A DNA stretch of 64,000 nt from Flectonema sp. DT1601 (Eukaryota): positions 434,001-498,000 of the forward strand of contig OZ025799.1 in NCBI GenBank assembly GCA_964019425.1, read 5' to 3'. The first letter of the stretch is position 1. Every line of letters starts with the position of its first letter. Position numbers and translations under genes: made by a program. Shown here piece after piece: positions 1 to 64,000 of this stretch. Under the pieces are notes generated by a model, which had not been told where the DNA came from, did not search any database, and was given only the letters and a program-made list of their open reading frames with translations.

Positions 1-413
1 TTAGGCATCTGATCTTCTTTATACCAAGCAATATCATAAGTAAATGGATTAAGAGCAACAGTAATAGCCCCTACATTGGTATAAACGTAATTGGATATAA
101 ATCTTTTTCTAAGAACATGAAGAAGTGTTGAATCATGAAGTACTGTCAAGTTCAGTAAATCATGAACATCTTCATCCAAAACTTCAGCATTCGTCACACA
201 ATAAACTTCTTCTGCTTTCAGTTTTTCGTACAATCTTCCTGTTTCCCATTTGGCAACTGGATTACTGTTTTCTTTTGCTTTGCATGTTGCTAGTTTTCCA
301 TCCCATGTTTGCACAGTTCCCTGAGTCCAACCGTGTTTTTCATCATCACCGTTGATGTAAAAAAGACACGGAGACCCTACGTCAGGTTCAAGAAATTCTT
401 CCTTCGGAGGCAT
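1..413 (-). CDS. Myosin heavy chain, 5' part (N-terminal SH3-like region and start of motor domain); continues beyond the left edge
   Basis: Not in the ORF track. Manual translation from the ATG at 413 gives MPPKEEFLEP...EDVHDLLNLTVLHDSTLLHVLRKRFISNYVYTNVGAITVALNPFTYDI, matching the myosin motor start motif (DL..L..L....LL..L..R.....YT..G...VALNPF). Confidence 0.9.
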   Translation of the reverse strand, partial: MPPKEEFLEPDVGSPCLFYINGDDEKHGWTQGTVQTWDGKLATCKAKENSNPVAKWETGRLYEKLKAEEVYCVTNAEVLDEDVHDLLNLTVLHDSTLLHVLRKRFISNYVYTNVGAITVALNPFTYDIAWYKEDQMP

Positions 414-2133
414 TCCTACATCGACATCTGTTCAGACTGTGATGAGAAACAATAAATAAAAATAATAAAGAGACGGTCACATCTTATTCAGAGTGAGAAG
501 ATTCCTTCAAAAAATATTTGATATTACTTTTTTGATTGCAAAAATCTCACTTGTCAAGCAGACCATAATAATAACAGTTATTTTATTTTCGTTTTTTCGT
601 TTTTTTTTTAAGTTCATTTTTATTTCTTTTTTTTCGAAACGAAGAATCCAATATATCCACAGCCTAGCAGCTGAACGTTTGACAAATTAATTGAAGGATG
701 AGACTAACTTGTTCAAAGCCGCTTTCTTAGAACTCCAAAAAATGTTAGTAAAAATGTACAAAACACAAAACAAACTCATAGTTAACAACCGTGGATAAAA
801 ATAAAATAAACAATCAAATCAATCAATGAATTGTTATGACAAAAACTGACATCGGATTTGGGTCGCAGATATGCAACACTAACAAACTGATGAAAGAAAA
901 AAATTCTTTTTTTGTCGGAGGACCCAATCAGTAGCGTTCCTAAGACTCCGTATGGAGGTTTTTTTTTTTTTTTTTTTTTTCGGACTTCGCCAGTACAAAA
1001 AAAAATATATAAGCAAGAATAAGAAGAAAGAAATGGGAAAGTTGCCAGTTGACAGTGTAGGAATATTTCCTGAACTCGGAAAGCCAAGGTGTGGCAGAGA
1101 GAGATCCCTCTTAATAGGTACAGGCAGCACCATAAGCAAGCACACAAATAGTTATGCTATTTTAACAAAAAAGAATAACTAGAACAAAATAATAATTGGG
1201 CAAAGAAACTTTGCATAGCTTTTTAGCTTTTTCTTAAAATAAGAAAGAAAAAAAAAGGAAAGGAATCGGACCACCCTTTTCTGTTTTTTTTTTTTTTTTT
1301 TCCCACCCCCCCTTTTTGTATGAGTACGAAATATTCACTTACAGTCACCGGAGATTAATTGGGCTAACAAACAATAAGTAAAGCAATATTTACACAAATC
1401 TACTAAAGAAAACAGCAAACCCACTTTTGTTGTCAAAAGTTGGTATCTGTCTATCCTATTCTACTTACAGTATTTTATTGTGACTGCATCACACTAGGAG
1501 GGAAGAAAAGAAGGGAGGGGTGAAAAAGAAATTGAAAAACCAACGGGTGCCATTGTGAGGTAACTTTAGAATATTATTTAGAAAACACTTTCTGATACAT
1601 CAGGGAAGTTTTTCCAAAAAAACAATAATAAAAAAAATAAAAAAAAAAAAAAAACAAGATCTGCATCAGCAAAGCTGAAAGAACAACAACTTATTTTTTG
1701 TAAAGACAGACAAATGAGAAGATAAAAACCCTAATTGGATCCATCCAATTCCATTAAAATAGTTTCCGAAATCGTCAACTCATCGCAAAAGAAAATCAGG
1801 CATCAGAACCACAAACAGAAAAAAGTCCAATGGACTAACTGTCGAATATTAAACACCCGTACACTAAGGTTTCCCTTTCCCTTTGAACTATGAGTCACTC
1901 AGAAGGAAAAGCCAGACTCCAGGAAAGGCTCACAGTCAGGTGACTTTTCTTCTTATTCTCTGAGTGGTTCAGGCGTGTTAATTACAAGTAACTTTCCACA
2001 ACAAAGTATTACATAAATTAATTTGACCACCAATCGCGCAATCACTGATCATCGGGTAAACTCTGTAGAGCTACGCATGCATATTTGGCTGTTAGAGCTC
2101 CGAAAGCTTTTTCTTTTTTTTTTTTTTTTTTTT

Positions 2134-2342
2134 GCATCGACGAAGTCGGAGAAGAAACATATTCAGATTAAGAGCCCCGTTTATTTAGTATGTCAAATGT
2201 TATCTATTTCCCCGTGCCGCTAGTGATACTGTGTGGGATCAATATAATATAAGGTTGTATTTGAATGGGGGTTTTTCTTTTTTTTTTTGCACCGACGAGG
2301 TCGGAGAAGAAACACATTCAGATTAAGAACCCGTTTACTTAT
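2134..2342. repeat. Two ~55-bp direct repeats (about 2134-2188 and 2289-2342), each next to a poly-T run; may be retroposon 3' ends on the minus strand
   Basis: GCA(T/C)CGACGA(A/G)GTCGGAGAAGAAACA(T/C)ATTCAGATTAAGA occurs twice. On the minus strand each copy ends in a CCGAC/GTCG hairpin followed by poly(A). Confidence 0.55.
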
Positions 2343-3239
2343 GATCTTCGAAATGTAATTTAATTTCATGTGCGCGCTCACGTTTTACTATCTGCGATCA
2401 ACAATTTATTTTAACCAAATTAATAAGAAAAGAAATAAAACTCTGATAAAGAAGAGAAGATAGAAGAAAACCCATAACAGGGTACCCCCCGATAGGGATG
2501 AGAGTTCCAGAATATAGTTTAGCCAAGAAAAGACTCACCGCTGAATGTTAAGTCAGTTAAAATACAAGTTTGAATAACAGTGCATTGTAATATAAAATAA
2601 AACTACAAATAACAACTTGTGGTGCCCAACAGTTTGTTCGTTTGTTTGTTTGCTATAATTTAGGATTTATCAACAAACTCACAAGCAAGAGATAGCAGGG
2701 GGACTGTAAGGGAGAGAGCAGGGACTTGCAGCAACAGAAAAAACACTACAAATATAGCATGGAGAAACAAAATTAAAAAAAAAAAAAAAAAAAGATTTAA
2801 TTATAAGAAAAACAGCTTTTAAAAAGACAAACTTCAACGGACACGCTAACAAAAAGAGAGGAGAGAAATATTTTTAACCTGTCCCCTTTGCCCAGGATAG
2901 TTGGTACCAGTACAGCACTCGGATTAATTAGCGAGGTTTTTTCCACACAAATAATACTTCTTTTGTAAAGAGATTCTTACCGCTGGCCTGTTGGTACTCA
3001 GAAATAATAGAGCGATTCTTAAAACTGTAACAGTTTTTTTTTTTTTTTTTGTTCTCGCACAATAATATTTTTTTTTTTTTTCAAAGTGCAATTTATGTTT
3101 GGTGCAGTTTGTTTTTTTAGATTTTGTTATGAAATAACGCACTGAATCAAAAAAAAAAAAAATAGATATAAAAATTAATATAAAAAACATTTTTAAAAAA
3201 AAGGTTCAGAAAAACACATTGTTCTGCTGTCCCGAAATA

Positions 3240-3301
3240 CGTAGCTTTATGAGCCTTGATCTTATACTACTTGTCTCCCTTAAGGCAAGTTGTGGGGACT
3301 T
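3240..3301 (-). pseudogene. Degenerate copy of the hammerhead-like RNA at 3734-3801 (CUGAUGA deleted)
   Basis: Minus strand reads AAGTCCCCACAACTT-GCCTTAAGGGAGACAAGTAGTATAAGATCAAGGCTCATAAAGCTAC. It keeps the GTAGTATAAG substrate strand and the stem II arms but has lost the catalytic heptamer. Confidence 0.6.
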
Positions 3302-3361
3302 AATTCCTTTTTTTTTTTTTTTTTTTTTTTTGATAACAAGTAGTAAACACCATGAGATATT

Positions 3362-3445
3362 AGCAGGGGGGTTAACTGTTTGATTTTGTACGTAAAATAC
3401 AAATGTTTTGTATCATAAAAAACATAACGAGCATAGATATTAGCA
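3362..3445. repeat. Dispersed ~80-bp repeat, also at about 31428-31505 and 31700-31775
   Basis: GGGGTTAACTGTT.GA.TTTGTACGTAAAATACAAATGT.TTGTATCATAAA.AACATAACGA is shared between the loci. Confidence 0.7.
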
Positions 3446-3517
3446 GGGGGGGGAATAATCAAAAAATCAAATAAATCGCAATGAAAACAAAATAATAGTT
3501 AAGAATTGGAATCATTT

Positions 3518-4070
3518 TAATTAGTTAGCGAGCCCGACATACTATCGAGTTACTGGTTAGATAGACACAACAGGGTGGAACGGTTAACCACCTGTGAGTC
3601 CTCAATACCATTTTAAAAAGTTAGTTAGTATCATTAATTTTAGAACAGAAAAGTGAGAATAAGAAAAGTAGAGATCAATAAAAGAAAAGTATTCATTTCT
3701 GCAGTTTCCTAACATCAAAGGGTAATAGAATATGTAGTTTCAGGCCTTAATCTTATACTACTTGTCCCTTTTTAGGCCTTCATCAGTAAGTTCTAAGGGA
3801 CTTCATTCTATGTTGAAGTTGCTATCGTTCAAAGATAAAAATCCATCGGAGCTCGCCAGGATAGGGCTAGCAATGTTTATTTGCTTTTGCTCAATTTGAA
3901 TTTTTGACGTCTGGTCGTTTCACTATTACAGTCGAGTTAATGGATGAGTCGTTAAAAAGTTAGTTAGTTAGTTAGTTAGTTAGCGAGTCCGACATACAAT
4001 CGAGTACCGGTTAGCTAGACACGACAGGGTGGAACGGTTAACCACCTGTGAGTCCCCAAATACTACGACA
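3518..4070 (-). repeat. Two copies (about 3518-3608 and 3955-4070) of a ~90-bp retroposon-like 3' end with a stem-loop and a (TAAC)n tail
   Basis: Minus strand reads GGACTCACAGGTGGTTAACCGTTCCACCCTGT...ATGTCGG(A/G)CTCGCTAACTAACT... The tail length differs between the copies. Confidence 0.6.
3734..3801 (-). ncRNA. Hammerhead ribozyme-like RNA with non-circularly permuted topology; predicted cleavage after GUA, between 3756 and 3755
   Basis: Minus strand: GTCCCTT-AGAA-CTTA-CTGATGA-AGGCCT-AAA-AAGGGAC-AA-GTAGT-A-TAAG-ATTA-AGGCCT-GAAA-CTAC. The core CUGAUGA/GAAA/GUA is complete. Stem I is CTTA:TAAG, stem II AGGCCT:AGGCCT, stem III ACTAC:GTAGT, with an extra helix GTCCCTT:AAGGGAC. Confidence 0.7.
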
Positions 4071-4863
4071 TTATGTCAAACCTAATCCCTGAGAGGATCA
4101 CTTTTTTAGCTCCAGCGAGGAATTCTAATGTTCGAGAGACCCGAATTCCTCAAAAAAAACCAAGAGAAGCAAGTAAGACGAACAAAAAAAAAAAAAAAAA
4201 AAAAAAAAAACAGGTTTTTAACTCAAATAAAAAGCTTTCAGATGCTACCCAGCGAATAGACCACGAAGCTCCTTTTGTAAACACCTAACCCAGATCAACA
4301 TTTTTTTTTTTTTTTAATATTCGATTTTAAAAAAAAAAAAAAAGAAATACAGAGATATATCCGCAATCCCCCCTGCGGGAGTACACAACGTGTTAGGCTC
4401 ATTAAAAGCCTTCCAGAATTATCCAATAGTTGGTTGCTCAGAAACTAAAACAGAATAACAAAGTCGTCAACCAAAATACTGATCTACTACCTACCTGTGA
4501 GAGAGACTCTTGTCAACTTCACATTTTTCTATCAAAAAAAAAAATTAAAAATATATGGGAAAAAGGCGACTTGGCGAGTTAAAAAAGGTTAGGGGAAAAT
4601 AATAGTAGCTGGAATCATACAAGAATAGAACAAAAAAAAAAAAAAAAAAAAAAAAAAATTACGATGGAGAGTCGCTTATTCTACGTAAAAAAGTGTTTTG
4701 AAAACGTTAGAACCATCTGCTTTAGCAAAACGGTTTATAACTGACACTATTACAGAATCAGAGACGTTTAAATTAATCATTTTTATAGGAAACACGACAA
4801 TCTGACAAAAAAAATAAACACTCCATCTGTTCATCGAGGTGAGAATGTATACGAGACTATTGG

Positions 4864-4895
<32 letters not shown>

Positions 4896-5540
4896 GTTGG
4901 GGGAAAGTTATTATTTAGCTCTTATCCAATGTACCCGTAAAAAATCAGGAAAGAACACTACGCACGTCAGATAGAAAAGCACCAATTGAAATGAAAGGAC
5001 AGCAAGCTGAGATACTACAAAGGAACTGGGAAAGTATGAGGACATAATCACAAAGGTTATTGGAAAGGGGGACGCAAAAAGGAAAAAAAAAAACTCGCCA
5101 ACCCAACCCGAAAGATGTTGTAACAGCAAATATTGAGTCGGAGGGTTATTGCCGTACTAAGCATGAAAATAAATATAAAAGTAAAAAAAAAAAAACAATA
5201 AGCTAGATAAATAAACGTATTGAGACGGGGTACATCATCCTCCCAACACAACGGAAATACTTGCAATCCTAAATGCGAGAGAGGTGCACCACGAACATGA
5301 CCCGATGGTTAGCAAGGAGCGGTCATCCATGCACCAAGAAAGTCATCTTTTGTTGTTATTTGTATTGTTGTTATTGTTATAACACAGACGATGTCGTCGT
5401 CTGCAAGTTAAACAGAACTCAGGCAGCGGTATATTCATTTACAACAAACGAAAGAAAATGATTAAATCAAACTACATCTACGAAACAGCTGATTTTCCAA
5501 AAGAGTAAACTCTACGGCTGCCACGCACTTTCTTTAACAG

Positions 5541-6683
5541 CTAGCTATCATTTGGTAGTGCTGCTCGTCCACAACGTTCTCTTCTTTCAGTCATAGATCT
5601 CGAGAATTGAGCGATATCAAACGATTCTATTGATGTACATCCTAACAAAAAGAACCTTCCGACTGATATAAGACTCGATAACGACGGTAAATTAATAGTA
5701 GCTGTGCATTCTCTTAAAAAACAATCACCAATACTAACAACGTGTGACAATCCAGAAAACTCGATGTCTGAAAGTGATTTGCATCCACTAAGGAATGAAT
5801 CTCCAATAGAAGTGAGTTGTGTAAACCCTGACAAGTCAATCGACGCTAGAGATGCACATCCATGTAAAAATTCATTTCCAATACAAGTAACGTTACACAA
5901 TCCTGATAAGTCTACACTCACAAGACTGCTACAACAATATAAAAATTGATTACTTAATCGCTTTACGTTTTTAAAAGATGATAAATTGAGAGATTGACAG
6001 GCAACTCGAGAAAGAAAAAAACTTCCAATCGTCTGGACCTGACCAAGCGGCTTTAAATCTAGGTCTCTGAGTGCAGTGCAGCTATCCATGAAAGAATCAC
6101 CTATATGTTTTACGTTATACAATGAAGATAGACTGAGCGTCTCTATGTGATTCGCACTATGTAGAAAATAATCAGAAATAACAACTACATTGTTATATCC
6201 AACTAAATCACATGTTGTTATTTGTTGAAATGCTAAAAAGCACCTTCCGAATGAACGTATCTCACAACAGTTGACGAATGATATCCTTTTTAGTGTTGTT
6301 GGGAGGTATTCCGTTCCGATTATAAGAGCATCTTCTTCATCCTTAAATGAGTGAGCATCCACAGTAAACACTCTATCACAATGAGTTGAGAATAAATTAT
6401 TTATTTCACCCGGTCTTCCTTCTTTTAGCCATTCATTTTTACAATAAATCGTTCTTTCCTTTTCAACAATCATCAGTTCACTGTCACCCTGAACCCCATG
6501 AGATAATACGTCACTTGTCTCTGGATGGAGTACGACTCCCTCATATGACACGTCAATCATGTCAGCAGTAATTAGCCACTCTGCTGCTACAGCTTTTAAT
6601 AAATCTTTAACTACACTATCAGGCTTTAGCTGCAGGACTATACCTGTAAAGCTGGTTCCTGGAAACTCAATGCTGACGTTCAT
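5541..6683 (-). CDS. Ubiquitin-like domain plus leucine-rich-repeat (BspA-like) protein, ~380 aa
   Basis: The likely start is MNVSIEF, after an A-run. A UBL-like N-terminus (VVKDLLKAVA...IDVSYEGVVL) is followed by ~24-aa repeats L..IDLSG...VT.IG..FL..C.SL. Confidence 0.8.
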   Translation of the reverse strand: MNVSIEFPGTSFTGIVLQLKPDSVVKDLLKAVAAEWLITADMIDVSYEGVVLHPETSDVLSHGVQGDSELMIVEKERTIYCKNEWLKEGRPGEINNLFSTHCDRVFTVDAHSFKDEEDALIIGTEYLPTTLKRISFVNCCEIRSFGRCFLAFQQITTCDLVGYNNVVVISDYFLHSANHIETLSLSSLYNVKHIGDSFMDSCTALRDLDLKPLGQVQTIGSFFLSRVACQSLNLSSFKNVKRLSNQFLYCCSSLVSVDLSGLCNVTCIGNEFLHGCASLASIDLSGFTQLTSIGDSFLSGCKSLSDIEFSGLSHVVSIGDCFLRECTATINLPSLSSLISVGRFFLLGCTSIESFDIAQFSRSMTERRERCGRAALPNDS

Positions 6684-6870
6684 ATTTTTTTTGATTTTTT
6701 TTTTTTCTTTTCCCCTTCTTTTTTTTGAATATAAATAATGACCACAAAAGAGTACTAACAAATGAAGAGAAGAATAAGCAATCGGAGAAAACAATTTCAA
6801 AAAAAAAATCAAGTCGGTAGGATACAATTCACTAACGTAACATAAAATTAACAGGTTCTTCTTTAAATAC

Positions 6871-9800
6871 CTATTCTCCCATTCCAGGTTTTGGAAGCGA
6901 TTTTAAGGTGTACGGTCGCTGACAAACTCGAGCAAGACGACGTTTCGTATTACCGGCTAGTAATCGAAAGGCGTGTCGAACTTTCTCGGCTGACGTGTTC
7001 CCAAAATCCTCTCGAAACACAAAGAAAACTGATGGAAGCCAAAGTGTATTGGTTTCTGGATCAACAATTAACTGCGTCCCCCACTGCAGAGATTTACTTA
7101 TGATATCTTTTAAGGCACTGTCCAACTGTTTTTTTTTATTACTTTCTGACGATCTCTTTCGATAAAACCCTTAAACAAATACAGTAAGGTTTAGATAGCA
7201 TACCGATACAGCATCCAGCACAATATCAATTGGTGGTTTTTGAACAGTTTTCCTTGAGGCTCCCAAAAGAACTTCGAAAAAGGAAAGTGGTCGAACTTTT
7301 AGATTTTCTTGAACAGCCTCATCACCAGAGCTGTCTGTCGAACTGTTTATTTATTTATTTATTTTTTTTCTGAAAAAAAAAAAAAAACTGAAAACAGTTT
7401 TGATAACTGAATACTACAACTACATACCCACAGTCAGCATTGTGTGGATCGACAGGTTGGTTTTGCTTAGTATTGGAAGCCACTCGTTTAACGGACTTGT
7501 TTCGGGAGAAATCTTTACCAGCTGAAGTAGCCTTTCGAGGTGTGGCAGTACTTGCAGGTAATTGAGAAGAAGGAGAGCTATCAACGTGCGATGAGTTTAC
7601 ACGGCTTCTATAAGATCCGTGCGAACCAGAGCCAGGACTGCTTGATCGAGATTCGTCATCTTCTACAACAAAGTTTGGCAAGTCATCCGAAGTAAGTCGC
7701 AGCAATGCAAAGTGAATGCGAACATCTAATTCTGTCACCGCTAATAACTTTCTCGGATCATCTGGTGCTAAAGGTCTGAATAATTTATGTGTTAAGATCC
7801 TACTATCGACATAATGACACGGACCTCTTCTATTGCCTCTCAAAATACCATTCTGAATGACATTTAACGACAATACATAACCACCAACATTATATGCGCT
7901 GGTACACAAATAGACATCCTGATGAACTGAAAATGCTCCACCGATAATGAACTGTGCGTGTATCTCCAATACGTTATATATGTTCACCCAGAAAGCAATT
8001 TTTTGATGGTCTGTCACTAAGTCAGAAACTTTTATAGCCTGAAGATCACATGCGAGATCTGTCAATGATTCGAATACAGACGATCGAATATATAAATGTA
8101 AAGCCTCGTTATCTGATCCATCTAGAAATGCTCGATACACACTCAAAGCTTTCTTCAAAAGTATTTTTGAAAACTCAACTGGAGTGCAGGCATGCAGCTT
8201 TGCATTTTTTGACACGTTCAAAACCCTAAGTTTTTCATCATTCATAAATCTATATATCCTAAAAGAGTCTTGAAATTTTGATACGGTCATGTGGGTGTTG
8301 CTCTGGACGACATGATGAAATATTCCACTTTGGAGGAGCAAGTTCAACAAATCGACAACCCGCTTTCTAGGACTCGGGTGATGTGTTATAAATTTCCTAT
8401 TCAACTGCAAACCTTCGATATTATCGAGAATAAAATCAATCGCCTGTCTGGCTAAAAATGTATTTTCAAAAACTTCAACTCGGATGTGAGAACTACTGTC
8501 AGCCTGAACATTTTTTAATTTATGAGGATTTCCAACATTACTACCTCGAACATGTCGGGTTCTGTCTTCTGTAACAAAACCAGCAGTCAAGGCTTCTACT
8601 AAAGATCTTAAATGTGATTCTAGTCCTGAATCTGATACTGGTACTTCCAGGTATGGTGTGAACGCCATTTGAATTTCTTTTAATATCGAACCAGAATCTT
8701 GCTCTGGAAAGTAAGTTCCATACTGGAGTGCATCTGCTTCAATAGCTGTCATTTCTTCTTGAACATTATGAGGCCTTGCTAGGTATCCCTCATATTGTAA
8801 AGATAGTTCACTTAAAGAGCGAACCTTCTCCTCGTTTGGATCAATCTGAAGTGTTTCCATTGCAGTGTATGATTCATACTTTGAAAGACTCCTTGGTTCA
8901 TGTTGTTTTAATTTCAACGCCTGATTTTGCAAATCAAGGAGTCTACCAGCATTGAATTGATCAGCACCACAGACTAGTGACTTCACGGTATAATTTGTTA
9001 ACCACGCCTCCTTAGCTTTCGCATCAATCTTTGCCGCGTAATGTTTTGACTGCTTTACTTCAGCTAAGAATGATTTCCATGGAGGAAATGACAACTCTTC
9101 GTAGGCTTGTTTTTCAAATTCAGTTCTTGCTGAACAGTATTCAGTGTATAATTGATAATTGTCTGCGGGGATGTCTTCGATTGTTTCTCCTCCGTAGTCC
9201 CTTCCTCCATTAAGAGAAAAGGGTCTTTGAGAAAAACTCCTAGCAGCGTTTACTATATCACCCTCAAGTCTTTTAATTGGTAACAGATAAGGTTCTCTTG
9301 AGCTGAACTTACCTTCGAGCTGTTGGCGTAGAATTTGAAGTTGATTTGAAGGCTCTGGTGCATCAGTTAAGTAACAAGTGTCTTCATCTGCCGTTAGTGT
9401 TGAGAGGTGAATATGTTCAAGAGATGATAAAAACTCATTCGGGTATCGAGATTGAAGAGCGTCGTCTCCTCCTCGAACAATCTCCTTTCTTTGATTTGAA
9501 AATTGAAGCATCGATTCAATTCCGTGATACTGAGTATTCTGTTGAGGACTCGGTGATAATAATTTCCAACTTTTCTGAAACCGAACACTGTCACCCCAGG
9601 ACCCTACATGACTTAGAGTTGGTGATGACGTGTCTATGTTTGAACCGACTTCGAATATGTCCTTCTCTATTGCATCAGGCGGTTGTCTTGGTAATTTAAT
9701 TCCTGATGAAATCTTTTTAATGAAAGTATTATTCGGCGACATCATTAATAAACTTTGATTCGATTTCATCACAGACAATTCCAAATGAGTTAACCTCCTA

Positions 9801-12174
9801 GCTGCCCACATCAGTAACGGAATTTCCCACCATTTCGCACTATTCAACATTACAGGTGGTGCTAAAAACCTCTGATTAGAATCTTGTAAATGTAAATAAT
9901 GATCATTTTCAATATCCCATAAGTCGATAACTCTCCTCTCTTCAGGTCGATCATCACCGGGATTGGCTGATTGCCCAGCAGGTAAATTTGGATACAGCTG
10001 AGGTGAGTTTTGAGATAAATTATCACCAGAGACTGATCTAGAGATAGGTACCTTGCCGCTGACTTCTTCAAAAGACCCTCCAAAAGAAGTATTTTCCATT
10101 CTATTTGATGACTTCTCTCTGATATTCCAAGGGAATGAATACGTAACAGAAGTACTCACCGTTACTGGATGACCCTTTCCTTCCATTGTAAGAGGAGATG
10201 AAAGCCTTCCTGTTGCATTCTGAGATGAGAGAACAAACTTAGCAGGTCTTTGAAAAGCGTATGTCGATGCTGTTTCAATTGGATCCAAAGGATCGATAAC
10301 GGTAGCGTCATCATCAGTAGTGTCAGCGATACTCACGTGAGGAGTGTAGTTTCCTAAGAATATGTTCATCGATTTCTGTTTTTCCAAATCTAAAAAGTTA
10401 TTATTATAATACCTCGTCAGTGATGTGAATACATCCCACCTGTTTAACAACGAGGGAACACCTGCTGACACAGCTCTACTTCCACCGTACTGTAAAGCTA
10501 TTCTATCACCCATTTGAATACAATGCGAGAGATACAAATTATATACAGATTGGTGATCTACTAAATGTGTTCCTCGATTCGATACGCCCAGGAATGCGAA
10601 TTGATGTGACAAGGCGCATTTTCCAATAAAAAATTGTGCTAAATTAGTTCTGTCAAGACAATCAACACAATTAGTTCTCACGGCTCCTGTTTTTGTTTTT
10701 GTTTTTGTTTTTTTTTTGATTTGTTGATTTGCTACTTGTTACAGGGACACCCAACACCCAAATCTAGATAAAACGAGCACTCTGTAAGGGAAGTAAAGCA
10801 CCTTCCCCATGCCAGTACAAAATTCAAACGGAAAAAAAAGTTAATCAACAAACCTGTTTGTTCTCGTACACCAGAAGCAGAAGTAAAAATACCCGTTTTT
10901 GATAAGATTTCTTCAGCTATGCTCGTCATTTCATTGTTTACTGTCTCCTGTGCCTTAGAAGCATTGCGAAAGTCCCACCTAATGTGAAGTATTTGACAGT
11001 CATTAGGAAGCCTAGAATTTAGAGCTCTGATTGCAGCACTGTATTCAGCCCCAAGGATACTTTCTCGTGGATTCTTTTCTTTTTGTTTGAGAAGATCTAA
11101 ACTAATGATTGGAACTCCATAAGATGAGAATAGCTGTGCGTAGTGAAGTTTTGTTGCTGCGAATCCTGGGTCTGAACGACCTAATTTTATAGGTGGTCGA
11201 GGTCGGTGAACAACTTGATCTTTTGTTGGTTGATACCAATAAATTGGAATAGATCCGCGAACCTGAACAAACGAAGAAAATTTACCAACAGTTCCAGACA
11301 ATGCTAAAGCAGTATCGTAAGAGATTTGTTCTATTTCGATGTGATTCGCGACAGTACCTTCTTCAGATATTCCTCTTTTTAAGTAACGAGTTCCTGCAAA
11401 GTATCTTGATCTCCGTGCTACAAGAATCAGATGAATCTTTCTTCCATAAACATTAAAGACCATTTGAGATAAGTAACCATGAATACAAGGAAGTATCCAC
11501 GGGGAGTTACAATCTCTCAGAGCAGTCTGTAATGGTCTCAATAAGAATGAATTATATATAAACATGGTATCAGTATGCGCCATCTCTGGTTGTTGCTCTG
11601 CCTGTAGAGCATTTCTTTGACAATTAAACTGAAGGGAATGAGAAATGTCGTATGTGTAGCTGAAGTAGAAATCTCTTTTCGTATCAAACGAGAGAAACAT
11701 ATCTCTGTATCGAGTCTCGTCGTCTTTAAATGTTCGCGCTGATAGTTTTGCAGATGTACATGACAGTGGAATAGTTTCAGTATCCTTTATTTCATAAATT
11801 AAATGAGGTCCAAGTTGAGCAACTAATTTTCTTCTTGTTATAACTACCAGATTATAACTTTTTGTAAACCTGACAGTACCGAGAATCCCATAACCAGAAA
11901 CAAGATGACGAAAACCACCACCTCCTCCACCTGTCTTTCCATTAAAAGCAGCCTTTAACGTGTCCAACAGCATTCTGATTTGAATGGTTGAGTAGATCGT
12001 ATTATCTTCAGAGATGCTTAATTCTTCTTCTGATCGACGATCGAATTTTAAAACTCTGAAATACTGTTGATTCGCATCACACGCTATTACATATAATTTA
12101 GGTAGCGTCTCATAAATATCGTACAGTTCCAGGGCAGGTTTGGCGCCAGGAATCGCGGCTGCTTCGCAGCGCAT
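6871..12174 (-). CDS. FIG4: FIG4/SAC3-like phosphoinositide phosphatase fused to DEP and DUF547-like domains; 4 exons (12174-10854, 10686-7428, 7342-7204, 7125-6871), 1657 aa
   Basis: SAC motifs ARRSRYFAGTRYLKRG and SFVQVRGSIPIYW are present. Splicing restores the catalytic QTG|AVRTNCVDCLDRTN. GT-AG introns 10853-10687, 7427-7343 and 7203-7126 join in frame (4974 nt). Confidence 0.9.
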
Positions 12175-12324
12175 TGTTGATTCCCACCTATGAAAATAAT
12201 TATAAATTCATCAAGACGTACAAGACTGTTTAATAACAATAAGGCTACCAAACAAATTAGGAAAATACATCTGTTGGGGTAACAGAGTCAGCCAGCCAGT
12301 AGAAGTAAACGAGCTCGCATGAAG

Positions 12325-12355
<31 letters not shown>

Positions 12356-13539
12356 CCCCCCTTCGTCTTTTTTTTGAAAAAATTATTCTTTCTTTCTTTG
12401 TTTGTTTGGTTGGGCCGCAACCATCTCCGATTGTGATTGCCACCTGAAGTGCGTCTTTCGAGTTATCGAAATGGGTACACAAAAGTATGTCGTACTTTTA
12501 TCTTCTTCTCTTCATCACGTACTCAGCCTTGAAGAACGATGCGTGTCTGCAGCTCTAAAATAATAAAAAGCTGACTCGTCCTGAACAACACAACAGAAAA
12601 AAGAAATTTTCTTTTTTTTGTTTGGGAGACGGGAAAAAATAAGACGCGAATATAATAAGGAAAGGTGGGCAACAAAATGGGCAGGTGTGTTTATTTTTTA
12701 TTTGTTTCCTTTTTTTTTTTTTTTCATGGTGTGTTTTTGGGGGATGCGAAGTAAAGAAAACGACAATATATAGAACAACGAAAACTCTCTCTTTGGCAAA
12801 GAACAGTAAGAAAAACGAGTCTCAGTCGTCACTTTCTCAACACCGAACCCACTCCGCAGTTTTTTATTTATTTTTTTTTTTTTTCAGAAAGAAAAACCAA
12901 GATGGTCAGCCACAAAAAAACAGGCATAATTACGCCCTTCTTCATAGTGCGTGAATTCACGCAATCGAGTGAAAATAGTGTGAACACACCAAAAAAAAAA
13001 AAAAAAAAAACATACACAGATAAAGACAACCGTGCAACAAAGTGCAAGAAGGCTAGGACATTGATAAGTTGTATATGTTGTCACAGTCATCATTCTCACA
13101 CCATACAACATTACATCTGTGGTTAACTTGACGCGGGTAACACAAACATAATATCAAACAACTGCATTCACCGGCGGAAATAAATTTAAAAAAAATAAAA
13201 AAAAAATTACTATGGCTCAGTATGGGACAAAAAATGAGGAAGAAGCAGAGGTACTGCTTGTAAAAAAAAACAGGTTTCTTTTATTTTTTTTTTTTTTTTT
13301 TTCAAAATTTCAACATACGCAAGAATAACTGAATACCATTACCAAGTTGATCCCAACTCAATTCAGTCGTATCCATTCGTTGTGCGCCTTGTGAAGATTG
13401 TCAGCTTAGCAACTACTCCTTGCGAGAAAAAGAAAAAATTGGGGGAAAAGGAAAAAAAAGAGAAGAAAAAAAAATTTAATCGCGTTTTATAATTTTTCAA
13501 TGCTCTCCATGTCTGTGCAGCCTATTGCTGGGCTGATTC

Positions 13540-13571
<32 letters not shown>

Positions 13572-13827
13572 CTATTTTTTCCCCCTTAAACTCAAGAGGA
13601 GTGGCAAGCTGGATAAGTAGACTACTATGTTATTGTTTTTTTCTAATTATTATTTAAAAAAAAGGTCAGGCACAACACTTCTTGAAGAATGGCGAAGAGC
13701 GTTTTGATTCCCGAAGCTGCTTCTATTTTTCGGATTTAATAATTGACATCTTACCTTTTTGTTGTATATCGGAGTCGGGTAGTTGCCTTTGATCTGAAAC
13801 CGTCTTGATGACGAGCAGCGGAGGGGA

Positions 13828-14544
<717 letters not shown>

Positions 14545-14800
14545 GTTGTGTGGTGCTGAAGCAACAAATTTTTTTCTGATAAATCATAAACAAGATAAAA
14601 GAAGAACAGTACTCCAACACTTTTGTTATTTAAAGTAACCTGTGAGAATACCTTTATCAATAATTTCTAATTTAATTAAAAAAAAGAAAGGAATAAAAAA
14701 AAAAATAAAAAAAAACACCAATGGACCAGAAGAAGAAACTAACCAGTTAGGGGAAAGGGATAATAATATCGTTCTATTGCAGAGGAGCTGCTGATTTTTT

Positions 14801-15064
14801 TTAACTTAATTTAGCAATTGCTTCTTTCATGTATTTTAATTTCTCTAAAGAAAGATCATCCGTTGCAGTCATTGCCTTAATTTGAGTGTCCAGGTCCTCC
14901 TTCTCAAGTTTAGCTCCGCATAATAATTTCACTATCTCTGCAGTCCAGTCTTTTGGATTTTTACACGCCTTAGCTAGAGCTGTTTCGTTGTTGGTATCTT
15001 TTTTTGTTAAATCAGCACCTGCCTCAATTAACATCTTTACTATTTCTACATTATTATTCGACAT
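14801..15064 (-). CDS. Small ankyrin-repeat protein (87 aa; possibly a fragment)
   Basis: NNVEIVKMLIEAGADLTKKDTNNETALAKAC matches the ankyrin consensus. Confidence 0.7.
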   Translation of the reverse strand: MSNNNVEIVKMLIEAGADLTKKDTNNETALAKACKNPKDWTAEIVKLLCGAKLEKEDLDTQIKAMTATDDLSLEKLKYMKEAIAKLS

Positions 15065-15230
15065 TTTTTTTTTTAAAGTTTTTATATTTGAGTAGAGAAT
15101 ACGAATGGGTCCTGTGAGAAGATTTGTTACTTAAGGAATCACCTTAAATGGAATCAGTTGACAACATAACATAAATCTGTGAAGATCGATTATGTGTAAT
15201 AAGAGTTTTTTTTTACAGTTTTCAAAAATT

Positions 15231-16121
15231 TTATTTCTTCTCAGAAGATTTTAAAATTCGGTCCGTGTTGTAAATGTTATGCTCAAAGCAGTCATTTTGT
15301 GAATTGCTGCAGCAGGTTGAAAATCCAACTTTACGACACCAAGTTGAATAACGTCGATGTTCTTGAGTCCATTTTTTGAATGTTGAGAGAAGTAGACGAC
15401 GTTGAGCAACACTCCCGTCGGTGGAATCTGTTGTCTGTCCCATCAGAAGAGATGCCTGTAAAGGTGTTGGTTCTTGTTCTCGTTCATTATCATCATTTCT
15501 TCTGACATGAACTCTGTAACGAGATATGAATGGAGTTCTCAATTGTTTTCGAGTTGATTTTTGAATTCTTTCCTGTCGAGCTTGTTCCATATGAACACCG
15601 TTGGTATCAAGAAGAGGACTTAGTAACCAATTAACGTGATTTAGTTTACAACCTGGACACTTGGTAGGTACTTCACCGAAAGAACCTCTTTCGAAGTCGA
15701 GTGGAGAGCCATCACCTGCCATTTCTAACATATACCTACCACATGATGTACACTCACGTAGTAGTGGTGCATGATGTTGTTTTACGAGGTCAGCATTCTC
15801 TGATCTCTTTTTTTCAGAACGTTTCATACATCGCCATACTTTACGAGCTTCGTTCTCTTGAGTTAGTCGTCCCTGTTCTGCTCGTCTTGCTGCTATCGAT
15901 TCCTCGTCTTCATCAAATACGATGCAGGGAATTCTCATATTTCGTTTAATTATTTTATTATCCTGATCATCTAAACCATTTCCAATAATCGCATCGCGGA
16001 GAGTGACTTCTTCCCAATCGTTTCCGAGATATCCGCATTTCCAACAATTACCTCCATCTTGCCATTCATTCGACATGACAAGATGGCACCAGAAGCAGTC
16101 TGGACATCGAATGTGTTTCAT
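15231..16121 (-). CDS. Hypothetical protein with CxxC pairs (possible Zn ribbons), 296 aa
   Basis: Long ORF in cluster orientation containing CPDC..CWKC and CTSC..CPGC. Confidence 0.7.
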   Translation of the reverse strand: MKHIRCPDCFWCHLVMSNEWQDGGNCWKCGYLGNDWEEVTLRDAIIGNGLDDQDNKIIKRNMRIPCIVFDEDEESIAARRAEQGRLTQENEARKVWRCMKRSEKKRSENADLVKQHHAPLLRECTSCGRYMLEMAGDGSPLDFERGSFGEVPTKCPGCKLNHVNWLLSPLLDTNGVHMEQARQERIQKSTRKQLRTPFISRYRVHVRRNDDNEREQEPTPLQASLLMGQTTDSTDGSVAQRRLLLSTFKKWTQEHRRYSTWCRKVGFSTCCSNSQNDCFEHNIYNTDRILKSSEKK

Positions 16122-16326
16122 CTGTTGAAGAAATGATGATTTTTTTTTGGTTTAACTTTCTTACTTTTGTTTACTATCACATGTAATGCTGATTTGGTTA
16201 GAGTTCACGAAATCATTTTAATTAAAAAAAACAGATGTAAACACTTACTTTAACCATCGACAAGCTTAAATCGATTGGTAGAGTTGCGCTACAATTGATA
16301 AAATAATTGCAATGGTCACCAGAAGT

Positions 16327-16357
<31 letters not shown>

Positions 16358-16371
16358 CAAATCTTTTTTTA

Positions 16372-17640
16372 CTATTGTTTTGTAACAACTTGTTCAACAG
16401 GTTTATCAGAAGAGAATACAATAAAGAACAAAGCCGTAACAACATTCACAACAAGAATAGACAGAAAGATTGCATTCCACGAGTCGTATTGCTCTAATAT
16501 GTGAGAAACTACCAAAGGACCAAAATAAGATGCCACCGTACCCAAGGTGTTACCAATCCCTGAGATGACCCCCATAAACAAGACAGTGACATCTAGGTAG
16601 TTTGCCTTAAAGCCAGATGGAGCAAGGCCGAAAAAGAAGTTCGCGCAAACAATCAAAACAGTTGTCATAACAACCGAATTACTAAATAAGAATACCGGTG
16701 CTAAACATGCTCCAGAACCGATTGCTGAGACGACAGTAAAAAACTTTCTAGATCTCAACCTCGTATATCCAATTCTTGACAGGTACGAAGATATTGGATT
16801 ATTTAATAGTTTTCCAACTAAGTTACTAACGTGTGGTAATGTCAAGTACAACGAAGCCTCTGCAGCATCCATCCCCAACACGTCTTTGTAATACGTTGGG
16901 TTCCAATTCGTAACAAAGTAAGCACCATAATTAAAAGCAACATGACTAAAGAAGATTGCTAATATAGCTGGATGGGTCAACACCTTAAAAGGAACCATTC
17001 CTGATGAGCTTGAGGAAGATGATTTTTTACCCGCAGGAACGACAGCTCTCAGATGTTCTTTTTCTTCTTTGCTGATAAAAAAACATTTTTCAGGTGTCTC
17101 AGCTCCGAGAATAACCCAAGAAACGACATAGATCATTGTAAGACAAGCGACAACTATGTAGGTATTTTGCCATCCAATTGAGGAACCGAGATACCCTCCA
17201 GCTGGGACACTGACAAGGGCACCAATTGAAATCCCAATATCGAGCATAGTGGCTGCCCATGCTCTCTCTTCTGGAGGCATCCACTGTGACAAAAAGACTG
17301 AGCTGGTTGGAAATAAAGGACCCTGAATCATTCCCATTGCCACTAAACACCACCACATATAATTCTGACCCATATCATATGCATATGGGATGGCTAAACA
17401 ACACAACGCGCTTCCGAGGATCGCCATCGTTACAACGTTTTTTGCTCCGATCTTATCAGCCAACGCTCCACCAGGAACTTGTGTGAAGAAATACCCCGCG
17501 GCAACTGCACTGAGCAGTACACCTCTTGAACCATCGCCTAAGTCCATATAAACAATCAAAGGCGCTAATATATTTCTCATGAATTGTTGGAACAATCTCG
17601 CTGCTAGGAGGAGGAAGCATTGCACGGATCGGGCTTTCAT
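16372..17640 (-). CDS. MFS transporter, anion:cation symporter (SLC17/sialin-like), 422 aa
   Basis: GYFFTQVPGGALADKIGAK, SQWMPPEER, ISKEEKEHL, PTYYKDVLG, ANYLDV...GVISGIGNTLGT; about 12 hydrophobic segments. Confidence 0.88.
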   Translation of the reverse strand: MKARSVQCFLLLAARLFQQFMRNILAPLIVYMDLGDGSRGVLLSAVAAGYFFTQVPGGALADKIGAKNVVTMAILGSALCCLAIPYAYDMGQNYMWWCLVAMGMIQGPLFPTSSVFLSQWMPPEERAWAATMLDIGISIGALVSVPAGGYLGSSIGWQNTYIVVACLTMIYVVSWVILGAETPEKCFFISKEEKEHLRAVVPAGKKSSSSSSSGMVPFKVLTHPAILAIFFSHVAFNYGAYFVTNWNPTYYKDVLGMDAAEASLYLTLPHVSNLVGKLLNNPISSYLSRIGYTRLRSRKFFTVVSAIGSGACLAPVFLFSNSVVMTTVLIVCANFFFGLAPSGFKANYLDVTVLFMGVISGIGNTLGTVASYFGPLVVSHILEQYDSWNAIFLSILVVNVVTALFFIVFSSDKPVEQVVTKQ

Positions 17641-18013
17641 TTTATTTTATTTTTTTTCTTGTCTCCCAAATTAAACGGAGGGTCTGTTAAGTAAAAATAA
17701 TTGTTAAGTTGCAACCCCATATCAGTTCCTCGACATGAATCACAAAATAAATAAATAATTAAATTAATCATAACGACACTACGACATCAGATACTATTCT
17801 TTTTATCATCAGTGTGGTGTTGTGAAGGGAAAAAATTAATAATTTATTTTCAGACCAGTTAAAATCGCTCACTAAGATATCAAACAAAAAGCTAGCAAAC
17901 TAAAAAAACGAATGGGAACACAATCTCATTATTGCTATCCCAAGAGGTACTTTGAATGATTATACAGATGTTGGACTATCAGTTTTATAACAACATCAAT
18001 CCTGACAGTGTAA

Positions 18014-20323
18014 TTAGAAAGGTTTTTTCGATACACTCTCAGCCTGAAGTGTTGAAGCAGATCCTTCAATAGACATGACGAGCGCTCTGTCCCGAGTTTC
18101 ACGTAGTTTTCTAATGTTCCTTTCGAGTTGTTGTTGCATTGGTGTTTTGTACATCTTTGAAACTGGTTCGTATGATGGTCTCTTTATAAAATCAGGCATC
18201 ATCGCCTGTGGTACTCGACAGCGTTGGGCTGCAGCTTCTCCGTCGGTGTTTTTATCAGCGTGGAATCTCTCTCCAGATTTATAAAATTTTGGTACGTCGG
18301 CGGCGACTACGAAACGTTCAGGTCTGAACCTCGCAGATCTCCCTGAAGCCTCTTCTTGAGATTCAAGTTTTTTATAATTCTTACTTAACTTACAAATTAC
18401 ACGCGACCACTTCTCCATCAGTTTCGTTGCGAGAATTCGGTTTTCATGAGTTTCGTTGGGATCGTTAGCAAACCTCCTGATATCTGTTCCTAGTTGAGTC
18501 TCAAGAAGAACCTCTCTTGTGATACCTTCCCAGTCTAATTCTGTCTTTAATCTAACACGTCCTGGATCACCAGCATACGGAAACTGTTTGTTAAGTTTGT
18601 AATAAAATAATAACATTCACACTCACAGATTAATAAACACATACATCATTTAATATGTTCAAAATGTTATGTCGGATTTGATACACTGGTAGACCTCCTC
18701 CAGGGGGACGAAGCCATCTGTTTTGTTTTATTATTGTTGTGATGATAAAAAAAAACACTTGTCAATACTGCAACTGGAAAAATATTACTGCGCTGAAAAA
18801 AAATTAGTGCGGTAGTAGAAAAAAGTTGAGTTACTTTTTTTTGTTGTGGAAGGCTATTTCTATTCTGAGCAGAAATATTAATGCGGTGGAAAATATTACT
18901 GCGTGGAACTTGCATTGGTTCTGAGATGCATACTTCAACACATCACCTGATAAATGTTATAGCAGGTATTCTTGTAGAACAATCAAGTTTAAATTTCACA
19001 GAGATACTGATTCTAACAGTATTGCTTCTGAACATGAGCTACACAAAGTGTTTTCAGTGCTTCAGTCTTGAAGATGGTGAGTTCTTCTTGGAAAACAATC
19101 TTAATACAGATTCAATGAAGAAGTTGAGTTTCAAAGTTTCAAAAAAGCTAAATATTTATTTATTCCTCCCTATTTGAGCTGGCTACAGACCATTTGCTCA
19201 ACTTAAACTCAAAAGTCTAATCATGTATACTGTGTATAATGAGTTTTATCATCAAACTTATCTTACTTTATTCACAGATTCACAGGCAGAAGAATGTTAC
19301 TGGGAAAATTTTCATTGTGACTACTCGCAGTATAACAATATTGAATACATACACTTGAATCTTCTTTAGTAAGTCAAGGTTAATTAACTGCTCTTGAAAT
19401 CCAGCTCGGTGACAAACTCGATTCACTTCTGGTAGAAGACGAAGTTTCATAACAGCTGGCTTTCCCTGTTTCTGTAATTTGTAATCTTTTTCAGCAGCCT
19501 CATCCATCGCTTTAAGAAGTCTATCAGCTGCGTCTTTGGCATGTTTTGCTGCGTCAGCTTTCTTATTAACGCGTACTGATGTTAATTTCTTACTGCTGAC
19601 GTCGAACTGCGATGCGTTTGCAAACGGAGACTCTCCCTGGATTTCTTGTCTCTCTTCTTGTAATTTCTTTATTTCAGATTGGAGAGCCTCACAACGTTCA
19701 TCAATGCTTCTTTTGTCAGCCTTTTTTGTGTTCTTCCAGCGTTTGAATTCACGTTCTTCGTGAAAGCGCTGTTCTTTTCCTCCATATTTAAGCTCTTGGG
19801 TAATGGCAGCAGACTTACTTTGTAAAGAGTTTAGAGTCGTGTGAAGATCAACTAACTTTGATTCCAGCAGTGAGGTGTCCGCCTTCGGTCTTTTCTTTTG
19901 GGGAACAAGTTCTTCCTCCTCCTCAATAACTTCCTTTTTAGGAGATAAGTTCTCTTCGATAGTGATGCTGACATCGTCGTCGTCGTTTTCTGCGACCTTT
20001 CGCTTCCTCTTTTCCTTCTTTTCCTTTTTGTCTTTTTTGTTTTTCTTATCCTTTTTTTCCTTTTTCTTCTTCTTTTCCTTTATTGGAAGAGCTTCGTTGT
20101 CCCAGTCTGGTTGGGTGTCGGTTGCTTCTTCTTTTACTTCAGTTTCTGTTTCTTGGACTTCGTCTTTGACTTCGGCGGTTTCATTTTCACTTTCTTGTTC
20201 GCCATCCTCACGAGCTACCCCAGGCTCGTCTTTAACTTCTGCTTCAGACTCCACCACCTCTTCTGGTGCTCCTTCGCTCTCAGGCTCTACTCCAGGTTCT
20301 TGTTTTACAGGGTCGTCTTCCAT
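18014..20323 (-). CDS. IWS1: IWS1/Spn1-like transcription elongation factor; 3 exons (20323-19353, 18717-18645, 18583-18014), 537 aa
   Basis: MDEAAEKD...GKPAVMKLRLLPEV...LLKKIQV|WLRPPGGGLPVYQIRHNILNILND|FP...LLETQLG...DPNETHENRILATKLMEKWSRVI. The 73-bp middle exon was found manually and all junctions are in frame. Confidence 0.85.
18768..18912. mobile_element. Diverged MITE-1 family terminus inside IWS1 intron 1 (may extend to about 19330)
   Basis: TA|CTGCAACTGGAAAAATATTACTGCGCTGAA...AAATTAGTGCGG...TTCTGAGCAGAAATATTAATGCGGTGGAAAATATTACTGCGTGG matches the element at 58125-58426. Confidence 0.75.
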
Positions 20324-20519
20324 GTCCTTTTTCTGTTCTTTTATTATTTGACTTTAATGATGCAACCTGTTTTAAAGTAAGCAAATTAAAAATTTACGAT
20401 AAATGTTTCTCATCGATGCGATAATCTACCCTCGAGTAACAAAAATAGGAAAGTGTGATTTTTGTTTAAAAAATTAATAATAATAATAACCGACTGGCCG
20501 AGTGAGTGAGTCTGGTGTC

Positions 20520-21161
20520 TTATCGAATCTGCTTAAGCAAGCCGCGAATGAAGAAGGCAGCAATAAAAGTAAAACCCACACCATTAAATAAATTTTGTAT
20601 TTTTCGCTTTCTTCGACTGGCATGCAATTCTTTCAGAGAGAGTTCCTGCAACGATTTTAGAGTCGTGTTCAGATTAAAAGAAAATTTCATATTAACAATT
20701 GTAGACGGTCTGGAACCGATTCCAGTTTTATAGACTTCAGCACCCATACGAGAATACATTTCACAAAGGTAATCAGACGTTGAATCTACTGTACCACAAA
20801 TTTTATGTAAACCTTTTTGACAGGCTAAGAACTGAACTTGTCGCAGTAAGTATTTCCCCAATCCCCGACCCTGTTGTTTTACTGTGACTGCGAAGTTTAA
20901 AACGTGCATCGAATCGCTGAATTCTGAACAGGCAGCTACACCGATGACTTTTTCATTCTCATTCTTGATTACTATCCAACTAGAACGCATTTCATCAAGA
21001 AATCGTAATCCTGCTCCGAATAAATCATCCGTTGTTTCGATGTCACTTTTAAAAACTTCGTTTAGAAGGATAACAACATCCGAACATAAATTAACATCTT
21101 CCTTCATCGTGACTGATGGAGTGTATGCTCGACACGTGAAAGGAGTTCCAGTGATGTTCAT
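20520..21161 (-). CDS. GNAT-family acetyltransferase with a C-terminal hydrophobic anchor
   Basis: The acetyl-CoA motif FAVTVKQQGRGLGKYLL and MYSRMG are present; the C-terminus is GVGFTFIAAFFIRGLL. The first ATG is at 21161. Confidence 0.8.
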   Translation of the reverse strand: MNITGTPFTCRAYTPSVTMKEDVNLCSDVVILLNEVFKSDIETTDDLFGAGLRFLDEMRSSWIVIKNENEKVIGVAACSEFSDSMHVLNFAVTVKQQGRGLGKYLLRQVQFLACQKGLHKICGTVDSTSDYLCEMYSRMGAEVYKTGIGSRPSTIVNMKFSFNLNTTLKSLQELSLKELHASRRKRKIQNLFNGVGFTFIAAFFIRGLLKQIR

Positions 21162-21482
21162 TTCAATGATTAGTTGGTACCTCTCTTTACACAACTCACT
21201 TATGGTGTTTTCTAATTAGTTTCACAGACCTGAAAGAATTGAAATAAAAGTTAATTTTTGTTGTGTGTGATTTCTTTTTTTTTTTTCCAATATAAAAATA
21301 TTTTTAAAGTCATCCAACCATAACAATAATGGATAACAATAAAGTTACAATAATTTAAAGAATAAAATAATAAAAATTCTATTTTTTTTTTTTTTTTACA
21401 AAGTAGCTGCTTCTACATTCACTATAAATTATTCAAAGAGCCTAACCAGTGAAGAGATGTCACAGAAATTGAGGTTTTTTAC

Positions 21483-23567
21483 TTACTCGTCTATCATGTG
21501 TTTTATATTCGATTTTTCAACTTTTTTCAGAAGCGATTCGAGAACGTCAGTTGCTTCACCAGGACAGCTACCGTCAGGTCTCTGAAGTAATTTTATTAGT
21601 TTTGGAAGAGGTTTCACGATAGTAATTATCTTATCTTGGGGTCGAGATGTCGGTGCCGCTGATCCCAAATCGATGGTTAGTTTTGCTAAGATACCCTTCT
21701 TAGGATTATCTAATATGAAATTACGAAGACTCGAACTACTACTGGGAAAACCATCACCACCATAGTACGGAATAGATAACATTCCCGAACAGTTTTTTAA
21801 AACAGATTTAATATGAAAGGTTGAAGACTGATACAGCGTCTGAGCCATCAACACTACGCAAAATGTTGGGAAATTATTAAGTTTAGCAATGCTATAAGCA
21901 TCTCCAAATCTAACATCTGGGGATGTAGATTTGATAAAGAGGGATGGATCTGCTCCGTTTTTCAGCAACCATATAACAGATTCATACATCGCATTTAAGC
22001 AAGCGAACATCAAAGGCGTCGCTGGTTGGCCAAACGTAGTGAGAACTGCCGTTCCTGTTTCCTTTTTGTATGAGATTCCCTTGACAGTTTTCGTTTGTTT
22101 TAATTGAACTTTTCCATAGCTATTTACAATTGCTTTCTTTGTGTGGGTTTTACGAAGCGACAAAACAACTTCCTCCATCAGCTCAACAGATCCGTGGTAT
22201 GCTGCAGAGTATATCGTCTTTGAGATTGAAGAGACATCCGCAAGGTCTTCCTCATCTGAGAGTCGTTCTTCAACAGCGAGTGCTTGCTTTAGTCTACGTC
22301 GTTCAATCTTCTTCAAGGAGTGAGTTTTATTTTTTTTACTTATTTTGCATCCCTTAACAGCCACTGCTGCCGCCACTGCTACACAGCGAACACTTGGAAG
22401 CAACTCCTTTTCGATGAGTAGAGTTGCTCGTTTAATAGCAGCAGCATAACGGTCTGCTTCTGTTTTGATAGTTCTCTTACTTGATCGGTTGTCAGCGGCT
22501 TTGAGAGGTGTTTTAAACAGATTATGAGTGCAGTAGTGATTCCAATGAACTGATAACTCATTCACAAGAAGTGGTCCTTTATTACATTGTGAACACATCA
22601 CATTGTCAGGTACTGTAGTCTGATGGTTCCGTCTTCTCTGTGATCTCATTGAACGGCTAATACAGTTCTTACAACTGTCAAAGAAACAAAGGTCGCAATG
22701 GTGAACTCCTTTCGAAACTATTTTTTCACATCCACAATATGAACACCAAAACCTATTTGTGTACGGTGGTGGTAAACAATATAACAGTGACAGTGACTTA
22801 CCACAACCTGTGGATGGACATGTCGGTTTGAACATATCTCTCTTCCATACATCACCATCACTCCATACTATTTTATTACGTGTTGACATGTATGGGATGA
22901 CTCTTGATCCAAGAAGAGTGACTTGGTGGTTTCTTTTAATGACGCATTCCTTATTTGATAATATATTTCCATCAGCTAATCGAATGTTAATATTTGCTGT
23001 TGTGATGGCATCGATGACGCCGTGAATGTATTCGTTAGAGTGGTTGTGTTTTATGAGTACGTGATCATTTTCGATAAATGGAATTTTTGTATTCGATGCC
23101 GTCTTTGGAGATATCCATCCGTTGTGATGTTGTAATGTGTTTGTTAGATTCGATATTATGAGTGTGTTCGTTGAGGTTTCCTTGTCAATAAAATATTCTC
23201 CTATTTCAGGTTTGCTGGAAGCATCGCTGTAGACACCTCCTACTGGAATTGATTGTCTTCCCATTCTGGTTGCCTCTAGTCGTCGTTGTTGTGTTCGTTG
23301 CAGTTTTATGCGATGACCTGAACTGCTACACCATCTGCCTTCAAGTTTCTCTGATATCATAACGTCAACTGGGGTAGCTATACAAGTCACACAACTTGCA
23401 ATGATCACACAAATATCTTCTGCAATGCTATTTTGAGGAGATGGCTCGTTCTCTTTCTCTTTCATATTTTTTATTTCTACTTTAGACAGGTCAACTCCAA
23501 CTTCTTTTGCAAATTGCTCCGTCGCATCTTCAGCGAATAAATCAAATTCAGGTCCTTCATCGGTCAT
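21483..23567 (-). CDS. Hypothetical protein with Cys/His Zn-finger-like motifs and an ankyrin repeat
   Basis: The likely start is MTDEGPEF, after an A-run. It contains FWCSYC...HHCDLCFFDSCKNC, CSQC...HWNHYC and TPLMFACLNAMYESVIWLLKNGADP. Confidence 0.75.
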   Translation of the reverse strand: MTDEGPEFDLFAEDATEQFAKEVGVDLSKVEIKNMKEKENEPSPQNSIAEDICVIIASCVTCIATPVDVMISEKLEGRWCSSSGHRIKLQRTQQRRLEATRMGRQSIPVGGVYSDASSKPEIGEYFIDKETSTNTLIISNLTNTLQHHNGWISPKTASNTKIPFIENDHVLIKHNHSNEYIHGVIDAITTANINIRLADGNILSNKECVIKRNHQVTLLGSRVIPYMSTRNKIVWSDGDVWKRDMFKPTCPSTGCGKSLSLLYCLPPPYTNRFWCSYCGCEKIVSKGVHHCDLCFFDSCKNCISRSMRSQRRRNHQTTVPDNVMCSQCNKGPLLVNELSVHWNHYCTHNLFKTPLKAADNRSSKRTIKTEADRYAAAIKRATLLIEKELLPSVRCVAVAAAVAVKGCKISKKNKTHSLKKIERRRLKQALAVEERLSDEEDLADVSSISKTIYSAAYHGSVELMEEVVLSLRKTHTKKAIVNSYGKVQLKQTKTVKGISYKKETGTAVLTTFGQPATPLMFACLNAMYESVIWLLKNGADPSLFIKSTSPDVRFGDAYSIAKLNNFPTFCVVLMAQTLYQSSTFHIKSVLKNCSGMLSIPYYGGDGFPSSSSSLRNFILDNPKKGILAKLTIDLGSAAPTSRPQDKIITIVKPLPKLIKLLQRPDGSCPGEATDVLESLLKKVEKSNIKHMIDE

Positions 23568-24231
23568 GTTTTTTTTATTTTTATTTCTATTTTTTTTCCT
23601 CTCTTGTTTTGAAGAAATATAAGTAAACAACAATAAGACAGGTTCTTTTTTTTTTTTTTTTTTTTCAACTTGATTGAAAATCTCAACATCAGTCATATCA
23701 CTTCAAGTATATAAAAAAACTCTCCCACACTAAATCGGAAATGATGGAAATCGTCCGAAAAGAAAGTGAGAATGCAAACAGCAGGGACAAAATAAATACC
23801 CAAAAAGGGCATACAAAAAACTCGAAAATTCTTAACCAAATCGAATAAAGCAATCAGAGTAACCTCTTTCCGTATAAATAAATAAATAAAAAAGAAAATT
23901 TAAAAAAGATTCACAAAAAATAATCATAAAATAAAAAAAAATACCTCCTTTTAAGTGTAGTTCAGTTATCCACAATAATAATAATTATGTGGGGGAAAGA
24001 AGAAAAAAATAATAATAATGATAATAATCAGATATAAGCTAAGCAGAAAAATCGTAATTTTTTTTTTTTTTTTTTTTGCTGCTTGTGGACGAAACCCGCG
24101 AACCAACTTAAGCTGAGAAGCCAAAGCAGATTTACGTGTGCTGTCCAACATCATGTTTTTACTTTTTCTTACACACTTCTGGTTTTTCTTGTGAGCAACT
24201 GCGTACAAAACCCTAATAAAGTAACATGCTG

Positions 24232-27162
24232 TCACAAATCTTTTCCATCTTCAGTCCAGAAGTAAGGAAGCGGAGAACCCAAACGATGAAGTCGACTTAT
24301 TATTTTTATTGTTGGATCCAGGTCAAAAGGAGACATCGAAGCAACGTCACCCGATATAAAACTAGTAAATACTTCTTCGAAAAAAGGACCATAACCTTCT
24401 ATAACACTACACCTACCAGTGGAATGATATTCCAAGAGCCCTTGTTTTGATATTTGCTTTATGTCACCACAACTTGGAATGCTTCCAATAATTCTGCAAA
24501 TCACTTGTAAAGTTGCGTCTCTCGACAGTCCAGCAAATCTAAGTATTCTTTTATTCGAAACTGTTAGCGCAAAAGCATCGATATTACGAGCTAGTGTAGC
24601 CATCTGAAGGGAATAGTCCAGTGGGTCACCTGTGATAGTTTGATATTTCTTGTGTCTTCCAATAGTTTTTTCAGTCACATTTCCAGTTTGAACTCCACAA
24701 TTACTTTCAAAACCGGAATTGGCAACCGCACCGAGGAATTGAGCTGCTGATCTGTAGTGTCCTTTACAAGACTTGACAAGTCCCCAACTAAATATTAAAG
24801 TAGAGCCTACGGTATGATGAAGCATACCATCAGTAGATGACAACGATGGAGACAAAAGAGACATAATATTCAATAATTGTGGAGCACTTTGTGTGTGAAA
24901 TGCTACGGCAGCAACCGTACACAAGGTACTGGAGACTAGAGATCTTGCTCCCACGAAGGAAGAGCTTCGAGCTATGCTTCGTCTTCCCAAGGTAGACTGA
25001 GCTGGTGATATGTCCCTACCAGATGCTGATAACATCACTTGACGATCAAGGCAACAAGACATTACTTTTAATTTCCTTGCACGTAAAGCTCTCGGTAATA
25101 CTCCATAAACGACATTAGGACCAGCAATACACTCTACTATAAAAATATCAATATCCAATTCATCAACAAAAGGTAGTATTCTTTCATACACAGGAAATGA
25201 TATCAAAATCATTCCACCAGCACCACAATTTTCTAAATAAGAAGCGTAAGTAACAGTGTCTCCGTGGTAATCAATACGACCAGTGGCCTCATCAACTTCA
25301 TGAGACGCGAAGCCGCAGTTGATGCCCATCCGTACCTTCAAACCCCTCCAAATGAGCGTATTGTTCGATTCCGGGTCGTATTCAGTTAGACAAGTAACTT
25401 CATCGAGTAGAGCTGTTGGCCAATCAGCTGATATTAAACCAATTTGAGCGTTAACACAGAACTTAACGGCGTTTACAGTACTTTCAAAGGCGATTTGAAA
25501 TGCGTCTCCGATAACTTTAACTTCATACCCTTGATGTTCTGACAGCAGGGTTCTCATTAGTCGATTATGTTCGAGGAGAGCATCAGCCATGTCTGGACAA
25601 TTCTCCCACAAAGATGTACTCGATTGGATGTCGGTGAAGGCGATTGCGATGTCCCCGTCGGGTGCTGACGCGACTGATTTAGAAGAGAACAGCCCAACTG
25701 GTAAAAATGGTTTAAAATAAATCATCGAATCAAGTAACCTATGCAGTGCTGGTAACACTTCTACTTGTGGACTATCTTTAGTTGATTCTAACATAGCAGT
25801 AGTCGCATCCACATCGAAATCTGATAACTTTTCTAAACAATCTTCAACCAATTGATGACCTGCTTTGTGTGCCTCAAGGTCTGCTACTGATTGACGCATG
25901 ACGACATAAGCATCTAGTTTGTGATACGCTACATCAATTCCTTCCTTTTCAGCAATATCTGTAACGGTTAAACGAATGACTGAGTCGGGTATCTTCTTGA
26001 GAATGAATGCTGCACTTCCCATCAAGACTGAAGTCCAACTTATTATTACTACGCAACCGAGAAGTTGAACAAGAAGGGGTTCGATGTTGCCAGAAATCAA
26101 AAAACCGGAAGTGATCGAACGCTGTGGGAAGTACTGAGCCGCGCGATTGGTATTTGCGAAGAGTCCGCAAGCAACAGCAGACCAGATTCCGACCATGGAA
26201 AATATGGACAAGACTTCAAACCTATCATTAAAGTATAACGACACTTTAAAGTGTACCCCAAGTGAATAGATGGCTGCACCAACACATCCGATGAATGGAA
26301 AAAAACACAAATCAACAAGCCCAGCACACCCCTGTGCCGCAACAATCCCAGCAATTGTAACTCTAGCACTGTAGATAACAGAAGCATTGTCATTTAAAGT
26401 TTTTTCATTTAGTTGACAGATAATAATAACACCAAACAGAGCTGCTGAGAAGGCACCCAACGAGATACAACAAGTGTAGTGAACAGCTGTGAAGACATTA
26501 CCGTTGGTGGCACCATAACTTGATACACCAACCCATATTAAAAATAATCCAGCGGAGAATAATAAAATATTATGAGGAGAGGGCTCCTCTGAATGTCTAC
26601 CTCCCATTACAAGAGAAATGACACCCCCAGCTACACCACTCGAAATGTTTATAAGTGATCCGCTGCTGCTGTCCAAGAAACCGGAAGTTAGTAAAGTGCC
26701 AGAGTTATTATTTGGTGATAGAAAGCTGTAGGAACGATCTCCTTCCATCCAACATAAAAGCATTGGAAATACCAATCCAGTAAACAACGAGACTAAGATG
26801 ATATACGAAACCAGATTTATATGTTCAGCAACAGCACTTGATATAATACAACAACAAACGTTTATTTTACTGTAACTAGTAAGGAATAGTATTGCTTGTG
26901 AAATATCAGTGTCGGTTACAACATCAGGAGCACCAACTAGACTAACACAATCACCAGATCCCATATATATCCAGAATCCAATAGTAAACCAAACTACTCC
27001 GGTTATTCCAATGTCTAAAAGATTTCGTAAAGAGGTATCAACTGCGCTTGTCCACTTAACGACTCCAACCTCCAAACAATAAAAACCAGGCCTCGTCATT
27101 AACGATAAGAAATATCCCATCATCGATAGCATTATTTCCTCGGTTAAAGGTTGCAGCATCAT
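24232..27162 (-). CDS. Ammonium-transporter (Amt)-like domain fused to class III adenylate/guanylate cyclase domains, 976 aa
   Basis: The N-half is Amt-like (PGFYCLEVG, IISSAVAEH, PHNILLFSAGLFLIWVG, QLLG...AEKEGIDVAYH). The C-half has IAFTDIQSSTSLWE, GYEVKVIGDAF, GLKVRMGINCG and IDYHGDTV, then a second degenerate cyclase-like region. Confidence 0.88.
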   Translation of the reverse strand: MMLQPLTEEIMLSMMGYFLSLMTRPGFYCLEVGVVKWTSAVDTSLRNLLDIGITGVVWFTIGFWIYMGSGDCVSLVGAPDVVTDTDISQAILFLTSYSKINVCCCIISSAVAEHINLVSYIILVSLFTGLVFPMLLCWMEGDRSYSFLSPNNNSGTLLTSGFLDSSSGSLINISSGVAGGVISLVMGGRHSEEPSPHNILLFSAGLFLIWVGVSSYGATNGNVFTAVHYTCCISLGAFSAALFGVIIICQLNEKTLNDNASVIYSARVTIAGIVAAQGCAGLVDLCFFPFIGCVGAAIYSLGVHFKVSLYFNDRFEVLSIFSMVGIWSAVACGLFANTNRAAQYFPQRSITSGFLISGNIEPLLVQLLGCVVIISWTSVLMGSAAFILKKIPDSVIRLTVTDIAEKEGIDVAYHKLDAYVVMRQSVADLEAHKAGHQLVEDCLEKLSDFDVDATTAMLESTKDSPQVEVLPALHRLLDSMIYFKPFLPVGLFSSKSVASAPDGDIAIAFTDIQSSTSLWENCPDMADALLEHNRLMRTLLSEHQGYEVKVIGDAFQIAFESTVNAVKFCVNAQIGLISADWPTALLDEVTCLTEYDPESNNTLIWRGLKVRMGINCGFASHEVDEATGRIDYHGDTVTYASYLENCGAGGMILISFPVYERILPFVDELDIDIFIVECIAGPNVVYGVLPRALRARKLKVMSCCLDRQVMLSASGRDISPAQSTLGRRSIARSSSFVGARSLVSSTLCTVAAVAFHTQSAPQLLNIMSLLSPSLSSTDGMLHHTVGSTLIFSWGLVKSCKGHYRSAAQFLGAVANSGFESNCGVQTGNVTEKTIGRHKKYQTITGDPLDYSLQMATLARNIDAFALTVSNKRILRFAGLSRDATLQVICRIIGSIPSCGDIKQISKQGLLEYHSTGRCSVIEGYGPFFEEVFTSFISGDVASMSPFDLDPTIKIISRLHRLGSPLPYFWTEDGKDL

Positions 27163-28390
27163 TTATTTTATTTTTCTTTACTTTTTTTTTTTGATAAGAT
27201 AAAAGCTTACCTGTGTGTTGTGTTGTGAAAATACATTTAATCAGACTCAAAAGAACGATATAAACCTACGAAACAATCTAAGTGTCCAAAACGGAGTATC
27301 AGGTGCGTATTGGTGGGAACGGATAACTATGAAGCATATAACCGAAATGTCATAGACTAGCCGTGAATGAATTGATTTTATTTACGGCTCGGTACTTGTT
27401 ATTCTGATTTTTTTTTTTTTTTTTTTTTTTTTAACTTTAACAAATGGGCACTGACAATGAAGATTTCTTGTTTGACACAATTGGGTAGCATTTTTTTTTT
27501 GTTTTAATTTTTTTTTTTTCAAGTTCGCCAAAAAAAGTTATACACCCTCATAATATCACCTATATATACCTCAATGAAAATCTCCTCCATCTCAAAAGAA
27601 TGATATGTAGGAAGTTAGTTATTTTTTTGTTCTTAAAAAAAGTTCTTTTTTATTTTATTTTTTTATTCCTTTTTCCATAGAGAAGGGTCTTATACTTCTC
27701 ACACATTCTCTCCCCCAGTATCCGAAACAAGAAAACAAGAAAACAAGCGGAATTAAAGTACCCAAACCAGATTATTGAATACTAAAAACACTATTATAAA
27801 TACAGGGAACTTGTAATGTGGGAAGTGGCTAACTTGATAATGGCTACTAAGTGAGGATACTAACAGTTCGGGAGAAGGGTGTTTTCGTTTTTTTTGATAC
27901 AAGTTTTCGATAAGTTCACTTCGAGCAAGTTAGTACCCCAATAGAATGTAGTGATTATTTTATACCATAACAAAGGGGACTGAGGGGGCGAGGGGTGTGA
28001 GAGAGAGAGAGGGGGGGGGATCGGAGGAGGGATCAGAGGATATTTATTATTATCTAATCGATAATAACAAAAGAATGTTCTATTTTATGTAATAACCAAC
28101 CACGAGGATTGGAGTGAGTTCATCAACACTGAATTCTATTCATCAAAACAACGTATGAAATAAATAACGGGTATTTCTACCGATCAGTATCTCAAATGTA
28201 CACTATTTTTTCATTTGTTCAACAAAGTATTTACTTGTTTACAAAAGATTGTTGGTGGCTGGATCGAAAACAGGCAGTGAAGAGTGAATCAATCCTTTTT
28301 TTTTCTTTTTTTTCCCCCCTCGCCCCCCTCGAAAAAATCCCAAACTCTAACTATGTAAATCTACAAGGAAACTCTAATTTAGTGCAGACC

Positions 28391-30441
28391 TCAAACGTCT
28401 GCAGTCTCGTAGTGGCTAAAGTGACAATTTTCCCTCATCCAAACATCTTTTTGTTCACTTCGTTCTTCGGATGATGGAAGAAGTCGACAAGCAACAGCTA
28501 CAAATGCCATCAGAACTAAAAATCCAAGAATACTAGTCAGAATATATGCCCACACAGGAGTTTCTGAATCATCCGATGGTACCAAAACGGGAACAGGTGT
28601 CGTTGCTTGCGTAACCTCTTCAATAGAAAAACTAGTTTTTATGTAACTGTTTAAAGTTGATTCTCTTTCTGTAACTTGTTCACGAAGAACACTAACAACC
28701 ATCTGAACGTTACTCGCACTTAATATGAGAAAGTCGATGAGAAGATGAGTTTCATTGAGGACTTGAGTTCTATCAATAAAAACACTCGATTGGTTCACTT
28801 TTAAGATAAAAGCAATGGCAGATTGAAACCTAACTTGTAAAGCACTATCACTACGAGCCCCTCTAATAACACCCACCTGCATAAGCGGAGAGTCTATTGG
28901 ACATAATCCAGTCAGCTGTATGTAGTGGTTAAGGAATTCGTGACAGAGTCCAGATTCAAGAACGACATTCGTCACTGCGCAATCACCGCAACTTTCGTTA
29001 CAATAAAAATTAGCAACAATAGTACTTCCAACACATTGAGTTATAATGAATGAATTATTACCAACACTTCCAAGCCTTGATGAGGATTGACATGTTTCAG
29101 GTCGAAGTGGTGTCAAAGGCTCGTACAAAGCTTTGAAGTTTCTGTTATCACAATCAGCAGAGCGTCCCCTTACCAAGAGAGAAGGTTGTGTAAATCTACT
29201 ACTTAGAACTCTATCGTTATTCGATAACACTTCTTCTGCTAATAAAGTTTTGTGTGTGATTCCTCCAAAAGCAGGATTCTGAACAGCTACTTGATTCCAA
29301 ATCGTATTACTGACTAACGAAGACGTGATGTCACCTGACATAGGAGGAGCAATAATTCCTCCTCTAAGTGAATACTCACACCTAACAGCCATCGTATCAA
29401 GACAGCTTAATGGAAGTTGTCCAACATTGTTTTGTAAAGGAACACAGTTAGTTGTAGTGTCAGCAGTGGTACAGATCTCATCAAGTCGTACTTGTGATAC
29501 TAATGGTTCACTCCTCTCAAGTAGAGTGAGTAATAAGGTTTGTAGGTATTCATAATTATGTAACATCTTCGGTACAATAGTCTTCGGCAGAGTCGCACTA
29601 AATTCAATCCAAACAGAGTTCTCAACACACGTACACTGCGGCAACGACGGAACTGGCGTAGTCGGAGCATCAGTTACCACTGGCGAGTCTGTTGGCAGTA
29701 CTGGAATTAAAACAGTTAGGTTATTTATGTTACTTCCAAACACTCCAGCCGTTACTGCATTTTGCAAAAGCTGATTAAATTGTTGTTCACCGGGAATCGA
29801 AGTGGATACTTTTCCCCGAAGGGTGTAATCGCAGGGAAGTATTAAATCACTCTCAGAAACAGATACCGTTTTTGTCAATGACGGGGATCGAGTCCTTGGT
29901 GTCAAACTATAAGACGCCGTTGAAGTTCGTAGAGACTTCGTATCGGTTGAGGTCAGTGAAGGTGTTGCTGTGTACCGAACTGTTCTACTCGAAGACTCTG
30001 AAACAGAAATCGATGACGTCCTTGTCGGTACCGACAAGCTGTCTGTCACAGAAATAGAAGAAGTAACTGTAGCAGTTGGTAAACTTAACGATTCAGTAAC
30101 GGTATCGCTAGCAGTAAGGGTCCTGGTCCTTAACGTGAAAGTCTCTGTTAGTGATGAACTAATGGTTTCTGTTCTAGTTCTTAATGAAAATGTTTTTGTG
30201 TTCGTAACTGAAAGACTCATAGTAGATGTCGGTAACGTACTTGTCACCGTCGCAGTCCTCAGAGTCTCACTACTTGTACCTGTTCTCAACGTACCCGTTG
30301 ATGTTGGTGTCGAAGTTAACGTTAGTGTCAAACTCAGTGTGTCGCTTAGTGATTGTGTTTTTGTAACAACACTTTGAAGGATTTCAATATTTCTGTTTAT
30401 TACAATAGCAGCTGCAACCGTATCACTTTTTGTTAAGGATG

Positions 30442-30486
<45 letters not shown>

Positions 30487-31114
30487 TTCCTGTTCGATCT
30501 GTCGAAGTGATTGTGTCTGTGACGGTCTCCGATAAAGATTCTGTTTTACTATTCGAGAGTGATGTTGTAACAGATTGTGTGTCTGTCATCGTACTCGTCC
30601 TCAAAGTAGCTGAGAAAGATTTCGATAATGAATCTGTGAGTGATTTTGATATTGTAAGAGAAGGAGTCCACGAGAACGTTGCTGAAGCCGTAGGCTGCGT
30701 CAAACTTAAAGAACGTGTTGCGGTCATTGAGGACGTGCTTGTTTTACTCATTTCAGTTGTTTCAGTTAAAGAAACTCTTTTTAGAGTAGCAGTACTAGTC
30801 TGGGTGTTAATCGTCTCTCTAGAACTACACCAATCCAGGATGGTATTGTTTAACTGATATAAATCAAACTCTATACACATTGCATTGTTATCCCAACACA
30901 GGTCTGAAAAAACCCCTTCCTGCAGCCGGTACGTCATGGCAAAATACCCCTCAAAGTCATTTTTAAACTCTCTCGTAAAATCAGTAGGATTTTGTAGCAA
31001 TTTCAGTGTTGAAGAATCAGAAATCGTTGCAGTGAAATCGAAAACATAATCTTGAGCAACCACACATAACGGTGACAGCAATATTAGTAAAACAGCGTGC
31101 CTGAGGGATGACAT
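28391..31114 (-). CDS. Thr/Ser-rich mucin-like type I membrane glycoprotein
   Basis: Signal peptide MSSLRHAVLLILLSPLCVVA, a long T/S-rich stalk including (AT)n encoded by (GCTGTC)n at 30441-30487, Cys-containing segments and a C-terminal TM segment VWAYILTSILGFLVLMAFVAVAC. Confidence 0.85.
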
Positions 31115-33610
31115 TTTAACATCCTTATTTGGTATTACTGAAAAGGGGAAAAAATTAAAATAATCACCACCCGTCATCAACCATCAGATCAAAGGCTTCA
31201 ATTACACTCTGTGACCTACCTACAGCCTGACATGCTGTGTATGACCTAATAAAGAATAAGGTAACTTGAAACAGGCTAAAACCTCTGATTCTCACGAGAA
31301 TCTTCCATAGCCTGATCAAAGGAAAAGGTTTTCCCTACTTGGGGGTGTCCTTTTCCAAAAAAAAAGTAATCCTGAGGAAAAGTCTAATCTCCCTCTCAAC
31401 TGTCAAGTATCGCCCTGTGAATGAAAGTGGGGTTAACTGTTCGAGTTTGTACGTAAAATACAAATGTATTGTATCATAAACAACATAACGATAATTTAAC
31501 ATTAGTTCTGAGATACAGTTGACTAAAGGTAATGTTAGTGTAGGTATACACTCTGCGATTGACGTAAATACTTTACATTATAATAAATGTTTCTAACTTT
31601 GCTGCATACACATCTCTTTTTTCCGTGTTGTCATTCAGTGCAGTACGGAATCGAGTTATTCAATTTTGAATTAATCGTGAGCCCTGGGAAAATGAAAGGG
31701 GGGATCTATGTTCGATTTTGTAAAAATTACAACTGTGTTGCATCATAAACAACATAAAGATAATTTAACATTAGTTTTAAATACAGTGACTAAGGGTGAT
31801 GCGCATGTGAATTAATCGTGAGCCCTGGGAAAATGAAAGAGGGGGTTTGAAGGTTTATAACACATCATAAACCACATCACTATAAGAATATCAAGTACCT
31901 TCGTCATCTCAATCAGATTTTACTGATTGTGTTTGATCTATCTTACAATTCTTGGGCGAGGAAGAGGAAGAAATGAAAACCGTCGCAGAAGTTGGATTGC
32001 GCAAGATACTTAATACCTACTAGTCAAAACATTAATTAAATTTTGGTAAAGCGAATAAACGATGATTATAAAAATGAATACCATCGTCATAGAGTTTACC
32101 TATAAATTGTGATTTTTTGTAGTTTGCGCACTCAGACAAGGGGAGAGACATAAAAAAAATAAAAAAATAAAAAAATGGAAACAAATAATAATGTGAAAAC
32201 TGGTCACAAGATGGCATCGCGTTTTTTACCAATAACAATCCCAATCACATCACTTTGACATAATAAAAAAAGGTAATAAAGAAAAAAAAAAAAAAAAAAA
32301 TTGAAAGAAGTGAACATGGGTTTTTTTTTTTTTTTTTTTACAAATGCTGAAATAAATTATGATGGTTTCCGCAAACATTTTTTTTCATTATTGAAAAAAA
32401 GAATTGCGTAAATAAAACATGGTAAACAAAACAAAAAGTTTCCCAGTTTTTATTGAAGCCTTTAGTTTTTTTTTTTTTTTTTTCTCTTCTTCTTCTCCTA
32501 TACCGGTCTTTGAAAGAAGAGAAAAGTGAATAAACGCAACACCAGTAGTCAAGAAAAGAGGAAGAAATGCGGAGAGGAAAATATAGTAAATATGGAAGAC
32601 CCATGAAATATCAGTTTGATATCAAACTTAGATGCAGGAAGCAGGAACATCGTTTAAAAAAAAGAATAAAAAAAAAACTAAAATTAAAATTAAAATTAAA
32701 TATAAAACCTTAATACTTTACACTGACTGACAGTGCAATGACCAAAGGATAATTTTTTTCATTGTTTTATTTTTTTTTTTGTCTTTTCAACATAGTAATA
32801 ATTTAAAAAAAGAGTTATTTGCAATTAGTGAAAGCTAAAAAAACAACTGACGAAACTTCGAGAAGTGCGGCCAGCCAAGAAGCATTCAACGTTACTACAA
32901 TTCTTTTTTAAAGAAAAACAAAATGAGCTCAATATTCAATTCTTGGTTCTTAGGTGCCTGCTGCTTTATGGTTTTTTTTTTTTTTTTTTTTTGTAACCTT
33001 TCGTCTGCTCATCACATGCGAAACAAGCAATCAGACGACAATACATAACAGAAGAGAAACTGCACAAACACAGCATCTCTTTGTGTCTATAACAAAATTG
33101 TTGAAGGGAGGCTAATTCTTTTAAAGAATAATTTCTTAAAAATTCCTTTTTTTTTTTGTCTTCCACCAAACAAATGTGAAGAATGTGAAATAATTTTGAA
33201 AACACGCGACGGCACACAAATAAAACCACATCAAAACAAGTTCTCACTGTGAAATTACCATGGCCTCAGCGTGTTTCGAAAGGGGACAATGAGAAATGTG
33301 GATATCAATAACAGCGTGCTAGTAGCGGAATTCAATTGGAGTGCGGCTACAAGCAAGCGGTTGACCTCAGTACTTCATTAGCATGAGATGTTAATTAAAA
33401 AAAGTTTTTAAAAAAATGTATACTCTTCAGTTACATAGTTCGTGTTGCAGTCGTTGGCTCAGATGCAACAACCTAATTTCTATTTTTATCAAATGGCGTA
33501 CAACTAAAATGTTTTTTTTATGTGATTCATTTGCTGTTCACTTCTACCCATCGCACCGACGAAAAGTTTTAACTTCCTCTCTTTACAACTTCTTACGTTC
33601 TCTGAGCTCA

Positions 33611-36600
33611 TCACACTTTTGCGACGACAGAATCCGCTGTTGGAGACATTTTCATGTCGTATTGTTCAGTTGTGTTCGCAAGCTCATGAAACCCTTCCAT
33701 ATCAGTAAGAAAGTCATCAAGTTTCTGATCGCTTTGCTTCCTCCTATGAACAATAAAGATACCAGCCCCAAGACAAACAACTCCAAGACAACCCAACAAA
33801 ATCCATAACCAAGTCAAACTAGATTCATCATCATTATCATCTTTCTTAGTTGGTTCTGGAACGATACCAGCAGCTGCTCTGCTCGCAATCAACTCGTTGT
33901 TGGAATCAGTGAGAATTAATGAATAGCCCTCATTGTTGGTACTGAATGATCCCATCGAAGGTTTTTTCTTTTCATCAGAGACGGCCATGGAAAGTTCACT
34001 ATTAAAGGAATCGATATCCGCAGTCAAACCAGCAGCAGTGTAATCAAAGTAGATACCATCATCACCAGTTTGCGCCTCGTTCAAGGTCTGCGACAGAGTG
34101 CTGACTGAACGGCCCTGGCTAGCAATTTCCGAAGGGATTGGAGAAATATCGACATTCCATGCAGCTTTCAAGGTGAACTGCCAATTATTAATTGTTGAAT
34201 TAGGCGCAACATTATTACCCGACACTAGCGCCCCCATGTACTTCACAACCACAACAACCTTTCCTGCGCGGAATGTTTTCGAAGCAGCCAACAGTGACAT
34301 TCTGAACTTACGAACCATTCTCAACGGACTCCTTGATGCCGATCCCCAACTTCCACGAAAGCTAAGACGGAATCTTTTACTCTCCCCACCAGACGGGATC
34401 TCTGGGTCCAAAGGAGCACTGCCAGTGCAGGCAAGACCTTTCGTCTCACAACATCTGCCCTGCTCAGCTGTCGACAAAGTGCTTTGATCAGCTGTACAGT
34501 CCGTTTGACAACCAATGTCTTGTTCATTACAGCAATAAGTCTTTCTCTCTGCTGTCCACTCAGAAGTAGTGTCGAAGCAGTCAAAGTCATTTGCGTTGGC
34601 TTTGCAGCTAATTCCTTCATACAGACAGCAGTACTTGCGGCGGTCTTCCGGCCATGTCTTTCTCTCAGCAGCCTTTTTCTGACACTCAAACATGCAACCT
34701 CTGTTCTTATTAGCACAACACCAAGAACGCTGTCCACCAGTGTATGATGAAACGTCATCCGGGCAAGTAAACGGATCCTTTGGAGGACATCTGACACCCT
34801 TGTTAGAACAACACCAGTTTCTTTGATTATCACTCCAAGGTGAAGTAGTCTTGTTGTTCCACATGCAGTCATAGCCATTGTTGGTTGTGCATCCCTTGTC
34901 TTTAGTTTTACAGCAATATTCTGATTGTTGAGATGTCCAAGATGTAGTCACTCCGCGACAGTCAAACCCAACTGGGCAACCCACCTGTCTGTTTTCGCAG
35001 CACCATTTTCTCTTTGCAAACTCCCAGTTGATTGACTCACTTCCGTCCAAACAGTCGTACTCACCAGCAGGCTTTGGACAACCCTTTCCTGTGGAGTTGC
35101 AACAGTACGTCCTCTGCTCACCAGACCATTGTTCCACAGGCATGTCGTCAAGGCAATCATAACTGACGCAACCAACACCCGCAACAGTACAGCAATCTCT
35201 CATTTCATCAGCAGTCCACGAAGACTTATCAGAAACATCACAAGTCAGAGTAAAGGTTTCACAAGTAGGTCTGCAATCATTACCGAATGTTGTCTCACCA
35301 GTCACTTTGTCACAAAACCCCGAAGCGGTGCAGCCGGTGCACTTCGAACCAGCCGGACAGCCACCATTCGGTGCGCAAAATTGAACTTCAGCAGGAGGCC
35401 AAGAGAAATCGGAACATTTGTTCTCAACACACTCCCCGTTTGGACCACACACTTTACTCTGTTGCTCGCAGGTGGCCGGGTTGCAGCTCGACGGAATCGG
35501 TGGGTCAACACACTGGGGCATGTTGTTTTGTAATTCACACTTTTTCGGGGCAATGCAGTTCTCGAGGTTCTTCTGCCTTCTAGCAACAGTGCACGCATCA
35601 AGATCTACACAAGCAACTCCAGTAGCGGCGTTGTAACTGCATTGCTGTGTTGGTGAACAAGCAGCACACGGATCAGTCACAACAGGTTCGCAGGTGTGGT
35701 TGGTACCTTCCAAGACGCATATCGTCGTATCAGGGCAAGGATTTGGCTGTATTATGTTATTAATGAATTACCTTCTGGCAAACCATCAACTGCCAGTCGT
35801 TTTCCAAGAATGACAAAAAAAAATAAACCAAGCTGTCGGGAAACAACAGGAATCCCCAACACAAACTTGTCCGCCGACGTAAAGGCAGATACCTTCCCAC
35901 AGGATGTTCTCTTAGATACGATTGAGAAAAACAATTCAACTAATAAAACACACACCTCACAAGGATCGACAGCAACGGCTTCACATGCAGGTCCAGTGGC
36001 CGTAATCTTACAAGACTTGCCACTACCACAATTCTTGAAAGCACATCCATTAGTAACACAAGTAAACTGACCTGATGTTTGACTTTCTACACAAATCTGA
36101 CCTTTCAGACACGCACATCCAGGACGAGGAACCGGCGTTGGCACGGCAGTTGGCGCAATTGTTGGAGCAACTGACTGACCAGCGGGGACCGAAGTCACAG
36201 ATGTTGGTGAGGAAGACCCGGCAGGACCAGATGTGCCTGGGGACATTGACTGCCCAGCAGGCAGAGAGGTCGGTGTAGAGGTCGGCACGGATGTCACGGA
36301 ACCAGGAGACATCGACTGGCCAGCAGGTACAGAGGTCACGGAACCAGGTGACATCGACTGGCCAGCAGGCAGAGAGGTCGGTATAGAGGTCGGCACGGAT
36401 GTCACGGAACCAGGTGACATTGACTGGCCAGCAGGTACAGAGGTCACGGATCCAGGAGACATCGACTGGCCAGCAGGCAGAGAGGTCGGTGTAGAGGTCG
36501 GCACGGATGTCACGGAACCAGGTGACATTGACTGGCCAGCAGGTACGGAGGTCACGGATCCAGGAGACATTGACTGGCCAGCAGGTACAGAGGTCACGGA

Positions 36601-37419
36601 ACCAGGTGACATCGACTGGCCAGCAGGTACAGAGGTCACGGAACCAGGAGACATCGACTGGCCAGCAGGTACAGAAGTCGGCACGGAAGTCGGTACGGAA
36701 GTCGGTACGGAAGTCGGTACGGAAGTCGGTACGGAAGTCGGTACGGAAGTCGGCACGGAAGTCGGTACGGAAGTCGGCACGGAACCAGGAGACATCGACT
36801 GGCCAGCAGGTACAGAGGTCGGCACGGAAGTCGGCACGGAAGTCGGTACGGAAGTCGGCACGGAACCAGGAGACATCGACTGGCCAGCAGGTACAGAGGT
36901 CGGCACGGAAGTCGGTACGGAAGTCGGTACGAAAGTTGGCACGGAAGTCGGCACGGAAGTCGGCACGGAAGTCGGCACGGAAGTCGGCACGGAAGTCGGC
37001 ACGGAAGTCGGCACGGAAGTCGGTACGGAAGTCGGCACAGAAGTTGGTATGTTCGGAATACACTGTGATTCTCCAACAGTTGTGTTCATAAAGCAATGTT
37101 CACCAACAACACACTGTACCAATTCACATGTCTCCATACAACTATAGTCGCTGTACTTTGTAATGTATTCACATTTAGTATAAGGTTGACAAGGCTGACC
37201 ACAGCTGGTAGGTGGGGTCGTTGCGGTACAGTTACCAGCGCCGGTTTGGTCTGGTGTGCAGGTTTCCCCCGACTTGCAAACTTTGATAGCGCAAGTTTCC
37301 CTACACCGGAAAATTCCTGAAATAACTTCACCGCAGACAGTGTCTGTTGGACATGTTCCACATTGAGCTGAAATTCCCAAAAACTGCGCCACTAGCACTA
37401 TGGCGAAAATCAGACGCAT
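33611..37419 (-). CDS. Cys-rich/mucin type I membrane protein 'A', copy 1; exons 37419-35956 and 35746-33611, 1199 aa
   Basis: Signal peptide, Cys-rich modules, PTSV/PAGQSMSPG repeat stalk, repeated YDC...W.....CC....GC modules, TM segment and short tail. The GT-AG intron 35955-35747 joins DPCE|PNPCPDTTIC in frame. Confidence 0.88.
36235..37050. repeat. Coding minisatellite of 12-bp (PTSV) and 42-bp (PAGQSMSPGSVTSV) units
   Basis: GGAAGTCGG(C/T)AC and GGAACCAGG(A/T)GACAT(C/T)GACTGGCCAGCAGGTAC(A/G)GAGGTCAC arrays are directly visible. Confidence 0.95.
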
Positions 37420-38527
37420 TTTTATGAGTGACTTATGAGTCTTTATGAGTAAACTGTATTTGTTTGGAGTTATAGATAAATAGGTTCGTTACGTAACTGG
37501 TTCAGCACTTTGTTTTAATTAATACGGTCGTGTGATGTATCATGTTTTCAGGGGAATATAATAAATCTTGTACACGACAGTAAACGATAAGAAAAAGGGA
37601 GGACTACACAGAGAATTAATCCCTTGTAAAAAAAGACTCAATGGTAATTAGGTAATTCACATTTGGTGTTTATTCTCAACAGTACAATGAAGTATGCAAT
37701 GCACTGAGTTAGTGGGTTTATTGGGTATCCCGCTTAAGATGATCTGAAGTGTGAACAATAACAAAAAGTCAATGATAAGTAATTACCTCCATGGAGGGGA
37801 CAAACCATCACAACACCAACACCAAGTATCATAAACACAAGAAAAGCTGAACGTGGGATAGCTACGATATGAGTAGAAGTAATACCAAAAAAAGGGTACA
37901 GACAAAATAATGTCCATCGGGAAGTTGATTTACCATTTAGAGAGGAAGATGGGAGGCAAACCCTCGTAAACGAAAAACGAATCATCGAAACAAGCTGACA
38001 AATATTTGATTCGGGACAAACCTTTTATTTTTTTATTTTTTTTTATTTGTCAGAATGTGCGGACGGTCGTACAAAAACACGAGAGCATGCCTGCACAGAA
38101 TAGAGAGAAACCCAACAGTAGTTTACAAGGATTTTTTGTGAGGTATTCGTAACTACAAAAAAAACAGTTTTGCCTGATCAAAACCTCGCTTGAAGGTAGG
38201 CAACGATGGGCTACAAACTTCGAGACCTATCAGCTAACTGAATATTGTCCAAGAAAATACAACTAACTCGACGGGTTGAATGCGACGTCATAAGTCCTCA
38301 CTATTGGTAAGTCAGCTATCTCTCTTAGTAGAGCGCCATCATGTATGAAGCTTTATTATATTACTACACAATGCTACATCACAAAAATGTTGTGCTAAAG
38401 TTGATTTCAAAGCGTGAATTTCCGGTTCGGTTTGTGACATTTTTTTTTTTTTAAACAACACTTTCAAAGGTTCCAAACTAAACAAAACACCATTGTGAAA
38501 TAAGATTGATTTATCAAAATATGAACT

Positions 38528-39676
38528 CTACAATCGATGAATAGTATTTGGCATCACGATAGCATCATTATTAGTTTTCGAAAACGTACTTGGAGAGTTA
38601 TTAATTTCGTTGAGGCTCATTTCTTCATCTTCCATGTTTGAAACAAAGCGAAAGCTTCGCGTATCTCCCTGCTGTTTTCTCTTAAAGTAGAAATACGCAC
38701 CAACACCACCGCCAATGAGAGCGACTCCCAAAACTGTCAACAAAATCCAAAGCCAAGTCAGGGAGTCACTACTATCGCCAGACCCCTTTTCCGTAGATGA
38801 GTTTAGATCGTCACCAGGGACAGGAGAAGCTGTTGGAGTTTTTGGCGATTGCGTTGGTGGAGTACCTGCAGTAGGTGGAGTCACAGTTGAAGGTGGAGTG
38901 TTTGGGATCTTAGTTGGAACCTGAGGAGGTGGAGTGCTCGGGATCTGAGGAGGTGGGATGGGTTTGATACATTTTGTAACGCCATTCACTGTGTCCATTT
39001 CACATAACTCACCAGTTTTGCATGTTTTCGATACCAAATCACAAGTTTCCATACAAATGTATTTATTAGTACTTGTCACCAACTGACAACTAGTGTGATT
39101 CTGACAGCCTGGGTTACAAGTTGAAGGAGTATTAGCTCCAATACATTCAGCTATACCATCTACATCAGTGATACATTTGGTTTGTGCAGGGCAGTTTTTA
39201 ATTGCACAGGTTTCAACACAGCGATGCAGTACACCAACAGGTCGACAAACCGTATCGGCGGGGCAAGTTCCACATTCCGTGGAAACCGGGATAGGTGTCG
39301 AATCATTTTTACATTGAGCTTCCCCGACAGTAGTGTTCATAAAACAATTTAGTCCCGCAGGACATTGAACCAGTTCACACGTTTCCATACAAGAATATGC
39401 ATCCCTCTTGGTAATAAATTCACATTGTGTATAGTCTGGACACGGACTACAGTGATCTGTCGATCCAACACAATCAGCAATATTAGTAACAGTGTTGGTT
39501 TCACAAGTAGTTCCCATAGGACACACCTTCAACGCACATGTTTCGGTACATCTGTATATGCTCGGGTTTTGGTTTATTTCACTGCATTGTGTGTCAGCTG
39601 GACAAGTAGTCGTACATTGTGCTGTTGCTATTGTAATACAACCAAGAACCGTAATAACCTTTGTGATTGTAAGCAT
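38528..39676 (-). CDS. Cys-rich type I membrane protein 'B', copy 1, 382 aa
   Basis: Signal peptide, Cys modules homologous to the gene A N-terminus (C.ETC...C), Pro/Thr stalk, TM segment WLWILLTVLGVALIGGGVGAYFYF and a cytoplasmic tail. Confidence 0.85.
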   Translation of the reverse strand: MLTITKVITVLGCITIATAQCTTTCPADTQCSEINQNPSIYRCTETCALKVCPMGTTCETNTVTNIADCVGSTDHCSPCPDYTQCEFITKRDAYSCMETCELVQCPAGLNCFMNTTVGEAQCKNDSTPIPVSTECGTCPADTVCRPVGVLHRCVETCAIKNCPAQTKCITDVDGIAECIGANTPSTCNPGCQNHTSCQLVTSTNKYICMETCDLVSKTCKTGELCEMDTVNGVTKCIKPIPPPQIPSTPPPQVPTKIPNTPPSTVTPPTAGTPPTQSPKTPTASPVPGDDLNSSTEKGSGDSSDSLTWLWILLTVLGVALIGGGVGAYFYFKRKQQGDTRSFRFVSNMEDEEMSLNEINNSPSTFSKTNNDAIVMPNTIHRL

Positions 39677-40802
39677 TTTGTGGGTACAAAACCTAGCGTA
39701 GGGGTGAAATAAAAAATATATCCCGTACTCATATTACATATCCAATGACGGGAGAACGGCAGCTGTCGTCTGGCCTGCCATCTATCAATATACTTTTGGT
39801 GTCGTGCGGATTAGTTGCTGCCAATGCACAAGTCAGCTTATGCGACTACCTTATTGCAGTTGATAATTCTGGTTGGCCAATCTGAAAAGATGCAGAATTA
39901 AGAAGACTTTTAAAAAAAAAAGGGAAACTCAGCACTTTACACTGACTGACAGTGTAGTGGTCAGAGCAAGAATATTTCTTCTCATTTAAAAGAGAGTTAT
40001 TTGCAATTAGTGAATGCTAAAAAAAACAACTGACGAAACTTCGAGAAGTGCGGCCAGCCGAGAAGCATTCAACGTTACTACAATTCTTTTTTAAAGAAAA
40101 ACAAAATGAGCTCAATATTCAATTCTTGGTTCTTAGGTGCCTGCTGCTTTATGTTTTTTTTTTTTTTTTTTTTGTAACCTTTCGTCTGCTCATCACATGC
40201 GAAACAAGCAATCAGACGACAATACATAACAGAAGAGAAACTGCACAAACACAGCATCTCTTTGTGTCTATAACAAAATTGTTGAAGGGAGGCTAATTCT
40301 TTTAAAGAATAATTTCTTAAAAATTCCTTTTTTTTTTTGTCTTCCACCAAACAAATGTGAAGAATGTGAAATAATTTTGAAAACACGCGACAGCACACAA
40401 ATAAAATTACGAGAGAACCACATCAAAACAAGTTCTCACTGTGAAATTACCATGGCCTCAGCGTGTTTCGAAAGGGGACAATGAGAAATGTGGATATCAA
40501 TAACAGCGTGCTAGTAGCGGAATTCAATTGGAGTGCGGCTACAAGCAAGCGGTTGACCTCAGTACTTCATTAGCATGAGATGTTAATTAAAAAAAGTTTT
40601 TAAAAAAATATATACTCTTCAGTTACATAGTTCGTGTTGCAGTCGTTGGCTCAGATGCAACAACCTAATTTCTATTTTTATCAAATGGCGTACAACTAAA
40701 ATGTTTTTTTTATGTGATTCATTTGCTGTTCACTTCTACCCATCGCACCGACGAAAAGTTTTAACTTCCTCTCTTTACAACTTCTTACGTTCTCTGAGCT
40801 CA

Positions 40803-43800
40803 TCACACTTTTGCGACGACAGAATCCGCTGTTGGAGACATTTTCATGTCGTATTGTTCAGTTGTGTTCGCAAGCTCATGAAACCCTTCCACATCAGTAA
40901 GAAAGTCATCAAGTTTCTGTTCATTTTGCTTCCTCCTATGAACAATAAAGATACCAGCCCCAAGACAAACAACTCCAAGACAACCCAACAAAATCCATAA
41001 CCAAGTCAAACTAGATTCATCATCATTATCATCTTTCTTAGTTGGTTCTGGAACGATACCAGCAGCTGCTCTGCTCGCAATCAACTCGTTGTTGGAATCA
41101 GTGAGAATTAATGAATAGCCCTCATTGTTGGTACTGAATGATCCCATCGAAGGTTTTTTCTTTTCATCAGAGACGGCCATGGAAAGTTCACTATTAAAGG
41201 AATCGATATCCGCAGTCAAACCAGCAGCAGTGTAATCAAAGTAGATACCATCATCACCAGTTTGCGCCTCGTTCAAGGTCTGCGACAGAGTGCTGACTGA
41301 ACGGCCCTGGCTAGCAATTTCCGAAGGGATTGGAGAAATATCGACATTCCATGCAGCTTTCAAGGTGAACTGCCAATTATTAATTGTTGAATTAGGCGCA
41401 ACATTATTACCCGACACTAGCGCCCCCATGTACTTCACAACCACAACAACCTTTCCTGCGCGGAATGTTTTCGAAGCAGCCAACAGTGACATTCTGAACT
41501 TACGAACCATTCTCAACGGACTCCTTGATGCCGATCCCCAACTTCCACGAAAGCTAAGACGGAATCTTTTACTCTCCCCACCAGACGGGATCTCTGGGTC
41601 CAAAGGAGCACTGCCAGTGCAGGCAAGACCTTTCGTCTCACAACATCTGCCCTGCTCAGCTGTCGACAAAGTGCTTTGATCAGCTGTACAGTCCGTTTGA
41701 CAACCAATGTCTTGTTCATTACAGCAATAAGTCTTTCTCTCTGCTGTCCACTCAGAAGTAGTGTCGAAGCAGTCAAAGTCATTTGCGTTGGCTTTGCAGC
41801 TAATTCCTTCATACAGACAGCAGTACTTGCGGCGGTCTTCCGGCCATGTCTTTCTCTCAGCAGCCTTTTTCTGACACTCAAACATGCAACCTCTGTTCTT
41901 ATTAGCACAACACCAAGAACGCTGTCCACCAGTGTATGATGAAACGTCATCCGGGCAAGTAAACGGATCCTTTGGAGGACATCTGACACCCTTGTTAGAA
42001 CAACACCAGTTTCTTTGATTATCACTCCAAGGTGAAGTAGTCTTGTTGTTCCACATGCAGTCATAGCCATTGTTGGTTGTGCATCCCTTGTCTTTAGTTT
42101 TACAGCAATATTCTGATTGTTGAGATGTCCAAGATGTAGTCACTCCGCGACAGTCAAACCCAACTGGGCAACCCACCTGTCTGTTTTCGCAGCACCATTT
42201 TCTCTTTGCAAACTCCCAGTTGATTGACTCACTTCCGTCCAAACAGTCGTACTCACCAGCAGGCTTTGGACAACCCTTTCCTGTGGAGTTGCAACAGTAC
42301 GTCCTCTGCTCACCAGACCATTGTTCCACAGGCATGTCGTCAAGGCAATCATAACTGACGCAACCAACACCCGCAACAGTACAGCAATCTCTCATTTCAT
42401 CAGCAGTCCACGAAGACTTATCAGAAACATCACAAGTCAGAGTAAAGGTTTCACAAGTAGGTCTGCAATCATTACCGAATGTTGTCTCACCAGTCACTTT
42501 GTCACAAAACCCCGAAGCGGTGCAGCCGGTGCACTTCGAACCAGCCGGACAGCCACCATTCGGTGCGCAAAATTGAACTTCAGCAGGAGGCCAAGAGAAA
42601 TCGGAACATTTGTTCTCAACACACTCCCCGTTTGGACCACACACTTTACTCTGTTGCTCGCAGGTGGCCGGGTTGCAGCTCGACGGAATCGGTGGGTCAA
42701 CACACTGGGGCATGTTGTTTTGTAATTCACACTTTTTCGGGGCAATGCAGTTCTCGAGGTTCTTCTGCCTTCTAGCAACAGTGCACGCATCAAGATCTAC
42801 ACAAGCAACTCCAGTAGCGGCGTTGTAACTGCATTGCTGTGTTGGTGAACAAGCAGCACACGGATCAGTCACAACAGGTTCGCAGGTGTGGTTGGTACCT
42901 TCCAAGACGCATATCGTCGTATCAGGGCAAGGATTTGGCTGTATTATGTTATTAATGAATTACCTTCTGGCAAACCATCAACTGCCAGTCGTTTTCCAAG
43001 AATGACAAAAAAAAATAAACCAAGCTGTCGGGAAACAACAGGAATCCCCAACACAAACTTGTCCGCCGACGTAAAGGCAGATACCTTCCCACAGGATGTT
43101 CTCTTAGATACGATTGAGAAAAACAATTCAACTAATAAAACACACACCTCACAAGGATCGACAGCAACGGCTTCACATGCAGGTCCAGTGGCCGTAATCT
43201 TACAAGACTTGCCACTACCACAATTCTTGAAAGCACATCCATTAGTAACACAAGTAAACTGACCTGATGTTTGACTTTCTACACAAATCTGACCTTTCAG
43301 ACACGCACATCCAGGACGAGGAACCGGCGTTGGCACGGCAGTTGGCGCAATTGTTGGAGCAACTGACTGACCAGCGGGGACCGAAGTCACAGATGTTGGT
43401 GAGGAAGACCCGGCAGGACCAGATGTGCCTGGGGACATTGACTGCCCAGCAGGCAGAGAGGTCGGTGTAGAGGTCGGCACGGATGTCACGGAACCAGGAG
43501 ACATCGACTGGCCAGCAGGTACGGAGGTCACGGAACCAGGAGACATCGACTGGCCAGCAGGTACGGAGGTCACGGAACCAGGAGACATCGACTGGCCAGC
43601 AGGTACGGAGGTCACGGAACCAGGAGACATTGACTGGCCAGCAGGTACGGAGGTCACGGTACCAGGAGACATCGACTGGCCAGCAGGCAGAGAGGTCGGT
43701 GTAGAGGTCGGCACAGAAGTTGTTACGTTCGGAATACACTGTGATTCTCCAACAGTTGTGTTCATAAAGCAATGTTCACCAACAACACACTGTACCAATT

Positions 43801-44095
43801 CACATGTCTCCATACAACTATAGTCGCTGTACTTTGTAATGTATTCACATTTAGTATAAGGTTGACAAGGCTGACCACAGCTGGTAGGTGGGGTCGTTGC
43901 GGTACAGTTACCAGCGCCGGTTTGGTCTGGTGTGCAGGTTTCCCCCGACTTGCAAACTTTGATAGCGCAAGTTTCCCTACACCGGAAAATTCCTGAAATA
44001 ACTTCACCGCAGACAGTGTCTGTTGGACATGTTCCACATTGAGCTGAAATTCCCAAAAACTGCGCCACTAGCACTATGGCGAAAATCAGACGCAT
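40803..44095 (-). CDS. Cys-rich/mucin membrane protein 'A', copy 2; exons 44095-43148 and 42938-40803, 1027 aa
   Basis: Near-identical to copy 1, with the repeat stalk 516 nt shorter and the same intron (43147-42939). Confidence 0.88.
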
Positions 44096-45150
44096 TTTTA
44101 TGAGTGACTTATGAGTCTTTATGAGTAAACTGTATTTGTTTGGAGTTATAGATAAATAGGTTCGTTACGTAACTGGTTCAGCACTTTGTTTTAATTAATA
44201 CGGTCGTGTGATGTATCATGTTTTCAGGGGAATATAATAAATCTTGTACACGACAGTAAACGATAAGAAAAAGGGAGGACTACGAATCTACAACAGAACA
44301 CAGAGAATTAATCCCTTGTAAAAACAGACAAAATAATGTCCATCGGGAAGTTGATTTACCATTTAGAGAGGAAGATGGGAGGCAAACCCTCGTAAACGAG
44401 AAACGAATCATCGAAACAAGCTAATAAATATTTGATTCGGGACAAACCTTTTATTTTGTCAGAATGTGCGGATGGTCGTAAAAAAACACGAGAGCATGCC
44501 TGCACGGAGAGAGCATGCCTGCACAGAGAGCAATTACTATAAAAAGGACTTCTTCTCGAGGAATTAATCTCGTGAGGAAATATTGTTGTGAATGGATTTT
44601 TCCTCACAATATTGCTAGCAAATAAAATTGTTAGCAAGGATAACCTGATGTTATGATTAAATAAAAAGCAAAAATAAAGACAAAAGGCTAAGACAAAATA
44701 TAGGTTTAGCCCAAACCCTGGTTGCAATGAAAAGAGACCAACAGTTGGTATCGATAAAACCCCTTATGTGCTGGGGATTCGGAAATCACGTACTGCAGGT
44801 TGGGTGGTTAGTATTAATTGTTATCAGAAAATAAAATTCGTAGGACAACAAACAGACAATGGTAGCTAGTTGGTTATGTAATCCAACATTGCTGTATAGC
44901 ATCAGTACTCTTGGAGGGTAACTCACAGCATCAGAGGACCCAATCCGAAGACTCAGTATGAATTGCTGAATTAGCTACAACTATCGGACCTATCAGCTAA
45001 CTGAATATTGTCTAAGAAAATACAACTAACTCGACGGGTTGAATGCGACGTCATAAGTCCTCACTATTGGTAAGTCAGCTATCTCTCTTAGCAGAGCGCC
45101 ATCATGTATGAAGCTTTATTATATTACTTTTCAAGATGCTAAAGTTAATT

Positions 45151-46236
45151 TTAAAATTCATGGTCTGGTTTGTGAGATGTTTTACAACACTTCCGAAATT
45201 TCGAACCAAATAGAACACCATTGTGAAATAAAATAAATATGAAAAATATTCCGACAACTGCCAACAAAATCCAAAGTAAAGTCAGGGAGTCACTACTATC
45301 AGACCCCTTTTCTGTAGATGAGTCTACATCGTCACCAGGGACAGGAGAACTAGTAACTCTGGTAGCTTGTGGCAATTGCGTTGGTGGAGTACCCAGAGGA
45401 GGTGGAGTCACAGTTGAAGGCGGAGTGTTTGGGATCCTAGTCGGAACCTGAGGAGGTGGAGTGTTCGGGATTCTAGTCGGGACCTGAGGTGGAGTGTTCG
45501 GGATCTGAGGAGGTGGGATGCCTTTGACACATTTTGTAACGCCATTCACTGTGTCCATTTCACATAACTCACCAGTTTTGCATGTTTTCGATACCAAATC
45601 ACAAGTTTCCATACAAATGTATTTATTAGTACTTGTCACCAACTGACAACTAGTGTGATCCTGACAGCCTGGGTTACAAGTTGAAGGAGTATTAGCTCCA
45701 ATACATTCAGCTATACCATCTACATCAGTGATGCATGTGGTTTGTGCAGGGCAGTTTTTAATTGCACAGGTTTCAACACAGCGATGCAGTACACCAACAG
45801 GTCGACAAACCGTATCGGCGGGGCAAGTTCCACATTCCGTGGAAACCGGGATAGGTGCCGAATCTTCTTTACATTGAGCTTCCCCGACAGTAGTGTTCAT
45901 AAAACAATTTTGTCCCGCAGGACATTGAACCAGTTCACACGTTTCCATACAAGAATGCGTATTCCTGAAGGTAATAAATTCACATTGTGTATAGTCTGGA
46001 CACGGACCACAGTGATCTGTCGATCCAACACAATCAGCAATATTAGTAACAGTGTTGGTTTCACAAGTAGTTCCCATAGGACACACCTTCAACGCACATG
46101 TTTCGGTACATCTGTATATGCTCGGGTTTTGGTTTATTTCACTGCATTGTGTGCCAGCTGGACAAGTAGCCGTACATTGTGCTGTTGCTATTGTAATACA
46201 ACCAAGAACCGTAATAACCTTTGTGATTGTAAGCAT
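45151..46236 (-). CDS. Cys-rich membrane protein 'B', copy 2, with C-terminus replaced after a ~200-bp deletion, 361 aa
   Basis: Colinear with copy 1 up to WILL.V.G, then runs into sequence homologous to the copy-1 3' UTR (TTCATATTT...ATTTCACAATGGTG). Confidence 0.75.
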   Translation of the reverse strand: MLTITKVITVLGCITIATAQCTATCPAGTQCSEINQNPSIYRCTETCALKVCPMGTTCETNTVTNIADCVGSTDHCGPCPDYTQCEFITFRNTHSCMETCELVQCPAGQNCFMNTTVGEAQCKEDSAPIPVSTECGTCPADTVCRPVGVLHRCVETCAIKNCPAQTTCITDVDGIAECIGANTPSTCNPGCQDHTSCQLVTSTNKYICMETCDLVSKTCKTGELCEMDTVNGVTKCVKGIPPPQIPNTPPQVPTRIPNTPPPQVPTRIPNTPPSTVTPPPLGTPPTQLPQATRVTSSPVPGDDVDSSTEKGSDSSDSLTLLWILLAVVGIFFIFILFHNGVLFGSKFRKCCKTSHKPDHEF

Positions 46237-46586
46237 TTTGTGGGTATAAAACCTAGCGTAGGGGTGAAATAAAAAATATATCCCGTACTCATATTACATA
46301 TCCAATGACGGGAGAACGGCAGCTGTCGTCTGGCCTGCCATCTATCAATATACTTTTGGTGTCGTGCGGGTTAGTTGCTGCCAATCCGCTCTAGAGGATA
46401 TTTGAAACAGAAAAACAAAGCTCGCTAACCAATTTGGTAACTGGCGAAAAACCTTCTGTCAATTTAATGATTCAGCTAACAGTACAAAAGGTAAGTATAC
46501 AAGTGACAAATCTGATAAGATACGTCAACCGAAACAGTAAAGTATCGGTAACAGTGTAAATGCTCAAAATAGGTTTACCTGACTAC

Positions 46587-46790
46587 TTAACTGCTAAAGT
46601 AGGTTCCAATTTTCCACCCGACGGCATCACCGACCCCACAACCAGCAGTTGCAGAGATTGACATGAGTGTGATGGACGCAGTTTCAACCGCGGCAAGAGG
46701 TGTCAGTAACCCAACAGTGAATCCTGCAGCACCACCAAACCCAACTCCAACTGCCTTAACTTGCAGCGGCGCGGATTCACCAACAGCCAT
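46587..46790 (-). CDS. Small Gly/Ala-rich hydrophobic peptide (glycine-zipper-like), 67 aa
   Basis: GC-richer ORF in cluster orientation: MAVGESAPLQVKAVGVGFGGAAGFTVG...AGCGVGDAVGWKIG. Confidence 0.5.
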   Translation of the reverse strand: MAVGESAPLQVKAVGVGFGGAAGFTVGLLTPLAAVETASITLMSISATAGCGVGDAVGWKIGTYFSS

Positions 46791-47360
46791 GTTTGAATAA
46801 CTCAGTAGAGAAAGTATTATAAAGATAATAGAAACCTTCAAATTATTCTTCGAAATCCGTACTTTACATTGAATTGGCAACAAGCCGTGGAGAAAAGAAA
46901 CTAACTAATCAAGGTGACTTATCAAGACAGGAAGAACAATGATAAACAATTATCAAAAGCACATGGACAGAACTAATGATTTTGTTGAAAACATTCGTCT
47001 TCCTCATAAAGAAGACAACCCCAATCTCAAGTAACGAAAAATAGGGAAGAAAACTAAGCCAGACGAACATGGAGCAACTACAAGGTCAAGACAACGGTTT
47101 ATGACAATGGAAAGAACACACAAAACTAAAACAGATCGAGTCATAAAAAGAAAATTATTGCCAATCAGATCAAAACAATTACTACTACTTAATTGAAAGT
47201 ACCGTAAGAGGAATTATTTTTGTGGAGAAATCCGTTTTTTTTTATGAAACAATCGATTTTAAAGCCATCGATTTTTGTTTTCATTTTTTATTTCGTTTTT
47301 GTTTTTGTTTTTCTTCCGCATAATACTTCGGCACAGTTACATTTTCTGTCTTTTTGCAGA

Positions 47361-48755
47361 TTAGAGTTTTTCACACATAGAACTCATTAACACGATGGCG
47401 ATAATAATAAAACCAGCACCAAAAGCAGTCATGATAATACTGGCTGGTTTAGGTGTTCCGGCAATTGGATGATCGGCATCACAACGACCATCATCGTCAA
47501 CCTCACATGAATAAGACTTATACCCAGAAGGAAGCCTCCTTCCAGATAGCGTGTAATAGAGCGTAGAATCATTTTCGCACCTGGTCCCACCAAGACTTTG
47601 AACATCATTTCCGCTGTCAACCTTGAGAGCGTTAGCAAAAATAAAGCATCTCCCATCAGATTCATGAGGTGGGCTTTCTGCGTATCCGTTAGATACGGCC
47701 ATAACAATCAATAAACATCCCGCCGTCATAAACAAAACTAATGCAAGAGTTCTAATATTAAAACCAAACTTACTACACTTGATATCTTCAGGAAGTGAAA
47801 CCATCACTATAAGTGTTTCCCCTTCTGTCATGAAGGGGACAGTCTCATTGATTCTGTCATTCCCAAAAACAGCTTCTCTACCAATTGACTGGTGGTGGTA
47901 TATAATATTTTGATCTGACACAGGGATTTGTAAGGCGTAATCTTCGAAGAACTTATCACTAATTCGAAGCTTTAAGGCCTCTGCGTCAGCGTTCATCGGA
48001 ATGTTGAAAACACAAATAAACGATTCATAAACAGCTTCTATGGAAATCTCAGGCCCGCTTCCGAAGTCCGCTGTCATGTCCGGATCATTTTCTCGCGATG
48101 CGATAGGATCATGAGCCCTGACTAGTGTAACATTCACGGGCTCCGATTCTGTTTGTCCGCGGTCTCCGAGATTGTATGATTGAAGTAGGCAATTGTCTTC
48201 AAAAATATTCCCATTACACACCAAACGTTGTAGTCCCGGCAGGACACCCGTGTTTTCCCACACTTGTGCCTTCAAAACTATGACGGAGTCTGTTAGGTTG
48301 CAGCTGATAGTGTGATGACTGCCTTCAAACTGCACCTGAAACCAAACAATAGAAGCAGGGGGTGAAACATCATTAATGTTTACATGCCCTGGAGAGGAAG
48401 CAATATTCATTTCGATGTCTTCCTCATTTTCATTAGAAATCTGTGGAACTAAAGTCACAACAGTCGATTCAGGCGGAGGAGACCTCGTTATCTGACTCCG
48501 ATCTAACTTCAAGACTAAAGTAAATACACTCCATTCCGCAACTTCTGGTTTCAAGTCACCCAGTAGCATTTCGTCATTCGTCAATTCCTTGTTATCATAA
48601 GTCAGCCGTTGTCTCTCAGCCGCCACATTCTGGGAATCTGTTTCTTCAATCAACTTCTTAAAGTCACCAATAGTCATGTCCATTCGAACCGTGCATTCAA
48701 GGGAACGTAGCCCCATTGAAAGCATCTTCACCATAACTTTTACTTCCTCGCTCAT
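47361..48755 (-). CDS. Protein with up to three ubiquitin-like domains and two C-terminal TM segments
   Basis: MTIGDFKKLIEE...AERQRLTYDNKEL, SVIVLKAQVWENTGVLPGLQRLVCNGNIFEDNCLLQSYNL and ALKLRISDK...IPVSDQNIIY, followed by two hydrophobic helices around a Cys-containing loop. Confidence 0.82.
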   Translation of the reverse strand: MSEEVKVMVKMLSMGLRSLECTVRMDMTIGDFKKLIEETDSQNVAAERQRLTYDNKELTNDEMLLGDLKPEVAEWSVFTLVLKLDRSQITRSPPPESTVVTLVPQISNENEEDIEMNIASSPGHVNINDVSPPASIVWFQVQFEGSHHTISCNLTDSVIVLKAQVWENTGVLPGLQRLVCNGNIFEDNCLLQSYNLGDRGQTESEPVNVTLVRAHDPIASRENDPDMTADFGSGPEISIEAVYESFICVFNIPMNADAEALKLRISDKFFEDYALQIPVSDQNIIYHHQSIGREAVFGNDRINETVPFMTEGETLIVMVSLPEDIKCSKFGFNIRTLALVLFMTAGCLLIVMAVSNGYAESPPHESDGRCFIFANALKVDSGNDVQSLGGTRCENDSTLYYTLSGRRLPSGYKSYSCEVDDDGRCDADHPIAGTPKPASIIMTAFGAGFIIIAIVLMSSMCEKL

Positions 48756-49570
48756 TTTCAAGGTGACCCTAAAAGTGAATTATCTCCTGTACACAGAAAG
48801 AACTAATTAGAAAAGAAATATTCCTAACAGAAGGTTTTACAATAAACATTCTCTCAGCTAGAAGAACATACTAACAATCAGAATAAAATGATAAAAGATA
48901 GGGGTGGCACCAAGATGATCAGAAAAACAATGAGTAGCTTTTTTCTAAATGGGGAAGTCGCTGTACATCCATTTAGCCTGAGGTTTCCTCGTATATCCCT
49001 ATTCAGTAGAATCTACAAACTACATTTTTTTTTTTCTTTTTAACAGCAGTAACAATAATTAGTCCTTCACTTGTCCCGCTATAGAAAAGTAAAATATTGA
49101 TAAGACTGGTAAACTGAAGGAGTACAAAACATAAACAAGTGAGGGCGATATATATAATTATATTATATTGATGTGTATGTAGGTAAATATTAACAACTTT
49201 CTAAACCCTGATGTTAGAGGCATGTGTCGAATTTTTCATTTCTGCCGATAATTCTGTTGTGTCGCTCGGAACGCCGAGTTGGGATAAGCATACAAAACAT
49301 GCAAGCTTGTCTGCTAGTGTTGTTGTCACCGTCTTCCATGTAAAATGTGACCTAGAAATATTACCACTACACTGACCATCATACTTTCGGTGGTGATTTA
49401 GGATCAATCGATTGTTGCGTCTGCACCCTCTTGTGTTTGTGAGTTAGCGCTGGGGAGTCGGCGAGCAAGTCTCGTAATCTGTTTAATTTATATATTTCTT
49501 TTTTTAAGGTAGGTACAAGATTGGGTGATGGGCGCACCTAACAATCAGAACCTTCTAAGGAAGGGTAAAC

Positions 49571-49735
49571 CCCACCTTGAGGCATGTTCTGACCGGATAC
49601 CTGTTGCACTCAACCAAGGACGTTAAACTTGGAGATATGACAGTGTCCTCAAGAGAATTATACTCTTCTTGAAAGAGTTACTAGAAAAGTATAACCAGAG
49701 GAAGTCGTACTTGCCTCCACTGACAAAGACTTGAG
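49571..49735 (+). pseudogene. Fragment of an RLE-type non-LTR retrotransposon (zinc knuckle / pre-endonuclease region)
   Basis: Translates, with one frameshift and one stop, to PTLRHVLTG/PVALNQGR*TWRYDSVLKRI. This matches the TL.HIL..C..AL.QGRY.WRHD.VL motif of restriction-like-endonuclease LINEs. Confidence 0.75.
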
Positions 49736-50040
49736 TTGAATGCAGGGCCTGCCTGTGGCATTATAATAACAGGTTAAGTCATTTGTAGTTCACAGTTTAC
49801 TTCGATTTTATAATTTCACACAGGTATTATGAACGACGAGATATCCAGCGGGATCGCCCAGGGTCTAGTGGAGATTGCCAATGTTGTGCGGGAAGGTGAT
49901 CAACTTTGACATAGTTGTTTTTTTTGAGGAGGAATGTAGTAGGCAAAGCTTTAGGCTCACGGCCTTTCCTGAGTGAAGAAGAATGGGATGTCCTAACACA
50001 AGAATACAAAAGATAACGAAGTTCCGCTTCAAGAAAACAA

Positions 50041-51244
50041 TCACATACCAGGAAGCACTTCCAGACTTCCATCGACCTCCTTCGCACCTCGCATCTCCAA
50101 GGCATAAACAGGGGTGGAGTCACCGTGAACGTCATCAGCAGAACATCTCCTTCGATTGTAACGATATCTTGATGGAGGGGTCCGTTTTTTCAGAGTTGAA
50201 CGCTCAGACTTTCTCGGCGGAGTTTCATTTTCCTCATGTTCTTCTGTGTCTGGCGGACTCAAACCTTCTGCCCATGAAGCTAATTGGAACTTCAGGGCCG
50301 CAATTTGAGACCGTGCCAAGGCGAGTTGAACATTTAAATCGCTCGCCAATCCCGTTAACATCATAGATTGCTCAAGCTGCTCTGCGTGAGTTGTACACCG
50401 TTGGTGATTCAGCTCCGAGAGGCGAAGTTGGGCATCCAATAGTTGTTCTGAGAGCTTTGCCGCTTTCTCATTTGTTTCGAGAGAGTCATCTACTGCTCGA
50501 CAGTAGTTCTCGAGTAAGTCAATCCTACCCTCGGACCATTGTCTCGCAATAGGTGTATTCTCTTTAACGGAGATAACGTGACTCTCTTGTCGTAAATTCT
50601 TGGTCGGCGTGCGGTCGAGAGCTTCACTCTGCGGCATTGTCGGAGGAATTGAGGCTAGAGGACAAAGAGGGGTGGTATAATTAAGGGTAGGGATAAGGGT
50701 TTAATAAGAGGAGTAAAAAGACTACTCGTAGTTGTAAAGAGCGAGAGGTAGTTCTTTGCTATCTTCATCACAGCAACAGATTCATACAAAACGGGGGTTC
50801 GAGGGGAAACTTGTTGACTAAAGTGGGTCATGTGGGGATGCGCGGCACGCAAACTCTCGACCTCCCGTTGAGTATAGAAAAGTCTTATTTTACTTTCTCT
50901 TTCCTCATTACATTTGGTCTCCAATTCGTTCGACAGAAGAACAAACCTTTGATGGTAATTGAAGAGCGCCAATTCCGATAGGTCTGCTCTCCGAGCTCAC
51001 GTTTCCTGTAATCTTCCACTAAGTCATATTGTCGAACTAGTGCAGAAAGAGAAGTCTTCGATTCATCGCGTTCTGCTGTTAACCGTTGAATTACTCCTTC
51101 CAGAAGTTCATATTCTTTTCTATCTTTTTCAATAATTAAAACAGGGGGCGCAGGAGGAAGTGAGGATGGATCCTGGTTGGTAGCTTTGATCTCAACAGGT
51201 AATCCATTTAGTAACTGCTTGTCTTTCTCGAGGGAGGCTGACAT
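50041..51244 (-). pseudogene. Frameshifted coiled-coil ORF (possible gag/ORF1-like gene of a mobile element), copy 1
   Basis: Three consecutive ORFs (MSASLEKD..., ALFNYHQRF..., MPQSEALD...) join into the reading frame that is largely continuous in the inverted copy at 58468-59546. Confidence 0.65.
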
Positions 51245-51628
51245 CGCATTAAAGTAAAATAAAAATAGAACATAAAAAATTCGTTCTTTCATTTGTTCTA
51301 ATTCGTTTTCTAAAATTTGGCATTTCAATTATTTTAAAAGGTCGATCGGTATAGCCGATCGTTGAGAAAAAAAAACAGATATAAATATAATCGGTTTTTG
51401 TGATCGACGAGTGGAGCGATCACTTAACAAGAAGGAAAAAGAAAGGACCGATTAATTGGGGCTTTGGTTGTATTCCCAAGGCATGTTTTTTTTTTTTAAA
51501 TTATTTACTTGCATTGTTTTTTTTTTTTTTTTAAATTAATAATCACATTTTGTTCAAAAATATTTCATATTAGAGTAAAAGAAAAAAGAAAAGAAAAAAG
51601 AAATAAGAGAAAAAAAAAAAAACCATTG

Positions 51629-52104
51629 CTGGCCCCCTCACCACTCATAGAGGATGAGGAGGCCAGTAAGGCGTCACTCAAATCTATGCCAAGCCTTGGG
51701 AACTTGGATTGGGGTTTAGACCATTTACAATTAACAATTAACAATTAATCTGATTAACGTTATGATCTGACGGACATAAACATATCGACAAAATAATACA
51801 AATAAATAAATACTAATAGAAACTAGAACTTAGCAATCGTCATCTATAAAGATTCTTCTGCGATCATGAAAGTTCGTTGAGGATGGAGTTCGCTTTTTTT
51901 TTTTGATAAGCGCTCAAACCATTTACAATTAACAATTAATCTGATTGACGTTATGATCTGACGGACATAAGCATATCGACAAAATAATACAAATAAATAA
52001 ATACTAATAGAAACTAGAACTTAGCAATCGTCATCTAAAAAGATTCTTCTGCGATCATGAGAGTTCGTTGAGGGTGGAATTCGTTTTTTTTGTGATAGGC
52101 GCTC
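51629..52104. repeat. Terminal-repeat-like segment: GC hairpin (51629-51666) plus a ~190-bp tandem duplication (51720-51915 / 51918-52104); part recurs inverted at 59624-59768
   Basis: Direct comparison of the copies. The hairpin is CTGGCCTCCTCA...TGAGGGGGCCAG on the minus strand. Confidence 0.75.
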
Positions 52105-52270
52105 CCTCGGACGCGTTGGGGTCTCATTTTCTTCTTGCGCTTCCTTTTCGGGCGGGTTAAAACCATTTGCCCATGAATTTAACTACCATTTCAACAGGTT
52201 ATTTACTGAAATATTTGTTCTAAAAGTTGCTAAGTATTTCTCACTTAGAATTTTTTTATTTTTTTATTTT

Positions 52271-53012
52271 CAGCTTAATTAGCTACAAAGTGTTTCTACA
52301 GTTGGGAATTCCGTGCTTTGGAAGAGCGTTGTACCTACAACTGTCGGCGAGAAGCTGGTCAAGATGGAAACCGGTGATCGGCGTGAGGTTATGCAGAGTT
52401 GGCGGAAGAAGGACGGACTCACAAGCACATTCTTGAGGCAGCTATACCTTTTAAGAGAACTGCGTGGTTTAACAGGGATCAGCAGCCAGCAGAGATTGGT
52501 CGCCCAAGGAAGATATGTCCGGAATTAGAACAAGTGGTAGATACAGAGTACAGGGCATCATCCTCCGAGACAAGCATCGTCATGAAGCGGCTGTCTAAGC
52601 AGCGCAACTCTACTGTAACGATACAGAACGTCCTCCCTCCACACGGCTCAATCTATGCAAACAGTGTGCTCAAACGCGTTGTATCTTACACGACTTATCG
52701 TCGGATGCGACCTGACGAATATCGAAAGTTGGCTCGTCGAACAGACGTTTGCAACTACTGCCTAGCTGGTCAGGGTATTCGCAAGAAACTCACCAAGCTA
52801 ATAAAGGGTGTTGAAAGGAAGTCTGGAATGCAGCTCGCACCCCCGGTCTCATGAGTTGAATTACCAGGTGAGATTTGGACTGTTAGCTTTTGGCTAAGGC
52901 CCTCCCTGAAGAGCAAGAACAAAAAAACTACTCACACCTGAAGAAAACATACACATAGAACACACTGTAAGCTGTGTGTGTATTTTGTGTTTGTCACAAC
53001 AGGAGAGAAAAG
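52271..53012 (+). pseudogene. Degenerate DNA-transposase-like ORF; related pieces at 54960-55530 (-) and 49738-49915
   Basis: GRPRK...VSYTTYRRMRP......RRTDVCNYC resembles the S...F...RP.......C..C region seen upstream of the catalytic domain in Sola-type transposases (assignment from memory, unverified). Confidence 0.4.
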
Positions 53013-53164
53013 AGCATACATATTTTCTTCACAAGAACAAAAAAAATGGCTGGAAAAAAGACACACTTGCAGGGAAATATTCCCGTGGGGAAATATTCTC
53101 GCGGATTTAGAAAAAATAAAAAAAACTCGCGGGTTTTTCCCCACAAGAATATTTCCCTTTACAG
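53013..53164 (-). mobile_element. Partial MITE-2 (one terminus)
   Basis: Ends GAATATTTCCCTTTACAG|TA and is the reverse complement of 55712-55866. Confidence 0.85.
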
Positions 53165-53166
53165 TA

Positions 53167-54008
53167 TTCTTTTTTATTGATTTTGAAATAAAAAAAAAAA
53201 CAATCAGTTTAGCGTCTTGACCAGGACGGAAAATAGAAAGTGATCGACATAGTCGATCGATAAAAAAACAATGATAACATTGTTTATTCTTTTTTTTTTA
53301 TTTTAAATTCTTTTTATTTATTTTTTAAAAAGAAAAAAAAACGGAAAATAGAAATTAGTCGACAAAGTCGAACGATAAAAAAAAAAAACAATGATAACAT
53401 TGTTTATTCTTTTTTTTGTATTTTTTTTATATTCTTTTTTATTAATTTGAAAAAAAAACAATCAGTTTAGCGTCTTGACCAGGACGGAAAATAGAAAGTG
53501 ATCGACATAGTCGATCGATAAAAAAAAACAATGATAATATTGTTTATTCTTTTTTTTATTTTAAATTCTTTTTATTTATTTTTTAAAGAAAAAAATGGAA
53601 AATGAGAAATTAGTCGACAAAGTCGAACGATAAAAAAAAAACAATGATAACATTGTTTATTCTATTTTTTATTTTATTTTTTCTATTCTTTTTTATTAAT
53701 TTTGAAAAAAAAAAAAAAAAAAAAAAAAAAAAACAGTCAGTTTAGCGTCTTGACCAGGACGGAAAATAGAAAGTGATCGACATAGTCGATCGATAAAAAA
53801 ACAATGATAACATTGTTTATTCTTTTTTTTTTATTTTAAATTCTTTTTATTTATTTTTTAAAGAAAAAAAAACGGAAAATAGAAATTAGTCGACAAAGTC
53901 GAACGATAAAAAAAAAACAATGATAACATTGGTTATCCTTTTTTTTATTTTTTTTTTTTATATTCTTTTTTATTAATTTTGAAAAAAAAAACAATCAGTT
54001 TAGCGTCT
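53167..54008. repeat. Array of alternating ~100-135-bp hairpin-rich units (part of the one-ended element)
   Basis: Units AACAATCAGTTTAGCGTCTTGACCAGGACGGAAAATAGAAAGTGATCGACATAGTCGATCG...AACAATGATAACATTGTTTATTC alternate with a shorter variant. Further arrays lie at 54155-54545, 56150-56735, 57757-58467, 59933-60630 and 62131-62468. Confidence 0.9.
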
Positions 54009-54012
54009 GGAG

Positions 54013-54152
54013 AATGCATCTGGAGAAAAAATCACTTCTGAGCAGAAATATTAGTGCGGTGGAAATATTACTGCGTGAAAAAATTAGTGCGGTTTTTTGC
54101 AGATTTGGAAATTAGTGCGGTTTTTTCCGCGCAGTAATATTTCCAGTTGCAG
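54013..54152 (-). mobile_element. Left half of a split MITE-1 (right half at 57594-57754)
   Basis: The two halves together reconstitute 58125-58426, and their outer flanks rejoin as AACAATGA-TA-ACATTGTT, the empty TA site. Confidence 0.85.
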
Positions 54153-54370
54153 TATCATTGTTTTTTTTTATCGTTCGACTTTGTTGACTAATTTTTATTT
54201 TCCCTTTTTTTTTCTTTAAAAAATAAATAATAAGAATTTAAAAAAAAAAAAAAAAAGAATAAACAATGTTATCATTGTTTTTTTATCGATCGACTATGTC
54301 GATCGCTTTCTATTTTCCGTCCTGGTCAAGACGCTAAACTGATTGTTTTTTCTTTAAAATAATAAAAAGG

Positions 54371-54402
<32 letters not shown>

Positions 54403-54516
54403 AATAAACAATGTTATCATTGTTTTTTTTTTCTATCGATCGACTATGTCGATTAATTTCTATTTTCCGTCCCGATCGAGACGCTAAACTGATTGTTTCC
54501 TTTTTTTAAATAATAA

Positions 54517-54551
<35 letters not shown>

Positions 54552-55711
54552 ATCTCCCTGCTATCCTCATATCCCCACAATAATATTATACCTTTTCATT
54601 TTCTCTTTCCTTTTCTGGTCTTTTTTTTTTCTTCTTTTTTTTTCCTTTTTCATACAACGTTTTTTATTTATATTTTTTTTTTTTTTTATATTTTTTTCAT
54701 GTTTGAATATTTCCTCTTCATATTTTTTTTTTCTTTTCTTTCTTTTTTTTTTTTTTTTCTCTGCCTCTCTCTTAATTCTGTTCGTTTCTTTGAAACGAAA
54801 ATTCATTTGAATATTATTCCTTGGTCAGCAACCATCATTGTCGCCCTTTGGGCCTGTTAAAAAAAATAAAAAATAAAAAGAAAGTTTACATCGGGAATAG
54901 GGCAGGAGCCAAAAGCTCCCAGTCCGTTACTTCCCACTTTATCGAAATTCTCCATCTACTTTTTATTTTCTATTAGTTCTGGTCAGAAACTCCTGGGCAG
55001 CAAGAAGGAAAGCAGTTAAGTACTTCTGGGTGTTTGGCATCACCCCCCATAGTGAGCAAGTACAACAGGTAGCATTGGTAGTCTGTTGATCCTGAGTGAT
55101 CCCAGCTACAGTTTTGTTTTTCTTTCTTTTTTTTAGAAGAAGATCAGGACATCCAAGCACTGCTGGATAGTTGCTGAATGCAGGGCCTGCCTGTGGCATT
55201 ATAATAACAGGCTAAGTCATTTGTAGTTCATAGTTTACCTTTGATTTTATAACTTCACACAGGGTACTATGAACGATGAGAGATCCAGTGGGATCACTCA
55301 GGGTCTAGTAGAGACCACCAATGTTGTGCGTTGATAGGCAAGGTGACCAACCTTGACATTCTTTCTTTTCTCTCCTGTTGTGACAAACACAAAATACACA
55401 CACAGCTTACAGTGTGTTCTTTGTGTATGTTTTCTTCAGGTGTGAGTAGTTTTTTTGTTCTTGCTCTTCAGGGAGGGCCTTAGCCAAAAGCTAACAGTCC
55501 AAATCTCACCTGGAAATTCAACTCCTTCCCTCTGGAAGGGTTGTAAGCCATGGTGTCCAACTAAATTAAAGGACAAGTCTGGGATAATCCCTGCCAGAGG
55601 GGCGAGTATTCTACCATGGTTGAAATACTCTGGCAACTGATCTTCAATTTTATGTTGTTTGTTAGCTGCTGGTGTATCCTGATCATGTGTTGATACTTGC
55701 ATTTTTTTTTA

Positions 55712-56147
55712 CTGTAAAGGGAAATATTCTTGTGGGGAAAAACCCGCGAGTTTTTATTATTTTTTCTAAATCCGCGAGAATATTTCCCCGCGGGAATATT
55801 TCCCTGCAAGCATATCTTTTTTCCAGCCATTTTTTTTGTTCCTTTTTGTGAAGAAAATATGTGTGCTATGAAGGAAAGTTTCAGCAAAAATTATTTTTGT
55901 TGTAGTTTTTTATTGTGTTTGCTCGTAAATAATGATTTGTTCCACCTGACATTCGATGAAAGCACAAAGATTTGTTAAATTCTTGATCAACTGACTCACT
56001 TTCGCAAAAATCCTCTGTGGCAGGGAAATATTCTTGTGGGGAAAAACCCGCGAGTTTGAAAAAAAATCCCCAAATCCGCGAGAATATTTCCCCGCGAGAA
56101 AATTTCCCCGCAAGAATATTTCCCCGCGAGAATATTTCCCTTTACAG
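55712..56147. mobile_element. MITE-2, 436 bp, Tc1/mariner/pogo-type (TA-flanked), with subterminal GGGAAATATTC repeats
   Basis: TA|CTGTAAAGGGAAATATTCT ... AGAATATTTCCCTTTACAG|TA; no coding capacity. Confidence 0.88.
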
Positions 56148-56692
56148 TATAAAAAAAAAAAAAAAAAAAAAAAGAATAAACAATGTTATCATTGTTTTTT
56201 TTATCGATCGACTATGTCGATCACTTTCTATTTTCCGTCCTGGTCAAGACGCTAAACTGATTGTTTTTTTTTTCAAAATTAATAAAAAAAGAATATAAAA
56301 AAAAAAAAAAAAAAAAAAGGAATAAACAATGTTATCATTGTTTTTTTTTATCGTTCGACTTTGTCGACTAATTTCTATTTTCCGTTTTTTTTTCTTTAAA
56401 AAATAAATAAAAAGAATTTAAAAAAAAAAAAAAAGAATAAACAATGTTATCATTGTTTTTTTTTTATCGATCGACTATGTCGATCACTTTCTATTTTCCG
56501 TCCTGGTCAAGACGCTAAACTGATTGTTTTTTTTTCAAAATTAATAAAAAAAGAATATAAAAAAAAAAAAAAAAAAAAAAAAAGAATAAACAATGTTATC
56601 ATTGTTTTTTTTCTATCGATCGACTATGTCGATTAATTTCTATTTTCCGTCCCGATCGAGACGCTAAACTGATTGTTTCCTTTTTTTAAACA

Positions 56693-56737
<45 letters not shown>

Positions 56738-56851
56738 ATCTCCCTGCTATCCTCATATCCCCACAATAATATTATACCTTTTCATTTTCTCTTTCCTTTT
56801 CTGGTCTTTTTTTTTTTTTTTTTTTTTCTTTTTTTTTCCTTTTTCATACAA

Positions 56852-57295
56852 GAATTCGATAGAGTGGGAAGTAACGGACTGGGAGCTTTTGGCTCCTGCC
56901 CTATTCCCGATGTAAACTTTCTTTTTATTTTTTTTCTTTTTTTAACAGGCCCAGAGGGCGACAATGACTGTTGCTGACCAAGGAATAATATTCAAATGAA
57001 TTTTCGTTTCAAAGAAACGAACAGAATTAAGAGAGAGGCAGAGAAAAAAAAAAAAAAAGAAAGAAAAGAAAAAAAAAATATGAAGAGGAAATAATCAAAC
57101 ATGAAAAAAATAAAAAAAAAATAAAATATAAATAAAAAACGTTATATGAAAAAGGAAAAAAAAGAAAAAAAAAAAAAAAGACCAGAAAAGGAAAGAGAAA
57201 ATGAAAAGGTATAATATTATTGTGGGGATATGAGGATAGCAGGGAGATGCTCTTTTTTTTTTTTTTTTTTTTTTTTTTATTTATTATTTAAAAAA
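56852..57295. mobile_element. Short copy of the one-ended element inserted in inverted orientation into another copy of itself
   Basis: Begins at the fixed end GAATTCGATAGAGTGGGAAG and interrupts the host sequence CATACAA|CGTTTTT, which is intact at 54651-54665 and 60738-60752. Confidence 0.8.
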
Positions 57296-58124
57296 CGTTT
57301 TTATTTATATTTTATTTTATTTTTTTTTTTATTTTTTTCATGTTTGATTATTTCCTCTTCATATTTTTTTTTTCTTTTCTTTCTTTTTTTTTTTTTTTTC
57401 TCTGCCTCTCTCTTAATTCTGTTCGTTTCTTTGAAACGAAAATTCATTTGAATATTATTCCTTGGTCAGCAACCATCATTGTCGCCCTTTGGGCCTGTTA
57501 AAAAAAAAAAAAAAAAAAAAAAGAAAGTTTACATCGGGAATAGGGCAGGAGCCAAAAGCTCCCAGTCCGTTACTTCCCACTTTATCGAAATTCTTCTGCT
57601 GGTGCCTTACACAGCAAAAAAGCAACCAAATTTTTTTCTACCACCAAGTGGAAAAAACCGCACTAATCTTTTCTCAAAAAAACCGCACTAATTTTTCCGC
57701 ACAGTAATATTTCCCCGCAGTAATTATTCAGCGCAGTAATATTTCCAGTTGCAGTAACATTGTTTATTCTTTTTTTTTTTGTTTTTTTTTTTATATTCTT
57801 TTTTATTAATTTTGAAAAAAAACAATCAGTTTAGCGTCTTGACCAGGACGGAAAATAGAAAGTAATCGACATAGTCGATCGATAAAAAAACAATGATAAC
57901 ATTGTTTATTCTTTTTTTTTTTATTTTTTTTATATTTTTTTTTTAATTATTTTTGAAAAAAAAAAAAAAAAACAATCAGTTTAGCGTCTTGACCAGGACG
58001 GAAAATAGAAAGTGATCGACATAGTCGATCGATAAGAAAACAATGATAACATTGTTTATTCTTTTTTTTTATTTTAAATTCTTCTTATTAATTTTTAAAG
58101 AAAAAAAACGGAAAATAGAAATTA

Positions 58125-58426
58125 CTGCAACTGGAAATATTACTGCGCGGAAAAAACCGCACTAATTTCCAAATCTGCAAAAAACCGCACTAATTTTTCC
58201 ACGCAGTAATATTTCCACCGCACTAATATTTCTGCTCAGAAGTGATTTTTTCTCCAGCTGCATTTTTCTGCTGGTGCCTTACACAGCAAAAAAGCAACCA
58301 AATTTTTTTTTACCACCAAGTGGAAAAAACCGCACTAATTTTTTCTCAGAAAAACCGCACTAATTTTTCCGCGCAGTAATATTTCCCCGCAGTAATTATT
58401 CAGTGCAGTAATATTTCCAGTTGCAG
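58125..58426. mobile_element. MITE-1, 302 bp, with TA target-site duplication
   Basis: TIR CTGCAACTGGAAATATTACTGC / GCAGTAATATTTCCAGTTGCAG. The empty site GAAAT-TA-GTCGAC is seen in other array units; here it reads GAAAT-TA[element]TA-GTCGAC. Confidence 0.93.
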
Positions 58427-58467
58427 TAGTCGACAAAGTCGAACGATAAAAAAAAAACAATGATAAC

Positions 58468-59546
58468 AACCAGGATCCATCCTCACTTCCTCCTGCGCCC
58501 CCTGTTTTAATTATTGAAAAAGATAGAAAAGAATATGAACTTCTGGAAGGAGTAATTCAACGGTTAACAGCAGAACGAAGACTTCTCTTTCTGCACTAGT
58601 TCGACAATATGACTTAGTGGAAGATTACAGGAAACGTGAGCTCGCAAATCTGACTCAGAGAGCAGACCTATCGGAAATGGCGCTCTTTAATTACCATCAA
58701 AGGTTTGTTCTTCTGTCGAACGAATTGGAGACCAAATGTAATGAGGAAAGAGAAAGTAAAATAAGACTTTTCTATACTCAACAGGAGGTCGAGAGTTTGC
58801 TTGCCGCGCGTCCCCGCATGACCCACTTTAGTCAACAAGTTTCCCCCCGAACCCCCGTTTTGTATGAATCTGTTGCTATGATGAAGATAGCAAAGAACTA
58901 CCTCTCGCTCTTTACAACTACGAGTAGTCTTTTTACTCCTCTTATTAAACCCCTTATCCCTACCCTTAATTATACCACCCCTCTTTGTCCTCTAGCCTCA
59001 ATTCCTCCGACAATGCCGCAGAGTGAAGCTCTCGACCGCACGCCGACCAAGATTTTACGACAAGAGAGTCACGTTATCTCCGTTAAAGAGAATACACCTA
59101 TTGCGAGACAATGGTCCGAGGGTAGGATTGACTTACTCGAGAATTACTGTCGAGCAGTAGATGACTCTCTCGAAACAAACGAGAAAGCGGCAGAGCTCTC
59201 AGAACAACTTCTGGATGCCCAACTTCGCCTCTCGGAGCTGAATCACCAACGGTGTACAACTCACGCAGAGCAGCTTGAGCAATCCATGATGTTAACGGGA
59301 CTGGCGAGCGATTTAAATGCTCAACTCGCCTTGGCACGGTCTCAAATTGCGGCCCTGAAGTTCCAATTAGCTTCATGGGCAGAAGGTTTGAGTCCGCCAG
59401 ACACAGAAGAACATGAGGAAAATGAAACTCCGCCGAGAAAGTCTGAGCGTTCAACTCTGAAAAAACGAACCCCTCCATCAAGATATCGTTACAATCGAAG
59501 GAGATGTTCTGCTGATGACGTTCACGGTGACTCCACCCCCTTGTAA
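58468..59546 (+). pseudogene. Coiled-coil ORF, copy 2 (truncated at both ends)
   Basis: Inverted near-identical copy of about 50111-51179, containing the 309-codon open frame 58617-59546. Confidence 0.65.
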
Positions 59547-59866
59547 TTCTCTTTTTTCCTTACTTTCACATCACTTTGTTTATTTAGTTTTTTAGCTTAT
59601 TTATTATTTATTGTTCGTTTTTGTTTGTATTATTTTATCGATATGTTTATGTCCGTCAGATCATAACGTTAATCAGGTTAATTGTTAATTGTAAATGGTC
59701 TAAACCCCAATCCAAGTTCCCAAGGCTTGGCATAGATTTGAGTGACGCCTTACTGGCCTCCTCATCCTTCATAGTTTACTCAGGGAATGATCACCAAGTC
59801 CACTTTTGTGCCTTTTTCTTACTGTTTTTTACTTTAAAATTTTCTGGTTAAAAATACCAAAAATTG

Positions 59867-60457
59867 TGCCGTGACCGGGAATTGAACCCCCGACCACGGT
59901 TACGTAAGCGATTTAAGGTCGACGACCATAACTTTCAAAATTAATTAAAAAAAAATATAAAAAAAATAAAAAAAAAGAATAAACAATGTTATCATTGTTT
60001 TTTTATCGTTCGACTTTGTCGACTAATTTCTATTTTCCGTTTTTTTTCTTTAAAAAATAAATAAAAAGAATTTAAAAAAAAAGAATAAACAATGTTATCA
60101 TTGTTTTTTTATCGATCGACTATGTCGATTACTTTCTATTTTCCGTCCTGGTCAAGACGCTAAACTGATTGTTTTTTTTTTCAAAATTAATAAAAAAGAA
60201 TATAAAAAAAAAACAAAAAAAAAAAGAATAAACAATGTTATCATTGTTTTTTTTTTATCGTTCGACTTTGTCGACTAATTTTTATTTTCCGTTTTTTTTT
60301 CTTTAAAAAATAAAAATAAGAATGTAAAAAAAAATAAAAAAAATGAATAAACAATGTTATCATTGTTTTTTTATCGATCGACTATGTCGATCACTTTCTA
60401 TTTTCCGTCCTGGTCAAGACGCTAAACTGATTGTTTTTTCTTTAAAATAATTAAAAG

Positions 60458-60492
<35 letters not shown>

Positions 60493-61059
60493 TAAACAAT
60501 GTTATCATTGTTTTTTTTTCTATCGATCGACTATGTCGATTAATTTCTATTTTCCGTCCCGATCGAGACGCTAAACTGATTGTTTCCTTTTTTTAAATAA
60601 TAAATAAAAAAAAAAAAAAAAAAAAAAAAAAGAGCATCTCCCTGCTATCCTCATATCCCCACAATAATATTATACCTTTTCATTTTCTCTTTCCTTTTCT
60701 GGTCTTTTTTTTTTTTTTTTTCTTTTTTTTCCTTTTTCATACAACGTTTTTTATTTATATTTTATTTTTTTTTTTTTTTTATTTTTTTCATGTTTGATTA
60801 TTTCCTCTTCATATTTTTTTTTTCTTTTCTTTCTTTTTTTTTTTTTTTTCTCTGCCTCTCTCTTAATTCTGTTCGTTTCTTTGAAACGAAAATTCATTTG
60901 AATATTATTCCTTGGTCAGCAACAGTCATTGTCGCCCTCTGGGCCTGTTAAAAAAAAAAAAAAAAAATAAAAAGAAAGTTTACATCGGGAATAGGGCAGG
61001 AGCCAAAAGCTCCCAGTCCGTTACTTCCCACTCTATCGAATTCACTCGGCTATGCAGGC
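59867..61059 (-). pseudogene. Degenerate long-variable-arm tRNA-like sequence (83 nt) split into 61059-61043 and 59932-59867 by an insertion
   Basis: Rejoined sequence: GCCTGCA-TAGCCGAGTG|GTTATGGT-CGTCGACCTTAAATCGC-TTACGTAACCGTGG-TCGGGGGTTCAATTCCCGG-TCACGGCA. A-box, variable-arm stem, B-box and a downstream T-run are present; acceptor and T stems are mismatched. Confidence 0.6.
59933..61043. mobile_element. Best-delimited copy (1.1 kb) of the non-coding one-ended hairpin-array element
   Basis: Array units, then a unique AT-rich body, then the fixed end ...GGAGCCAAAAGCTCC...TTCCCACTCTATCGAATTC. The same end occurs at 54950, 56852 and 57593. Confidence 0.8.
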
Positions 61060-61492
61060 TCTGGTACGTCGAAAATTATTTTATACTTATTACTTTTCTG
61101 TCCTCTAACGGAACGGAAAATGAAAAATGTCCTTCCTTATCTAAAATGCACTCTGCACCTATTATGTTGGTTCAGCAGTGGCTTATCGAACTTATTAGCT
61201 CTCGTTGCACTGGTTAGCGCTGTGTTTGAGACGTTATATTATATCAGTACACTTTTAACTAATATGTTACTTCCTTTCCTTAGCAAATTTTGCTCTTTTT
61301 GTTATTTCTCTAAAACAAAAGAATTTCCCACCCTCCCACCCTGGGTTCGCTATTGGTGTACCTGTTGTTTCTGGCTTGTTGCACCTCTTGCCTCGGTGTT
61401 TTTCAAAGTCTTGGGTAACCGACCTCTCGAAGATGCAACATTACCCCGACGTCAGTTGTTTGTGTTTAATCTCTTTAACATTATAATTATAA

Positions 61493-62084
61493 GGGCAAAC
61501 TAGCGTTTACTACACAAATAGTTTCAGAACGGGCGTTTATTACAAAATCCAAAATGGCTGGGGGACCCGAAAACCCATATACGGGATGCATCGAGACCCC
61601 CAGCTGTATTTAAGAGCGGATGTGGTTCAGAGGTGGGAGCACTGACTTTGGATACCGGACGCCCAGGCTCAATCCCGACCAACGTCATTTTTTTTTCACC
61701 GGATTTTTTCACCCCAGAACGGGGTATTAAGCTGGGAAGAGTGCAAGGGGGGGAGCCCCTAATAAAAGCCAACCTCCCCCGTACAAAGTCCAACCTCAAA
61801 AAACAAATTTGCTACTAATGGATATTAAGCTGGGAAGAGTGCAAGGGGGGCTTGCGTTCCGCCAAGTTGTTGGCGGAACGCAAGCCCCCCCCCCAACCCC
61901 CCCCAAGGGGGGGGAGCCACTAATAAAAGCCAACCTCCCCCGTACAAAGTCCAACCTGAAAAAAAAATCCAGGAAAAAAAAAAATGCCCTCACCTAGGAT
62001 CGAACTGGACGGTTTACAGCCATTTTGGATTTTGTAATGAATGGCCGTTCTGAAACTATTTGTGTAGGAAAGACCCCTTTACCC
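61493..62084. mobile_element. Mutator-like (MULE) non-autonomous element, 592 bp, with ~68-bp imperfect TIRs and a 9-bp TSD
   Basis: TAATTATAA (61484-61492) | GGGCAAA...CTACACAAATAGTTTCAGAACGG...CAAAATGGCTG ... CAGCCATTTTG...CCGTTCTGAAACTATTTGTGTAG...TTTACCC | TAATTATAA (62085-62093). Confidence 0.9.
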
Positions 62085-62862
62085 TAATTATAATTTAGTT
62101 TCCATTTATTTATTCAGTCTTAATTACACAGATTGTTTTTTCTTTAAAAATAAATAAAAAGAATAAAAAAAAAATAAAAGGAATAAACAATGTTATCATT
62201 GTTTTTTTTTTATCGATCGACTATGTCGATTACTTACTATTTTCCGTCCTGGTCAAGACGCTAAACTGATTGTTTTTTCTTTAGAATAATTAAAAAGATT
62301 TAAAAAAAAAAAAAAAAAAAAAATGAATAAACAATGTTATCATTGTTTTTTTTTCTATTGATCAACTATGTCGATTAATTTCTATTTTCCGTCCTGATCG
62401 AGACGCTAAACTGATTGTTTCCTTTTTTTAAATAATAAATAAGAAAAAAAAAAAAAAAAAAAAAAAAAGAGCATCTCCCTGCTATCCCTCATATCCCCAC
62501 AATAATATTATACCTTTTCATTTTCTCTTTCCTTTTCTGGTCTTTTTTTTTTCTTTTTTTTCCTTTTTCATACAACGTTTTTTATTTATATATTAGTCAT
62601 TCCAAAAATAACCGGCCGCGAAAACCAGTTTTGCTTAGAGCAGCCGTTGGTCAAAAATGCATCCATTTTCGAGATTTTTTACGAGGTGGAAAGGTTCGGC
62701 CCCAATCTCTCATTTTACGCGATGGGATTATTTTTTTTTCACTTTTTTTACTGACCGTTGGAACCCGACAGGTGCGTTATGGGTACTAAGAGAATGTCAC
62801 TGTCGGCACGGAAAAGTTAATCCTGTTGCTGCATTTAATTTTTTTCTGGAAAAAAAAGGGAA

Positions 62863-63958
62863 ATGCATCAGAGATTGGCATTTTTTCTCGTAACTACACT
62901 TATTATTCCCTTAAGCACCAGCTTAAACTTCTCTTGTCACACGTGCCACGAGATGCCAGCTGAGTATGTCGTCGCGGATTTGCCAGAACCGGTAATGAGG
63001 ACGCTAAATCGGAGTGGGAGAAAAGGCAATCTGCATCGCATGCCTCCGGAAATACAAGCACTTCGGGAATACAAGAACCGACAAGGCGTGCTCCTCAGAC
63101 AACTACAACTGCACCTCGCACACTAACGCGAAAAGATGGAATCCGAAGTTCAACAAGCTTCTTGAGCCACCCTGCCGTGACTTCGCGGTAGTCTTGAAAT
63201 CCCCGGCGTATGCTCCTCTGCGCTCAATCTGCAACGCTTGCTACCAGCGAGCAAAAAGGCTGACTAGTGATCCGCATTACGCATCCGTCAGTGTCCCTGC
63301 AGAGCCGATCAATCCGGAACCGCTCTCCGATATTTTTGAACGCGTGAAAGAATCAGTTCCTGCTGTCCGTTCTCAGTTTTTGAGACTCTGTCTCACGCTA
63401 AGCTACACTGATAGCCAGATTAATGCCCATGTCAGGGATTCTTCAATGCGTAAGCAGCTACAGAGGCTGGAACAGCACGATCCCTCCCAATCAGTAAAGC
63501 AGCGCAGCCAAGACAGAGATATCTGGAACTTCTGGATTTCCAATGCACGCCCTGAGTCAAACCGCGTGGTCCTCAGCAAAGACTACATAACCGGCGAGAC
63601 AAGTAAAGAGACAGTCCTCCATGTAAAAGAACCATACCTTGCCTTGGAGTGCCTTCTGCAGAACTCACACAGCTATCTCATATGCTCAGTTTTGTGACAA
63701 AAGGCCTAAATGTGGGTTGGTGCGAGCCAACTTTCACCTGCTACCAACACTGAGAGTGAGTCTATTTCAGAAACAACTGAACCCACCTCAGATTCTGGTG
63801 AGTCTTCTACTGGCTCTTACTCTGTTAGTGAATCTAGTTCTAGTTCCAGTTTCAGATCGCTGTGTTCAACTAGTTCTATTATCGGTTCATTGCCGGTAGG
63901 AAAACGAAGAAAGCCAGCAGTAAAAGTTGCCAAAAAAGCTAAGCCTAATCAAAAATAA
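62863..63958 (+). pseudogene. Frameshifted transposase-like ORF with CxxC motifs
   Basis: CIAC...ICNACYQR and IWNFWISNARPESNR, plus AFCRTHTAISYAQFCDKRPK in the next frame, the same S...F...RP-type motif as at 52.7 kb. The upstream block begins abruptly at about 62594 inside a copy of the one-ended element. Confidence 0.4.
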
Positions 63959-64000
63959 AAATAGGCTAAGTGTAGTGTAAGATGTACAAGGTACTGTTTT

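Follow-up and report, generated by a model that had tools for sequence, protein, structure and literature searches.

Does the spacer between an LRR protein gene and a myosin gene of Flectonema sp. DT1601 encode a self-cleaving RNA, and if so, of which class and in what kind of element? The locus lies in a window of 64,000 nucleotides (contig OZ025799.1, positions 434,001 to 498,000), to which all coordinates below refer. A preliminary description had reported hammerhead elements on the minus strand. We found CUGAUGA, stems I–III, GAAA and GUA at the minus-strand coordinates claimed there, together with the 7-bp fourth helix (3801-3795 with 3770-3764) and a fifth, outer helix that had been overlooked. 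The putative domain is composed as follows:

3725..3811, minus strand: whole candidate type-CSG hammerhead domain (87 nt, five helices)
3804..3811, minus strand: 5' strand of outer helix P0 (partner 3732-3725)
3795..3801, minus strand: 5' strand of the joining helix between stem I and stem II (partner 3770-3764)
3787..3790, minus strand: strand of stem I on the 5' side of the core (block C)
3780..3786, minus strand: catalytic core CUGAUGA (C3 to A9)
3774..3779, minus strand: 5' strand of stem II, palindromic, first base A10.1
3764..3770, minus strand: 3' strand of the joining helix; next comes AA, a 2-nt linker that CSG-1 has too
3752..3761, minus strand: block S (stem III strand, GUA triplet, stem I strand), predicted cut at 3756/3755
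3734..3747, minus strand: block G (3' strand of stem II, GAAA, 3' strand of stem III)
3725..3732, minus strand: 3' strand of outer helix P0

Stem I pairs 3790-3787 with 3755-3752 (4 of 4 Watson–Crick), stem II pairs 3779-3774 with 3747-3742 (6 of 6, beginning with A10.1-U11.1, both strands being the palindrome AGGCCU), and stem III pairs 3761-3757 with 3738-3734 (5 of 5, including A15.1-U16.1). Together with the joining helix, all 7 pairs of which form, these stems contain 22 of 22 Watson–Crick pairs. The outer helix (3811-3804 with 3732-3725) adds 8 bp, seven Watson–Crick and one G-U, and closes the entire domain. GAAA is found at 3741-3738 and the cleavage triplet GUA at 3758-3756. Linkers of 4 nt lead from the joining helix to stem I and from the stem I strand (3755-3752) to the stem II strand (3747-3742), 3 nt separate stem II from the joining helix, and AA precedes the stem III strand. 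Within 414-5540, the minus strand has no CUGAnGA other than the CUGAUGA at 3786-3780. By the criteria of PMC3088659 the core is complete: C3 U4 G5 A6 N7 G8 A9, G12 A13 A14 A15 and U16 H17 are all present, and the required pairs 1.1-2.1, 10.1-11.1 and 15.1-16.1 are U-A, A-U and A-U. Hammerhead numbering predicts cleavage after A3756, between 3756 and 3755.

Eckert, Friedrich, Weinberg and Weinberg described hammerheads in 2023 as three blocks, C, G and S, and named six orders of them (PMC10085705). The nested three-way orders CGS, GSC and SCG (types I, II and III) do not match this locus. Its order is C-S-G with each block uninterrupted, which agrees with the definition of type CSG, and the 7-bp joining helix and 2-nt linker agree with the alignment of this type. 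The preliminary description had placed the order outside types I, II and III, which is borne out. It was also right to call the hammerhead non-circularly permuted, but the topology does have a name, since it is that of the published type CSG (Eckert et al. 2023, PMC10085705). By sequence and pairing, 3725..3811 is a type-CSG non-circularly permuted hammerhead, predicted to cleave and very probably able to do so.

The topology itself is therefore already known from Eckert et al. According to the accessible part of that article, the published type comprises five sequences from soil DNA, of which two are unique and similar (CSG-1 and CSG-2), with no host given; both cleave in vitro at the predicted site, slowly (0.004 and 0.026 per min), and the describers graded the type "likely valid" (PMC10085705). 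The motif described here shares with CSG-1 and CSG-2, as far as their alignment is given there, the block order, the position of the I–II helix and the 2-nt linker to stem III, with a length of 68 nt compared to 66 nt. By eye, stems I and II and the joining helix consist of other letters than in CSG-1 and CSG-2 yet are paired, and stem III has A-U in place of U-A as its middle pair. Unlike letters and a swapped pair within the same wiring mean that both families support one architecture. In contrast to CSG-1 and CSG-2, the closing pair 10.1-11.1 is A-U instead of G-C, the cleavage triplet is GUA instead of GUC, stem I has 4 instead of 6 bp, stem II is palindromic, and the joining helix is flanked by linkers of 4 and 3 nt where they have none. 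The 8-bp outer helix, which creates a three-way junction, is absent from their alignment, which stops at stem III. Finally, the setting is not soil DNA but a multi-copy repeat on a contig of about 1 Mb (998,751 nt) from an assignable eukaryotic host.

In the usual hammerhead, the 10.1-11.1 pair is G-C. The G10.1-C11.1 of the published search patterns, a search setting rather than a stated defining feature, is replaced by A-U at this locus. PMC3088659 ranks 10.1-11.1 as the most conserved pair after 15.1-16.1, accepts any pair at this position, and reports a natural U-U. The two CSG patterns, as printed in the accessible part of PMC10085705, demand CUGAUGA(U)G and CGAAA and allow no more than 10 nt from stem II to stem III; the motif has A, U and 12 nt. 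A related order occurs in type-SGC hammerheads (HRIMA-1 and variants), which are a circular permutation of CSG; these ribozymes are described as lying near hairpin ribozymes in metatranscriptomes and are thought to belong to circular RNA replicons (PMC10085705, in part). In the literature searched, we found no report of a CSG hammerhead with the A-U closing pair, the GUA triplet, the outer helix, the palindrome or a eukaryotic multi-copy setting. The same search, with most subscription journals outside its scope, returned no natural hammerhead for diplonemids or Euglenozoa and, among the matches listed, no second paper naming type CSG.

A chance origin of the five-helix motif is unlikely. A descriptor for all six block orders matched both strands of the 64 kb only once, at 3725..3811, at each of four stringencies, and gave 2 matches in 60 shuffled windows at the 4/4/4 setting. 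A CSG-only descriptor matched locally dinucleotide-shuffled windows 5 times in 1414 with stems I–III of at least 4 bp, once in 1414 with stem II and the fourth helix of at least 6 bp each, and never in 1414 with a fourth helix of at least 6 and an outer helix of at least 7 bp, although these thresholds were chosen with the motif already known, which makes the control somewhat flattering. Rfam gave no match at gathering score in the window, and in 2400-4600 no hammerhead match at E ≤ 5, only three weak unrelated ones. Such silence is expected for the CSG order, which nested models cannot represent. The warning that standard descriptors would miss the motif proved correct, also for both published CSG patterns.

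In folding calculations, a 96-nt piece outdid all but one of its 200 shuffles (z -2.85; plus strand, z -0.82). In contexts from 96 to 866 nt, the ensemble is dominated by the nested helices, namely the outer helix, the joining helix and stem III. The joining helix has pair probabilities of 0.81-0.87 and stem III of 0.75-0.99; the outer helix has a mean of 0.92 in the 96-nt piece and 0.50-0.62 in longer contexts. The program cannot add stems I and II because they cross the nested helices.

We also scanned viral (54, at least 120, and 65 loci), metagenome (28) and GTDB (24) collections with CSG patterns. None of the 291 matches listed had stems I–III of at least 4 bp, and two loci (L055 and L078, which share one sequence) passed at 3 bp. 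The first 82 loci showed no resemblance to 3200-4100 by blastn. The patterns fixed most of stem III and the collections included no eukaryotic genomes; the scans therefore say little about the spread of the type and allow for distant CSG hammerheads. L078 is an AT-rich contig; at 2052-2000 (minus strand) it carries a hammerhead core whose blocks follow the order C-S-G, and L055 has the same sequence. This core has good stems I (4 bp) and III (6 bp), a weak stem II (3 bp), and a hairpin in place of the I–II helix.

How could such an RNA reach an active fold? As computed, the outer helix, the I–II joining helix and stem III would fold first and produce a three-way junction with two open loops. 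One loop of this scaffold would present block C and the second loop blocks S and G. By analogy with CSG-1 and CSG-2, the loops, most likely those of a single molecule, may then dock so that stems I and II form as pseudoknots and the usual core of a hammerhead is completed. Hammerhead cleavage proceeds by Mg2+-aided attack of a 2'-OH, and its products end in a 2',3'-cyclic phosphate and begin with a 5'-OH. The outer helix connects the end of the I–II helix to that of stem III, with linkers of 2, 2 and 1 nt, which implies that these ends are near each other, a point left open by Eckert et al.

Because stem II is palindromic, docking on another molecule would be energetically equal, which makes a strand-swapped dimer a real rival. 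In such a dimer, the core loop of one copy would engage the cleavage loop of another, and neighboring copies of the two subfamilies introduced below (A and B) would cut each other. Both stem II strands are the identical palindrome, and by calculation a loop–loop duplex is as stable with a foreign partner as with the molecule's own (-11.1 to -11.3 kcal/mol). A monomer would have to thread two helices between two closed loops, and the short CSG linker connects places that are far apart in the crystal structure, which puzzled Eckert et al. (PMC10085705, in part). Cleavage by dimers has also been reported for small Penelope-linked hammerheads, judging by a title in the reference list of that article, and the differences observed between the subfamilies lie in the scaffold helices, which would stay intramolecular. 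On the other hand, CSG-1 and CSG-2 cleave during transcription with a non-palindromic stem II, according to the accessible part of PMC10085705, in which no test for dimers appears; like-with-like kissing of palindromes would trap dead pairs, and the stems beside the core are conserved for other reasons too. We consider the dimer unlikely and retain the intramolecular ribozyme as the preferred fold.

The surroundings of this putative ribozyme are repetitive:

3619..3952, minus strand: repeat element of subfamily A, about 330 nt, 5' end probably cut short here
3841..3872, minus strand: upstream motif common to subfamilies A and B (X2 record 5 and its loose end)
3972..4059, minus strand: direct repeat R1, 89 nt, ending in (CUAA)6 at 3983-3960
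3517..3605, minus strand: direct repeat R2, sharing 91% identity with R1 at a period of 455 nt
3210..3301, minus strand: decayed second copy, subfamily B type

The hammerhead domain is located between the 89-nt direct repeats R1 and R2. The second copy lies 0.5 kb downstream, with its cut-site position 491 nt from that of the first. An 11-nt deletion has removed its whole CUGAUGA and its GAAA is altered, while block S is intact. Parts of the stretch also occur in four unrelated public runs (X1–X4), in all cases as contigs, aligned at 80% likeness. Two overlapping contigs of X1 match 3619-3952 with zero differences. Diverged A-type pieces occur in X2, X3 and X4, and subfamily B in three of the four runs (X1, X2 and X4). 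The 3' flank of subfamily B is that of the decayed copy in the window, whose flank at 3240-3210 matches that of intact-looking copies in X1, X2 and X4.

Subfamily B keeps the layout of A with changes in the scaffold. As read from loose ends and joint letters, each strand of its joining helix has lost one base and one pair of the outer helix has changed from A-U to G-C; the outermost pair has disappeared or moved. Another two substitutions fall somewhere within 3728-3795, at positions that the tool did not give, and may affect the core. Covariation within the family is thin: the outer helix contributes one compensated pair, the joining helix one deletion on both strands, and stems I–III none. 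The motif at 3841-3872 (about 30 nt) is kept in both subfamilies despite spacers to the ribozyme of 45 versus 72 nt, and a U-rich tract follows both. This motif could form a small H-type pseudoknot, with a 7-pair stem containing an A-G mismatch and a loop pairing to a 3' GGAU.

The 5' junctions vary, from 3952 in the window to 3896 and about 3872 in X2, and each lies beside (CUAA)n. The minus strand of the 64 kb contains only three (CUAA)n runs, at 3983, 3628 and 3528, all of them in this block. A 7-bp hairpin that is complete in X1 lacks its 5' arm at this locus. The runs carry the repeats but almost no flanking DNA, and their missing coverage of R1, R2 and the flanks is no evidence either way. 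In X4, an A-type copy is followed by sequence that by eye resembles the 3' half of R with a different inner hairpin. R itself shows no folding advantage over its shuffles (z +0.35 and -1.07), and as a candidate second ribozyme it was rejected, fitting by eye neither HDV-like, twister nor pistol layouts.

The repeat copies also bear on whether this putative ribozyme would cut. It could be the once-active ribozyme of a now inactive repeat, with a real fold that in this copy cuts too slowly or never. This would be consistent with the A10.1-U11.1 pair, with a stem I of only 4 bp that is rich in AU, with the low rates published for CSG (PMC10085705, in part), and with the decayed copies nearby and in X2, where two bases are inserted into stem II of an A-type copy (record 7, depth 3). 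Record 12 of X3, a metatranscriptome contig covering 3697-3889, crosses the cut site uncut; it has no listed difference in 3718-3811, differs at 3717, 3812 and 3831, and diverges beyond 3889, one of three substitutions not being located by the tool. Since contigs cannot show ends and may derive from DNA, this record is only a weak sign of uncut molecules, or else of DNA. In this copy, however, all core bases and every pair are intact, the identical sequence occurs in an unrelated run, and the domain shows no listed change in a copy with diverged flanks. An inactive copy is quite improbable.

In what kind of element does it reside? A retro-mobile repeat leaves such traces: intact copies beside diverged, truncated and dead ones, joined to their flanks at varying points. 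The link to a retroelement raised in the preliminary description was apt. As a full reading, we propose that the locus is probably the type-CSG hammerhead of a short non-coding, likely retro-mobile repeat in a diplonemid-like protist. No target-site duplication was seen by eye around R1 and R2, no reverse transcriptase or autonomous partner was found among the 10 window ORFs scanned with Pfam, and a tRNA search of the window gave no hit and hence no tRNA-derived head. The two copies in the window belong to different subfamilies and have other repeats between them, and so may be independent insertions rather than a head-to-tail array. The neighboring copy is dead, and a cut within the intergenic spacer would probably be neutral to the host.

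The accessible parts of bioRxiv 10.64898/2026.07.22.740005 and PMC8557442 describe non-LTR retrozymes and Penelope-like elements as short non-coding hammerhead repeats that are tandem or solo and 5'-truncated, and Naiad and Chlamys as showing microsatellite-biased insertion and direct repeats from partial tandems. The repeat described here is likewise short, hammerhead-bearing and likely non-coding, with direct repeats, copies that are probably 5'-truncated, and insertion that may be biased to microsatellites. It differs in that non-LTR retrozymes and Penelope-like elements are described as carrying type I hammerheads (type III in plant LTR retrozymes) rather than CSG. Moreover, Naiad and most Chlamys elements are said to have no canonical hammerhead, and in the accessible parts of both sources no retrozyme or Penelope-like hammerhead is reported in Euglenozoa (bioRxiv 10.64898/2026.07.22.740005, PMC8557442); for the repeat in the window, no partner enzyme was identified. 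Tandem units with an intact type I hammerhead, which characterize a non-LTR retrozyme, do not occur here: the order is CSG, and the second copy is core-less and of the other subfamily. Non-autonomous Penelope-like elements are marked by a pseudo-LTR from a partial tandem, 5' truncation and microsatellite-biased insertion, and by 3' similarity to an autonomous element with a reverse transcriptase and a GIY-YIG endonuclease. The first three may be reflected here in the 89-nt direct repeats that flank the element, R being a possible part of it, and in the 5' junctions that vary at (CUAA)n.

Under the retro-mobile reading, cleavage of a read-through polycistronic transcript would set the element RNA free. 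A reverse transcriptase supplied in trans might then copy this RNA into (CUAA)n/(TTAG)n sites, along the lines proposed for retrozymes and Penelope-like elements. A more specific proposal, which we regard as rather doubtful, is an undescribed diplonemid family of microsatellite-targeting retroelements with a three-way-junction CSG hammerhead, in which neighbors would be cut as strand-swapped kissing dimers and release a circularizable RNA of unit length.

A second repeat family occupies 3365-3430, 31426-31491 and 31697-31760, the copies 28 kb away being 92% and 79% identical. It occurs in all four runs, where loose ends continue as near 31,500, which identifies the copy at 3365-3430 as a fragment. 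This fragment is flanked by a duplicated C-run motif at 3450 and 3370.

The gene neighborhood bears on both the host and its possible use of the ribozyme. The genes in 1-15,000 lie on the minus strand and encode a ubiquitin-conjugating enzyme (by eye), a SAC/FIG4 phosphatase, an LRR protein that ends at 5541 and a myosin that starts (ATG) at 413. The FIG4/SAC protein best matched a EukProt name beginning Hpha (459 bits), followed by the name RCo, with at most 324 bits from the third match on. We take Hpha to be the diplonemid Hemistasia phaeocysticola and RCo the euglenid Rhabdomonas. This one homology search and the style of the genes make a diplonemid the likely host. Elsewhere in the window, 24232-27162 (minus strand) encodes an ammonium transporter fused to an adenylate/guanylate cyclase domain. 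A tandem duplication at 32,900-46,300, with a period of about 7.2 kb, contains genes for cysteine-rich membrane proteins, one with variable Pro/Thr/Ser repeats. The region 50,000-64,000, which may be a cluster of nested transposons, is dense in long inverted and direct repeats (592-nt arms are 98% complementary) and has ORFs without clear Pfam matches.

The putative ribozyme lies between genes, 3.3 kb ahead of the myosin ATG, on the strand that is transcribed. The host might have domesticated it to process a polycistronic transcript between the LRR and myosin genes; co-transcription and maturation by trans-splicing are presumed for diplonemid genes (PMC10161547, in part), and a U-rich tract follows both subfamilies. 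However, the myosin gene has its own U-rich tract and an AG at 438-437, 25 nt upstream of the ATG, which would be its likely trans-splice acceptor, and copies of the ribozyme occur in other flanks and as decayed relics. Kinetoplastids discard the spacers during polycistron processing anyway. The role in cutting the transcript upstream of myosin that the preliminary description had offered is unsupported by this arrangement, and a host-domesticated cutter seems highly improbable.

Last, a chance match or a box C/D-like RNA is scarcely credible: UGAUGA (3785-3780) and CUGA (3743-3740) resemble the two boxes, and euglenozoan small RNAs do sit in repeated clusters, but none of the 1414 shuffles matched with all five helices, the inner stem in that register is unpaired and the outer stem 2 bp long (by eye), GAAA, the triplet and stems I and III are left unexplained, and Rfam has no match, which led us to reject the box C/D assignment.

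These results add an unrelated sequence with CSG wiring, present in several copies in a chromosome-scale eukaryotic assembly, which strengthens the class and supplies a biological setting for it. Since the published patterns fix G10.1-C11.1 and a 10-nt linker, relaxed patterns applied to eukaryotic genomes should find more examples. The two helix ends whose nearness puzzled Eckert et al. are joined by the outer helix, and this RNA is therefore well suited to structure determination and to deciding between monomer and dimer. Should the proposed family of microsatellite-targeting retroelements prove true, it would give Euglenozoa their first mobile element with a hammerhead and the CSG permutation its natural home.
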